Made by a program: the position numbers and the translations under genes | Shown: positions 1-42,597 of the stretch, in pieces | Layout: each line of letters begins with the position of its first letter | How positions within the stretch are numbered: the first letter of the stretch is position 1 | Notes under the pieces: generated by a model | What the model was told of the DNA's origin: nothing | Databases searched by the model: none | Seen by the model: the letters and a program-made list of their open reading frames with translations, nothing else | Source: Enterococcus phage IME-EFm1 | Reading direction: 5' to 3' (one strand) | Sequence record: KJ010489.1 | Length of the DNA: 42,597 nt

Positions 1-162
1 CTCTTCTTCGCACGAAATTCTAAAAATGAACTTTGAAAAATGCCCTTTTCCCCTCGTAAACGTGATTAAAACCTGGTTTCTTGTGTTGAAAATAAAGGAA
101 TCACACTATATATAGTATGTTATTTCTCTTATACGATTGTTCCCTTAGTAAACACGATTGAA

Positions 163-198
163 CCCTGGTTTCTTTACACAGGGTTCTTTTTATATGAT
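163..198 (+). terminator. Rho-independent terminator (stem GAACCCTG/CAGGGTTC followed by TTTTTAT)
   Basis: Perfect 8-bp inverted repeat with an 11-nt loop, followed by a T-run. It lies upstream of the terS operon promoter. Confidence 0.6.
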
Positions 199-204
199 AT
201 AATA
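193..204 (+). promoter_or_regulatory. Extended -10 promoter (TGaTATAAT) for the small protein and terS
   Basis: tatGATATAAT motif directly after the terminator. The same TaTGyTATAAT architecture recurs before most late genes. Confidence 0.5.
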
Positions 205-260
205 AAGCTATGTAAGGGAGTTAGCCGTTAACTCAAAAATAAAATAAGGGAGGTTATACA

Positions 261-443
261 ATGCCAGCACCAAAACCAGTGTACGTAAAAGATTTGTCAA
301 CTGGGCAGACACGCAAATTCAAATCACAATTTCAAGCAGATGAATTTTATGGAAAGAATCGCGGCTATTTTAAGGACGTTAAAACAAAATTAGGTGGACG
401 TAATCGTCATTTTGAAATAACAGAAGCCCCAAAGGAGGAGTAA
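261..443 (+). CDS. Small basic protein of unknown function (60 aa) upstream of terS
   Basis: ORF with a strong RBS (aagGGAGGttatacaATG). It ends 4 nt before terS. Lys/Arg-rich. Confidence 0.5.
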   Translation: MPAPKPVYVKDLSTGQTRKFKSQFQADEFYGKNRGYFKDVKTKLGGRNRHFEITEAPKEE

Positions 444-447
444 ACAA

Positions 448-912
448 ATGGCAAGACCACGAAAATTATTAAACGCTCAGAGTGGTAACTTGACCACTCA
501 GCAACGAGAAGAGCGTGAGAAGGAGGAAGAAGTACTTTACAACTACGAAAAGTTAGACTTTAGTTTTTATCCACCAGGTTTATTACCACAAGCATTCAAC
601 GAGTGGGATCGCATTGGAGCCTACGTTGGAGACTTACCTATCAGTGAATTAGATGTGAATACAGTCATTAGATATTGTAATTACAACTATCTATATGCAG
701 AAGCAGTAGAGAAGGTCGCACAGATAGGCGCTATTGACCCTGAGACAGGCAAAGCAAACCCATGGGTAAATGCAATGAACTCCTATTCAAAAGAGCTTAA
801 AACGGCAACCAACGACCTTGGATTAACAATCAACTCACGTATGAAGATTATTCTTCCAGCAGAGAAAGAGAAAGAAGTACTTGACCCATTTGCGAAAATG
901 TTTGAGGGATAA
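448..912 (+). CDS. terS: Terminase small subunit (P27-like family)
   Basis: 154 aa. RBS AAAGGAGGAG. The N-terminal MARPRKLL...QQREEREKEE and its position ahead of terL fit P27-family small terminases. Confidence 0.75.
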   Translation: MARPRKLLNAQSGNLTTQQREEREKEEEVLYNYEKLDFSFYPPGLLPQAFNEWDRIGAYVGDLPISELDVNTVIRYCNYNYLYAEAVEKVAQIGAIDPETGKANPWVNAMNSYSKELKTATNDLGLTINSRMKIILPAEKEKEVLDPFAKMFEG

Positions 913-932
913 CCTACACAAAACTAAAATAT

Positions 933-944
933 TGTGGTATAATA
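933..944 (+). promoter_or_regulatory. Extended -10 promoter (TGgTATAAT) in the terS-terL intergenic region
   Basis: ttgTGGTATAAT just downstream of the terS stop. Confidence 0.4.
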
Positions 945-981
945 ATATCAGCAAATGAGTGGTAAACATTAGATACACCAT

Positions 982-1011
982 TATCACAAAAGTCGGATTT
1001 TGTGATATAAT
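982..1011 (+). promoter_or_regulatory. Operator-like perfect palindrome (TATCACAAAA-gtcgga-TTTTGTGATA) overlapping an extended -10 promoter (TGaTATAAT)
   Basis: 10-bp perfect inverted repeat at 982-1007. Its right arm overlaps the TGTGATATAAT -10 element at 1001-1011. Confidence 0.45.
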
Positions 1012-1014
1012 ATG

Positions 1015-1474
1015 TTAAGTAAATCATTGGCGTGATTTTACAAAAAAGAATCAAACATTTTTCTATATACGTGATCGAGGCGTATTTCTGCGGAGTACGT
1101 CATCCTACAGCATGCGTGTTGTAGGAAATACATATTAGGTAGTGTATATTTCTTATTCCTCTAAGAATGACATACACAAAACGTTGGCTGCCACTTAGAG
1201 CGTGATCTCAAGTCAGTACCTTATAGGTAACAACCAGTAGGAGAGTTGGAAACCTTAGCTCCTAAGAGGACATAGTGGAACACACCCACTTAAAATAATT
1301 GCTCGCTATAGTGTCTAGCGAATGCGTGATAGTATGACCCTCTTTGACGACAAGCACGACAAAGCAGTTAGCCACATAACAGAGGGCGTGGAAACCTGCA
1401 GATACTCGCTTCACCCACTCTTTAGTGGTGTGTAGATGAACCCACTAGTCTAGCTAACTAGTGGGTATTTTTAT
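1015..1474 (+). ncRNA. Candidate large structured non-coding RNA or regulatory leader between terS and terL
   Basis: ~600 nt lacks any ORF of 60 aa or more on either strand, in an otherwise tightly packed genome. It is locally GC-richer, has promoters upstream, many short helices, and ends with a strong intrinsic terminator at 1440-1474. Confidence 0.35.
1440..1474 (+). terminator. Rho-independent terminator (ACCCACTAGT-ctagcta-ACTAGTGGGT followed by ATTTTTAT)
   Basis: Perfect 10-bp stem, 7-nt loop and a T-run. A preceding segment (1424-1432, AGTGGTGTG) can alternatively pair with 1412-1419 or with the terminator's 5' arm. Confidence 0.8.
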
Positions 1475-1483
1475 GCTATAATA
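1472..1483 (+). promoter_or_regulatory. Extended -10 promoter (TGcTATAAT) for terL
   Basis: ttaTGCTATAAT directly after the terminator. RBS AAAGGAGG precedes the terL ATG at 1515. Confidence 0.5.
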
Positions 1484-1514
1484 TAAGTGACTAGAATAAA
1501 AGGAGGATACATAA

Positions 1515-3290
1515 ATGGTAGACTATGTACAAGACTATATTAATCTTATTGAAACAGGATGGATTGAAGGACGTAAATATATAGTAGAAGAAGATTATTA
1601 TAAACCTATCAAGGTTGAAATCAGAGTTGGTAAAAAAATCAAACAAGCAATCGAGAGACATCAAAAGGATATGAAAAAATCTGAAGATAAATCGTATCCA
1701 TATATTTATAGACCAGAAGAAGCTGTGCCAGTAGTGAACTTTATTGAAATGTTACCAGACCCCAAATCACGTCAGCCAATGAAGTTAGCAACGTTTCAGA
1801 AATTCATCGTTGGTTTGATTTATGGATGGAGAAAAAAGAAAGACAATACCAGACGTTTTAGAAAAGCATATATTTCATTAGCACGTAAGAATGGTAAGTC
1901 TATTCTCGTAGCAGGGATTGCACTATATGAGCTGCTATTTGGTAAAAATCCAAAAGCTTCTAGACAGGTAGTGGCAGCAGCAAACACAAAAGATCAAGCA
2001 GGTATTGTATATGGAATGCTAGTAAAGTATCTATATGCACTGCGTAATGTATCACCAGAGGTTAAGAAACGAAGTAAAATTACAAAACGTGAGGGGGTAG
2101 AGTTATCAGACTTTTCAACTATGAAACAGTTGTCAAGTGACGCAGAAACATTAGATGGATTAGATGTGCTATGCGGTATTCTGGATGAGTATGGAGAAGC
2201 TAAAACATCAGATATTATTCAAGTATTAGAATCTTCACAAGCACAACAGGTTGAAGGCTTAATCATGATTATTTCAACCACTACAAAAAATTTAAATGGA
2301 CCCATGCATACAGAAGAATATCCATTTGTAGAGAAGTTGTTAAATGAGGAAGTAAAAGGTGACGCTTATTTGGCTCTTTGTTGGGAAATGGACTCACTTG
2401 CTGAGGTAGATGATCCTACAAACTGGATCAAATCCAATCCATTATTTGAAATTCCAGAAGCGTGGGATTCAATGATGGAACACAAAAACAACTCTTTAGA
2501 TGAGTACAAAGGTAAAATGGATTTATCTGGCTGGTTAACTAAAGAAATGAATTTCTGGGTTCAATCATCCAAAGATAGTTTTGTAACCAAAGAGGAATGG
2601 GACGCAGTGAAAGCACCTACTAATTATAATATTAGAGGTAGAAAAGTATACATTGGTATTGACTTAGCCAGAACATCAGACATGACCGCGGTTTCATGGA
2701 TTATTCCAATAGAAGAGGAGCACAAATTATTACTAGACACACATGGCTTTGTATCATCAGTGGGAGGTATTGACCATAAGCAGTCAATTGACAAAATACC
2801 CTACAGACAATATGAGTCAATGAAGCTCATTCATATCTCACAACGTGAGGATGGCCTAATAGACACAGAAGAGATGTGTGATTGGATACGTGACTTCATA
2901 GATTATACTGACTTACAACTGGTAGGTATTTATTATGATCCATTTATGATGGATAAAGCGTTGATTAATCTAAGTAAGACCTATCCAAAAAAACTAATTG
3001 AAGTACCACAGAAAATAAACTATTTATCTTCACCAACAAGAGCCTTGCGTGAGTTAATTCGTAGAGGTGAAGTAATGCACACCAATAATCCGTTACTGAA
3101 TCGTGCGGCATACAATGCTATGATTAAAGAGTACAACGACAGCGTTGCGATTGATAAGCAAATAAACAGGAATAAAATTGACTCACTTGACGCCATAATA
3201 AATGCGATGAGTGACGCTCAATATCACGATTATGACGCACCAACCTTGCAAGATTTACTAGATAGCGGTGAATTTGGTTTTGGATACTAA
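1515..3290 (+). CDS. terL: Terminase large subunit (Terminase_1 family ATPase/nuclease)
   Basis: 591 aa. Motifs FIEMLPDPKS, KLATFQKF, WRKK...RRFRKAYISLARKNGKS (Walker A-like) and LDEYGE (Walker B-like) are typical of siphovirus large terminases. Confidence 0.9.
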   Translation: MVDYVQDYINLIETGWIEGRKYIVEEDYYKPIKVEIRVGKKIKQAIERHQKDMKKSEDKSYPYIYRPEEAVPVVNFIEMLPDPKSRQPMKLATFQKFIVGLIYGWRKKKDNTRRFRKAYISLARKNGKSILVAGIALYELLFGKNPKASRQVVAAANTKDQAGIVYGMLVKYLYALRNVSPEVKKRSKITKREGVELSDFSTMKQLSSDAETLDGLDVLCGILDEYGEAKTSDIIQVLESSQAQQVEGLIMIISTTTKNLNGPMHTEEYPFVEKLLNEEVKGDAYLALCWEMDSLAEVDDPTNWIKSNPLFEIPEAWDSMMEHKNNSLDEYKGKMDLSGWLTKEMNFWVQSSKDSFVTKEEWDAVKAPTNYNIRGRKVYIGIDLARTSDMTAVSWIIPIEEEHKLLLDTHGFVSSVGGIDHKQSIDKIPYRQYESMKLIHISQREDGLIDTEEMCDWIRDFIDYTDLQLVGIYYDPFMMDKALINLSKTYPKKLIEVPQKINYLSSPTRALRELIRRGEVMHTNNPLLNRAAYNAMIKEYNDSVAIDKQINRNKIDSLDAIINAMSDAQYHDYDAPTLQDLLDSGEFGFGY

Positions 3291-3300
3291 TACAACACTT

Positions 3301-3335
3301 GAGGGTATGTTTAAACAGCATACCCTTTTCGTCTA
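3301..3335 (+). terminator. Hairpin terminator after terL (GGGTATG...CATACCC then T-rich)
   Basis: 7-bp inverted repeat followed by ttttcgtctatttt. Confidence 0.45.
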
Positions 3336-3383
3336 TTTTGTGTTAAAATAGAGTTAGAAATATCGCAAAAGGAGCGTGAAAAC

Positions 3384-3560
3384 ATGAAATTTGTTGCGGT
3401 TATTGTAGCTGTTTTGTATATAATTAGCGCAGTATTTATCGCTTTATCAGCGTTTTTAGTATCAAATATCATAGGACTATTCACCTGTGGTATATTATTC
3501 ATGATACCAACCATTGTTTTATATCATGAAGCCACTAATTCAGGAGAAGGGAGGTCATAA
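3384..3560 (+). CDS. Small hydrophobic membrane protein (58 aa)
   Basis: ATG with RBS AAAGGAG. Two predicted TM helices (MKFVAVIVAVLYIISAVFIALSAFLV...). Co-oriented with its neighbours. Preferred over the overlapping minus-strand ORF 3311-3514. Confidence 0.45.
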   Translation: MKFVAVIVAVLYIISAVFIALSAFLVSNIIGLFTCGILFMIPTIVLYHEATNSGEGRS

Positions 3561-3563
3561 TAC

Positions 3564-4769
3564 ATGGGATTATTCATAAACAACGGAAACCCAGTGACAG
3601 AGCAACAATTTATTGATATAATCAATACTGGAACAGCTTACACTACCAATTTCACAGGCCTCAAAGCGTTGACAAACTCAGATATTTATACTGGAGTTAA
3701 CATCATTGCTGGAGATATTGCTCAAAGTCCATTTAAACCAGCAGCTACAACCTCAGTAGATGACAGTTTGTTATACTTGTTAAATAAAGAGCCAAAGGAA
3801 AATCAATCACACTATACAATGATGTATGCAGTGGTTTCAAACCTTATTTTAACAGGAAACGCATATGTTCTCCTTCATAGACACAATGATGGTAGTGTGA
3901 AAGAGTTAGAATTTGTAGAAACACAACAGGTTAACGTCATTAGAGACCTTGTTACAGGCTTATACAGATATGAAGTTAACATGCCATATGGCAATATTAT
4001 GTATAAGTGTGACCCACGTGATATTTTACATTTCAAATTAAGTACCACAGATGGCTGGCTAGGACGCTCACCATTGTTATCATTGAATGACGAAATATCA
4101 TTACAAACTAATGGACTAAAAGTACTAAATAATTTCTTTTCAAAAGGTGTCTTCTCTGGAGGTATTCTTAAATTATTAAATGGTACGGTCAACAACCAAA
4201 CGAAAGCCAAAATTAGGGACGACTTTGAGAAAGTTAATGGCGCTGGAGGAACAATCGTTCTTGATGAAACTCAAGAATTCAATGAGAACAAAATCAACAC
4301 AGAAGTACTAAAATTGATTCAAGCCAATAAATTTAGCACGCAACAGATTGCCAAAGTTTTAGGCATTCCAGTTAACAGATTTGGACAAGAATTAGTCAAT
4401 TCATCTGACACTGGACAAAATGATATTTATATTGCCAGCACGATTGCAATGTATGAATCATCTATCTGTGACGAGTTGAATCTAAAATTAGGGGTAGAGT
4501 TAGAGTTAGATTTATCTAAACTACGTCAAGATACAAAAGAAGATAGACTGCGTAGAATTGCAGAAGGAAGAGTGAAGTCTGAGTTTGCGCAAGCCTTAAC
4601 GGTAAATGACGCACGTGAGTATCTTGGTTTTACTGAGATTGAAGGAGGAGAAGCCTTACTTGGTCAAAAATCAGAAACAAGTGAAAATAAAACAGAACAG
4701 GAAGTGAATGTTAATGAAGAAGAACTTGGAAATCAGAGCGCTACAGACACTGGAGAAGACAGAGGATAA
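3564..4769 (+). CDS. Portal protein
   Basis: 401 aa immediately after terL. Typical portal size and position, with an acidic C-terminus. Confidence 0.8.
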   Translation: MGLFINNGNPVTEQQFIDIINTGTAYTTNFTGLKALTNSDIYTGVNIIAGDIAQSPFKPAATTSVDDSLLYLLNKEPKENQSHYTMMYAVVSNLILTGNAYVLLHRHNDGSVKELEFVETQQVNVIRDLVTGLYRYEVNMPYGNIMYKCDPRDILHFKLSTTDGWLGRSPLLSLNDEISLQTNGLKVLNNFFSKGVFSGGILKLLNGTVNNQTKAKIRDDFEKVNGAGGTIVLDETQEFNENKINTEVLKLIQANKFSTQQIAKVLGIPVNRFGQELVNSSDTGQNDIYIASTIAMYESSICDELNLKLGVELELDLSKLRQDTKEDRLRRIAEGRVKSEFAQALTVNDAREYLGFTEIEGGEALLGQKSETSENKTEQEVNVNEEELGNQSATDTGEDRG

Positions 4770-5265
4770 TGTAGTGGAAGGATATGCACTAAAATTTAAT
4801 AAAGAATCACGTAATTTAGGTGGATTTGTGGAGACCATTTCACCAGAAGCATTAGAAGGGGTAGACTTAACAGATGTACGTTGTTTTATGGATCACGACT
4901 CTAGTAAATTATTAGGACGTACATCAAGCGGAACACTGCAACTGAATGTAGATGATATTGGCTTACATTTTCGTTGTGTGCTTCCTGACACAAGTAATGG
5001 TCGTGACGCAATGGAACTTGTAAAACGAGGGGATTTGAATCAATGCTCGTTTGGTTTCACAGTGGCTAAAGACAAATGGATAAAAGGTAAAGACATTATG
5101 AAACGTTCAATCAACAAGATCGGTTCATTATTAGAAATTTCACTAGTATCAATTCCAGCCTATGATGACACAGATGTGCGAGTTGCTACGCGCTCACTAG
5201 AGGAAGCTGTTAATGAATTAGAGAAACAACGCTTAGAAGTTGAATTGGAGCTGTTGGGCTTGTAA
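4708..5265 (+). CDS. Prohead serine protease (HK97 family)
   Basis: The motif block EGYALKFN...GGFVETISPEA...FMDHD...LGRTSSGTL...GDLNQCSFGF matches HK97-type prohead proteases. It overlaps the portal 3' end. Confidence 0.8.
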   Translation: MLMKKNLEIRALQTLEKTEDNVVEGYALKFNKESRNLGGFVETISPEALEGVDLTDVRCFMDHDSSKLLGRTSSGTLQLNVDDIGLHFRCVLPDTSNGRDAMELVKRGDLNQCSFGFTVAKDKWIKGKDIMKRSINKIGSLLEISLVSIPAYDDTDVRVATRSLEEAVNELEKQRLEVELELLGL

Positions 5266-5334
5266 TTTAAAGCCCACAACTTCTTATATCTATGCTATAA
5301 TTAAAACAGAAAGCTAGTGAAGGAGTGAGATTGA

Positions 5335-6546
5335 TTGAATCGTGAAGAGCAAATCAAAAAAGCACATGATTTATTATCAGAAGGCAACTTTGAAGAAGCA
5401 CGTAGTTTAGTTGAAGCAATTAAGAAACATGATGCAGAAGAGTTAGAAAATAAAGCTTCTGAAGAACAGCCTGAAGAAGATAAAATTATTGAAGAAACAA
5501 AAGATGAAGAAAAAGAAGAACCAAAAGAGCAAGAACCAGAAAAAGAATCTGAAGAACAACCAAAAGATGAAGAAAAACGCTCATTAGAGCAAGAAGGAGA
5601 AGAAGAAAATATGGAAAAAGTAGTGTTAGATGGAAAAGAAATCTCTCAGCCAGAAACAGAAGTTCGTGGATTTTTAAATTATGTACGTTCTCACAACCCT
5701 AAAATGGACTTGCGAGCGCTTCCAGAAGGTGTTAAATCAACTGATGTAGGTGCTATTATTCCTCAAGATATTGTTACAAAAACAAAAACATTGCCTGAAA
5801 CAGTTGTGGATTTACGAAATCTAGTTCAAACAGTGAAAGTAAGCACTCCAACTGGTAAATACCCTATTTTGAAATCAACAGAGGCTGTAATGCACACTGT
5901 AGCAGAACTTGACGCAAATCCAGACTTAGACAAACCACAATTTGAGAATGTATTGTATGATGTAGATACTTATCGTGGACAAATTCCAGTTTCTCGTGAA
6001 TCTTTAGATGATTCAGATGAAGATTTGGGCGCTTTAATTGCACGTCATATTCAACGTATTGCATTAAACACAGCAAATTCTAAAATTGTTGCAAACTTGA
6101 AAACAGCAACAGCTAAAACAGTTAAGAATTTGGATGAAATCAAAACAATCATCAATACTGAGTTTGACCCAGCTTATAACTTACAATTCGTAGTATCTCA
6201 ATCATTCTATAATGAAGTAGACTTAATGAAAGACAATGAAGGACGTTACCTATTACAACCTTCAATTACAGCTCAATCTGGTAAATCTTTACTTGGTTTG
6301 AATGTAACTGTACTTTCTGATAAATTGTTAGCTGGATCAGAAGCTCCTAATAAAAAAGTAGCCTTCTTGGGTGATCCAGCTGGATTTACATCATTCTTTG
6401 ACCGTAATGAAATGGCAGTTCGTTGGCAAGAACATCAACATTATGGAGAAATCCTAGCAGCAGCTATGCGTTTTGACGTTAAAAAAGTAGACGCAGCAGC
6501 AGGTAAATTCTTAACTCTTGATACTACAGTAGTAGCAGGAGAATAA
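5335..6546 (+). CDS. Major capsid protein (HK97 fold) with an acidic E/K-rich N-terminal delta/scaffold region
   Basis: 403 aa. TTG start with RBS GAAGGAGTGAG. N-terminal ~100 aa EK-rich low-complexity region, then a capsid-like core. Position after the protease. Confidence 0.8.
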   Translation: MNREEQIKKAHDLLSEGNFEEARSLVEAIKKHDAEELENKASEEQPEEDKIIEETKDEEKEEPKEQEPEKESEEQPKDEEKRSLEQEGEEENMEKVVLDGKEISQPETEVRGFLNYVRSHNPKMDLRALPEGVKSTDVGAIIPQDIVTKTKTLPETVVDLRNLVQTVKVSTPTGKYPILKSTEAVMHTVAELDANPDLDKPQFENVLYDVDTYRGQIPVSRESLDDSDEDLGALIARHIQRIALNTANSKIVANLKTATAKTVKNLDEIKTIINTEFDPAYNLQFVVSQSFYNEVDLMKDNEGRYLLQPSITAQSGKSLLGLNVTVLSDKLLAGSEAPNKKVAFLGDPAGFTSFFDRNEMAVRWQEHQHYGEILAAAMRFDVKKVDAAAGKFLTLDTTVVAGE

Positions 6547-6622
6547 TATAAACATTCACGAAGAGGGGTGGGGCTCATGCCTCATCTCTCTTTTATTATA
6601 ATAAAAGGAAGTGAATAAGTCA

Positions 6623-6892
6623 ATGATTACAGTAGCAGAAATTAAAAACAATTTACGTATTGACTATGATGAGGATGATACCTACTTAGAAATGTTACTT
6701 GGTGCAGCGCAACTCTATATTTTAGGGAGTATTGAGGTGACGGTACTACCAGATGACCCAAAAACAAACACGCTAGTATTCATGCTTGTGTCCTTGTGGT
6801 ATGAAAATAGAGTACCAGCAACAAATGCAATACAACAACAAGTACCATTCACTATTACGGCTATGATTCATCAATTGAGGGGTGTTGTATAA
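6623..6892 (+). CDS. Head-tail connector protein (gp6-like)
   Basis: MITVAEIKNNLRIDYDEDDTYLE...; a small protein following the capsid gene. The start at ATG 6623 is preferred over GTG 6611. Confidence 0.55.
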   Translation: MITVAEIKNNLRIDYDEDDTYLEMLLGAAQLYILGSIEVTVLPDDPKTNTLVFMLVSLWYENRVPATNAIQQQVPFTITAMIHQLRGVV

Positions 6893-7227
6893 TGGCAAAC
6901 ATCAAGACATCCAAACTGAATCAGCGGATTACACTACTAGTGAAAACGCGTTCACGAAATGAGTTCTTTGAGTGGATTGAAACATGGAATCCAGATAGGA
7001 AAATCTGGTGTTCCGTCAAACAGCAGTATTTTAAAGACTATCAAGATACGTATGGGACAACGCTAGCTAACACAACAAACTTTATTATTAGATATGACAC
7101 AGGACAACTGGTTTCAAAGTCTAATCGTATTGAATTAAAAGGCAAACAATATAGAATTGAGGACATTCTGGAAGGTTCATTTGATAGAGACTTCACTACA
7201 TTAGTATGCAAACAAGTGGAGGATTAA
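6892..7227 (+). CDS. Head closure / head-tail adaptor protein
   Basis: 111 aa, ATGA-coupled to the upstream gene. Position in the head-tail joining block. Confidence 0.45.
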   Translation: MANIKTSKLNQRITLLVKTRSRNEFFEWIETWNPDRKIWCSVKQQYFKDYQDTYGTTLANTTNFIIRYDTGQLVSKSNRIELKGKQYRIEDILEGSFDRDFTTLVCKQVED

Positions 7228-7600
7228 CTATGAAAAAGAATTATGTGGATTTTAGCTCAGCCTATAAAGCTATAGGGAAAACGGAAAAAGAACTTGAGAA
7301 AGCAATGATTAAGTCTGTAGAAGCAGCTGGAGAATATGCGTCAAAACAATTGAAGACTAAGACTCCAATTGATTATGACACGAAAACACACATGAAAGAC
7401 CACGTGGTGTACAGTAAACCTACTGCAAAAAACCAGTCTCAGAGGTTGGATTTGATAAGGAAGTGTCATGGAGAGTACATTTTGTTGAATTTGGTACGAT
7501 TAAACAAGACCCACAACCATTTATAGAAACAACCATGAAAGATATAGAAAACAAAGTAGCAAATATTATTCAAACTGAAATGATGAGGAGGTTAAAATAA
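7206..7600 (+). CDS. HK97 gp10-family tail/head-tail joining protein; the reading frame is broken at an A6 run (7427-7433)
   Basis: The 0-frame ORF ends at 7526 after about 30 non-conserved residues. The -1 frame after A_AAA_AAC encodes the conserved C-terminus ...VSWRVHFVEFGT...PFIETT and ends with TAATG overlapping the next gene at 7598-7600. Confidence 0.6.
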
Positions 7601-7965
7601 TGAAATTACCAATTCTAATGATTGCGGAGGTATTAGAAGAATCTATCCCAGAAATAAACTGGTTTGTCAATCAGATTGAAGAAGAAAAACAAGTAAATCC
7701 ACCATACCCTCTAGGACGTATTGTAGAGCTATCTGGTGACTATGTAGATTATGCCTCAGAACAACCCAATTATCTAACAACAAGCGTTCAGGTTGATGTC
7801 TGGGTGCGTGATGTACAAGAATCAAACAAGTACTACTTTTTACTTGATAAAGTTATGCGAGAGCAAGGAATTCAATGTGCATATACGGAAGAAACACAAG
7901 ACCAGGACTTGAAAGAAGGACGTAGGATTATTAAGCGGTATGTACTGTCACAACGTGTATTGTAA
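7600..7965 (+). CDS. Tail component / tail terminator-like protein (hypothetical)
   Basis: 121 aa between the gp10-like protein and the major tail protein. Assigned by position only. Confidence 0.4.
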   Translation: MKLPILMIAEVLEESIPEINWFVNQIEEEKQVNPPYPLGRIVELSGDYVDYASEQPNYLTTSVQVDVWVRDVQESNKYYFLLDKVMREQGIQCAYTEETQDQDLKEGRRIIKRYVLSQRVL

Positions 7966-7986
7966 TCAAACACAAAGGCTTGATAA

Positions 7987-7998
7987 TATGCTATAATT
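7987..7998 (+). promoter_or_regulatory. Extended -10 promoter (TGcTATAAT) before the major tail gene
   Basis: atatGCTATAAT 40 nt upstream of ATG 8037. Confidence 0.4.
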
Positions 7999-8036
7999 AA
8001 CCTAGTAAGAAAATAAAAATAAAAGGAGTTTTTAGT

Positions 8037-8600
8037 ATGGCATTAGTAGGCTTTGAAAAAGCAATCATTTCAGTACCAAAAGTAGGCGGAGTAGGCGTAG
8101 ACCAATTAGTAATTGATAAGACAGGTGGAGGTACAATTGAAGCAAGTATCTCAGGCATTTCACCAGACCAAACAACCGTATATGCGTCAAATGTACCTAT
8201 TTGGGTATCAGCTAAAGGGGTTGGTGAGTTGACTGCCTCATTAAACGTATTTGACCTTTACAAAAACGGTGTATATGAAAAAATCATGGGTATCACACGT
8301 GACGCAGATGGTGTAGCTATGGTGGGTCAAGACACGGAAGCACCTTATGTATCAGTGGTATTTGTATCAAGCACCGCAGATGGTAAGAAGATGTTACTTG
8401 GTTTGACAAAAGGACGATTCTCACATCCAGAATTAGCCTTGAACACATCAGAATCTGGTGGAACAGAACCAAATACAGAAACAATTGAAGGTTCATTTGT
8501 AACGGACTCACGCGGTATTGCTTACATGAGCGGAGTGGAAGATGGTACTAAGTTAACACTAGAAAAATTCATTAACAAAGTTAACAATGTCGCAGCATAG
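8037..8600 (+). CDS. Major tail protein
   Basis: 187 aa. MALVGFEKAIISVPKVGG...TGGGTIEA fits siphovirus major tail proteins. Followed by a strong terminator. Confidence 0.75.
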   Translation: MALVGFEKAIISVPKVGGVGVDQLVIDKTGGGTIEASISGISPDQTTVYASNVPIWVSAKGVGELTASLNVFDLYKNGVYEKIMGITRDADGVAMVGQDTEAPYVSVVFVSSTADGKKMLLGLTKGRFSHPELALNTSESGGTEPNTETIEGSFVTDSRGIAYMSGVEDGTKLTLEKFINKVNNVAA

Positions 8601-8610
8601 TAACATTAAA

Positions 8611-8641
8611 ACCTAGTCTTAGTTGACTAGGTTTTTATTTA
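8611..8641 (+). terminator. Rho-independent terminator (AAACCTAGTC-ttagtt-GACTAGGTTTTTATTT)
   Basis: 10-bp stem plus a T-run, immediately after the major tail gene. Confidence 0.8.
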
Positions 8642-8706
8642 CACACTTGAGGGATTATATGATATAATGAAGTAGTAAAGATAAATAAAACATTGGAGGA
8701 ACTAAA

Positions 8707-9054
8707 ATGCTTACATTAAAATTAGAAATTGATGGAAAAACAAAAGAGTTTAAACAAAAATCAATCAAAGTGCGTGCTATGCGTGAAATGATGAAATTCC
8801 AAGCCCGCATGGAAAAAGTAGAATCTGGTGAGGAAGAAATGTCAGCCTTAGAACAAATTGATACAATGATTATGCTAGTGGCGGATGTATTTGACAATCC
8901 AGAAGTAAACTTTGATACCATTATTAGTGGAGTTGAAGCAGATAAACTAGAAGAAGTACTTGGAGGCGTATTTGATGCTATTGGTGGTGGACAAGCAGCA
9001 CCAGCAAAAAGGAGAAAAAGACCTCTCAGAAATAAGCTGGGAGGAACATCTTGA
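8707..9054 (+). CDS. Tail assembly chaperone (gpG-like)
   Basis: 115 aa between the major tail gene and the tape measure gene. Promoter tatGATATAAT at 8658-8669. Confidence 0.7.
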   Translation: MLTLKLEIDGKTKEFKQKSIKVRAMREMMKFQARMEKVESGEEEMSALEQIDTMIMLVADVFDNPEVNFDTIISGVEADKLEEVLGGVFDAIGGGQAAPAKRRKRPLRNKLGGTS

Positions 9055-9265
9055 AGCAATGGATAAGATGTACACTGACCTTCTATCCAGTGAGTCTGGA
9101 ACATGGTCTCTATCAGAAATTAACAACGCAGATTATAATTTACTAATGGAACTATTTACAAAAGACAATAAACCTAAAAAAGAAAAACTGCAAGACCCAG
9201 TAGATTTCTTTGGTACATTTATGAGTCCACAAGATATAGCAAAAGTAAAAGGTGAGACACTTTAG
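8707..9265 (+). CDS. Tail assembly chaperone frameshift fusion (gpGT-like), predicted +1 shift at AAA-AGG (9007-9012)
   Basis: The downstream ORF (open from 8951 to 9265) has no own start or RBS. It lies in the +1 frame relative to the gpG-like ORF and overlaps its 3' end. Confidence 0.5.
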
Positions 9266-9288
9266 CGCACGGCTAGAGTGTCTATTTT
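9253..9288 (+). terminator. Hairpin (GAGACACT...AGTGTCTC) then T-rich, upstream of the tape-measure promoter
   Basis: Inverted repeat followed by tattttatg and the promoter TGtTATAAT at 9289-9297. Confidence 0.4.
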
Positions 9289-9331
9289 ATGTTATAATAG
9301 ATTAAGAAAGCAAGCAAAAGGAGTGAAATGC

Positions 9332-12300
9332 ATGGCACAAGATAGACCTATAGGAAATATGAAATTTGGGGTTGGATTTGATGGTTTAGATGAGTCTTTA
9401 AATACATTAGATAAGTTAAATAGAGCAATTAAACAGACAGAATCAGCAATGAAAACAAATATCTCTACAATGGATAAAGGTAATAAAACAGCCTCTGACT
9501 ACGCACGTGCAGAAGCAGATTTAACGAGAGCATATGAATTACAAGCTAAAAAAATTGCATTACTAGAAAAAAGAAAAGAAGAACAAATTAAAGCTCATGG
9601 TGCTGAATCAGCAGCAGTTGCTAGAACAGTTGATCAGATCAACAAAGCCTCAGCAAAATACAATCAGTATAACAAAGAGATTGATAAAAACAAACAGGCA
9701 CATATTATCGCATCAAGTGGTGTAGATAAATACAATAAGGCATTGTCTGAAAACGAGAAACAGATGAAACAAGAAGTGTCTGCATTAAAGAGTTCTGGTG
9801 ATAAACTTGGAGCATATAAAGCACAAAAGAAAGGCTTGGAGACACAAGAGAAACTAACCACTAAAGCTATTGCAGCACAAGAAAATGTAGTTAAAGAATT
9901 AACGAAAGAATATGGTGATAACTCCAGACAAGTTCAAGAGGCGCAATCAAAACTAGATAGTTACAAGCGTCAACAAGCAATTACTTCTAAACAAATTGAG
10001 GGAACAAACAAGAGTATCAAAGAAGGTTCAAGTTCATTCAAAGGTTTAAATGATGAAATGAGTAAATCTGAAGGTGCTAGTACTAAAGCTACTAAATCAC
10101 TAGGTAAGGTTACATCTGGTTTAGGGAGCATGGTTTCAGGCATTGGTAAAGTTGTAGGTAAGGTTGGACTTGGTGCGTTACTAACTATTGGTAACAAAGC
10201 GTTTAATGCCGTTTCATCAAATGTTGATTCAGCGATTAAACGTATTGATACCCTGGCAAACTCTTCAAGAGCCTTCCAGAATATGGGATTTGACGCTAAT
10301 AAGACAGCTAAGGCAATGAAAACATTTCTAAAGCAATTGAAGGATTACCAACAGCTTTAGATGACTCTGTATCCAACGTACAATTATTAGCCGCTTCAAC
10401 TGGTGATCTAGATTTGTCTGTGGATGTCTATAAAGCACTAAATGACGCCATTCTAGGCTTTGGCGGAGACGCAAACATGGCAAATAATGCTATTGTTCAG
10501 TTATCCCAATCCTTCTCTAATGGTAAAGTAGACGCGCAAACATGGAACTCTATGATAAACTCAGGACTTGGCCCAACATTAAATGCCCTAGCTAAACAAA
10601 TGGGCATTACCACTGGTGAGTTAAAAAATGGTCTTTCAGAAGGTAAAATCTCAGTTAAAGACTTTCAAGAAGGATTAATTAAACTTGACAAAGAAGGTGG
10701 AGGCGGTCTTAAGTCATTAGAACAGATTGCCAAAGACTCTACAAAAGGTATTAGTACATCACTAGCAAATGCTAAAACAGCGATGGTACGTGGAACTGCT
10801 GAACTGATTAAAAGTGTAGATGAAATGCTTAAAAATATGAATCTACCAACAATCAGTGAGTTTATTACAAATGCTGGAACAAACATGGAAAACTTCATGA
10901 AAAAAGTTGCTGCTGTTATGCCTGAAATTGCAAAAAGCTTTGCATGGGTTGGAGATATATTTGATCAAATTAGTGAATGGTCATCATCAGCCTTAGGTAA
11001 ATTTGGAGACTTTGTAACCGGAATTGAAACTGGCTTGAGCGGTCTAGTTGATTATATTACCAAAGTTTGGAGTGGTAAAGCAACAAACGGAGATGATTAT
11101 CTACTAGCGCAACTAGGTTTTGATTATGATACTATTTGGAAGTTGGAAGACTTTGTAACCCAATTCAAAGAGAAAGCAGAAACATTTGGTGCTTACGTAC
11201 AAGGTTTCTGGCAGTTGTTTACTGGTGATGAAGCCACCCAAATGCAAGGGTACTCGTTACTACGTTCGTTAGGAATGAGTCAAGAAGATATAGAAGCACT
11301 AGAAACAGCTAAAGAAAATATTAAAACTGCTTTTGATTCTGTAAAAGAGGTGATAAAGAAGCTTCTTGAAGAAGGCTTGGATAAAATGATTCAAGCATGG
11401 AAAGATTTAGTTAAGATTTGGGAGGATGATATTGCACCTGATTTATTACCACTATTTCAACAGTTCAGTGGATGGCTCGGTCGTATCACAGGTGATTTAG
11501 CAGTTATTAGTGGTGCACTAGATAACTTTGGTGGATCATCTCAAAGTAATTCTAATGTAGTTATTGACGCATTTGGCTTGATGTGGGAAGGTATCAAGCT
11601 TAAACTAGCTTTAATAATGTCCACCGTTGAAACTGCTATGATAATCATTTCCAGTACTATCAAAATTTGGAGTAAGATTTTCAAAGGCGATTGGGGTGGT
11701 GCTTGGGAAGAAATCAAAAACATGTATGACCGTATATCTAATTCAATCAAAGAAAATTTTAAAAACACCTTCTTGGGTGATATGATTACAAGTATTGAAC
11801 AGTGGAACACCAAAACGACCGCGGCATTCACTGGTTGGATTAGTGATATATCTACCAAATTTAGTACATGGCTAACTAAAATGAAGAACTGGTTTCAAAA
11901 CTTACCAGGTGAGTTAGCTGATAAGTTTAGATCAGGAGGAAGTAAAGTAGCGGATGCCTTTAAATCTGTATTTAATGGTGCACTCAGAGCTATTGGAAAA
12001 CCAATAAATGGTATTATTAAAGGGGCGTCATGGGTACTTGAAAAATTGGGTGCAGAACCTCTAAAAGAATGGGAAGTACCACAATACGCCACAGGTACAC
12101 CAGCAGGAGGTCACCCAATTAATGGCCCAATGATGGTCAATGATGGACGTGGAGCAGAAACAGTCATTACACCAGATGGTAGAGCATTCATACCTAAAGG
12201 ACGTAACGTTGTATTAAACGCACCAAAAGGAACACATGTCTTGACAGCAGAAGAAACAGCTCAGCTTCAAGGTTCAAAAGCACCAAAATATCGTTACAAA

Positions 12301-13644
12301 AAAGGTACTAACTTCTTTGGTAACATGTGGGACAGTGTGAAAAATGTTGCTGGTAATGTAGGAAACACACTGAAAAACGTAGTAGGTGATGTGTGGGACT
12401 TCATTTCAGACCCTGGAGCATTAGCTAGAAAAGTACTTGGTGGCTTAGATGTATTAGGTGGATTGACAAAATATCCATTAGAAGTAGGTAAAGGTATTCT
12501 ATCTAAAGCAACAAGCGCCCTGACTGAAAAGATTACTGGGTTGTTCTCATCTGGTAACTTAGATACATCTATAGGAACAAACGGCGTATATAAATATTTA
12601 GCAGATGTAGCTAAATCTGTAATGAAGAAATTCCCAGGCTTTGTGGCAACTAGTGGGTATAGACCAGGCGACCCATATTCACATGGTAAACGTAACGCAA
12701 TTGATATTGCATTACCAGGTGTCACAGGAGGTTCACCACGCTACACAGAAGCCGCAAACTATGCTTTTGACAAATTCGCTTCCAAGATTGGTTACGTTAT
12801 CACAAATGGTAAAGTTCGTGACCGTTCAGGACAATCAGGTACAGGTATTCATAACGATTGGAGACCATGGCCAGATGGAGACCATTATGATCACGTGCAT
12901 TTAAACGGTGTGAAAGACCCACAAAACACTCAAATTTCAGGTGATAGCGTGGGAGGCAGTGGCGTAGAAAGATGGCGTAATGTAGCAATCAGAGCATTGA
13001 AAATGACTGGTCAATACAGTACTGCAAACTTAAATGCATTACTAAATCAAATGCGTACAGAGTCAAATGGTAATCCTAATGCAATTAACAACTGGGATAT
13101 TAACGCTAAAAATGGAACACCTTCTAAAGGGTTGCTCCAAGTGATTGACCCAACCTTCAGACAGTATGCAATGCCTGGATTCAACAGTAATATCTATGAC
13201 CCACTAAGTAATATTCTAGCATCTATAAAGTATGCCCTAGCCACATATGGCTCACTAACCAACGCTTATCGTGGAGTTGGTTACGAATACGGTGGAAGGG
13301 TCACAAAAGAACACATTGCAAGAGTTGGAGAAGGCAACAAAGAAGAGGTTATAATTCCATTAACAGGCACTGGCTTAAAACGTTCAAGAGCTATGCAACT
13401 ATTAGCATATGCTAATGAAAAACTTGGTAAAAACAAGACTACACCTACATCATTAAGTGGTAGTAATTCTAATCAAGACTTGACCATCTTGATTAATTTG
13501 ATGCAACAACAAAATGAACTCTTAATGGCGTTGCTTGATAAGTCACCTACGATTGAACTTGATGGGAATAAGGTAAGTAAAGAAATTACAAAGTATCAAG
13601 AATCAGCAACACGTAATCGAAATAGACAAATGGGATTAATATAA
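9332..13644 (+). CDS. Tail tape measure protein (TP901-type core; LAS-family Zn-peptidase and lytic transglycosylase domains). The reading frame is broken near 10319-10322.
   Basis: N-terminal coiled-coil ORF 9332-10360, then frame -1 open from 10312 to 13644. The core motif is LGFGGDANMANNAIVQLSQSFSNGKVDAQTWNSM. The H-x6-D...HVH motif spans ~12640-12900. The SLT-like RTESNGNPNA...GLLQV motif spans ~13030-13260. Confidence 0.75.
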
Positions 13645-13645
13645 G

Positions 13646-13677
13646 AAAAAAAAAGGGGGATAAACCCCCTTTTTTAT
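13646..13677 (+). terminator. Rho-independent terminator (A9-GGGGG-ataaa-CCCCC-T6)
   Basis: Perfect GC stem flanked by an A-run and a T-run (bidirectional-capable). Followed by the promoter TGtTATAAT at 13677-13685. Confidence 0.8.
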
Positions 13678-13713
13678 GTTATAATAGAAATATAAATAAT
13701 TAGGAGTGATTAC

Positions 13714-16700
13714 ATGGAGTATGCATTTTTAAAAAACTTTAGCTTTGATGGTAAAGAAACATCTCATTTATTTCAGATAGCTAAGGTTACAATACCATTT
13801 CTATCAAAACAAAATGAACTCTTACAAGTAGGCAATAGTAATGGTTCAACATTTTTAAACACACGTAGAACAACGAACACCATTCAAATTGATGGTTTCA
13901 TGATTAAAGATAACTCAGGTATGAACATTTATGACACTAAAGATGAACTAGTCAGAATCATAAACACTAATGAGCCTAAGCAGTTGATTTTTGATATGTT
14001 CCCAAACAGATATTTTAATGCAATTTACAGCGGTACGCAAGAATATGATGCAACTGACTCTAAGTATACACCGTTAACTTTAACATTTGATGTTCCTGAT
14101 GGGTTAGCACATAATATAAACCCTTCATCATATACGAACGTTTATGCAACAAATAAAAACTTGGTGTTGGATAGTGAGTATAATCATATTGGTAAATACT
14201 TGAAGCCATGGGTACAGAAGTTAGATGAGAAGTTTAATAACTCTAACGTGGTTCAAGGTGACTTCACAAATGGAGTACCTTTGAATTTTGAAAGTGATAA
14301 AAATTCAGATGAACGATGGCTAAACTGGAGTCAGGCCACAACCATTCATAGTAATGAGTTAAAAGTTGGAGATGAAGTCAATTTCAGTGTATATGCACAA
14401 GTAGTATCAATTGATGAAGAGAATAACAAAGACTACGCTGGACAAGTAATACTAGAAGAGTGGGATACAGTGAAGGGAGCAATACTTAAAAGACACGTTG
14501 TTGATATCCCTAAAAAAGTGACTACTGAGTTCATTGAATATGGTTCAGTTGTTAAAATTGAAAACGAAAAAACAAATGCCATTAACTTGCAGTATGGTTT
14601 CAGAGGAAGTAACCTTATTAAATGGAGTAAACCAATGGTTAGTTTGCTACCACCAATTGGTGAAACAGTAACAGCTCCAACCGTGGGAGCAACGGCATAC
14701 AGTAACAGCATCGATTTCGGGAACTATGATTATAGTGGAAATCCGAATTTGATGGCTAATATAAACGCTGATAGCTTCTCGCAAGGTAGTGGTGCCTTAT
14801 CTGTTGTAGATGATGGTGACGAGGTAGTGATTACGCTTGATCCAAACCATAAATTAGAAATATTCAAAGCGAAAAGTCAACCAGCTCTGGTAGTGGGGAA
14901 AACATATACCATGAGTGTAGAAATTATGTTAGAAGATGATTTCACTGGAGACCCTAGTAATATATCTCTAAGATATATTAAAATGCCCAGCTGGTTAACA
15001 GTACTATATACGCCTTATACATTAACTAATACTAAGGGTGTATGGCAAAAACTAACTGTTACCGCTAAAATGACTACTGCGATTGATAACGCTGAAAGCT
15101 GGTTTATAATGCTACAAAATAAAGACGCTAATAACAGCCTATCCGGCAAACTACGTTTGAGACACGCTAAACTCGAAGAAGGCTCAACAGCTACACCATA
15201 TCAACCTAACTTATTGGATGCACCGTATTATTTTAGTAAGTTGGCATTGGGAGAGAACATTGCTGACCCTAAAAAAGTATTTCCTATTAAAACTAGTTTA
15301 TATAATATATATCAGGGTAGAAATACTGAAAACTATCAAGTAAATCAAACTTACACAATTACTATGAAGGCAACTAAACCAGTTACGCAACAAGTTGGTG
15401 TTTATTTATTAGGTGGTGCTATGAGTGTTGGTAATATGCAACCTGTAGAGGGCTTAACTGATGTTTGGAAATTAACATTTAAAGTAACACAAGCCCACAT
15501 AGATGGTGGCGTAACTAATCTTTTAGATTTATATCAATTACCACAATCTACAATTGGAGCATTTAAAATTGACTGGCTCAAGATTGAAAAAGGTGACACG
15601 CGAACTCCTAATATTCCATACTACAAATATGAAGGAATTGCACCAGCACCATCAAATAATCCAAAGGACTATCATTGGGGTTATAGTCCTTCATATATCA
15701 ACGCGGTTGAATATATACCAAGTGATGCAGGATATTCTGACATCATAGAAGTATATAACAATGGAACTGCTGAAACATATCCTCAATTCACATTTACAAT
15801 GAATGGAGAAAATGGATTAGTTGGGTTACTACATGAAGATGGATCTATACTACAATTCGGAAATCCTGAAAACGTAGATGGTAAAGATACTACTAAATCA
15901 CTTGAATTAGGTGTAAACCAATCGTTTTGGGGAAACACATTAAACCCAGAAATAGCAGTGAACACTGGCTTCAAATCAGTTTGGAATCCAACACCACCAA
16001 ATGAGGTGAGAGGTTCTTGGGATATGACAACTAATGTGAATAGTGTAACCCCTCACTACGCAGGAGTTGATGATATTGGCGTTTGGCATGGGCCTACTAT
16101 GATGATGGATATCAAACCTCCATATAACAACGATAGAAATAATCAAGTAGAAGCACGAATGGCGTTTATGTTTGATAATGATGTTAAGTATAGACGTGGG
16201 CGCTATGAGTTTAGTGTTTTTGATGAACATGGAAATCCAATCATGACAACAATTCTTAGTGATGCAAATGCAGTTTCCAATACTATTCAATTTGAATTAT
16301 GGTATAAAGGTAGTAAACTTGGAGAAGTTAGTCTTAACAAATCACGATTTAGTGGTAGAGAATATGAAATTGTAATGTTGCGTAGAGGTAAAAAACTACA
16401 ATGGAATTTTATTAAAGTACACACTACAAAGCGTGCTAAATATGAAGGCACAACATATGCACAAGTTATTGCAGACACCGTAGAGTCATTTAATTGGACA
16501 CTTGAAGAGAATGATTCAACGAAGTGGATGCGTGTAGGAGTGTGGGCGCAACGATATTCAAATAAACCTGTAGCAATTCAAGTAATCAGACACATACAAG
16601 TCAGATGGTTGAATACATCATATTATCAAGACATCAGAAACTACTTTCAAGATGGAGATATTGTAGAAATAGATGTGGCAAGTAGAAGTTTATTTGTAAA

Positions 16701-16848
16701 TGGCGTTATCAATAATGAATTGAATGTGGTAGGTAATCAGTGGGAAAGTTTCATCTTGCCTGTTGGTAAAACAGTGATCCAACCTGTGCTATCAACATGG
16801 GCTAATAACCCTGACGTGGTTTGTGTAGTTCGTGACTCGTGGAATTAA
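13714..16848 (+). CDS. Distal tail protein (Dit) with large C-terminal/inserted extensions (1044 aa)
   Basis: Position directly after the tape measure gene. The N-terminal ~130 aa (…IQIDGFMIKDNSG…FDMFPNRYFNAIY…LTFDV) resembles siphovirus Dit, and the remainder looks like carbohydrate-binding extensions. Confidence 0.65.
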   Translation: MEYAFLKNFSFDGKETSHLFQIAKVTIPFLSKQNELLQVGNSNGSTFLNTRRTTNTIQIDGFMIKDNSGMNIYDTKDELVRIINTNEPKQLIFDMFPNRYFNAIYSGTQEYDATDSKYTPLTLTFDVPDGLAHNINPSSYTNVYATNKNLVLDSEYNHIGKYLKPWVQKLDEKFNNSNVVQGDFTNGVPLNFESDKNSDERWLNWSQATTIHSNELKVGDEVNFSVYAQVVSIDEENNKDYAGQVILEEWDTVKGAILKRHVVDIPKKVTTEFIEYGSVVKIENEKTNAINLQYGFRGSNLIKWSKPMVSLLPPIGETVTAPTVGATAYSNSIDFGNYDYSGNPNLMANINADSFSQGSGALSVVDDGDEVVITLDPNHKLEIFKAKSQPALVVGKTYTMSVEIMLEDDFTGDPSNISLRYIKMPSWLTVLYTPYTLTNTKGVWQKLTVTAKMTTAIDNAESWFIMLQNKDANNSLSGKLRLRHAKLEEGSTATPYQPNLLDAPYYFSKLALGENIADPKKVFPIKTSLYNIYQGRNTENYQVNQTYTITMKATKPVTQQVGVYLLGGAMSVGNMQPVEGLTDVWKLTFKVTQAHIDGGVTNLLDLYQLPQSTIGAFKIDWLKIEKGDTRTPNIPYYKYEGIAPAPSNNPKDYHWGYSPSYINAVEYIPSDAGYSDIIEVYNNGTAETYPQFTFTMNGENGLVGLLHEDGSILQFGNPENVDGKDTTKSLELGVNQSFWGNTLNPEIAVNTGFKSVWNPTPPNEVRGSWDMTTNVNSVTPHYAGVDDIGVWHGPTMMMDIKPPYNNDRNNQVEARMAFMFDNDVKYRRGRYEFSVFDEHGNPIMTTILSDANAVSNTIQFELWYKGSKLGEVSLNKSRFSGREYEIVMLRRGKKLQWNFIKVHTTKRAKYEGTTYAQVIADTVESFNWTLEENDSTKWMRVGVWAQRYSNKPVAIQVIRHIQVRWLNTSYYQDIRNYFQDGDIVEIDVASRSLFVNGVINNELNVVGNQWESFILPVGKTVIQPVLSTWANNPDVVCVVRDSWN

Positions 16849-16851
16849 AAG

Positions 16852-16894
16852 AATATTAGGGGGTGTACAACCCTCTAATATTGTGTTATAATAG
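16852..16894 (+). promoter_or_regulatory. Hairpin (AATATTAGGGGG...CCCTCTAATATT) followed by an extended -10 promoter (TGtTATAAT)
   Basis: 12-bp stem with one G-U pair, then gtgTTATAAT at 16885-16893 upstream of the Tal gene. Confidence 0.45.
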
Positions 16895-16914
16895 TAAATA
16901 GGAGGTGTATATTA

Positions 16915-18338
16915 TTGACAGATTTTTATGTAACAGACCGTAATTTTAATCTACAGACTATCATATCAACAAATGGAAATACACGTTATCATCTTAGCAA
17001 AGCACATGAAACAACAACCCTAAGCACAAGCTCAAAAACCTTACAAGTAGATGTGCGTTTTTCAAAAAATGATTCTTTGGAATTAAGCAAACAGTGTGCT
17101 GTTGGTAACTATATTTTATATAAAGATTCTAAAAATAAAACAAGTGTCATGGTTATTATGAAAGCTAGTCATAACCCAGTAACTGGTATCCGTAGTATGG
17201 AACTAGAGAGTGGATCACTTGACTTGTTGAATGAAACGACTGGCCCATATGATCCAAAAACTCAAAGAACAATAGCTGAATATATAAACTACTTCATCTA
17301 CGATAGTGGATTTGAAATTGGTGTAAATGAAATACCTAATAATAAACGTGCTTTAAGTTGGGATGGTAACGCAACAACACTAGAAAGGGTGTTGTCAGTA
17401 GCTACTCAATTTGAAGTTGAGTTGGAGTTCAGATTTGAATTAACTGGCAATAATGTAACCCGTTGGTTTATTGATATACGAAAAAAAGTGGGTGATGATA
17501 CCTCTCATAAATTATATGTAGACAAGGATATTCATTCTATTACAACGGAAACAGATTTATATCAGATGTACAATGCAAGTAAAGCAGAAGGCAGTGTTAT
17601 TGAGGGACAGGATAAACCACTAACGTTAAAAGGCTATAAATGGACAGATCCTGATGGAAGATTTTACTTGGATGAAACCACAGGCATTATACATGACAAA
17701 GCCAATATAACACACTGGCGTAGACCAAACTCAAACAATGGGTATTATCTGCAACTAAAAACATACACTGCTAATACACAAAAACATTATTAGAATCAGC
17801 TATCGCAGATCTTAAAAAGTATTCTACACCTATCGTTAATTATATTGTAGATGCTGCCAACGTTCCAGTTTCTTTACATGTTGGAGATACATTATACATT
17901 GTAGATGAAAACGAACGACTATTTTTAAATAGTAGAGTACAAATAATTGAATATGATTTTTTAACAAAAGAAACAGTTTTAACATTGGGAGATTTTGTTC
18001 AAGTACCAAGTGGAATTAGTGATATCATGCGTGACTGGGCAAATGATTTGAAAAATGACATTAATTCTAAGATACCTTATGAGATATTTATTGAAGCCTC
18101 TTCACCGTTGTTTATTGGAGGTAAAACACAAGATGGAAACACCACAATCACACTTAGTGCCAAAGTAAAGTGGGCTGGAAAAGATGTAACAAACATTTTT
18201 GAGTCTACAGATTTCACATGGTCTAGGTACACGTCAGCTGGAGTATTAGACAATTCATTTACAGCTACTGGTAGAGCAATCTCAGTTACATCTGGCAACG
18301 AGTCGCAATTTAAATATGAAGTATCATTAAACTATTAA
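16915..18338 (+). CDS. Tail-associated lysin / tail tip protein (Tal). The reading frame is broken at an A5 run (17780-17784).
   Basis: ORF 16915-17793, then frame -1 open from 17775 to 18338, continuing with the conserved ...LESAIADLKKYSTPIVNYIVDAANVP... segment. No internal start lies before 17985. Confidence 0.6.
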
Positions 18339-18351
18339 GGAGGATGAAAAC

Positions 18352-20166
18352 ATGGCAGTAATTAAATCAGAATACCTACTTTCAAATTATGACCCAGAAG
18401 AGGTTGGAATGAAGGGTGAAAAGGGTGATGATGGGAAAACCAGTTACGTACACATTGCCTATTCTAATAGCTCAGATGGTGGCGTAGATTTTAGTACAAC
18501 TGATGCAACCAACAGAGCATATACTGGTTACTATACAGATTTTGAAATGATAGATTCAACAGACCCTAGTAAATATGAGTGGCAACGCACAAAAGGAGAC
18601 TCTGGTAAGGATGGTGTTGCAGGTAAAGATGGTGTTGGTTTAAAATCAACCACTATCACATACGCTAGCCATACTAATGCAAGTACACCACCTTCTACAG
18701 GGTGGAAAGCGGAAGTCCCAACTGTTCCAGCAGGTCAATACCTATGGACTAAAACAGTCTGGACTTACACAGACACATCAAGTGAAACTGGTTACTCAGT
18801 TGCTAGAATTGGACAAGATGGCGCAAAAGGAAATGAGGGTATAGCTGGAAAAGATGGTGTAGGCATTAAAACCACATTGATTGAATATGCAGTCAATACT
18901 AGTGGTACAGTCAGACCTACAAGCGGCTGGTCTACTACAATACCAGTTACTCCAGAAGGTCAGTACCTATGGACACGTACCACATGGACGTATACAGACA
19001 ATACGACTGAACAAGGTTATTCAGTAGCTAGACAAGGTAACAACGGACAAAACGGAACAAACGGAGCTGACGGTGATGATGGTGTAGGAATTTCTACTAC
19101 AATAATTGAGTATAATAAGTCAACTAACTCAACAACACCACCCTCTACTGGATGGACTAGTACTATCCCTTCTATAAGCGGAGGTCAATACCTATGGACA
19201 CGTGTCACATTGAATTATACTAATGGTCAAAAAGCTGAGTCCTACACAGTAGCTAGACAAGGTGAAGATGGGGCAGATGGACAACTATTCACTGGTGAAA
19301 CAGAGCCAACAGACTTTAATGAAGGTGATATTTGGTATAAAGTGGTCTCTGGTAAAGTAACTGGCGTTTATGAAGCTAAAGGTGGAGCATGGGCGGAAAT
19401 ACCTTTTGAAAGTTCTGTAATCGCTGAAACCATTATTGGTAAAACCATCACAGGTGGGAAAATCAACGGATCCACCATCAATGGTTCTGAATTTAATAAC
19501 GCCTTCAATAATGTTGTTGCAGGCGTTAATGTTGTGAGTGATGGTAAAACATCTATTTCAAACGGTGCTTTATCAGAAGTAGCATCTTACTATCTAGTTA
19601 ACACAGCAGGCGAACGCTTATATTTATTCGCAGACAATGAAGCTTACTTGACCAGAGGCTCTCTGGAAGTTAGGCAAAAACTGTACAATGAAGAAGGTAC
19701 TAAAACGAGTGAGAGTAGTGGGCAGCTTTCTGGTGGATTACTACAATTGAACTTAAGTGATAGCACTGGTACTTATAATGGCGTTTTAGATGCTAAGTTA
19801 TTAGAGTCCATGAGTGGTATTAAGCAACGGATTATAACAATCCCAAATACAAAAAACTACGCTAACGGTCGTATTGAGTATAGACGTTTTGGACAAATAG
19901 TGACAGCTGCTATTAAGTTTGACAGATTAACCGCAAACGGATGGGTCACATTATCAAACATTCCTAACGGGTATAGACCATATAGTTATCTTGATTCCTC
20001 AACCTATCTAACTTCAACGGGTAATCGTGGCTCATTTGTTTCATTATATACTGATCCTTCGTTCAACTTTATTTATATTCCATCAGTACCTGGAGGGTCA
20101 ACAAGTACTGAGAGCTATCAAGGATCAGTAACTTATTTTACTAATCAAGCTTGGGGTTTAGCATAA
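18352..20166 (+). CDS. Receptor-binding protein / tail fibre with collagen-like Gly-X-Y stretches and a triplicated ~75-aa module
   Basis: 604 aa. Three repeats of GxxGxxGxDGVG(I/L)K(S/T)T.I.Y....T(P)PSTGW...P...GQYLWTRT.WTYTD...GYSVARQG.DG. Position after Tal. Confidence 0.6.
   Translation: MAVIKSEYLLSNYDPEEVGMKGEKGDDGKTSYVHIAYSNSSDGGVDFSTTDATNRAYTGYYTDFEMIDSTDPSKYEWQRTKGDSGKDGVAGKDGVGLKSTTITYASHTNASTPPSTGWKAEVPTVPAGQYLWTKTVWTYTDTSSETGYSVARIGQDGAKGNEGIAGKDGVGIKTTLIEYAVNTSGTVRPTSGWSTTIPVTPEGQYLWTRTTWTYTDNTTEQGYSVARQGNNGQNGTNGADGDDGVGISTTIIEYNKSTNSTTPPSTGWTSTIPSISGGQYLWTRVTLNYTNGQKAESYTVARQGEDGADGQLFTGETEPTDFNEGDIWYKVVSGKVTGVYEAKGGAWAEIPFESSVIAETIIGKTITGGKINGSTINGSEFNNAFNNVVAGVNVVSDGKTSISNGALSEVASYYLVNTAGERLYLFADNEAYLTRGSLEVRQKLYNEEGTKTSESSGQLSGGLLQLNLSDSTGTYNGVLDAKLLESMSGIKQRIITIPNTKNYANGRIEYRRFGQIVTAAIKFDRLTANGWVTLSNIPNGYRPYSYLDSSTYLTSTGNRGSFVSLYTDPSFNFIYIPSVPGGSTSTESYQGSVTYFTNQAWGLA
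18590..19290 (+). repeat. Three tandem ~230-nt coding repeats (collagen-like module) inside the receptor-binding protein gene
   Basis: Repeated peptide unit seen three times in the translation (aa ~80-310). Confidence 0.55.
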
Positions 20167-20184
20167 TAAAAAGGAGAGATATTA

Positions 20185-20430
20185 ATGATTGAAATTTATG
20201 AAACTTTAGACAATATGAATGAAGAAGGTAAATATTATAATGTTTATATTGTACCAGAAAGCTTGCCAGTTAGTTCTCCATTCACAAGATTAAAGCCAGC
20301 CTCTTCACTAATTAATCCAAGATTTGATTGGTTAAAAGGAGAATGGGTTAGTGACGAAGTTAGCGTTCTTAATAAGCGTATTACAGACTTAGAAAAAAGA
20401 ATTAACGAACTAGAAGAACTCTCTAAATGA
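20185..20430 (+). CDS. Hypothetical protein (81 aa) with a C-terminal coiled coil
   Basis: RBS AAAGGAGAG. Located between the receptor-binding gene and the lysis module. Confidence 0.45.
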   Translation: MIEIYETLDNMNEEGKYYNVYIVPESLPVSSPFTRLKPASSLINPRFDWLKGEWVSDEVSVLNKRITDLEKRINELEELSK

Positions 20431-20452
20431 GAGTTCTTTATTTGCTTTTAAA
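20412..20452 (+). terminator. Hairpin terminator (AGAACTCTC-taaat-GAGAGTTCT then TTATTTGCTTTT)
   Basis: 9-bp perfect stem overlapping the stop codon, followed by a T-rich tract. Confidence 0.5.
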
Positions 20453-20475
20453 CGCATAACTACCCAACTATCAAA

Positions 20476-20502
20476 ATTTAAACGCCTTAGAATGCTCGTG
20501 AG
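20476..20502 (+). repeat. Copy 1 of a 22-nt direct repeat (CTTAGAATGCTCGTGAGAGACA) upstream of the lysis-cassette promoter
   Basis: Identical core recurs at 22275-22296. It lies ~28 nt upstream of the -10 TGtTATAAT at 20526-20534. Confidence 0.6.
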
Positions 20503-20585
20503 AGACACACCATTTCGCTTATATAGATGTTATAATGATTACAGACCTAGGAAACGAGGTGATAAATGAATAGGAGTGTTTTGCT

Positions 20586-20864
20586 ATGAACTTAAACGAT
20601 AAGGAGTTTGTGTCATTGAAAGAACAGTTAGCAAGAATTGAGGTAAAGTTGGATGATATACCTGAGATTAAAGCTGACTTAAAAGAGTATGGTAGTCGCT
20701 TAGAACGTCAATCTGAAAAAGCAGATAAGGCATACAGCATGTCCATGCAGAATAGAGAGGCATTAGCTGACCTCAAAAACAGCTATACATGGCTAACACG
20801 TACAACTGTTGGCGCAGTTATTGGAGCATTAGTTAGTATTGGTTTATCCTTATTTATGAAATAG
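20586..20864 (+). CDS. XhlA-like lysis-associated membrane protein (putative holin-like / haemolysin XhlA family)
   Basis: 92 aa. N-terminal coiled coil with a single C-terminal TM segment (VGAVIGALVSIGLSLF). First gene of the lysis cassette. Confidence 0.55.
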   Translation: MNLNDKEFVSLKEQLARIEVKLDDIPEIKADLKEYGSRLERQSEKADKAYSMSMQNREALADLKNSYTWLTRTTVGAVIGALVSIGLSLFMK

Positions 20865-20876
20865 AGGTGATGTAGA

Positions 20877-21158
20877 ATGAATAAAATAAACTGGAAAGTT
20901 CGCTTTAGCAAAGACAACCTAACATTTATCTTGCGTTTTATTGGCGCATTAGCAGTACCTATCCTAGCGTACTTTGGTTTGAAATTTGAGGATATTACAT
21001 CCTTTGATACATTATTAGATGTATTAGTTAGAGCAGTGAGCAATCCTTATGTATTAGGCTTAACTGTGATTAATGCATTAAACATGATTCCAGACCCAAC
21101 AACTAAAGGTATTACAGATAGTGAGAAAGCATTGAACTATACAGAACCAAAGAAATAA
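20877..21158 (+). CDS. Holin (phi-LC3 / LL-H type)
   Basis: 93 aa. MNKINWKVRFSKDNLTFILRFIGALAVPILAYFGL... is typical of this holin family. Directly upstream of the endolysin. Confidence 0.75.
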   Translation: MNKINWKVRFSKDNLTFILRFIGALAVPILAYFGLKFEDITSFDTLLDVLVRAVSNPYVLGLTVINALNMIPDPTTKGITDSEKALNYTEPKK

Positions 21159-21174
21159 GAAAGAGAGTGATAAC

Positions 21175-22200
21175 ATGGTAGAAATCATCAATAAAACAGT
21201 CACACGTGGTGTGGCAGGACGTAGACCAGGTGCAGTGAAGGGTGTAGTATTCCACAATACATGGGGCAACTCAACAGCTAAACAAGAAGCCAATCGTTTA
21301 GCAGCAATGAACAACAATCAGTTAGCTGCTGGATTTGCTCATTATTACATTGATAAGAATACAATCTGGCGTACTGAGGATACTTACAATGCAGCTTGGC
21401 ATACAGCTAACTCTGATGGTAATACAAACTATATTGGCTATGAAGTGTGTGGTAACGATCAAACACCATTGAAAGACTTCTTGCAAGCTGAAGAAAATAC
21501 CTTTTGGCAAATTGCGCAAGATTTGAAATATTATGGTTTACCAGTTAATCGTAATACAGTACGTTTACATCATGAGTTTTCAGCCACACAATGTCCTAAA
21601 CGTTCGTTAATCATTCATACTGGTTTCAACTCAACACAGGCTCAGCCAGCTAATGTAACTAACACAATGAAAGATTATGTGATTAAAAACGTTCTTAAGT
21701 ATTACAATAACCCTAGTTTGAAACCAGATGGTAAAGCTCCATCTACAGGTGGACAAACACCTCCAAGTGGTGCTAACGTAACACCTTCAACACCTAGCCA
21801 ACATGATAAGGCAGTATCTGCAAGCCCAGCAAAACATCAAGGTAATGCTTGGGGTAAACTTGACTACTTTAATGGTCATGGTAAAGATCAGATTCGTGTG
21901 GCTGGTTGGTTAGTTCCTGATAAACCACAAGGTCCTATTGGACGATATGCATATGTTATCTTCATGCAACATGGAACAAACAAAGAACTGACACGTGTTC
22001 AGTCTGCTGGTATTAAACGCCCAGATGTTAAGAAAGCATATGGCTATCAAGGTGGGCAAGAGCTTGGTTTTGACGTAACAGTCAATAAGAACCAGTTCAA
22101 AGGTAAAAAAGTAGACGTGATTTTGCGTAGAGCAAATAAATCTAATGGTGAAGGCGCAGTGAATGACGTGAGAATTGATAGTATCTATTTGAGTCTATAA
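21175..22200 (+). CDS. Endolysin: N-acetylmuramoyl-L-alanine amidase (Amidase_2/PGRP) with a C-terminal cell-wall-binding domain
   Basis: 341 aa. The N-terminal block ...VVFHNTWGN...AHYYIDKN...AWH...YIGYEVCG has a PGRP-like zinc-amidase pattern. C-terminal ~140 aa form a binding module after a Pro/Thr/Ser linker. Confidence 0.8.
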   Translation: MVEIINKTVTRGVAGRRPGAVKGVVFHNTWGNSTAKQEANRLAAMNNNQLAAGFAHYYIDKNTIWRTEDTYNAAWHTANSDGNTNYIGYEVCGNDQTPLKDFLQAEENTFWQIAQDLKYYGLPVNRNTVRLHHEFSATQCPKRSLIIHTGFNSTQAQPANVTNTMKDYVIKNVLKYYNNPSLKPDGKAPSTGGQTPPSGANVTPSTPSQHDKAVSASPAKHQGNAWGKLDYFNGHGKDQIRVAGWLVPDKPQGPIGRYAYVIFMQHGTNKELTRVQSAGIKRPDVKKAYGYQGGQELGFDVTVNKNQFKGKKVDVILRRANKSNGEGAVNDVRIDSIYLSL

Positions 22201-22202
22201 TA

Positions 22203-22235
22203 AAAAACCACTGGTTAATCCAGTGGTTTTCTTTT
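22203..22235. terminator. Bidirectional rho-independent terminator at the convergence of the late (+) and early (-) arms
   Basis: AAAAAACCACTGG-ttaat-CCAGTGGTTTTCTTTT: perfect 9-bp stem flanked by an A-run and a T-run. Confidence 0.8.
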
Positions 22236-22267
22236 GTTGTTAAATTGGTAATCACCTTGTTTAATTT

Positions 22268-22296
22268 ATTTAAAGCGCTTAGAATGCTCGTGAGAG
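22268..22296 (+). repeat. Copy 2 of the 22-nt direct repeat (CTTAGAATGCTCGTGAGAGACA)
   Basis: Identical 22-nt core to 20479-20500, in the convergent intergenic zone. Confidence 0.6.
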
Positions 22297-22346
22297 ACAT
22301 GCTTTTTGATAGAAATAGGTGTATTCTTCACCACTACTCTTCCTCC

Positions 22347-22568
22347 CTATTTAAATTCTTCCCATTTATTTGGTGCAAATCCCATACTCACAAACTCACC
22401 ATCTTTAAACACTACTGGTAGCGTTCTTAGGTTCATAGTAAGTAATTCATTTAATCCTTCTAGGTTTTCATCTACATTAACCTCAGTGAAGGTGTGCCCT
22501 TTGCCTTTAAACCAGTTCTTGCTCATTTTGCAAGGCATGCAGTTGTTTTTAGTATAAATTTTAATCAT
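22347..22568 (-). CDS. nrdH: NrdH-like glutaredoxin (CxxC redoxin)
   Basis: 73 aa. MIKIYTKNNCMPCKMSKNWF... has a CMPC active site and the typical NrdH length. No RNR genes are seen in the window. Confidence 0.6.
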   Translation of the reverse strand: MIKIYTKNNCMPCKMSKNWFKGKGHTFTEVNVDENLEGLNELLTMNLRTLPVVFKDGEFVSMGFAPNKWEEFK

Positions 22569-22608
22569 TTTATTTTCCTCCTATTACTTTATGAATTAAG
22601 TATAACAC

Positions 22609-22637
22609 CTCAGTTAAGAGGTGTCAAGTGTTTAATC
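22609..22637 (-). promoter_or_regulatory. Sigma-A-like promoter (TTGACA-17-TATACT) with a palindromic spacer (CACCTC...GAGGTG) and a conserved leader
   Basis: On the minus strand: TTGACACCTCTTAACTGAGGTGTTATACT, followed by the leader ...ATAAAGTAATAGGAGG and the nrdH ATG. Confidence 0.55.
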
Positions 22638-24923
22638 AATGTAGTTTCTGACACTAGGAGTCGTGTATCCAAGTTTAGTTCTTTTGGCATGTGCTTGCTC
22701 AATCCTTTCTTTCCAATTTGTACCAAACCACATTACTAGTAAATCTTCCACCTGGTTTATATAGTATTCTTTATCAATGTCAGCAAGAGTTATCCATCCT
22801 TCACCAATTGCCTCATTATCAATGGCGTAATACTCAGGTGCGTTAGCTAAGCCTTTAGTATAAGAATCGTCACCAACAATAGTTGTGCCTTCTTCTTCAA
22901 TTACAGCTCCTCGTTTCACCTTGAATATTTCAACAGCTTTATCAGGGTCTTTTATTGCAAAGGTACGATTTACTTTTTGTGCTTTAAGTTCATTACCTTT
23001 ACTATCACGCACCACAGTATCATCAAAAGTCCAGCCAGTTTTCGTAATCATTTGGAACTGACGTAGTTCGTCACATTCATTGATAAACTCTTTATAGTCT
23101 TTACCAGCAACTACATAGTTAATGAAGGCATTTGACACAATTGCTTTAGATACTTTCAAACCATTTGTTAAACCAATAGCACCTTTAAACTTCACCTTAC
23201 CATCTGATGTAACTGCCAAGTAATTATTTACATTGGCTTGATATATTTCTCTAAACGGATCATCGTCTAAGGTGTACCCTGTCCGTTTCATCCAATCATT
23301 TGCAATCTCATCAATCGCTTTCTCATCTTCTTCACTAAATGGAATATAGTAGTGTGCGTCTGTGTTTGATTGAATAATAGTAGCATGGTTTTCAATCTTT
23401 TCTAGTAAATCCCACATTGCCATCTGTCCAGTAATACATACTAATAACCGCATACGTGGATCATACAGTTTATTAAATTCAGCGCCCATGGCACCATATT
23501 TCGTGTTTAAAGGTAGTTTATAGCCATTAATTAGCAACTTGGTTGGAATCTGAACGCCTTTAATTTCAGTAAATTCTTTATTAGAATACTTAGCTTCCAT
23601 CCGTTCATCTAATAACATTTGGTAGATATGTCGTTTATCTTCTGGAATGTTTCTTGATAAGTAGTCAAACAGCACCATTGTGTTAGGGTACAATGATCCA
23701 ACATCACGTGCGTGGAAGTTACCTACATGAATAAATGACTCCTTAGCACCATGTATGCCACCTACTCCTAAAACCTCTGTTACGTCTCTACGTGGTACAT
23801 CTAATGAAATACTTGCATGCCCTTTTTCGTTCGCTTCAAACTCATTTGTCATAAATGCCTGACGAATGGTCTCTGACTCAATTTTAAATCCTTCTGGTAA
23901 TTCATACTTATCTAGTTCATCACCTCTATCAGGTGTTTTCTCAGCCCCTAATAGTTCAGCTGTTAGGTTTGCGTTTGTCATTGATAGAGCCATTTTATCT
24001 AAATCAAAGTATAGAGCAATTGCAGCTTTAGCTACTAACATACCTATGTTTTGTTCAAAGCGTTTCTCAGTAGCTAACACATCATTTTTACAATACAACT
24101 CATTCAACACTTGCTCTTCTTCAGTTAGTTCTCTATCTAAATCAAAATCTACCTCAGTTTCTTTGATATTAATACCCATGAAAGCACTATGCTCTTTCAA
24201 ACTAAAACCTCTATTGTCTTGATACAAATCCATTCCAAAAAGTGGTGTTTTCTTAGTATCAAACATCTTGTACACTAACCCTCTATCATCTGATTCAATG
24301 ATTGCTTTAGATATGTGATACGGGTTCTTACCTTGCATGTGGGCACGCATTACATTTGAGTCATATGAGTGTGAGTTATAACCTACAAACAACGAATCTC
24401 TATTCGCTAAATAGAACTTGCGTAACGCATCTAAATCATTATGGATAACGGTCCACTCTTTTGTAAAGTAATCTCTGAAAACAAATAAATTGTCTTTTTT
24501 AAATACTTCAATATCATAAATGTAAATAGTTTGATTCGTTAATGCTCCGTTTGGTTTCTCAGGTAAGTTATCAACAACCCCTCCGTTTTGATTAATTGTT
24601 ACGTTGGGAAAACCATTGTTGTATCTTAGAGTGATATTTAACTCCTGACCTACTTGAATATCTTCCCATGTTTTCCAATCTTGTTTACGAAACTTCATGA
24701 TATAAAAAGTAGCATCACGCCCATCAGTTGTGCTACGCACTTTGATCTCTTTCATTTCTTTACCTTTAGCACTTAAACGTTCCTCAGCTTTAATCACTAC
24801 AACTTGGTGAACCCCTTCAATCATAGGGTCAAAACTTTTTCCATTACCTGCTAATGCAGAAAATATTTCTAACAGTTTAGATGCTAGTTTTTCAGCACCT
24901 TGAAATTCTGCAATGTTTTTCAT
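22632..24923 (-). CDS. DNA polymerase, family B (3'-5' exonuclease plus polymerase domains)
   Basis: 763 aa. Exo I IYIYDIEVF, Exo II YNSHSYDSNVM, pol motif C SNTDAHY and KxY GKVKFKGA. Promoter TTGTGT-17-TATACT upstream. Confidence 0.85.
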   Translation of the reverse strand: MKNIAEFQGAEKLASKLLEIFSALAGNGKSFDPMIEGVHQVVVIKAEERLSAKGKEMKEIKVRSTTDGRDATFYIMKFRKQDWKTWEDIQVGQELNITLRYNNGFPNVTINQNGGVVDNLPEKPNGALTNQTIYIYDIEVFKKDNLFVFRDYFTKEWTVIHNDLDALRKFYLANRDSLFVGYNSHSYDSNVMRAHMQGKNPYHISKAIIESDDRGLVYKMFDTKKTPLFGMDLYQDNRGFSLKEHSAFMGINIKETEVDFDLDRELTEEEQVLNELYCKNDVLATEKRFEQNIGMLVAKAAIALYFDLDKMALSMTNANLTAELLGAEKTPDRGDELDKYELPEGFKIESETIRQAFMTNEFEANEKGHASISLDVPRRDVTEVLGVGGIHGAKESFIHVGNFHARDVGSLYPNTMVLFDYLSRNIPEDKRHIYQMLLDERMEAKYSNKEFTEIKGVQIPTKLLINGYKLPLNTKYGAMGAEFNKLYDPRMRLLVCITGQMAMWDLLEKIENHATIIQSNTDAHYYIPFSEEDEKAIDEIANDWMKRTGYTLDDDPFREIYQANVNNYLAVTSDGKVKFKGAIGLTNGLKVSKAIVSNAFINYVVAGKDYKEFINECDELRQFQMITKTGWTFDDTVVRDSKGNELKAQKVNRTFAIKDPDKAVEIFKVKRGAVIEEEGTTIVGDDSYTKGLANAPEYYAIDNEAIGEGWITLADIDKEYYINQVEDLLVMWFGTNWKERIEQAHAKRTKLGYTTPSVRNYID

Positions 24924-25108
24924 CTATTTACTTCCTCTCTCGTTTGAATATAATATAGTATATCACATCTATTATTAGTACACAAGTACAACGTATAAAC
25001 TCTATGAACCTCTCAATAATGTATCTCATAATCTTACAAACCTGTATCCTTTACAGTGATAACCTAATCTACCTTGAAGTTGATTGCAGATGCTAGAGGG
25101 GCTTATAC

Positions 25109-25507
25109 CTAGTAGATTACCTGCATCCTTAATGCTTTTGTATTCTGTATTGTTTGTAATACAGAATACAGGCTTTTTATTTGTTCTGTCACACGTGCTA
25201 TTCTAGTTCCGTGGTTCATATTCTGTTTATTTGTAACCCACTCAAGATTATCCAATTTATTATTAGCTTTATCCTCATCTATATGATTGACTTGAGCATT
25301 ATTAAACGGTCTTTTGTAAAATGATTCTAATATTAATACGTGAGCAAATTTCTTAGTTTTATAATATGTTAAACTAATTCTTACATATCCTTTTTTATTA
25401 ATACATCCTTTTAATATGTTTCCTGTAATTTTATTTCTAATTCTACCAAGGTTTGAACACTCGTAGTAGTCTTCATACTGTTTTACATCTACCCAATATT
25501 CAATCAT
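25109..25507 (-). CDS. HNH homing endonuclease (NUMOD4 / HNH_3 type)
   Basis: 132 aa. YECSNLGRIRN..., GYVRISL, HVLILESF..., NHIDEDKANNKLDNLEWVTNKQN. Confidence 0.75.
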   Translation of the reverse strand: MIEYWVDVKQYEDYYECSNLGRIRNKITGNILKGCINKKGYVRISLTYYKTKKFAHVLILESFYKRPFNNAQVNHIDEDKANNKLDNLEWVTNKQNMNHGTRIARVTEQIKSLYSVLQTIQNTKALRMQVIY

Positions 25508-25710
25508 ACAAACAACCTCCAGTGTCTTGGATGGCCCTGGGTTTGCATATATAATACATCATCTAACTTATAAACGGCAATCGTTTTCTTTTTGTTGGCA
25601 ATCAGCATCATAGTTGGATCAATCTTTATATACACCTCATTAAAATGTCTATTGATAATTACACCGTCTTCATCTTTCACTGTTAAAACCAGTTTGTCTA
25701 CTAACATCAT
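25504..25710 (-). CDS. Hypothetical protein (68 aa)
   Basis: ATGA-coupled to the downstream HNH gene. Confidence 0.4.
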   Translation of the reverse strand: MMLVDKLVLTVKDEDGVIINRHFNEVYIKIDPTMMLIANKKKTIAVYKLDDVLYMQTQGHPRHWRLFV

Positions 25711-25725
25711 TTTAAAGTTCCTCCT

Positions 25726-26277
25726 TTATGCATCTATAATTACTCCATCATCATGCCACTTATCATATGTGTGTTTTTTTAATGCTATATAATAAGTTAT
25801 ACCATCCACAGCGCTTATTGACTTGCTCCTATCATTTTTACCACGTTTACTCTTACTTGCCTTAGACTCTTTGCTAATAAAGTTCTTATTTAGAATCTTT
25901 TGAGCGTATTCAATTTGTGTTTTTAACAATAGTGAGTATCCTTTTGATTCCAACATGTCAGATAATTCAGAAAGTACAGCTATGAAATAACCATGAGCAT
26001 AACTCTCATAACGTGACACTCTCACATAAGTTGTCTTGCTATTTACCTGATTTAACAACCATATTGACCCAACATTCTTCTGACCGCAAAATATTTGATA
26101 TCCATACCCTGCATTATTGTATTTAGTCATTTTCATATCGTGACGGTTATTTATCATTTCTTTAGTAAATTTATTATCTCTATATAGTGTAAAATTTTCT
26201 AACTCTAATGCATGGTATAGTTTAAATGGAAATTGTTCATTAGGTTTGTGAACTTCTCTTATGGGTAGCTTCATCAT
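25726..26277 (-). CDS. Hypothetical protein (183 aa) with a Lys-rich C-terminal region
   Basis: RBS GGAGGAAG. No recognisable family. Confidence 0.5.
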   Translation of the reverse strand: MMKLPIREVHKPNEQFPFKLYHALELENFTLYRDNKFTKEMINNRHDMKMTKYNNAGYGYQIFCGQKNVGSIWLLNQVNSKTTYVRVSRYESYAHGYFIAVLSELSDMLESKGYSLLLKTQIEYAQKILNKNFISKESKASKSKRGKNDRSKSISAVDGITYYIALKKHTYDKWHDDGVIIDA

Positions 26278-26291
26278 TTTAATCTTCCTCC

Positions 26292-26624
26292 TTATTTGAA
26301 ATCATATTTATTCATCAATGCGCCAATAATATTGAATAGTGAAATTATTGTAGGGATACCTGTCCAACAGAAGACTAGTTTAATAAGTCCTTTTACTGGT
26401 TTTCCAACGTAGAAATCATGAGCCCCAATTCCTCCTAAGAATAGTGCTAGCAATAAATAAACAGTCAAACTTGGTTTATTAGAATTCTCTTTCATGCTTT
26501 TAAGTTGTGTTAATTGTTCCTTTAAAATTTCGTTTTGTAATTGATCGTTAGTCATTTCTTTTTCCTCCTCTTGTGGTGTGTTCATTTTCTTCAATGTTTC
26601 TAATACTGTATTTTGCTTAGTCAT
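26292..26624 (-). CDS. TM2-domain membrane protein with an N-terminal coiled coil
   Basis: LLLALFLGGIGAHDFYVGKPVKGLIKLVFCWTGIP matches the TM2-domain signature (GxHxFYxG) and has two TM helices. Confidence 0.55.
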   Translation of the reverse strand: MTKQNTVLETLKKMNTPQEEEKEMTNDQLQNEILKEQLTQLKSMKENSNKPSLTVYLLLALFLGGIGAHDFYVGKPVKGLIKLVFCWTGIPTIISLFNIIGALMNKYDFK

Positions 26625-26658
26625 TTTAATCTTCCTCTCTTTATCTTATGAGTTAAGT

Positions 26659-26871
26659 TTACCATGCCATGTTCACTTTGTCAATTGTTTTCACTGCTAA
26701 TTTTAAATCTTTTTCTAGGAAACCTTCTGTGGAACCGCTGTATAACTTAACCATGTACTCCCAGCCGTCAACTGGTTCATACAGCTTATATAACAGCACT
26801 CCTTTATCACCCTTATTGCCTAGTCCGTTTAGGTTATCTCGTTTTAACTCTACCACGTTTCCAAGATTCAT
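26659..26871 (-). CDS. Hypothetical protein (70 aa)
   Basis: RBS AAAGAGGAGG. Confidence 0.45.
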   Translation of the reverse strand: MNLGNVVELKRDNLNGLGNKGDKGVLLYKLYEPVDGWEYMVKLYSGSTEGFLEKDLKLAVKTIDKVNMAW

Positions 26872-26904
26872 TTTAATTTCCTCCTCTTTATCTTACAAGT
26901 TAAT

Positions 26905-26950
26905 TTTAACATGGATAAAAAAAGAAGTCAACCATTTAGGTCAACTTCTT
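26905..26950 (-). terminator. Terminator-like hairpin (AAGAAGTCAACC...GGTCAACTTCTT) flanked by an A-run and a T-rich tract
   Basis: Imperfect 12-bp stem. The forward-strand A7 run gives a U-run on the minus transcript, after the 230-aa gene. Confidence 0.45.
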
Positions 26951-26961
26951 TCACATTTATT

Positions 26962-27654
26962 TTAGAACGGTAATTCCTCTTCTGTTACTGCTTCTTTCTG
27001 GTCGTCTGGGTCAAGTGCCTGTGCCTCCAACCAGCCAAATGGAGATTTAGGGTCTAACTTGTTTTTGTTTACAGTACAGTCCACAACCATTCCAATCGCC
27101 ATGTCTGCTGTTTCCCATGTTACATTTACGTCTTCAAATAATTCATTGAAACGTGCTTTTGCTTTTGCGAGTTTAGCTTGGTTAGGAATAAATTTGTTTA
27201 ATTTCTCAATATATACACCAGAGTTGAAGTTGAATGAATAATACTTGCCCTCATGTTCTACCACTACAGCACGTCCTTTTGCGCTGTCTTTAATTTCAAC
27301 AATTGGAACTTGCTTCAACCGTTTCAGTGAAACCAGTGGTTTCTCAATCTTTTTGAATGATGTTCCTTCTTCAAAGTATGCTTTACCCGTTTCTTCATCC
27401 ACATACATTTCTAACTCTTTATCTTCAAGGTTTTCAAATGATCCTCCTAAAATTTCTAATGCTTTAGCTAATCTTTCTTTACCTTTTGTATCTTCATCTG
27501 TAAAGTCTTTCCATGTTTTAGACTCTTTATCATACGTTTGTTTAAATACTGCTGCTTCATAGATAGCGCTATAATCTTCTCTGGCTACCTGTAATTTTAC
27601 ACTAATATCATCTTCCTCTGCGCTAACAATAATTACTTTTTTCAATTCTGACAT
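26962..27654 (-). CDS. Hypothetical replication/recombination-associated protein with an SSB-like acidic C-terminal tail (…DPDDQKEAVTEEELPF)
   Basis: 230 aa. The C-terminal tail resembles the bacterial SSB-Ct motif (D/E-rich followed by [IL]PF). No canonical OB-fold motifs are recognised. Confidence 0.55.
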   Translation of the reverse strand: MSELKKVIIVSAEEDDISVKLQVAREDYSAIYEAAVFKQTYDKESKTWKDFTDEDTKGKERLAKALEILGGSFENLEDKELEMYVDEETGKAYFEEGTSFKKIEKPLVSLKRLKQVPIVEIKDSAKGRAVVVEHEGKYYSFNFNSGVYIEKLNKFIPNQAKLAKAKARFNELFEDVNVTWETADMAIGMVVDCTVNKNKLDPKSPFGWLEAQALDPDDQKEAVTEEELPF

Positions 27655-27719
27655 TTTAATTCCTCCAATTAATTTGTTTTATTTTCTCTCTTACAAAATC
27701 TATTATAACATATATTCCC

Positions 27720-27938
27720 TTACTTGTGTGGTGTATTTGATAATACATGGTTTAATAACTGTTCGCTAGGCACATTGCTAATTGTCATATTTGATAGAAC
27801 TATAATTATATTGTTTCGTACATAGCTTGTAAGGTCTTCACTTTTTAAATCTGAATTATTCGTTAATAACTTCTGTTCAAACATAACTAGTTCTTCCTCT
27901 TTACTCTCAACTAGTTCTTCTAATACTGCGTTGTTCAT
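27720..27938 (-). CDS. Hypothetical protein (72 aa)
   Basis: Overlaps the upstream gene stop (ATGA). Confidence 0.4.
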   Translation of the reverse strand: MNNAVLEELVESKEEELVMFEQKLLTNNSDLKSEDLTSYVRNNIIIVLSNMTISNVPSEQLLNHVLSNTPHK

Positions 27939-28753
27939 TTTACCACCTCATACTCAATTTTAAGCTTCTTCAAGTCTTCTTTCTTAACCTTAATTGTCAC
28001 ATATTCAACTGGTTTAGGAGCCTCCTGTTTTTGCTCGTTTCCAGTAATGATGACAATGTCAGGCACTTTTGTTTCCTTCACTCTAGCCTGTTCCTTTTCA
28101 AGACGTTCTTTCTCAGCAATCATGTTCGCATAGTCAATGATAGCTTCTTGCATATTAAAGCCGTTTTTAGAGTAGGCAATTAAAATAGCTGAACGATCGT
28201 CTTTTTCAGGGTAGGTTTGTTTTAATTGTTCATAATCGTTCTTAAAGGTATCAAAATAGGAAACCACTGCTTCACGTATCTTTTTGGCACTCGTAGCCTT
28301 GTTGGTTATAAGCGTTGGGTTCTTTGCTAAAAACTTATCAAAAGTAAGCCATTGTGGAGCGTTATACGACTTCTGATATTTCTTAAACAGTTCTTTGATT
28401 TGTAACTTACGTTGTTCTTGCTCACGTGCCGTAATCTCTTTAATTTGAGCATTAATATGACCCTCACCTTCACCAAGTACCTCTTTCAATAGTTTTATTT
28501 TCTCGTTCAGCTCATCATAAGGGGTCATTATTTCACGCTTAACCGCTAATCGTTCTGAATCTAACTTTTTAATTTCTTTACGAATTTCAGCAAGAAGTTT
28601 TTTATTCTCTATAATGTTTTCCTCATTCACTTCTTGCTCTTTCATTCGTTCAGCTAACCTCCTTACGTCTTCAAGTGTTTTTTCGTAACCAATGAACTGT
28701 ATTTCATGTTTACCTGTAGCTTGTATTGATAGTTCAAATGTCATTCTCTTCAT
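27935..28753 (-). CDS. Coiled-coil phage protein (DUF1351-like)
   Basis: 272 aa, highly charged and helical. Such proteins commonly accompany phage SSAP/SSB genes. Confidence 0.45.
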   Translation of the reverse strand: MKRMTFELSIQATGKHEIQFIGYEKTLEDVRRLAERMKEQEVNEENIIENKKLLAEIRKEIKKLDSERLAVKREIMTPYDELNEKIKLLKEVLGEGEGHINAQIKEITAREQEQRKLQIKELFKKYQKSYNAPQWLTFDKFLAKNPTLITNKATSAKKIREAVVSYFDTFKNDYEQLKQTYPEKDDRSAILIAYSKNGFNMQEAIIDYANMIAEKERLEKEQARVKETKVPDIVIITGNEQKQEAPKPVEYVTIKVKKEDLKKLKIEYEVVK

Positions 28754-28902
28754 CCTTTAGTTTAAGACGTTTATATTCCACAGCAAATATTTCATCAATC
28801 GTATAATTTACTTTGAATAGCCATTTGTATTTTTCAATTAAATCAAATAACTGGTTTTCAGTGTATCCGTAGTCTAATTTTAAAAGTGTTTTATAGTTCA
28901 CG

Positions 28903-29130
28903 CTATAACTCCTCCTTCAATAGCTCTAAATCTTCATCACTCAATTTATCAATCAGTTCAATATCTTCTTCACGTACTTCCTCAAAGCGTGCTGCGAACT
29001 CTCCTGATTCAACTAAGACAAGAATGTTTCCGAACTTGTCTACGTGTTGTACAGTGCCCTCATCACCTTGTGCTGCGTGCATTCCATAATTGTTTGTGAA
29101 TCTAACTAAATCTCCATATTGATATTTCAT
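28903..29130 (-). CDS. Small acidic protein (75 aa)
   Basis: RBS AAAGGAGGAAA. The C-terminal 25 aa are strongly acidic (…EEDIELIDKLSDEDLELLKEEL). Confidence 0.45.
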   Translation of the reverse strand: MKYQYGDLVRFTNNYGMHAAQGDEGTVQHVDKFGNILVLVESGEFAARFEEVREEDIELIDKLSDEDLELLKEEL

Positions 29131-29357
29131 TTTATTTCCTCCTTTATTTATCTTACTTGTTTAGTTTATCATCTGTAGTTTCGTTTGTCAACTCTTTTTC
29201 TTTTTTATGTCTAATATAGCCTACAAGTGATAGTATTCCAATTAAGGATATACCTCCAATTACGAATATTAAGTACAGTACCAGGCTGGCTAATTTTAAT
29301 CCTAAATAAATTTCAAGCATTTTTGTGTTCCTCCTTTTTCTTTATGTTTTAATTGTA

Positions 29358-30120
29358 TCATCTTACTAACCAGTTGTCAATATCTCTTTGAGTTATTTTT
29401 CCTTTTGATTTTTTAATTAATCCATCAAACGTGCGATAGGTTTCTGATTGGTGTAGCTCTACATCTATTGTATCAGACTTACCAAATTTATCAACAAAAA
29501 TTTCTCTGTCTGTTGTACTTAAATGTCTGTAGCTGCCATTGGCGAATATATTGAACCCGGTATGTGCCTTAGTTGATTCATAGAACTCAATTACTTTTGG
29601 ATCGTAATTAGCCTCTAAAAGAATAATATCAAGCTTTAAGTTATTTGTCAATAGATAAGTTTCATAATCTACCAAAGTGCTTAAATCAGTTGCAAATATT
29701 AAATTCTGCTTAGGTGTCTCCATGATTAGCCCATGGGTTTCCGCATAATCTTCTCCTTCTCCGTGGTAGTTTTGAATGGTTGTAATTTTAGTATCTCCAA
29801 TTTGAAATTGAAAGTTATCTGAAAATACAATATCTAGTGGTGGTAAATTTCTTTTCTTTAGATTTTCATTCACATCATTATTTCCAAGAATTTTGATATT
29901 TGGAAAATTTTCTTTAACCTTCTTGTATCCTGTCCAATTAATGTGGTCAGATTCAAGAATGACGGTGAGTGTAAAGCAAGAATTGAACATCATATAAATA
30001 AGGTTCAATACTCTTAAAGCTTTTACCAGCATCAACCATCATAGACCAATCACCCCCCGTATTCGAAATTACGGCACAATTACCCTTAGAGCCGCTATAA
30101 TGTATTTTAAAATCCAGCAT
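29358..30120 (-). pseudogene. Metallo-beta-lactamase-fold hydrolase gene with a frame disruption near 29941-29961
   Basis: The N-terminal 57 codons (MLDFKIHYSGSKGNCAVISNTGGDW...FLLYTHRHS*) run from ATG 30120 in one frame. The rest (…SDHINWTG…ETHGLIMET…) runs in frame +1. The HxHxDH motif is split by an apparent ~7-nt insertion. Confidence 0.5.
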
Positions 30121-30169
30121 ATTTTATTTTCTCCTTTATCTTAGTAACATCATTATACTACTTATTATA

Positions 30170-30440
30170 TTATGTGTCAAGTGATTTATCTAAATATTTA
30201 AACACGTAACCTCCTGTTTGTCTTCGTTTTCCTGTTAGTACACTAGATATGTGACCGTGGTTTAATCCTAATTGTATAGCACACTCCTTACCACTATTAT
30301 ATTCATTATATTCACCATTTGCAATATCAATTGCAATTATTGGCTTACTGTTAGATTTACTAAACCGTTCTAATCTAGTTCCATGACTGTTTTGTTCTTT
30401 CATTGTACCCTTTAATATCTTTCCAAATTTCTTCAATCAT
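30170..30440 (-). pseudogene. Degraded second homing-endonuclease gene: NUMOD4-like start (MIEEIWKDIKGY..., 21 codons, ATGA-coupled), then a frame change and a C-terminal IENR1/NUMOD-like DNA-binding ORF (88 aa)
   Basis: Frame X gives MIEEIWKDIKGYNERTKQSWN*. The other frame gives …PIIAIDIANGEYNEYNSGKECAIQLGLNHGHISSVLTGKRRQTGGYVFKY. The nuclease core is missing. Confidence 0.45.
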
Positions 30441-30901
30441 TTATTTCTATCCTCCCAGCGATTTCCTTCTAATTGCCATAATTCTTTACCAAGCCTATTT
30501 GCTTCTTTCCAGTTTTTTTGCTCACACGCTTTTCCAATAGCTACAATTAATGCATGACGTTTTGGCTCTACTTTCTTTCTAAAAGGACGTTCCACACGTT
30601 CTGCGCCTTCTTTTGGATTAATGGCATAACCAATATTAGTGTGGTGACTGTTTTGTACATTACCATCTTTAAAATATAAATATCCTAAGTTGTGTTCATT
30701 TTTAACAAACATGTCTGCTACTAATTGAGAAATATAGAATTTACGTGACTTCGTATGTGACCCTTCAAGTACTACATACATTTTTCCATTCTTTGGATCA
30801 ACTAGTTCCGTTTCGTATCTTTCTTTGTCTAAATGAAACACATGACCTTCATCCGTTATGGCGTACATATCGTAAGGCTCATTTAATGGTTCAAATCTCA
30901 T
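30437..30901 (-). CDS. HNH homing endonuclease (HNH_3 type)
   Basis: 154 aa. DMYAITDEGHVFHL (NUMOD4-like) and ...YISQLVADMFV.NEHNLGY...NVQNSHHTNIGY. Confidence 0.7.
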   Translation of the reverse strand: MRFEPLNEPYDMYAITDEGHVFHLDKERYETELVDPKNGKMYVVLEGSHTKSRKFYISQLVADMFVKNEHNLGYLYFKDGNVQNSHHTNIGYAINPKEGAERVERPFRKKVEPKRHALIVAIGKACEQKNWKEANRLGKELWQLEGNRWEDRNK

Positions 30902-31370
30902 CTTGTTTTTCCTCCAATTTAATTAGTTGGTCTACATACACTTTCACTTTCTTTAAATCTTCAATTCCATTCTTTTGTTTGTATCTATGTGTATATTTGT
31001 ATATGTTTGCTTTGTAGAAACCACGTAGCTCCTCATAAGTTAGTAAGTCATCTTCTAATACGTCAAATAGTTGTTTGCCTGAACTTGTTTTGTAACGTGT
31101 TGTATTTTGTAGTTCTTCAGATTCAATTACACTACCAGTAATATGTGAATCTTTAAGTATTTTACCAAGTATATTTTCTAATTCGTCAGACTCATTAGGC
31201 TTATCATCATGAGTTAACTGTTGTGCATTAAATGAGTGATTTCCAAAAGGTCCTAAATTTACAAGTATTGGGTAGGGTTCATAATCTATTATAGTAATAA
31301 CCCCTTTTAATCCAATATACGTTTTATCACTATAATCTATTACTCTAACTTTATCTCCAACTTTAAACAT
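30891..31370 (-). CDS. Hypothetical protein (159 aa; N-terminal KOW/SH3-like region, DUF3310-like C-terminus)
   Basis: Promoter TTGACA-17-TATTAT and RBS AGAGAGGA upstream. Confidence 0.5.
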   Translation of the reverse strand: MFKVGDKVRVIDYSDKTYIGLKGVITIIDYEPYPILVNLGPFGNHSFNAQQLTHDDKPNESDELENILGKILKDSHITGSVIESEELQNTTRYKTSSGKQLFDVLEDDLLTYEELRGFYKANIYKYTHRYKQKNGIEDLKKVKVYVDQLIKLEEKQDEI

Positions 31371-31447
31371 TCTATCAAATCCTCTCTTTGTTTATATATT
31401 TATAATATCATATAGTATCTTACTTGTCAACACAAAACTTTTATTTT

Positions 31448-31521
31448 ATGCTATAATAAATTATAGGGATTCCTCCTCCCTCCTCTCGTTAAGACTAGCC
31501 AATTGGCTAGTCTTTTTGTTT
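31448..31521 (+). ncRNA. Candidate ~55-nt plus-strand small RNA: TGcTATAAT promoter, polypyrimidine tract UCCUCCUCCCUCCUCUC, intrinsic terminator
   Basis: Extended -10 at 31449-31457. CU tract at 31471-31487. Stem AAGACTAGCC-aatt-GGCTAGTCTT followed by TTTGTTT at 31491-31521. No ORF. Embedded antisense within the minus-strand gene arm. Confidence 0.25.
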
Positions 31522-31707
31522 ATAGTTTTGAATATCTGATAAATATCCAAAAACCTCGCGCGCTGTATGAAACTCAACTCTATGAGTATCTTGTGGTTCA
31601 TTAACATGAAAAATCTCTACATAATATTTTAACTCAAATCGTGCTTGGCTGACTACTGTCACACAGTATCCATTTGTAAACTCTGTGCTAAATAATTGCT
31701 TCTCCAT
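31507..31707 (-). CDS. Hypothetical protein (66 aa)
   Basis: RBS AAGGAGGA. Confidence 0.45.
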   Translation of the reverse strand: MEKQLFSTEFTNGYCVTVVSQARFELKYYVEIFHVNEPQDTHRVEFHTAREVFGYLSDIQNYKQKD

Positions 31708-31725
31708 CAGTTGTCCTCCTTATAT

Positions 31726-32466
31726 TTAAACGTCCGCCATTCTTCGCAGTTCACGCTTTCTAACTGATTCATATGTTCTTAATACCTCCTCTTCTGATAA
31801 TGGTGGATTACAGCCAATCTGGTTAACGTACAGACTCCACACTCTTACTTCCTCGTGTTCAAGTCCAGTTGCAAATAATTTACCAATAATTGAGGTTAAA
31901 AATATATTCCTTGAACCTTCACCACTACCTGCAATTATATCACCTAGTAAATTAGCTGTAAACTTTCTCTCTCTTTTTTTATTTTTCTTGGTAATCGTTT
32001 TATCTGTAAACATTTCTAACCATTTCTCAGGTAGTTCTGCCAGTTCTACATCACGTACTACTTCATAATAGTTACCATCAATTTGACTAGGTGGTGCCAC
32101 TACGTAACGCCCATGAGTCTGAAAATCAACACCTTCAAGCTGAGAATGATTTTGAAGAAATTGCGTTTCATTGTATTTCTCATCTAATTTGAAATAATAA
32201 TGATAGCCATTACTAGGTGTTTTTACCACTTTGGTTTTTGGTAAAGTGATGTCATACATTTCCAAGAACTCTTTTAAGTTACCAAGACCATCCACTCCGT
32301 TATGATTGTCAATATCAATTACTGCAATACCGCTTGCTGAACCGGTGAGCGTGCCAACGTTGCCACCTTCTTCAATCCATTTTTTGATCAACTCTTCTGA
32401 TTCTCCATCAAACGCTCCAGCCACTAGTGGTGCTTTACCATTTTTCTTTAGTCTTAATTGTTTCAT
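31726..32466 (-). CDS. PrimPol-type DNA primase (bifunctional primase/polymerase N-terminal domain plus PriCT_1 C-terminal domain)
   Basis: AVIDIDNHNGVDG, TPSNGYHYYF and GVDFQTHGRYVVAPPS match the PrimPol domain. C-terminal NIFLTSIIGKLF...EEVLRTYESV is PriCT-like. Start chosen at MKQLRLKK with RBS AAGAGGAGG. Confidence 0.7.
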   Translation of the reverse strand: MKQLRLKKNGKAPLVAGAFDGESEELIKKWIEEGGNVGTLTGSASGIAVIDIDNHNGVDGLGNLKEFLEMYDITLPKTKVVKTPSNGYHYYFKLDEKYNETQFLQNHSQLEGVDFQTHGRYVVAPPSQIDGNYYEVVRDVELAELPEKWLEMFTDKTITKKNKKRERKFTANLLGDIIAGSGEGSRNIFLTSIIGKLFATGLEHEEVRVWSLYVNQIGCNPPLSEEEVLRTYESVRKRELRRMADV

Positions 32467-32495
32467 TGTCATTCCTCCTCTTAACTTATAAATAA

Positions 32496-32524
32496 AGTAT
32501 AACACCCCAATTAAGGGGTGTCAA
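32496..32524 (-). promoter_or_regulatory. Sigma-A-like promoter (TTGACA-17-TATACT) with a palindromic spacer (CACCCC...GGGGTG) plus a conserved leader
   Basis: On the minus strand: TTGACACCCCTTAATTGGGGTGTTATACT, then TTATTTATAAGTTAAGAGGAGG and the primase start. Confidence 0.55.
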
Positions 32525-32689
32525 CTAGTATCTACAATTTATTTAAATATTTTAGATACGTGTTTACCCACAGTCCTATACGTGGCTTCTCTGTGAAGAT
32601 GAATGACATAATCACTTGCTTTTGCTTTTTAAATTTAACGTCAGGTAGCGTGCCTGTTGGTTTCTTGAAGTATCCTTTATATTTCTTTT

Positions 32690-33994
32690 TCATTTTACAC
32701 TCTCCTCAATCATTTTTTCTGTAAAGTCTTGTCCATTTGTCACTGTCTCAAAGATCTTTTTCTCAATTTGTGTATCTGGAATAATGTGGATAAAGTTAGG
32801 TGTACGCTCCTGTCCAAATCTATCAACTCTAGCTTTTGCCTGAATATAGTCTGTAGAACTTAATGGCATACTATTAAATACGCATACACTAGCTATTTTC
32901 AAGCTATTGATACCTGTACTAGCACTTTTATATTGGGCTAAAACCACTCCATTATCATAGTCTTTGAAATTATTCAAATCTTTATTGTTTCCATTGTACG
33001 TACTGTACGGTCTTTTTAGTTTATTTAACAAATCTGAAATCATATAAAACTCTGCGTTGTAATTATAAAATATGACAATTCTTTCACCACTATACTCTTC
33101 TAATACTGCTTGTAAACGATCAAATGGTTCTTTAGACACCTGTTTGTGTACACCTTTAAGGAAACCATGTGATACTTGACGTAGCGCATTAAATAATTTA
33201 CTACTATTGTCTAGCTCAATGATATTATCTAGGTCGTCTTTGTACATTCTAACCTTCTTTAATTTATTATAAAATGCAGGCTTTTTGGTCTTATAATAAA
33301 AATCTTGTGGCATATACGGTTTATCACGTTCATACCTAACACTTACATCATCAATCAGTTGCTTCAATAAGTGTTCGTTACGATAACCAATTATCTGCAT
33401 GAATCTAGCCGCGCCCATTTGTTGCATGCGCTCAATTACAAATAAGTCATAAAATTCTTTTTTTGACTTGCGGAACACGTTTAACATGTGGAGTTGACTA
33501 TAATAGTTTTCTAGTTTTCCGTTTGCTATTGGGGTTGCAGTTAATAATCTAACGTGCGTGGTCTTTTTACATAAATTCATCATGAACTTAGTCACTTTTG
33601 ATTTGGATACTGACACTTTATGACTTTCATCAATTAAAATATAAGTATCTTTGTCAACCCATTTTGCCAACTCCGTTAAACGCCAACTACTCTCAAAACT
33701 GATTGCTACCCTTTTTGATTCTGACAATAATTGTTTATTTTTAGCAGTTCCTTTATTTAAAGGAGTAATGGTAATTCCCATCAATTGACCATCTTCTGCA
33801 AAGTCATCTACTTTTGGAGCTAGACAAACCACTAGCAATTTACTGCACCCACTTTTCAAATAAGAGCCAAGTGCTGAATATGTTTTCCCAGTTCCAGCAC
33901 TTGATAAATCAAAATTCTTTTTGTCAGATAATTTAATAGCTTCAACCTGATGTGGTAGAAGTTCTACTTTACCTATTTTATTTTGCATATTCAA
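32690..33994 (-). CDS. SF2 DNA helicase (DEAD/DEAH / SNF2-like)
   Basis: Motif I SSAGTGKTYSA, motif II LIDESHKV, motif III LTATP, motif VI QAKARVDRFGQ. Confidence 0.75.
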   Translation of the reverse strand: MNMQNKIGKVELLPHQVEAIKLSDKKNFDLSSAGTGKTYSALGSYLKSGCSKLLVVCLAPKVDDFAEDGQLMGITITPLNKGTAKNKQLLSESKRVAISFESSWRLTELAKWVDKDTYILIDESHKVSVSKSKVTKFMMNLCKKTTHVRLLTATPIANGKLENYYSQLHMLNVFRKSKKEFYDLFVIERMQQMGAARFMQIIGYRNEHLLKQLIDDVSVRYERDKPYMPQDFYYKTKKPAFYNKLKKVRMYKDDLDNIIELDNSSKLFNALRQVSHGFLKGVHKQVSKEPFDRLQAVLEEYSGERIVIFYNYNAEFYMISDLLNKLKRPYSTYNGNNKDLNNFKDYDNGVVLAQYKSASTGINSLKIASVCVFNSMPLSSTDYIQAKARVDRFGQERTPNFIHIIPDTQIEKKIFETVTNGQDFTEKMIEESVK

Positions 33995-34463
33995 AAGTGT
34001 AGCCCCCTAATGTCTTACGTCTATTCTTCAAACATCTATTTATGTTTGATTGTGGTAGACCTAATTTTCTTGCACAGTCGTTTTGTGATTCAAAAATAGT
34101 CTTATTACCTGTTGCTATTTCAGTAGCGTATATCCTTGTTTCACCGCTTGTTTGATTACTACGTTGTTCACTATACGTTGCCCATCTTAAATTTTCAACT
34201 CTATTATCTAACCTATCACGATTTACATGGTCTACTGTTGGTTTGTTTTCTGGGTTTGGTATGAATGTTTCTGCTACTAGACGATGTAGATATTTAGTAA
34301 GACGAGTTTTATCATTTGATAAAGAAACTTTTTTATATCCGTTTTTACCTATTGAGTATCCTAATTTAGTTGCGTTACATTTATTTGTTTTTCTAAAATT
34401 ACCCAAATTACTTACCTGATAAAGTCCTTCATACCCTTTAACGTCTTTCCAAATTTCTTCCAT
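33978..34463 (-). CDS. HNH homing endonuclease (NUMOD4 + HNH_3 + C-terminal IENR1-like DNA-binding domain)
   Basis: MEEIWKDVKGYEGLYQVSNLGNFRK..., HRLVAETFIPNPENKPTVDHVNRDRLDNRVENLRWAT, ...CARKLGLPQSNINRCL...GGYTFEY. Overlaps the helicase start by 17 nt. Confidence 0.75.
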   Translation of the reverse strand: MEEIWKDVKGYEGLYQVSNLGNFRKTNKCNATKLGYSIGKNGYKKVSLSNDKTRLTKYLHRLVAETFIPNPENKPTVDHVNRDRLDNRVENLRWATYSEQRSNQTSGETRIYATEIATGNKTIFESQNDCARKLGLPQSNINRCLKNRRKTLGGYTFEYAK

Positions 34464-34572
34464 TACACAACCTCCCATTTATACCTTATTTTTACGAAAT
34501 GCATATATTCTTTAGTTGCTGCATATACTGATACTTGTTCCATATCTACTATTTTTGCTTCCATGATCCAAC

Positions 34573-34770
34573 TCATACTTCAAAAACCTCCTTGATATCT
34601 TGACAAGGTACTCTTAAATTATTAATTGCATAGTTGATAGCTTCTACAATATTCATTGCTGGTATAGTTAGTTCATGAACTGTTGTCTCAATATATTGAA
34701 AGCTTGGGTTACTAGCATATACTTTTTCTCGTTGTTCTTCTTCATAAATAAGGCAATACTCTTTAATCAT
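34573..34770 (-). CDS. Hypothetical small protein (65 aa)
   Basis: Internal ATG with RBS GGAGGAG. Overlaps the 3' end of the VRR-NUC gene. Confidence 0.3.
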   Translation of the reverse strand: MIKEYCLIYEEEQREKVYASNPSFQYIETTVHELTIPAMNIVEAINYAINNLRVPCQDIKEVFEV

Positions 34771-35113
34771 ACTCAATCTCCTCCACTTTAATTTCTGGTA
34801 ATTCTGGTTGTTTATATTGTCTTTCAATACTGTTATCAATGCAAGATAGTAAAACCATGAGTTCTTGAAGTGTGTCACGTAAAATTAATCCAAATCCTCC
34901 TGCGTCACGTACTTTTTGTAAGTAACTGATCTGTAAAGGATCTGGCTGGTAGTTACCCACTTTCAATTCTAACGCAATGAAGTAACCTTTGTAGCATACT
35001 AATAAATCAGATACACCAACTTTAGAAAACATACTACCTGTTTGGTTATTAACTATTGCACCTTTACTCTCTAGATACTGTGTTACTTCTTTTGAAAATT
35101 GTGATTCTTTCAT
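34763..35113 (-). CDS. VRR-NUC domain nuclease
   Basis: …VGVSDLLVCYKGYFIALELKVGNYQPDPLQISYLQKVRDAGGFGLIL… matches the VRR-NUC (PD-(D/E)xK) core. Typical partner of phage SNF2-like helicases. Confidence 0.6.
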   Translation of the reverse strand: MKESQFSKEVTQYLESKGAIVNNQTGSMFSKVGVSDLLVCYKGYFIALELKVGNYQPDPLQISYLQKVRDAGGFGLILRDTLQELMVLLSCIDNSIERQYKQPELPEIKVEEIEYD

Positions 35114-35319
35114 TACTCTTCCTCCAAGTTTATAATGTTAGTTGTAATAGCATCCTCTAAGTAGCGCTTTACGCGCTGTGCCTCTTTCAGAGTTAGATGT
35201 ACACTGGCACAATCTTCATAATCTATTAATGTAAGACAAATAGTATTATGATGCGTTGAAACACACACTTGCTCATTATTTTCTGTTCTTAGTTCTTTTC
35301 TGTAATTGATTTTGATCAT
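35113..35319 (-). CDS. Hypothetical protein (68 aa)
   Basis: ATGA-coupled to the VRR-NUC gene. Confidence 0.4.
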   Translation of the reverse strand: MIKINYRKELRTENNEQVCVSTHHNTICLTLIDYEDCASVHLTLKEAQRVKRYLEDAITTNIINLEEE

Positions 35320-35322
35320 CTT

Positions 35323-35415
35323 AATATCCTCCTTCTTCTAACCATTGAATAAGCACTCCAGCTCCGTAAATTACTGCTCCAATAAATAATAATCCCATCA
35401 TCATGAATGTCATTT
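35323..35415 (-). CDS. Tiny hydrophobic peptide (30 aa, MTFMMMGLLFIGAVIYGAGVLIQWLEEGGY)
   Basis: RBS GGGAGGAAACAAAATG. Single TM segment. Below the ORF-track size cut-off. Confidence 0.3.
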
Positions 35416-35440
35416 TGTTTCCTCCCTAAATATTATCAAT

Positions 35441-35719
35441 TTATTTTCTATACTGTATACGTCTATCTAGTTCTTTATTGTAACCTTGCAGTACTTCTTT
35501 ATCCCATGTTTTTTTGTCAATAATAGGTTTTAAACCCGTAGCTTTGAGGAGTATATCATAACTTATGCTCATTTGATATTTAGCGCTCTCTGGTTCACTA
35601 TCTGCTAATGACCCACCTATTTCTCTAGCTAATCGTAATCTACCTTCAGGACTGTCATATAAATGCGGTGGCATGAAAGGGATTGCTGATTGCATTCTTT
35701 CTATATATAATTTGTTCAT
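35441..35719 (-). CDS. Hypothetical protein (92 aa)
   Basis: RBS GGGAGGAATTAAAATG. Confidence 0.45.
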   Translation of the reverse strand: MNKLYIERMQSAIPFMPPHLYDSPEGRLRLAREIGGSLADSEPESAKYQMSISYDILLKATGLKPIIDKKTWDKEVLQGYNKELDRRIQYRK

Positions 35720-35801
35720 TTTAATTCCTCCCTCGCTATGTTTATATACTACAATACCCTCAACAATAAGTCAAGGGTAAAGTTTGTACTATACCGTTTA
35801 A

Positions 35802-35984
35802 CTAAAAATATTTAGCGATTGATTCTACTGAGTCTTTTATATCTAATTGAGTACCGTCTGACAGTATGACAATTGTGTATTCCCAAGCTTTGTTGTGATA
35901 GAATGCTGCAATGTGATTAATGTTTACATATACGGTTGTTTCATCAATTCTAGTTAACGTGATTAGTTCGTTCATTTTATTCAT
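35802..35984 (-). CDS. Hypothetical protein (60 aa, start MNKMNEL)
   Basis: ATG overlaps the stop of the upstream small ORF. Confidence 0.4.
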   Translation of the reverse strand: MNKMNELITLTRIDETTVYVNINHIAAFYHNKAWEYTIVILSDGTQLDIKDSVESIAKYF

Positions 35985-36156
35985 AGTGCACCTCAAATTC
36001 TAAAACTTGATCTTTTTGAATATGGGTTTTTACTTTATTGGTATTATCATATAAAATTAAATAGTCATCTTCAAAGTAATATTTATCAATGTAATTAAAT
36101 TCAGTTGCTTCTATACCTTCTCCAGCATTGTATTTTGTCACTAATACTTTAAACAT
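35977..36156 (-). CDS. Hypothetical small protein (59 aa, MFKVLVTKYNAGEGIEATEF...)
   Basis: TAATG overlap with the upstream 146-aa gene. Below the ORF-track cut-off. Confidence 0.35.
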   Translation of the reverse strand: MFKVLVTKYNAGEGIEATEFNYIDKYYFEDDYLILYDNTNKVKTHIQKDQVLEFEVHYE

Positions 36157-36596
36157 TATTTTGTCATCCTTTCAATAAATTTATCCAATTCGTACTCTGC
36201 TAATTCTTTCTTTGCTAACTTCACAGCAATATCTTTCTCTGCTAACTCCAAAGATTGTTGTAAATCTATATACTCTTGTAGTTGGTAAATTGTTAGTTTA
36301 TTTAGGTCTAATGATTTTTCTTTTTCATCTGGTAAATCGTTCATTGAAAACATCACCTTCCCATATTTGGTAAAGCTAAATGCGTCTTTACCCTTTTTCT
36401 CAGGAGGCGTCTCTTTTCGTTTAAATTGACAGCCATGATATTTCAAATAATGAATTGACAATCTAGTACCATCATCATCAACGAAGCACAGTTCTCCATG
36501 ATTGTTGCTTACTACTTCATACTCCTTTCCTGTAGTAAACCAGGGTCTATCTGACTTTACACAAATGCATATTTGTCCTTCTTGTACATTTAACAT
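36156..36596 (-). CDS. Hypothetical protein (146 aa)
   Basis: RBS AGAGGAGGAAA. Confidence 0.5.
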   Translation of the reverse strand: MLNVQEGQICICVKSDRPWFTTGKEYEVVSNNHGELCFVDDDGTRLSIHYLKYHGCQFKRKETPPEKKGKDAFSFTKYGKVMFSMNDLPDEKEKSLDLNKLTIYQLQEYIDLQQSLELAEKDIAVKLAKKELAEYELDKFIERMTK

Positions 36597-36657
36597 TTAT
36601 TTTCCTCCTCTGTTATGATTACACTATTAAGTGTACAGTTTGTTAGTGTAATTGTAA

Positions 36658-36819
36658 CTATCTATTGTAGTTAGTTGCTTCCTTACAATCAATAATTTTA
36701 TACTTCTTTTTGGGATATGTCAAGCGAAACTCATCAATTGCTCCTCTCATTGTTTCAGCTAAGTAGCTTAATTGAATGGTTTGTGCGTTTCTTTTTGCTA
36801 AAATAATAAATGTAGTCAT
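36658..36819 (-). CDS. Hypothetical small protein (53 aa, MTTFIILAKRNAQTIQL...)
   Basis: RBS GGAGGAAACAAAATG. Downstream of the promoter embedded in paralog A. Confidence 0.35.
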   Translation of the reverse strand: MTTFIILAKRNAQTIQLSYLAETMRGAIDEFRLTYPKKKYKIIDCKEATNYNR

Positions 36820-36830
36820 TTTGTTTCCTC

Positions 36831-37130
36831 CTATTTGTTTATATAATAATTGTAAGTCACATTTTCTTGCTTGTCAAGTTGTTTTTTCAATTCTTCGTTT
36901 TCTAGTTTTAACTCTCTATTAATTGTATTCACACGCACCATGTTTTCATAAATTGAGTGATAGTCATTCTCATAACGTTTCATCTGTTCAACCAAACGTT
37001 TGTTCAGTTCTTTTATTCTCTTCATACGTTCATTCTGTAGTTTATCACCTAATTTGAAGGCGAATACTGCTGTAAATTCTAAAATCATTACTATTGCGAC
37101 CCATACTACTAGTTTGATTAAGAACGTCAT
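36831..37130 (-). CDS. Small N-terminally membrane-anchored coiled-coil protein, paralog A (99 aa, ends ...NVTYNYYINK)
   Basis: N-terminal TM segment, then a coiled coil. The C-terminal coding ~65 nt and RBS are near-identical to paralog B. An embedded TTGACA-17-TACAAT promoter lies at 36849-36877. Confidence 0.5.
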   Translation of the reverse strand: MTFLIKLVVWVAIVMILEFTAVFAFKLGDKLQNERMKRIKELNKRLVEQMKRYENDYHSIYENMVRVNTINRELKLENEELKKQLDKQENVTYNYYINK

Positions 37131-37141
37131 TCTTTTTCCTC

Positions 37142-37426
37142 CTATTTGTTTATATAATAATTGTAAATCACATGTCCTTGTTTGTCAAGTTCTTTTTTCA
37201 ACCTTTTGTTTTCGTTGATTAGTTGATAGTTGCGTTCTTTTAAGTTTTTGTTTTCTTCAACAATTGTTCTAGAGTATTCCACAAAACGTTCCGTCTGAGC
37301 TTTATGAAAGTCTCTACTTCGTTCCAGTTTTTCTATTCTATTCTCACCATTTTTACCTGATAGGCTTAGACCTAAACATACTATCAGTAGTGACCACCCA
37401 ATTAATAATATAATGTATCCAATCAT
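37142..37426 (-). CDS. Small N-terminally membrane-anchored coiled-coil protein, paralog B (94 aa, ends ...HVIYNYYINK)
   Basis: Same architecture as paralog A. An embedded TTGACA-17-TACAAT promoter lies at 37159-37187. Confidence 0.5.
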   Translation of the reverse strand: MIGYIILLIGWSLLIVCLGLSLSGKNGENRIEKLERSRDFHKAQTERFVEYSRTIVEENKNLKERNYQLINENKRLKKELDKQGHVIYNYYINK

Positions 37427-37437
37427 TTCTATTCCTC

Positions 37438-37764
37438 CTATTTGTAAATATCCATCAAACCAGTGATTTTCTTAAATAACTCTTCGTCTTTTGTTAGAAA
37501 ATGAAAGCGCTCTTGGTGTAAATTATCTAACCAATGAAAGCGCTTTTCCAATTCGTTTAGCTCTTCAATTATGGTGCGCATTTCTTTCTCACATTGTTCT
37601 ATTTTGTTGTGTGTCTGCCAGTAACGTTGTGTGGTGTGACTCTGCATATTGTCTGGTTCGTTCATTTTCATAAGTCGCTCTATTGCTTTCTCATGAGCCT
37701 TAGAGAGTCGCTTGAACTCTCTAAGTTGTATTTTCATGATTTCTGGGTAGTATTTACTTAACAT
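37438..37764 (-). CDS. Hypothetical protein (108 aa)
   Basis: RBS AGGAGGAATAGAAATG. Confidence 0.45.
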   Translation of the reverse strand: MLSKYYPEIMKIQLREFKRLSKAHEKAIERLMKMNEPDNMQSHTTQRYWQTHNKIEQCEKEMRTIIEELNELEKRFHWLDNLHQERFHFLTKDEELFKKITGLMDIYK

Positions 37765-37994
37765 TCTAACATTTCCTTTAATTTATTATAGTCAGCTTGT
37801 AACTCAGCTAGAACCTCTTCTTCAGCGTCATGATCTTTTGCCCATTTGATGAGTGATTGAATATTATTGTCTACCCATTCTGAAACTTTGCTCATATCTT
37901 CGCCTGCTGTTTCAGTGTCAGTCCCTAGATCAATAAAATCGCTGTAAAGTTGGTCCATTTTCTTTTGTAGTTCGTTGTAGTTTTCGTGTGTCAT
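37758..37994 (-). CDS. Small acidic hypothetical protein (78 aa)
   Basis: Preceded by the conserved promoter-leader cassette (TTGACA-17-TATACT, leader TAGTTCATAAGTTAAGAGGAGG). Confidence 0.45.
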   Translation of the reverse strand: MTHENYNELQKKMDQLYSDFIDLGTDTETAGEDMSKVSEWVDNNIQSLIKWAKDHDAEEEVLAELQADYNKLKEMLEC

Positions 37995-38012
37995 TGTTAA
38001 TTCCTCCTCTTA

Positions 38013-38052
38013 ACTTATGAACTAAGTATAGCATGAGTACAAACCAGTGTCA
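38013..38052 (-). promoter_or_regulatory. Consensus early promoter (TTGACA-17-TATACT) with a conserved 22-nt leader and RBS
   Basis: On the minus strand: TTGACACTGGTTTGTACTCATGCTATACT then TAGTTCATAAGTTAAGAGGAGGAATTAACAATG. Confidence 0.6.
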
Positions 38053-38058
38053 ACTGTT

Positions 38059-38343
38059 TTAATTGAAAATATTGCCATGATTTCTCATATTTGGCATATC
38101 ATCAACGTACCAAATAAATTGAGGGTTAATTTTAGCCGTTTCTGTATGAGAATAGGTTAGCCCTTCTCTAAACTCACTAACTTCTTTAACCAACTGTTGA
38201 GGTTCGCTGGCTATGAAAATTTGACTTGTTGTGTCCTTAATTTGCTGTAATATTCTACGATCAATATTAATCAGTTCTTTACCATATCTGTATTGAGTTT
38301 CTTTCTTGTTTGATTTGATTAAAACTGATACTGTGTTTGTCAT
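38059..38343 (-). CDS. Hypothetical protein (94 aa)
   Basis: Preceded by the same conserved leader (…TATACTTAGTTCATAAGTTAAGAGGAGGAATTAACAATG). Confidence 0.45.
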   Translation of the reverse strand: MTNTVSVLIKSNKKETQYRYGKELINIDRRILQQIKDTTSQIFIASEPQQLVKEVSEFREGLTYSHTETAKINPQFIWYVDDMPNMRNHGNIFN

Positions 38344-38390
38344 TGTTAATTCCTCCTCTTAACTTATGAACTAAGTATAGCATGATAAAA

Positions 38391-38432
38391 AAAGAAAGTC
38401 AACCACTTGGCTAAACTTTCTTTTAAAAATAT
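38391..38432. terminator. Bidirectional terminator-like hairpin (AAAGAAAGT...ACTTTCTTT) flanked by an A-run and a T-run
   Basis: 9-bp stem and 15-nt loop. A7 upstream and TTTTAAAAA downstream. Confidence 0.45.
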
Positions 38433-38647
38433 TACTCTTTTTCTGATGTAGTGACTGAGACAATGTTGTTCACATTCATCATGACTGAATAGTTATATGT
38501 TCCCATACCAAGTAACTCTTTTTTGTGTTCCACATATAATGGTTCTCCAGCATTCCACGCATAACAAAAGTCCTTGATCAAATCTTTCTCCGTTTCCACC
38601 ACGAATGGTTCTGTATCGTTTAAGGTGTAAATTAAATATTTTTTCAT
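38432..38647 (-). CDS. Hypothetical protein (71 aa)
   Basis: RBS AGGAGGAGAATAATAATG. Confidence 0.45.
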   Translation of the reverse strand: MKKYLIYTLNDTEPFVVETEKDLIKDFCYAWNAGEPLYVEHKKELLGMGTYNYSVMMNVNNIVSVTTSEKE

Positions 38648-38649
38648 TA

Positions 38650-40329
38650 TTATTCTCCTCCTATTGGTAAAATGTCTAACACATTTACAGCGTCTGAGTT
38701 CGCATAATGCTTCATGATTGGCTCTAAATAAATTTCGTTCTCAATATCTTCATATGGTGGCTTAACTAGTTTTACACCTGTATACACTCTTGCATGTGCG
38801 GCTCCTAAGTTACGCTCCTTCGTATTCTTAACTGACTTATCTCCGTTCTTAATATGAGCAGCCATGTATTTTTTGAAGACTTGTTTTGAAACCAGTTTCT
38901 TCATATCCTCTTTGTTGCTTGCTTTATACATTGCATACAATAGTCCTTGATGCACCATGTCTTCATCATTGTTAGTCAGCTCAAGATATGGACATTCATT
39001 AATAAAGTATAACGCAGGGTTGTTTTCAGAAATTGTTTTGTCACGCAAGCGTAACGCCGTATCACTCATTGAGAATGGGTTATTTGCGCTAGCACCTTTT
39101 TTATCGTATAACTCTTCAAAGCGTTTCAAACAATAGTATGCAAATTTGCCTAGTTCTTCCGCGCTTTCACGTTGTTTGCGCAATTCCTTTTTATAGTATT
39201 TACGCCCTTCTTCTGCGTCTTTGCCTTTGAAGTCACGATTGAATGGAATAATCATTAAACGTCGTTCCATTGCAGAGCTGTCATCTCTAAATTGTGGTAC
39301 TGAGTTAGTAGCAAACAATAGTTTGGCTCTGTTTTCCATTGTGATAGAAGTTTTATATTTACGATCAACTGTTCGCGCTCCTGTACCTGTTAACCCTTTT
39401 AGCTTACTCGTATCATTGATAAACGTTTCAGGTGTTTCAGCGTCAATATTTAAGAATTTTTGGTATAAGTTAATGATTTTTTTATCATCTGCTTGGATTA
39501 AATCTTGTAATGGTAATGAGCTGGTATTCTCAATCCCAAACACATAGTTTTGTAGGAAACCAAGTACTTCAGATTTACCATTTCCACCGTTGGAAGCGGT
39601 GTTTTCGTCTACTAACCCATTAACCGCAAAGGCGAATACATTATAGATAGGTCTTTGAATGAAGCCACTCCCAATATACTCATAAAACGCAGGCGCTGAA
39701 TCCTCTAGTACAAAATCAAGCCATTCTTTAATTAGTCCACCATCTTCGTTTTCAATAATTGGATAATCAAATCGCTTGGTCATGTAGTCTGTCTTTTTTA
39801 CTTTGCGGACGCCCTTCATGTCAAAATCGTATACTCTACCGTCATTGAACAGAACCAAACCATCATTTTTGTATGAGCCTAAGCCTGTGTTGATACCTTG
39901 CGCCTTTGTTGTGTCAGCAATTTCAGCAGCTGCCTTCTGTAGGTTCTTAGCCAGTTGTCCGTCTATATCTAATTGAATCAAAGCATCATAAAACAATGGT
40001 TTGATTAGTTGTTGGTATATACCACGTGCATACTCATCTTTTGGCAAATCTAAGTCATTCCACAAACCAGTGTCTTCATCATATAGCCATTGACCGCCTA
40101 AGCTTGGGTGTGCGTATAATGAAAACATGTTCAAGAAATTGTGTGAGAATAAGGTTTGGTTGACTTGATATTTTTCTCCGTTTTTAATAATCGCAGGCAT
40201 GAGGCTCTCATTTGTTTTGTTGAATGCTACTGATAACATGCCTTTATTTTTCAGTTCTTCTTTGAAGCGAATATCATCTTGTTCACGTGACTCTCTGATT
40301 TCATTGTTTATCACTGTTAGATCTTTCAT
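38650..40329 (-). CDS. D5-like / P4-family primase-helicase (SF3 NTPase)
   Basis: 559 aa. Walker A NGGNGKS, then LLFATN (Walker B-like) and the ...RRLMIIPF... region typical of the phage/plasmid primase P4 C-terminal domain. Confidence 0.7.
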   Translation of the reverse strand: MKDLTVINNEIRESREQDDIRFKEELKNKGMLSVAFNKTNESLMPAIIKNGEKYQVNQTLFSHNFLNMFSLYAHPSLGGQWLYDEDTGLWNDLDLPKDEYARGIYQQLIKPLFYDALIQLDIDGQLAKNLQKAAAEIADTTKAQGINTGLGSYKNDGLVLFNDGRVYDFDMKGVRKVKKTDYMTKRFDYPIIENEDGGLIKEWLDFVLEDSAPAFYEYIGSGFIQRPIYNVFAFAVNGLVDENTASNGGNGKSEVLGFLQNYVFGIENTSSLPLQDLIQADDKKIINLYQKFLNIDAETPETFINDTSKLKGLTGTGARTVDRKYKTSITMENRAKLLFATNSVPQFRDDSSAMERRLMIIPFNRDFKGKDAEEGRKYYKKELRKQRESAEELGKFAYYCLKRFEELYDKKGASANNPFSMSDTALRLRDKTISENNPALYFINECPYLELTNNDEDMVHQGLLYAMYKASNKEDMKKLVSKQVFKKYMAAHIKNGDKSVKNTKERNLGAAHARVYTGVKLVKPPYEDIENEIYLEPIMKHYANSDAVNVLDILPIGGE

Positions 40330-40410
40330 TTTATTTCCTCCTCGTTAGTATAGCTGTAGTATAGCACACTTAACCAGGTTCTGGCAAGGGTACTTTTGTA
40401 ACTAGTTTGA

Positions 40411-40689
40411 TTACTTTTCCAGTGGTGAGTTGTCAACTAGCTTTATACCACGGAATCCTCTATACTTAATATTATTTCGTTTAATCGTGGTAGCTTGTAA
40501 GTTGCATGTGTCTTTTAGTTTGCTATAATCAATATGGTTTACAAAACAATGTTGTCGTAATTGCTTAGAAGTGACGTAATCATCCCACTCATCTGTCAAT
40601 TCTATTTTGTAACGTTCTGCGAGATACTCTTTCATTTGCTTGATTATTTCTGCGTCTAAATTATTAAAGGTAATTTTCATATTTAACAT
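40411..40689 (-). CDS. Hypothetical early protein (92 aa), first gene of the leftward arm
   Basis: RBS AAAAGGAGATG. Promoter TTGACA ~18 nt TACACT upstream, in the divergent region. Confidence 0.45.
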   Translation of the reverse strand: MLNMKITFNNLDAEIIKQMKEYLAERYKIELTDEWDDYVTSKQLRQHCFVNHIDYSKLKDTCNLQATTIKRNNIKYRGFRGIKLVDNSPLEK

Positions 40690-41190
40690 CTCCTTTTATT
40701 CATGAGTGAAGTGTAGCATAGAAAGAAACCAGTTGTCAATAAAAAAGATTAAAAATTATGGTTGGGATACAAAAATGGTACCTGGTACACAAAAAATGGT
40801 ACCTGGTACATAAAAAGTACCAGTTGGTTTTGTTATTTGTGTCCCAACGAAATGCTTATAAACTAATGTTTTGAGGTGCATTTCTCAAAAAAGTACCGTT
40901 ATATACGCAAAAATCGCAAACATTAATCTAAAAAAAATATTTACACGTGACCAGTGTCATATTCTACAGTGGTATATACCAATATATTTTTTAGATAATG
41001 TTGATATATTTTATGTATTTTGTGTCCCAAACGCTGTATCCCTTGTGAGAGTAAGGACACAGCGATTTCAAAACGGTACTTTTTTGTGTACCTTTTGTGT
41101 CCCAAGTACCAATTTTGTGTACCAAACTGGTTTACTCAACCAACACAATATCCCTTATCTATGATATAATAGAAACAAGGAGGAGATATA
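40690..41190. promoter_or_regulatory. Divergent control region with multiple repeat families (candidate operators / origin iterons)
   Basis: Tandem 21-nt repeat ACAAAAA(A)TGGTACCTGGTACA at 40769-40811. TTTGTGTCCCAA x3 (40838, 41021, 41096) plus an inverted GGACACAG (41053). AAAAGTACC/GGTAC motifs and TTTGTGTACC x2. Leftward TTGACA promoter and rightward tatGATATAAT promoter (41160-41171). Confidence 0.55.
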
Positions 41191-41394
41191 ATGAAAGATA
41201 ATATAATTGATCTATTAACACTTGCAATTAGTATTTTACTACTTGTAATGATTACCATTGGTTATGGGTATATTGCTGTGTATTTAGGTATGAAGTTACC
41301 GTATCAATTATTTCAGCAAGGTGAGTGGGGCTTTGCAATTGCACAAATGGTTATCGTGTGGAGCTGGTTATTATTAGGAGGTAATCGCAAATGA
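41191..41394 (+). CDS. Small membrane protein (67 aa, two TM helices)
   Basis: RBS AAGGAGGAG. First gene of the rightward early operon. Confidence 0.5.
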   Translation: MKDNIIDLLTLAISILLLVMITIGYGYIAVYLGMKLPYQLFQQGEWGFAIAQMVIVWSWLLLGGNRK

Positions 41395-41537
41395 AAACTA
41401 TTGAAATCACTCTAGATCTTAAAACTAATCACTACTCAATATTAGAGGACTTTGGTGATAACACTGTTCAAGGTTTAACGACTAATGATATTGAAGAAGC
41501 AAAAGAATATATTACTAATATATTGGAGAGTTTATAG
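41391..41537 (+). CDS. Hypothetical small protein (48 aa)
   Basis: ATGA overlap with the upstream gene. RBS TTAGGAGGT. Below the ORF-track cut-off. Confidence 0.4.
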   Translation: MKTIEITLDLKTNHYSILEDFGDNTVQGLTTNDIEEAKEYITNILESL

Positions 41538-41538
41538 T

Positions 41539-41721
41539 ATGAAAACAGATAAACAATTATTATCACTAAACAAAACAGAATTATTAGCTGAGTATCGTGA
41601 GTTAGAAAGTAAAATACAAAACGTATCAACTAAGACTAAAGAACCAACACTTGAAGAAGCTATTGAGATAGTAAAGAATCATGACCTGATTGTACGTAAG
41701 AAACAAGACTATAACTTCTAG
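41539..41721 (+). CDS. Hypothetical protein (60 aa, MKTDKQLLSLNKTELLAEYRELE...)
   Basis: The internal ATG at 41539 with a weak RBS (GGAGAGtttatagtATG) is preferred over ATG 41485. Confidence 0.4.
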   Translation: MKTDKQLLSLNKTELLAEYRELESKIQNVSTKTKEPTLEEAIEIVKNHDLIVRKKQDYNF

Positions 41722-41732
41722 GAGGAATACAC

Positions 41733-41924
41733 ATGGAAGAACCAATCACTCAGCCAGTAGAGCCAACACTAACAGAGATTGCTCGCTTGGTTGCCAGACG
41801 TGACGAGTTACAAGCTGGTCTCCCAATGTATGACGCTCAATATATGCAACACGCTGAAGCATATGCTAGAGTAATGAATGAGTTATATGACATCAATCAT
41901 AAACTAAAGGAGGTGGGAGTATAA
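41733..41924 (+). CDS. Hypothetical protein (63 aa)
   Basis: RBS TAGGAGGAATACACATG. Confidence 0.45.
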   Translation: MEEPITQPVEPTLTEIARLVARRDELQAGLPMYDAQYMQHAEAYARVMNELYDINHKLKEVGV

Positions 41925-42082
41925 TGCCATATATGTACTGCAATCAACAAGGCTGTAATGAAACAGTTAAGCTACCAGCACAATACTGTGCCAAACATCA
42001 ACCAGCAAAGCTATCTGAATCAATCAAGGTAGAACAACCAACAGACAAGGTTGTCATTAAAACAAAGAAGACTACTAAATAA
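41924..42082 (+). CDS. Small zinc-ribbon-like protein (52 aa), paralogous to the N-terminus of the downstream HNH protein
   Basis: MPYMYCNQQGCNETVKLPAQYCAKHQ resembles CAVASCRRYVTLPERYCDAHQ of the HNH protein. TAATG overlap with the upstream gene. RBS AAGGAGGTGGGAG. Confidence 0.4.
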   Translation: MPYMYCNQQGCNETVKLPAQYCAKHQPAKLSESIKVEQPTDKVVIKTKKTTK

Positions 42083-42125
42083 TAGTAGTCTTTTCTTATA
42101 TACAATAGAAGGAAGGAGTAATGCA

Positions 42126-42518
42126 ATGCCACAACGTAAGTGTGCAGTGGCCTCATGTCGCAGATATGTAACGCTACCTGAGCGCTACTGTGACGCACAT
42201 CAAGGGTATAACAATAACCAATACAATAAGCATGTAAGATACAACGAGGACAACAAGAAGTACAGTACCTTCTATCATTCAACCCAATGGAGGAACGCAC
42301 GTAAAGCCAAGCTAATGGAGCAACCACTATGCGAGGTATGCTTGGCACAAGGCAAGTACACCAACGCTGACATGGTTCACCACATAATCGAATTACGAAG
42401 TCCAAATGGATGGAAACATAGACTTGATTTAAATAACTTAGAGTCAATATGTTACGAATGTCACAACAAGGAAGAACATAGCTACAGTTGGAAAAATAGA
42501 GGTAGGCAACAGCGTTAA
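42126..42518 (+). CDS. Terminase-associated HNH endonuclease
   Basis: 130 aa. Zinc-ribbon CxxC...CxxH, then HHIIELRSPNGW…NLESICYECHNKEEH (HNH motif). The position just upstream of terS (around the presumed genome end/cos) is typical of cos-phage packaging HNH proteins. Confidence 0.75.
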   Translation: MPQRKCAVASCRRYVTLPERYCDAHQGYNNNQYNKHVRYNEDNKKYSTFYHSTQWRNARKAKLMEQPLCEVCLAQGKYTNADMVHHIIELRSPNGWKHRLDLNNLESICYECHNKEEHSYSWKNRGRQQR

Positions 42519-42597
42519 ATCAACAAGCGCGCAGCCAAAATTATTTTAGGGAGACCCAAAATGTTTTTACCCGCCTACCTTTTTATAACGAATTAAT

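What the first reader, a model, noticed from the sequence alone, without database searches (positions are those of the whole stretch)
913..1514. ~600 nt ORF-free, structured, promoter-to-terminator region between terS and terL: candidate large ncRNA or riboregulatory leader
The genome is otherwise densely coding, with many gene overlaps. Here 600 nt carry no ORF of 60 aa or more on either strand. The region has two extended -10 promoters (933-944, 1001-1011), one of them overlapped by a perfect 10-bp operator-like palindrome. It then has ~400 nt of locally GC-richer sequence with many short helices and a recurring GCGTGAT motif (1031, 1071, 1201, 1325). It ends in a textbook intrinsic terminator (1440-1474) immediately before terL's own promoter. 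This looks like a transcribed structured RNA rather than spacer DNA. Lactobacillales phages are known to carry large ornate ncRNAs (GOLLD/ROOL class) of unknown function. Alternatively it could be a long cis-regulatory leader or antitermination element gating read-through into terL, or the cos/packaging recognition region.
Basis: partly seen in the sequence, partly recalled or inferred. Interest (0 to 1): 0.8.

Follow-up and report, generated by a model that had tools for sequence, protein, structure and literature searches.

The report
Structured RNA cassette between terminase genes
The 600-base gap between the two DNA-packaging genes of this Enterococcus phage looks like a separately transcribed gene for a folded non-coding RNA built from swappable modules; about 120 related phages share the locus, and some sister versions carry a copy of a bacterial antitoxin RNA, so the RNA may disarm host suicide defences.

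Summary
Window 913-1514 has no conserved ORF. It carries two tandem extended -10 promoters, about 450 nt of structured sequence and a strong intrinsic terminator that abuts terL's own promoter.

It is not the cos site: the window's ends equal the experimentally mapped IME-EFm1 cohesive ends. It is not GOLLD, ROOL or any other Rfam family.

All relatives examined keep a promoter-to-terminator, ORF-free locus at this spot (about 20 E. faecium-type and 101 Efquatrovirus records). Its content is a mosaic of exchangeable RNA modules.

Three window modules show strong compensatory covariation, including two pseudoknots:
- M2, 1076-1140
- M3, 1141-1270
- M4, 1275-1405

G-U pairs point to the + strand.

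In sibling phages the slot held by window module M1 contains an abiF-type hairpin, the RNA antitoxin of the AbiF/Abi_2 type III toxin-antitoxin defence. That hairpin resembles the RNA upstream of Abi_2 genes on E. faecium and E. faecalis plasmids. One relative also carries a DNA methyltransferase gene in the cassette.

Best reading (inferred, untested): an accessory cassette expressing trans-acting decoy or antitoxin-mimic RNAs. The window itself lacks the abiF-like hairpin, and the targets of its modules are unknown.

The parts
915..943 (+). Promoter P1: TACACA, 17 nt, TGgTATAAT. Predicted start near 950. It begins 3 nt after the terS stop codon.
   Evidence: Conserved at the same place in all 13 aligned relatives (TATAAT or TATACT with TG upstream), and in the Efquatrovirus loci.
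983..1011 (+). Promoter P2: ATCACA, 17 nt, TGaTATAAT. Predicted start near 1018. It is overlapped by the palindrome ATCACAAAA (983-991) / TTTTGTGAT (998-1006).
   Evidence: P2 is a 72%-identical direct repeat of P1 (family D1). It is present in KEN21, dArtagnan, KEN22, IME-EFm5 and EF36P1.
1019..1075 (+). Module M1: a 5'-terminal hairpin (GUAAAUCA / UGAUUUUAC, 1019-1041) plus an A/U-rich tail. It fills the slot that holds an abiF-type hairpin in sibling phages.
   Evidence: Shared only with phages 9184 and BUCT630. 1021-1073 is 94% identical to an unannotated intergenic stretch of an E. hirae conjugative plasmid. It shows no similarity to abiF RNA (z = 0.1).
1076..1140 (+). Module M2: two hairpins (1079-1084/1096-1101 and 1103-1109/1120-1126) plus a conserved single-stranded AUACAUAUUAGGU(A/G)G.
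   Evidence: Helices 1-3 of alignment A2 are 87-100% paired, with compensatory changes.
1141..1270 (+). Module M3 (long variant). Outer helix 1142-1147/1172-1177. Inner hairpin 1150-1155/1162-1167. Pseudoknot CCUCU 1158-1162 with AGAGG 1265-1269. Invariant loop AGUUGGAAACCUUAG 1244-1258, closed by 1238-1243/1259-1264.
   Evidence: There are 22 distinct variants. The pseudoknot occurs in three compensatory versions: ACCGC/GCGGU, CCUCU/AGAGG and CCUCA/UGAGG. The loop-closing stem occurs in three versions: UAGGAG/CUCCUA, GUGAG/CUCAC and UGACGG/CCGUCA.
1275..1405 (+). Module M4. H1 1275-1278/1286-1289. H2 1304-1308/1316-1320. H3 1325-1328/1355-1358. H4 1364-1375/1388-1399. Loop-loop pseudoknot CCCUCU 1338-1343 with AGAGGG 1381-1386. 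Invariant unpaired stretches GAUAGUAU, UUGA(C/U)GA and CAGAUAC.
   Evidence: 94.8% of cells paired against 25-47% when partners are slid; 13 pairs with compensatory change; 0 of 500 shuffles reach the observed score. Covariance model R1 scores 126 bits and finds a single copy in the window.
1406..1439 (+). Module M5: an optional hairpin (1412-1419/1424-1430) that looks like a shortened copy of the terminator hairpin.
   Evidence: Present in only 6 of 24 homologous copies. Its arm sequences track those of the terminator (inverted repeat I4).
1440..1473 (+). Intrinsic terminator: CCCACUAGU, CUAGCUA, ACUAGUGGG, then UAUUUUUA. This is the predicted 3' end of the RNA.
   Evidence: The core sequence is unique in the window. 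The stem covaries (A-U to C-G in 5 sequences, C-G to U-A in 8). Pairing probability is 0.88-0.99 in 24 contexts.
1474..1517 (+). terL's own extended -10 promoter (TGCTATAAT, 1474-1482), ribosome-binding site (AAAGGAGG, about 1499-1506) and start codon (1515). This marks the boundary of the cassette and is not part of the RNA.

Best explanation
Window 913-1514 is a self-contained transcription unit. Two tandem sigma-A-type promoters are predicted to drive a non-coding RNA of about 525 or 455 nt that ends at a strong intrinsic terminator. The RNA is a string of independently folding modules (M1 to M4, two of them pseudoknotted) with invariant loops and junctions. That pattern is typical of protein-binding RNAs.

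The locus is an exchangeable accessory cassette held between terS and terL in a clade of enterococcal siphophages.

Most likely mechanism (inferred, not shown): the RNA accumulates during infection and acts in trans. Its modules serve as decoys or antitoxin mimics that bind and neutralise RNA-regulated abortive-infection toxins of the host. The model for this is the abiF-type antitoxin hairpin that occupies the M1 slot in sibling phages.

What is shown:
- the anatomy of the locus;
- its conservation across relatives;
- the covariation-supported structure;
- the mosaic module content;
- the abiF resemblance in siblings.

What is inferred:
- transcription and transcript ends;
- action in trans;
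- the counter-defence role;
- any target for the window's own modules.
For: An RNA gene, not spacer, coding sequence or cos:
- ORF-free, with no conserved frame.
- Promoters and terminator are present.
- Covariation: M4 has 94.8% of cells paired against 25-47% when slid, with 13 compensatory pairs. M2+M3 has 94.3% against 34-45%, with 14 compensatory pairs including 4 of the 5 pseudoknot pairs.
- Helices hold 21 G-U cells against 7 A-C cells, which points to the + strand.
- cos was mapped experimentally at the window's ends.

Accessory and exchangeable:
- Every relative keeps a 173-951 nt promoter-to-terminator locus, but with different module sets.
- Modules are duplicated in KEN21. One IMG/VR phage (L143) has three M3 copies and two M4 copies.
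- Phages whose TerL is 99% identical carry different modules.
- Streptococcus and Staphylococcus relatives have terS and terL close together (one small ORF between them, or overlapping) with no such locus.

Counter-defence context:
- In siblings the first module is an abiF-type hairpin. It is driven by the same P2 promoter in KEN21 and dArtagnan.
- Rfam abiF scores 31.1 bits on phiSHEF4.
- The core matches a genuine 42-bit abiF motif upstream of a Legionella Abi_2 gene almost base for base.
- A model built only from the phage hairpins retrieves that genuine motif at E = 4.7e-6.
- The hairpin covaries in 8 of 11 pairs.
- It aligns with the RNA upstream of an E. faecium plasmid Abi_2 gene (L193; the E. 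faecalis copy L194 is near-identical) at z = 6.4, with 0 of 500 shuffles as good.
- AbiF RNA is a type III antitoxin that neutralises the HEPN toxin in trans (PMC12373285; PMC13064643).
- A hairpin in the cos region of lactococcal phage sk1 inhibits AbiF.
- A D12 DNA methyltransferase gene sits in the same cassette in one relative.

A constitutive unit boundary rather than a switch.
Against: - No expression data exist. The promoters, transcript ends and RNA stability are predictions.
- The window itself has no abiF-like hairpin.
- M1 to M4 match no Rfam family.
- M4 matches no GTDB representative genome. M2 to M4 find no plasmid by BLAST. No host RNA is therefore known that they could mimic.
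- The counter-defence role of M2 to M4 rests on association with neighbouring modules.
- The sibling hairpins score below Rfam's gathering threshold: 31.1 and 19.9 bits against 37.
- My phage-derived model did not detect the enterococcal plasmid variant.
- Covariation comes largely from a few recombining alleles, so independent events are fewer than the cell counts suggest.
- The strict position between terS and terL, and the staphylococcal cabRNA precedent, would also fit a packaging-related role.
Confidence: 0.45

Rival explanations
1. Cis-regulatory leader of terL. Transcripts from P1/P2 carry sensor modules (riboswitch-like, protein-binding or put-like antitermination elements) that decide whether RNA polymerase reads through the terminator into terL and the late operon.
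For: - The promoter, structured RNA, terminator, gene layout is the classic attenuator layout.
- It is also the layout of native abiF loci, where the RNA controls read-through into abiF.
- M4 ends 5-36 nt before the terminator.
- In 6 of 24 copies, M5 could pair alternatively with the terminator's 5' arm.
- A survey reported structured RNA candidates consistently upstream of large-terminase genes (PMC10690425).
Against: - terL has its own conserved extended -10 promoter directly after the terminator.
- The same terminator-plus-promoter junction precedes five other late units with no RNA cassette.
- The terminator stem has 0.88-0.99 pairing probability in all 24 contexts, so no competing antiterminator is predicted.
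- The module adjacent to the terminator differs between phages: M4, M5, another module in L153, or only a 5' hairpin in L152.
- The spacer length between M4 and the terminator varies.
Confidence: 0.15
2. Packaging-related RNA. The RNA binds terminase, portal or procapsid as a cofactor, chaperone or stoichiometry regulator, in the manner of phi29 pRNA or the structured terS-terL RNA (cabRNA) of staphylococcal phages.
For: - The locus sits strictly between terS and terL in two phage groups whose TerL proteins are only 63% identical.
- Staphylococcal phages make a structured RNA of about 400 nt spanning terS-terL. Its proper length needs TerS, and mutating it lowers fitness (PMC10686824).
Against: - No module is universal. 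M4 is absent from Efquatrovirus, L152 and L153.
- L152 keeps only one hairpin in a 173-nt gap.
- Phages with 99%-identical TerL carry different modules, so there is no co-evolution with terminase.
- Close cos-type relatives in other genera manage without the locus.
Confidence: 0.12
3. Structured but without trans function. The modules would be RNA-stability or insulator elements: a 3' UTR protecting the orf1-terS mRNA, plus 5' and 3' hairpins. Alternatively they are selfish or relic sequences, such as captured fragments of toxin-antitoxin loci or debris from homing-endonuclease traffic, kept only because the site tolerates insertions.
For: - No terminator lies between the terS stop codon and 1440, so terS mRNA must carry the region as its 3' UTR.
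- HNH endonuclease genes insert around this locus in many relatives.
- Recombination breakpoints fall inside modules in some phages (L147 and the second L024 copy).
Against: - Invariant unpaired nucleotides and two covariation-supported pseudoknots indicate selection on specific three-dimensional folds, not merely on stable hairpins.
- Dedicated tandem promoters are conserved.
- Some phages carry multiple copies of a module.
Confidence: 0.15
4. DNA-level element: the cos site or terminase-binding repeats.
For: It lies next to the terminase genes. CGTGAT recurs four times in the region.
Against: - The cohesive ends of IME-EFm1, whose terminal 20-mers are identical to the window's two ends, were mapped experimentally at those ends.
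- The direct repeats expected for TerS binding lie at 48-82 and 140-174.
- Compensatory changes and G-U pairs indicate selection on a single-stranded fold.
- Only one CGTGAT copy is conserved.
Confidence: 0.02
5. Unannotated small protein genes or a decayed gene. Several GenBank records annotate tiny hypothetical proteins in this region.
For: The KEN21, KEN22 and EF36P1 records list hypothetical proteins across the region.
Against: - No frame is conserved. The longest window frame is interrupted by stops in the other allele.
- Single-base indels occur within otherwise intact modules.
- No Pfam or PHROG match.
- Substitutions are compensatory in helices.
Confidence: 0.02

Closest known systems
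abiF RNA (Rfam RF03085), also called AbiFr or RCd22: the RNA antitoxin of AbiF/Abi_2 type III toxin-antitoxin abortive-infection systems
   Same: - Same unit layout: a sigma-A promoter, a short structured RNA and an intrinsic terminator.
- In sibling phages the first module shares the abiF core (CGCCUCUUAACAAUGCG) and the two-stem architecture.
   Different: - The window has no such hairpin.
- No abiF toxin gene follows the RNA; terL does.
- The phage hairpins fall below Rfam's gathering score.
- M2 to M4 are much larger pseudoknotted folds with no resemblance to abiF.
Phage-encoded antitoxin mimics and inhibitors: pseudo-ToxI of Pectobacterium phage PhiTE (my own knowledge: Blower et al. 2012) and the cos-region hairpin of lactococcal phage sk1 that inhibits AbiF (Rince et al. 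2000 and Zilberzwige-Tal et al. 2025, as cited in PMC13064643)
   Same: - A phage RNA neutralises an RNA-regulated abortive-infection toxin.
- The RNA sits in or near the packaging region (sk1).
- Copy-number expansion of the RNA unit is seen in PhiTE, and here in KEN21 and L143.
   Different: - Here the cassette holds several unrelated modules under dedicated promoters, not a repeat array or a single hairpin.
- Nothing has been tested experimentally.
- The targets of M1 to M4 are unknown.
cabRNA, the structured terS-terL RNA of staphylococcal phages (PMC10686824)
   Same: A structured RNA of about 400 nt arising at the terS/terL boundary.
   Different: - cabRNA lies inside coding sequence, has no promoter or terminator of its own, and is known as a trigger of CBASS rather than an inhibitor.
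- There is no sequence similarity.
GOLLD and ROOL large ornate RNAs of Lactobacillales phages and prophages
   Same: Large, phage-borne, non-coding, structured RNAs of unknown function, found in the same bacterial order.
   Different: - No covariance-model match.
- The enterococcal RNA is modular, with its modules present, absent or shuffled between close relatives. It does not have one conserved ornate architecture.
phi29 pRNA
   Same: A phage non-coding RNA encoded next to packaging functions.
   Different: pRNA is essential and universally conserved within its clade. Here no module is universal, and a 173-nt minimal version exists.
Lambda PR'-6S RNA-tR' and HK022 put RNA (my own knowledge)
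   Same: A promoter, a short non-coding transcript and a terminator placed ahead of late genes.
   Different: terL has its own promoter. The terminator-promoter junction is generic in this genome. No antiterminator structure is predicted.

Membership tests
GOLLD (RF01998) / ROOL (RF03087) large ornate RNAs | Match to the family covariance model | tested here: not met
   No Rfam match at gathering score in the whole window. None at E<=10 in 700-1700. None at gathering score in 20 relatives' loci.
abiF RNA motif (RF03085) | Covariance-model score at or above the gathering score (37 bits): window sequence | tested here: not met
   No abiF match in window 700-1700 at E<=10. The phage-derived abiF-like model R2 finds nothing in the window at E<=1.
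abiF RNA motif (RF03085) | Covariance-model score at or above the gathering score: sibling phages' first module | tested here: not met
   31.1 bits on phiSHEF4. 19.9 bits, a local match, on dArtagnan. Both are below 37. The resemblance is still real: the reciprocal model retrieves a genuine 42-bit abiF motif at E = 4.7e-6.
abiF RNA motif (RF03085) | Two-stem hairpin with the conserved loop CUCUNAACNAU, supported by covariation (sibling phages) | tested here: met
   Alignment A5: 88.6% paired against 18-49% when slid, with 8 of 11 pairs showing compensatory changes. All three predicted folds share the architecture.
abiF RNA motif (RF03085) | Located directly upstream of an Abi_2 (AbiF/AbiD) gene | tested here: not met
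   In the phages the cassette is followed by terL. No Abi_2 gene is annotated in any of the fetched phage loci, and the cassette's small ORFs have no Pfam match.
Type III toxin-antitoxin RNA antitoxin (ToxI/CptI/TenpI type) | Tandem direct repeats of a 30-45 nt unit | tested here: not met
   No tandem short repeats in 913-1514. The only direct repeat is the P1/P2 duplication.
Type III toxin-antitoxin RNA antitoxin (ToxI/CptI/TenpI type) | The RNA binds and inhibits a cognate endoribonuclease toxin | not testable with these tools
   Needs co-expression, pull-down or EMSA experiments.
Riboswitch / transcription attenuator | A conserved alternative (antiterminator) pairing that competes with the terminator | tested here: not met
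   Terminator stem pairing probability is 0.88-0.99 in 24 homologous contexts. The spacer and the neighbouring module vary.
Riboswitch / transcription attenuator | The downstream gene depends on read-through, with no promoter of its own | tested here: not met
   TGCTATAAT at 1474-1482 is conserved in relatives.
cos / terminase recognition site | Genome termini map to the region | tested here: not met
   The window's ends equal the experimentally mapped IME-EFm1 termini.
Independent bacterial-type small or non-coding RNA gene | Own promoter, no conserved ORF, intrinsic terminator, and structure supported by covariation | tested here: met
Independent bacterial-type small or non-coding RNA gene | A discrete transcript detected | not testable with these tools
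   No transcriptome data were available, and no paper on it was found.
phi29-type packaging RNA | Universally conserved in the clade and required for packaging | tested here: not met
   No universal module exists. L152 keeps a single hairpin, and M4 is absent from Efquatrovirus. The packaging requirement cannot be tested here.

The most novel reading that the evidence does not exclude
The cassette is a multivalent, RNA-only counter-defence array. Each pseudoknotted module would be a decoy or antitoxin mimic for a different RNA-regulated abortive-infection toxin, and phages would shuffle, duplicate and swap modules to match the defence repertoire of their hosts.

On this reading, M3 and M4 are new antitoxin-like RNA classes. 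Their cognate enterococcal defence systems have not yet been recognised, and the modules could serve as probes to find them.
Probability: 0.3. Interest if true: 0.9.

Novelty: new variant of a known kind. Interest (0 to 1): 0.72.

Why it matters
These phages (IME-EFm1-like and Efquatrovirus) are among the most often isolated candidates for therapy against vancomycin-resistant enterococci. Yet a conserved 0.2-0.9 kb locus in about 120 sequenced genomes is either unannotated or filled with spurious 30-aa 'hypothetical proteins'.

If the cassette encodes RNA decoys against abortive-infection systems, three things follow:
- It would be a host-range determinant that current annotation cannot see.
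- It would be the first heterogeneous array of anti-defence RNAs, as opposed to single mimics such as pseudo-ToxI.
- It would be a direct handle for finding the host systems those RNAs target.

Independent of function, M3 and M4 are well-supported new pseudoknotted RNA motifs that are absent from Rfam.

Tried and rejected
- The viral-contig scan pattern GGGCGTG-N8-CAGATAC was too unspecific and returned over 119 mostly chance loci. I replaced it with a longer M4 pattern.
- The GTDB genome scan for M4 returned 7 loci. All proved to be chance matches when scored with the model, at 16 bits or less.
- The metagenome scan added only more phages of the same kind plus chance hits.
- I looked for antisense targets of the RNA in the phage's own genome. 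There is no complementarity of 14 nt or more, and the few 13-mers are A/T-rich and outside conserved loops.
- The invariant M3 loop has no other copy or complement in the window beyond chance.
- No tRNA or tmRNA is present.
- BLAST of three different cassettes against 72,556 plasmids gave only the M1 match and chance hits.
- M4 model R1 found nothing in the Abi_2 plasmid loci.
- Model R2 did not recover the enterococcal plasmid RNA variant. That link rests on pairwise alignment.
- A possible three-hairpin attenuator involving M5 was considered. I set it aside because M5 is present in only 6 of 24 copies and looks like a degenerate terminator duplicate.
- The recurring CGTGAT motif was considered as a protein site. 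I set it aside because only one copy is conserved.
- One literature search was wasted on over-broad terms. Three others found no prior description of the locus.
- The supplements of the viral structured-RNA catalogue are not held.
Full report
**What the window is.**
The 42,597-base window is a complete genome of an Enterococcus faecium siphophage. Its first 20 bases (CTCTTCTTCGCACGAAATTC) and the reverse complement of its last 20 (ATTAATTCGTTATAAAAAGG) are exactly the terminal sequences reported for phage IME-EFm1. [quoted passage not shown] The gene order is the usual HK97-like cos module:
- an HNH endonuclease gene at the right end (Pfam HNH);
- cos;
- a 260-nt region with two 35-nt direct repeats (48-82 and 140-174);
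- a 60-aa ORF;
- terS at 448-912 (Terminase_4);
- the finding;
- terL at 1515-3290, then portal and protease.

**Checking the observation.**
- No ORF of 60 aa or more lies in 913-1514.
- Extended -10 promoters sit at 935-943 and 1003-1011, each with a TACACA-like -35 hexamer 17 nt upstream.
- A palindrome with 9-bp arms (983-991/998-1006) overlaps the second promoter.
- GC is 0.41-0.44, against 0.35 for the genome.
- Four CGTGAT copies are present.
- An intrinsic terminator lies at 1441-1465 plus a T-run, followed at once by TGCTATAAT (1474-1482) and the terL ribosome-binding site.

This is the only large non-coding gap in the genome. The small ORFs are not conserved. The 50-aa minus-strand frame is interrupted by stops in the other allele of the same sequence, and none hits Pfam or PHROGs. 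Only the CGTGAT copy inside module M4 is conserved in relatives, so the 'motif' is mostly incidental.

**Conservation.**
Twenty phage records match the region, but only five cover 80% or more of it. All twelve relatives I fetched keep a non-coding terS-terL gap of 399-785 nt. So do 26 IMG/VR contigs found through TerS, with gaps of 173-951 nt. The E. faecalis Efquatrovirus group also keeps it: TerL is 63% identical, 101 records match a phiSHEF4 cassette, and only 12 match over most of its length. In Streptococcus phage phi30c and a staphylococcal PVL-type phage (TerL 33-38% identical), terS and terL have no such locus between them: only a small annotated ORF in phi30c, and overlapping genes in the staphylococcal phage. 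The locus is therefore specific to a clade of enterococcal phages.

Three things are constant across the clade:
- a promoter starting 3 nt after the terS stop codon;
- an intrinsic terminator;
- the TGnTATAAT promoter of terL.

What lies between them is a mosaic of modules that are present, absent, swapped or duplicated. KEN21 has two M4 copies. One IMG/VR phage (L143) has three M3 copies and two M4 copies. L152 keeps a single hairpin in a 173-nt gap.

**Structure.**
M4 (window 1275-1405) was aligned from 24 distinct copies. Five helices are 94.8% paired, against 25-47% when the 3' partners are slid by 1-3 columns. Thirteen pairs carry compensatory changes, and none of 500 shuffles reaches the observed covariation score. 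Two adjacent hairpins (H3 and H4) are joined by a loop-loop pseudoknot: CCCUCU:AGAGGG in one allele and CCCUAC:GUAGGG in the other. Unpaired stretches such as GAUAGUAU, UUGAYGA and CAGAUAC are invariant.

A covariance model of M4 scores 126 bits at 1291-1405 and finds no second copy in the window. It finds nothing in Efquatrovirus loci or in the GTDB hits of a pattern scan. One further sequence (L148) shows an extra U-A to C-G exchange in H3.

M2 plus M3 (1076-1270) were aligned from nine sequences. They are 94.3% paired against 34-45% when slid, with 14 compensatory pairs. In M3, the loop of an inner hairpin pairs with the 3' tail. This pseudoknot exists in three fully compensatory versions across 22 variants: ACCGC/GCGGU, CCUCU/AGAGG (the window's version) and CCUCA/UGAGG. 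The 15-nt loop AGUUGGAAACCUUAG is invariant, while its closing stem has three different sequences.

Helices contain 21 G-U cells against 7 A-C cells, which points to the + strand. The + strand also folds better than shuffles, at z = -3.1. I conclude that the region encodes a structured + strand RNA. The caveat is that much of the covariation comes from a few recombining alleles, so independent events are fewer than the cell counts suggest.

**What it is not.**
No Rfam family matches. There are 0 hits at gathering score in the window and in 20 relatives' loci, and only three eukaryotic snoRNA chance hits at E of 2 or more in the region. GOLLD and ROOL are therefore excluded, and there is no tRNA or tmRNA. 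It is not cos (above).

It is unlikely to be a switch for terL, for four reasons:
- terL has its own promoter.
- The same 'terminator hairpin in place of a -35 box, then TGnTATAAT' junction precedes five other late units, at 5293, 8660, 9290, 13677 and 16884.
- The terminator stem has 0.88-0.99 pairing probability in all 24 contexts.
- The module next to the terminator varies between phages.

**The lead on function.**
A permissive Rfam search of relatives' loci gave a single hit: the first module of the phiSHEF4 cassette matches the abiF RNA motif at 31.1 bits. The gathering score is 37, and E = 0.11 in a 50-kb search.

The same hairpin, with core GCGCCUCUUAACAAUGCG, is the first module in KEN21, dArtagnan, EhiS_268, L152, L161, L162 and L186. 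Variants occur in L159, and with an inserted stem in KEN22, IME-EFm5 and phiSHEF2. Its outer stem exists in five or more compensatory versions; 8 of 11 pairs covary, and it is 88.6% paired against 18-49% when slid.

Four further results tie it to genuine abiF RNA:
- BLAST of the module against plasmids hits Legionella plasmids, immediately upstream of an 'Abi family protein' that is Pfam Abi_2 at E = 2.6e-56.
- Rfam finds a genuine abiF motif there at 42 bits, with an almost identical core.
- A model built only from the phage hairpins retrieves that genuine motif at E = 4.7e-6.
- Thirty-nine Enterococcus plasmids carry Abi_2 genes. Upstream of the E. faecium and E. faecalis copies lies a promoter, then the RNA AGUACUUGCCACGCCUCUGAUUUAAUAUCAUGCGCAUUAUGGUAGGGC, then a U-run. 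That RNA (E. faecium copy, L193) aligns with the phiSHEF4 hairpin, outer stem included, at z = 6.4 with 0 of 500 shuffles as good. It also folds into the same architecture.

According to the literature, AbiF is a type III toxin-antitoxin abortive-infection system. Its upstream RNA blocks the HEPN active site and neutralises the toxin in cis and in trans (PMC12373285; PMC13064643 and PMC12737573). A hairpin from the cos region of lactococcal phage sk1 inhibits AbiF.

In KEN21 and dArtagnan this hairpin is driven by the same P2 promoter and is followed by the same M2 as in the window. Window module M1 is therefore an allelic replacement of an antitoxin-type hairpin.

The cassette also hosts other accessory cargo:
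- a D12 N6-adenine methyltransferase gene behind P2 in L143;
- an extra 86-aa ORF unit in EF36P1 and L153;
- HNH genes next to the cassette in Bp29, L147 and L148.

**Interpretation.**
The evidence supports a self-contained, strongly promoted RNA gene made of exchangeable, independently folded modules. It sits in an accessory hot spot that is kept in place by the conserved terS and terL flanks.

The most likely mechanism is counter-defence by RNA decoys or antitoxin mimics acting in trans. It rests on:
- the abiF-type hairpin in the same slot of sibling cassettes;
- the methyltransferase cargo;
- module duplication, which suggests a dosage effect;
- rapid turnover of modules between phages that are otherwise near-identical.

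The weak point is that the window itself lacks the abiF-type hairpin. Its M2-M4 modules have no detectable counterpart in plasmids by BLAST, and M4 has none in the GTDB representative genomes. For this particular phage the role is inferred by association.

I put 0.45 on this explanation. The underlying claim that this is a structured RNA gene, rather than spacer, cos or coding sequence, I rate at about 0.9. The rivals are:
- a cis-regulatory leader (0.15);
- a packaging-related RNA in the manner of pRNA or cabRNA (0.12);
- structural or selfish elements without trans function (0.15);
- a DNA site or small proteins (about 0.02 each).

**Novelty.**
Searches of the held literature found no description of this locus. 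A catalogue paper mentions unnamed structured-RNA candidates upstream of large-terminase genes. GenBank records leave the region blank or annotate spurious 30-aa proteins. The kind of thing, a phage RNA that mimics an antitoxin, is known. A heterogeneous multi-module cassette is a new variant of it, and M3 and M4 are new RNA motifs.

Noticed in passing
window 1021-1073; L173 3001-3054 (E. hirae plasmid NZ_CP068115.1): Module M1 is 94% identical over 54 nt to an unannotated intergenic stretch of a conjugative E. hirae plasmid. That stretch lies between a resolvase gene and a Y-family polymerase gene, and a second partial copy sits 60 nt downstream. Nothing recognisable is encoded next to it. 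It may be the host or plasmid RNA that M1 derives from or mimics.
   Followed up: partly
L195 596-693 (Enterococcus sp. plasmid NZ_CP033739.1): A Drum RNA (Rfam RF02958) scores 50.2 bits, above its gathering score of 43. It lies about 470 nt upstream of an Abi_2 family gene on an Enterococcus plasmid. Drum has no known function, so its position beside an Abi_2 toxin gene may be worth a look.
   Followed up: no
L193 about 1005-1068 and L194 about 1000-1068 (E. faecium and E. faecalis plasmids): The Abi_2 genes on these plasmids are preceded by a promoter, a two-stem RNA with an extra inner hairpin in the loop (CUCUGAUUUAAUAUCAU) and a U-run. This expanded abiF variant is missed by Rfam's abiF model at E<=1.
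   Followed up: partly
window 1440-1482, 5250-5301, 8600-8668, 9250-9298, 13640-13685, 16850-16892: Late transcription units are joined by a recurring junction. A terminator hairpin sits where a -35 box would be, followed directly by an extended -10 promoter (TGnTATAAT). TGnTATAAT occurs 18 times against 4.4 expected, mostly on the + strand of the structural module.
   Followed up: partly
window 48-82 and 140-174: Two 35-nt direct repeats, 83% identical (TTCCCnTnGTAAACnnGATTnAAnCCTGGTTTCTT), lie between the cohesive end and the first ORF. They are candidate small-terminase binding sites, i.e. cosB.
   Followed up: no
window 906-928 and 1421-1443: A 23-nt inverted repeat, 78% complementary, links the end of terS and the P1 -35 region with module M5. 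In read-through terS transcripts it would close the whole cassette into one long-range stem (inverted repeat I1). It could be a processing site, or it could be chance.
   Followed up: no
L143 3617-4531 (IMG/VR contig 3300029751_000004, 77.5 kb): A D12-class N6-adenine DNA methyltransferase gene is inserted behind promoter P2 of the cassette. It is followed by three M3 copies and two M4 copies, one of them truncated.
   Followed up: partly
L010 1298-1558 (EF36P1); L153 about 1983-2240: Some relatives carry, after the RNA terminator, an extra unit with its own promoter and terminator. It encodes an 86-aa, probably coiled-coil, protein with no significant Pfam match.
   Followed up: no
L004 (KEN21) 1509-2175; L007 (KEN22) 1248-1732: GenBank records annotate six 29-37-aa 'hypothetical proteins', and a 130-aa minus-strand one, across the RNA cassette. 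These frames are not conserved and are probably annotation artefacts.
   Followed up: partly
window 1-20 and 42578-42597: Both ends are identical to the published terminal 20-mers of phage IME-EFm1, so the window is that phage or a near-identical isolate. IME-EFm1 itself did not appear among the collection hits.
   Followed up: yes

Follow-up and report, generated by a model that had tools for sequence, protein, structure and literature searches.

A putative regulatory boundary cassette is present in two copies around the lysis genes of Enterococcus phage IME-EFm1 and its relatives

Under the modular theory of Susskind and Botstein, phages exchange otherwise unrelated modules by homologous recombination at short conserved stretches on the module borders, and such linker or boundary sequences have been described in lambdoid phages. 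Another arrangement is that of the par (Fst) type I toxin-antitoxin locus of the Enterococcus plasmid pAD1, which has the direct repeats DRa and DRb and a shared bidirectional terminator. The PeSL (promoter-early stem-loop) cassettes of T4-type phages are found in many copies per genome in hyperplastic regions, each have a strong early promoter of the sigma-70 type and border non-essential ORFans, and recombination between flanking cassettes gives rise to circular DNA, the mini-circles (Arbiol et al., 2010, PMC2839356; Comeau et al., 2014, PMC4122927). For the Ltr late-operon activators (RinA, ArpU, LtrC) of temperate phages of Gram-positive bacteria, three 7-nt direct repeats have been described right after the activator gene and upstream of terS (Quiles-Puchalt et al., 2013, PMC3753634).

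We analyzed the whole 42,597-nucleotide stretch of Enterococcus phage IME-EFm1 (KJ010489.1), referred to below as the window. An exact search showed that the 22-mer CTTAGAATGCTCGTGAGAGACA occurs at exactly two sites, both on the plus strand, 20486-20507 (copy 1) and 22278-22299 (copy 2). No third site with up to three mismatches was found in the whole window, and 100 dinucleotide-preserving shuffles gave 0 matches, so none is expected by chance. The identical 22-nt direct repeat pair reported in an earlier note on this DNA is real; the positions reported with it, 20479-20500 and 22275-22296, were off by 7 and 3 nt. The similar flanks that it described were also found (ATTTAAA and CGC at copy 1, ATTTAAA and GCG at copy 2), and the genes for XhlA (20586-20864, PF10779), holin (20877-21158, PF04531) and the Amidase_2 endolysin (21175-22200, PF01510), all on the plus strand, lie between the copies together with their terminator, as had been said, and with the predicted lysis promoter.

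Comparison of the copies indicated that the 22-mer is the best-conserved part of an apparently ancient composite intergenic cassette. In a repeat search the two copies matched over 55 nt (20476-20530 and 22268-22322) with 75% identity, and an nhmmer profile built from 94 unique copies of the element covered about 73 nt of each copy in the window. By this profile, copy 1 (T-run, spacer, box A, gap and core) is at 20437-20509 (E 7.8e-17) and copy 2 at 22230-22300 (E 4.4e-15), both on the plus strand. The unit opens with the terminator hairpin and a T-run, followed by box A (TAATCACC), by a gap of 19-21 nt whose sequence is free and by box B, which begins with CTTAGAATnnTC and runs on for about 10 nt. 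Box A, which was defined as a block in the 94 unique copies, is TAACTACC in copy 1 (20457-20464, plus strand) in comparison with the consensus TAATCACC, and it has the consensus sequence in copy 2 (22249-22256, plus strand). The 22-mer core, or box B, of copy 1 is made up of CTTAGAATGCTC and GTGAGAGACA. The conserved unit is a non-coding cassette of 73-115 nt, and of 102 copies from relatives, 100 have a hairpin with a dG of -7 or lower that ends 40-50 nt ahead of the core. The two cassettes point in the same orientation, one at each end of the lysis genes.

Like a PeSL, this element is a composite non-coding cassette of about 100 bp in which a stem-loop terminator is combined with promoter-associated sequence. 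It lies between genes and adjoins the most variable ones, the junctions of indels and replacements between relatives coincide with it, direct copies flank gene sets, and the copies exchange sequence. Unlike PeSLs, the cassettes number two per genome (three in phage 9184) and not many, their conserved core is no recognisable promoter, and only copy 1 precedes a promoter, which is of late type. They also flank essential lysis genes, so recombination between the two cassettes would be lethal. With lambdoid linkers they share the position of conserved stretches at the borders of otherwise unrelated modules; however, those linkers belong to temperate phages and lie between functional modules, while here an oriented, terminator-tied pair surrounds a single cassette of genes. 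As at Ltr sites, a late or lysis promoter with a weak core would depend on upstream sequence, which here is a prediction. In contrast to those sites, the element is bipartite and non-repetitive, is located upstream of xhlA in a virulent-type phage, and has a second, promoter-less copy; no Ltr-family gene was recognised among 30 small proteins of the phage.

We give a probability of about one half to the reading that this is a PeSL-like regulatory boundary cassette, which combines control of the lysis promoter, paired sites for one factor and joints for the recombination of modules. Copy 1 would act from upstream to control the promoter dedicated to the lysis genes, an extended -10 with no -35, and copy 2 would be the promoter-less twin of copy 1 at the place where late and early transcription converge. 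Both would be kept as DNA sites for one sequence-specific factor, host- or phage-encoded, which may serve as a gate or an insulator for transcription immediately past the two late terminators. Such gating would make the lysis genes reliant on their own promoter and would keep late read-through out of the early operon. Homologous or microhomology-mediated recombination joins modules at the cassettes because these are islands of conserved sequence between fast-changing modules.

At copy 1, the intrinsic terminator hairpin of the tail-gene operon (20413-20439, plus strand; 11-bp stem and T-run) forms the upstream part of the cassette. The sequence of this hairpin differs among relatives, and homology begins at 20414-20467. 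Downstream of the core, sequence and conservation define a CACyATTTC block and the extended -10 of a dedicated lysis promoter (20508-20536, plus strand), with TG at 20528-20529, TATAAT at 20531-20536 and no -35. From this extended -10 we infer promoter activity; every other plus-strand promoter candidate of the phage is TGnTATAAT. The end of copy 1 is 20 nt from the TG and 23 nt from TATAAT, not about 28 nt from the -10 as had been claimed. Both genera have exactly 20 nt between core and TG, and no indel distinguishes them from the T-run to the -10. From the core end to the xhlA ATG, identity within clades is 98%. The element is placed at a fixed distance from the -10, and it is probably a control site for the lysis promoter. 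The proposed class II activator placement held only approximately: for a predicted start of transcription 7 nt after the -10, the 22-mer spans about -57 to -36, and its most conserved 12 nt centre on about -51 and not on -41.5. The leader (20556-20589, plus strand) contains the Shine-Dalgarno sequence GAGGTGAT and an upstream ORF of 8 codons, whose TGA stop overlaps the xhlA ATG; this ORF is not kept as an ORF in the Efquatrovirus clade.

The core could itself be a promoter, with TAGAAT (core positions 3-8) as its -10, standing in tandem upstream of the lysis promoter at copy 1 and in antisense at copy 2, from where it would drive late transcription into the early operon. Variation in the hexamer is confined to its third and least constrained position (TAGAAT, TATAAT, TAAAAT), a perfect TATAAT is present in phiSHEF2 and 9181, and TTGTTT or TTACTT usually lies 17-18 nt upstream at copy 2. 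However, the -35 scores were at or below background (mostly 1-2/6 at copy 1 and 3/6 at copy 2, with a background mode of 2-3), and there is no TG extension, unlike in the other plus-strand candidates of the phage. A -10 would also leave unexplained why the flanking CT and the downstream nnTC vary as little as the hexamer, and the core was absent from the output of a consensus promoter scan. We regard a promoter in the core as very unlikely.

Copy 2 is found in a different setting. A bidirectional intrinsic terminator (22204-22230, plus strand; 11-bp stem, A-run before and T-run after) forms the upstream part of its cassette and is common to the lysis operon and the convergent early operon. The second copy had been described as lying just past this terminator in the convergent zone; the placement is right, and the distance is 48 nt. 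It comes before the glutaredoxin/NrdH-like gene (22347-22568, minus strand) and has no promoter, and the stop codon of the last early gene falls within it. In relatives, the minus strand of the copy-2 core supplies the final codons of a deoxynucleoside kinase gene together with its stop (CLSRAF*), by the annotation and translation of Aramis and SSBHU. The dNK domain ends at residue 206 of 231, and the kinase tail encoded by copy 2 is outside the fold. The stop codons within copy 2 are those of the kinase gene in the window clade and of nrdH in Efquatrovirus. Between copy 2 and nrdH there is a variable cargo slot, which in the window holds, by sequence comparison, a remnant of the deleted kinase gene (22300-22346, minus strand). 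The remnant consists of the ribosome-binding site and start joined to the last ~20 codons, the two segments of homology to kinase-bearing relatives overlap at 22328-22336, and the same remnant is found in KEN21. The hairpin with the long unit, the minus-strand stop codon in copy 2 and the loss of copy 2 in some relatives had been missed by the earlier note.

Next, the distribution of the element in relatives was examined. By profile search, each complete genome carries exactly two significant copies, as counted in the window and in complete Aramis. Of the 25 informative loci of the window clade (E. faecium phages), 19 have both copies at the two positions seen here, as do all 28 of 28 E. faecalis Efquatrovirus-type loci, and copy 1 was present in 27 of 27 window-clade loci. 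Both copies stand at these positions in two genera, and the refuting observation named in the earlier note, absence or a different place in relatives, was clearly not made. Copy 2 was missing in five window-clade genomes (EF36P1, 268, DELF1, L049 and L050) and is therefore not essential. Phages without copy 2 keep a perfect copy 1, and the copy-1 core showed 0-1 mismatches in nearly all window-clade relatives, with 22/22 matching in the distant 268 and DELF1.

The conservation of the element was compared with that of its surroundings. Between the genera, neighbouring proteins share only 22-57% identity, while the copy-1 region aligns without a gap across about 117 nt at 65-68% identity and identity in the copy-2 core reaches 82%; CTTAGAAT hardly varies in either genus. 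Within clades, identity over the 12 nt that open the core was 0.90-1.00 in both copies, in comparison with 0.75-0.81 at third codon positions of xhlA, and the spacer evolves at about the synonymous rate. The copies also exchange sequence ectopically. Of the 28 copy-1 spacers in Efquatrovirus, 13 belong to the copy-2 type, and L085 has two almost identical copies, hairpin included. Copy identity within genomes was equal to that between genomes (0.675/0.677 and 0.767/0.766).

These data bear on whether copy 2 has a function at all. Copy 1 alone may be functional, as an upstream part of the lysis promoter, and copy 2 may be a relic of cassette placement or duplication, left for example when a circular lysis module inserted in Campbell fashion at an element already present, or by a local duplication. 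Such a relic could be kept in part by its overlap with the early-gene 3' end, by the need for a terminator and by occasional conversion from copy 1. The loss of copy 2 without replacement in the five genomes named above fits this explanation, as do the kinase and nrdH stop codons inside it, the documented conversion, the more variable copy-2 core in the window clade (0.87, versus 1.00 for copy 1), and the weak similarity traces of copy 2 that reach up to the -10 position, with TG retained. On the other hand, a relic would hardly be kept in every Efquatrovirus locus or at the cross-genus identity of its core, and the non-coding first 12 nt of the copy-2 core are identical at 0.90-0.92 versus 0.75-0.81 at synonymous sites. 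Copy 2 also persists between 7-8 unrelated sequence classes on each side, the E. cecorum-type phage L137 keeps a copy-2-type element though it has no copy 1 to convert from, and the excess similarity within genomes that is expected from recurrent conversion is lacking. The relic explanation is accordingly judged unlikely, though stop-codon overlap and gene conversion could account for part of the conservation of copy 2.

Antisense RNA control like that of par was also considered. The 3' end of the early mRNA, as the reverse complement of copy 2, would pair with late RNA of copy 1, the shared bidirectional terminator would pair too, and the lysis genes would be held back while early transcripts are abundant. 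As in par, direct repeats bracket membrane-toxic genes and a bidirectional terminator under convergent transcription, so that the repeats would yield complementary RNAs. The stop codons within copy 2 make minus-strand transcription of this copy certain, and 37 transitions between the copies are G-U-compatible in this orientation versus 8 in the opposite one. However, copy 1 lies upstream of the predicted lysis promoter, and the lysis mRNA would therefore not contain it. There are 68 pairing-breaking transversions, the Efquatrovirus copies differ by a central CG/GC swap, and the equality of identity within and between genomes shows no compensation. Unlike in par, complementarity between the repeats is thus not maintained by compensatory evolution, the locus extends over 1.8 kb instead of 0.4 kb, and it has no dedicated promoter for a small antitoxin RNA. 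A perfect copy 1 is found in phages that have no copy 2, RNAalifold on the 94 unique copies gave no consensus structure for either strand, and no Rfam match reached the gathering score. Pairing of this kind is most improbable.

Returning to the PeSL-like boundary cassette, we searched for a factor that might act on it. Pfam searches of 30 small proteins and the Aramis annotation revealed no recognisable DNA-binding regulator, sigma factor, recombinase or integrase, and the 30 small proteins gave no match to Ltr, Sigma70_r4 or ArpU. The papers searched hold no account of the element and no transcript maps for these phages. Two non-coding boxes that outlast their replaced surroundings, and that recur in 72-kb phages and a satellite-like element, nevertheless point to a trans-acting factor, and we infer protein binding and a gating or insulating role for both copies. 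Paired binding sites or a looping element, the roles suggested earlier, are compatible with the data. It is distinctly doubtful, though conceivable, that one factor binds the bipartite candidate site at both ends to form an insulated or looped domain that times lysis, as a 'lysis gate' operator shared by diverse Enterococcus mobile elements.

Other candidate roles were rejected. Box A is not an anti-Shine-Dalgarno sequence for GGTGAT of the xhlA leader, since the leader varies (GGTGGTTTAC, GGTGGTAA) while box A is constant. A small ORF that would start at the ATG within the core lacks both a ribosome-binding site and conservation: the Efquatrovirus copy 2 has the ATG followed by 2 codons and a stop, and the Efquatrovirus copy 1 has no ATG. 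We know of no motif among ECF/SigV, SigH, sigma-54, CcpA cre, CIRCE and SPO1 late, compared by eye, that fits the core in both clades. A dispersed regulator motif or general late-gene motif was rejected on the basis of only two copies per genome, and a weak recurrent match at 23529-23603 is polymerase gene coding sequence and looks like chance.

The element was also sought beyond the two clades. A scan of IMG/VR with the bipartite pattern gave mostly chance matches, and after profile filtering only the contigs L119, L129 and L137 outside the two clades had real copies. In L027, a different phage of 72 kb, a perfect core lies 18 nt upstream of TGCTATATA. The element was seen in at least three unrelated groups of Enterococcus siphophages, in 72-kb phages and in a small PICI-like element, and because of this spread the factor may be host-encoded. 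An origin of the sequence in the host or in prophages was rejected: an 18-mer of the core had 4 matches in 185,579 genomes, all in unrelated taxa (Microcoleus, Azonexus and others), where about 17 would be expected by chance in 596 Gb by our own estimate, and no plasmid matched the core.

Finally, we analyzed where homology to relatives breaks off. Of 170 breakpoints, which are not phylogenetically independent events, 21 fell at 20414-20467 and 50 at 22200-22399, and this clustering is partly a necessary consequence of a conserved block between variable blocks. On the outer side of copy 1, 14 unrelated sequence classes were found and on its inner side 2, and the cargo adjoining copy 2 is a kinase, an alpha-amylase-family enzyme (glycosidase), an HNH gene, another gene or nothing. 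The homology between L137 and Efquatrovirus stops at the core. As far as alignment to relatives can tell, the cassettes clearly mark where neighbouring gene modules get swapped, and this comparison shows their role as recombination joints. Recombination boundaries of an exchangeable lysis module had been among the earlier suggestions; the breakpoint clusters, one on the outer border of copy 1 and the other at copy 2, bear out the boundaries, but the lysis cassette is not swapped as a unit. The parts exchanged are tail-fibre genes on the left, cargo modules on the right and domains inside the endolysin.

Junctions and cargo at these places could also arise by cleavage and repair or by site-specific insertion, if the element were the target of a homing endonuclease or an unrecognised recombinase and the lysis cassette or the cargo were mobile. 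HNH/NUMOD genes do occur nearby (in the copy-2 spacer of L063, about 200 nt off in L027, and adjoining the slot in SSBHU and EF36P1), the window has at least four HNH/NUMOD endonuclease genes, and the core is long and asymmetric like an endonuclease target. This explanation is highly improbable in view of the lack of a recognised integrase or recombinase in the proteins and annotation searched, the site that stays intact in genomes with endonuclease genes, and the copy-2 junctions, which vary over ~10 nt with microhomology and have no fixed crossover point. Homing also leaves the fixed spacing to the lysis -10 unexplained.

Read as regulatory cassettes that double as recombination linkers, the two copies would be a counterpart in Gram-positive siphophages to the T4-type PeSL idea. 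Relatives of the window phage (IME-EFm5, Aramis, LG62) and the Efquatrovirus group are under development against vancomycin-resistant enterococci. If the element controls the lysis promoter, it would offer a means of adjusting lysis timing and burst size, and it would serve engineering as a defined part. As natural joints at which receptor-binding modules are exchanged on the left and accessory cargo on the right, the cassettes would be rational crossover points for building or 'training' recombinant phages. Stray copies of the element mark other junctions as well, and the third copy in phage 9184 lies exactly at the junction of an inserted ATPase and GNAT cassette.

Comparison with related phages showed that an ancient bipartite non-coding cassette, oriented and linked to a terminator, is present twice, with the identical repeats around the lysis genes as its cores, and that this cassette marks the borders between the conserved lysis block and its hypervariable neighbours. 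The 22-mer CTTAGAATGCTCGTGAGAGACA occurred exactly twice in the 42.6-kb window, at 20486-20507 and 22278-22299, both on the plus strand; no further match was found in the window with up to three mismatches allowed, and 100 shuffles gave no match. The earlier note had described this pair correctly but placed it 7 and 3 nt too low. Both copies also shared ATTTAAA three bases further upstream, and a repeat search lengthened the match between them to 55 nt (75% identical). The XhlA, holin and endolysin genes and their terminator lay between the repeats, as the note had claimed, and were preceded by a promoter and a short leader. The order between the copies was an extended -10 promoter (read from the sequence as TG at 20528-29 and TATAAT at 20531-36, plus strand), a short leader, XhlA, a class-1 holin, an Amidase_2 endolysin and a bidirectional terminator (22204-22230). 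Copy 1 came after the tail-operon terminator (20413-20439), and copy 2 lay after the lysis terminator and before a convergent glutaredoxin/NrdH-like gene and the family-B DNA polymerase gene. Siphophages of Enterococcus faecium, LG62, Aramis, IME-EFm5, SSBHU, and KEN21 among them, matched the region at 84-96% identity. The core had only four chance matches, in unrelated taxa, among 185,579 bacterial genomes, and the copy-1 element had no match in plasmids; the element is phage and not host sequence.

Lining up all copies from relatives defined a conserved unit that is far longer than 22 nt. Its parts were, in order, a terminator hairpin and a T-run resembling TTTATTTGC, then box A (TAATCACC) and, after a 19-21-nt gap that was fixed in length and free in sequence, box B. 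The first 12 nt of box B (CTTAGAATnnTC) were nearly invariant, and its last 10 nt were clade-specific (CGTGAGAGACA in the window clade, the E. faecium phages related to IME-EFm1, and CCTATGAAACA in the Efquatrovirus-type phages of E. faecalis). A stable hairpin ended 40-50 nt upstream of the core in 100 of 102 copies. Searched with a profile of 94 unique copies, the window yielded two significant matches and no more (E = 8e-17 and 4e-15), and the complete Aramis genome likewise two and no more. Since there were only two profile matches per genome, a dispersed late-promoter or regulator motif was rejected; the element belonged specifically to the two sides of the lysis gene block.

All 27 window-clade loci had copy 1, and 19 of the 25 informative ones had copy 2. 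The Efquatrovirus-type loci, which were sampled via the XhlA protein and not via the motif, all carried both copies (28/28); copy 1 preceded xhlA, and copy 2 lay past the lysin terminator, where it overlapped the stop codon of nrdH. The note had asked whether relatives have the 22-mer beside their lysis modules; the element held the same two positions in both genera, although some window-clade loci had no copy 2 and stray copies lay elsewhere. Between the genera, protein identity was 41% for XhlA, 32% for the holin, 22% for the lysin and 57% for NrdH; the copy-1 region was 65-68% identical over about 117 nt with zero gaps, and the copy-2 core was 82% identical. Within clades, spacer identity was 0.80-0.86 versus 0.75-0.81 at xhlA third positions, which is approximately the synonymous rate. 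The first 12 nt of the core reached 0.90-1.00 in both copies, and identity from the core to the xhlA ATG was 0.98; both cores, as non-coding DNA, are therefore under purifying selection. The element is ancient, and its positions are conserved.

The distance from the end of copy 1 to the TG of the extended -10 was 20 nt in both genera, and with a start site placed 7 nt past the -10 the 22-mer would span about -57 to -36. At all other plus-strand promoter candidates of this phage the hairpin was followed directly by TATGnTATAAT; only the lysis promoter had the element between hairpin and -10 (about 90 nt). At least seven hairpin and extended -10 (TATGnTATAAT) cassettes without a -35 were seen on the plus strand (~1440-1482, 3300-3349, 5250-5301, 8620-8668, 9250-9298, 13640-13685, and 16845-16892), and they look like the usual units for late promoters in this phage. 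The xhlA leader (20556-20589) contained a strong Shine-Dalgarno sequence (GAGGTGAT) together with an upstream ORF of 8 codons. The TGA stop of this ORF overlaps the ATG of xhlA (as ATGA), which hints at translational coupling. Efquatrovirus did not preserve the ORF as a reading frame, and in phage 268 ATG-TAA stood in its place.

A structured RNA was excluded, as no Rfam family matched and RNAalifold found no consensus structure on either strand of the 94 unique copies. The repeat architecture of par, the Fst locus of the Enterococcus plasmid pAD1, is strikingly like that of the lysis-flanking element. However, par-like antisense pairing between convergently transcribed repeats is very unlikely, because the predicted lysis promoter comes only after copy 1, the two copies were equally identical within and between genomes (0.675 vs 0.677, and 0.767 vs 0.766), and 68 pairing-breaking transversions exceeded 37 wobble-compatible changes among the copy-copy differences. 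Long-range pairing of box A with GGTGAT of the leader was also discarded, with no compensation seen. The core hexamer TA(G/T/A)AAT varied at the third position only, but a promoter inside the core was rejected because the best -35 was at or below background, the TG extension was absent, and the flanking CT and nnTC were as invariant as the hexamer. Ltr-type (RinA/ArpU) late control uses three 7-nt repeats beside the activator gene, upstream of terS (PMC3753634). It was excluded since the site layout differs and the activator gene was not found; a survey of 30 small proteins and of the Aramis annotation recognised only several HNH/NUMOD endonucleases, and no Ltr-type gene and no sigma factor, HTH protein or recombinase. 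Four HNH/NUMOD genes of homing-endonuclease type lie in the window, at 25109-25507, 30170-30436, 33978-34478, and 42051-42518; the ORF at 30170-30436, which matched nothing but the I-HmuI NUMOD-like domain, is perhaps a fragment.

The two invariant short boxes, the fixed gap of free sequence, the fixed -10 register and the lack of an RNA signal point to a DNA site for a sequence-specific protein. Both copies would be sites for one such protein, with copy 1 as the control region of a dedicated lysis promoter. Copy 2 would be another site where late and early transcription converge; it may act behind the terminator as an insulator or roadblock, or take part in looping. A host-encoded factor is conceivable, because the element is spread over very different Enterococcus elements. 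The observation itself is firm and reaches far back in evolution; the regulatory mechanism, where the main interest lies, is what we infer from it. For this explanation as a package, we put the probability at roughly 50%.

Copy 2 had no -10. In Aramis, SSBHU, RG1, and 9184 its minus strand formed the last codons and stop (CLSRAF*) of a deoxynucleoside kinase. The kinase domain ended at residue 206 of 231, and the homologous kinase of L027, from the 72-kb phage group of E. hirae, had a different tail, so the kinase reading frame merely extends into the element. An alpha-amylase-family gene replaced the kinase in LG62 and ended just before the core, and two other sequences (L010 and L019) had another gene in this position beside copy 2. 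The window and KEN21 had a clean internal kinase deletion, with the start joined to the last ~20 codons; the same out-of-frame remnant was present in both, in the window at 22300-22346 with 9 nt of overlap where the two parts meet (22328-22336). A larger deletion in EF36P1, with CACC of box A as microhomology, removed the copy-2 core, and phages 268 and DELF1 had no copy 2 at all. These losses showed that copy 2 is dispensable, though usually kept. According to the main rival explanation, the pair arose by an insertion or duplication of which copy 2 is a relic, kept by the stop-codon overlap and occasional conversion; we consider this unlikely.

Comparison of the window with 26 relatives gave 170 homology breakpoints in 9 kb, including 21 at the outer edge of copy 1 (20414-20467), 50 at copy 2 and the cargo junction (22200-22399), and 34 at the nrdH/polymerase border. 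Beside copy 1, 14 unrelated sequence classes were found outside versus 2 inside, and copy 2 was an island between 7 classes on the lysin side and 8 on the outer side. Breakpoints within the cassette at ~21170 and ~21784 swapped an endolysin gene segment between relatives, and thus the exchanged units were neighbouring modules and lysin domains. The repeats had been proposed as recombination boundaries of an exchangeable lysis module; breakpoints did gather at both copies, but the lysis cassette was not exchanged as a unit. The C-terminal (cell-wall-binding) part of the endolysin (21788-22207) was 80-87% identical in DNA to endolysins of 18-19-kb Enterococcus podophages (IME199, Zip, and phiEFM08-14). 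A copy-2-type spacer was present in copy 1 of 13/28 Efquatrovirus loci, and in L085 the two copies were nearly identical, hairpin included; sequence is thus exchanged between the copies. A role of the cassette as a recurrent site of recombination junctions and copy-copy exchange is well supported by these alignments.

Phage 9184 (L005) had a third copy exactly at the join of an inserted ATPase+GNAT cassette and a duplicated polymerase C-terminus. The inserted gene pair (5291-6732), for an ABC/AAA-like ATPase and a GNAT acetyltransferase, lay where the DNA polymerase gene has its 3' end; the GNAT protein was fused with the duplicated C-terminus, and the GenBank labels of the pair were 'DNA polymerase' and 'ABC transporter'. 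An HNH gene lay within the copy-2 spacer of L063. The E. cecorum-type phage L137 had different holins with an ordinary hairpin/-10 cassette upstream, and its homology to Efquatrovirus spanned the lysin and stopped at the core of a copy-2-type element, with no copy 1. A perfect 22-mer with a recognisable box A was found in a long non-coding region of L027, 18 nt upstream of TGCTATATA. The minus strand of this region (4470-4540 and 4880-4925) carried both gaaaaaattttctcattttttatt and tctgggg(g)agtg twice. These iteron-like repeats suggest that the stray element copy sits in an origin or regulatory region. EH802P2, a relative of L027, had a diverged core in the corresponding position (16/22; E 0.0014 with the profile), and 9181 had CTTATAATGCTCGTGTGTGCAA in a non-coding region at borderline significance. 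Two 12.9-kb elements (L119 and L129) with repressor, cro-like and VapE-type primase genes look like putative phage satellites, and about 70 nt resembling Efquatrovirus copy 1 lay antisense inside an early operon.

The papers found on these phages did not describe the element. Among described systems the nearest is PeSL, the promoter-early stem-loop of T4-type phages, a ~100-bp composite terminator/promoter cassette at indel junctions that recombines with its own copies (PMC2839356, PMC4122927). However, the lysis element lacked the defining strong early promoter in every copy and the many copies per genome; it is not a PeSL, but as a linker it behaves like one. Closer to the PeSL definition was a multi-copy regulatory cassette of minus-strand sense (22558-22628, 26274-26319, 26621-26666, 26868-26913, 29128-29173, 29317-29362, 32457-32525, 37986-38054, and 38335-38403), comprising a canonical early promoter (TTGACA-N17-TGnTAtACT), a leader and the ribosome-binding site of the next minus-strand gene. 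The tail-fibre-like gene (18352-20166, 604 aa) contained three 225-nt repeats at 18700-19220, 63-72% identical, which encode a repeated domain GW..IP..P.GQYLWTR..W.YT. Upstream of the small-terminase region, a 35-nt direct repeat (48-82 and 140-174, 83% identical, 92 nt apart) may be linked to packaging or the genome end.
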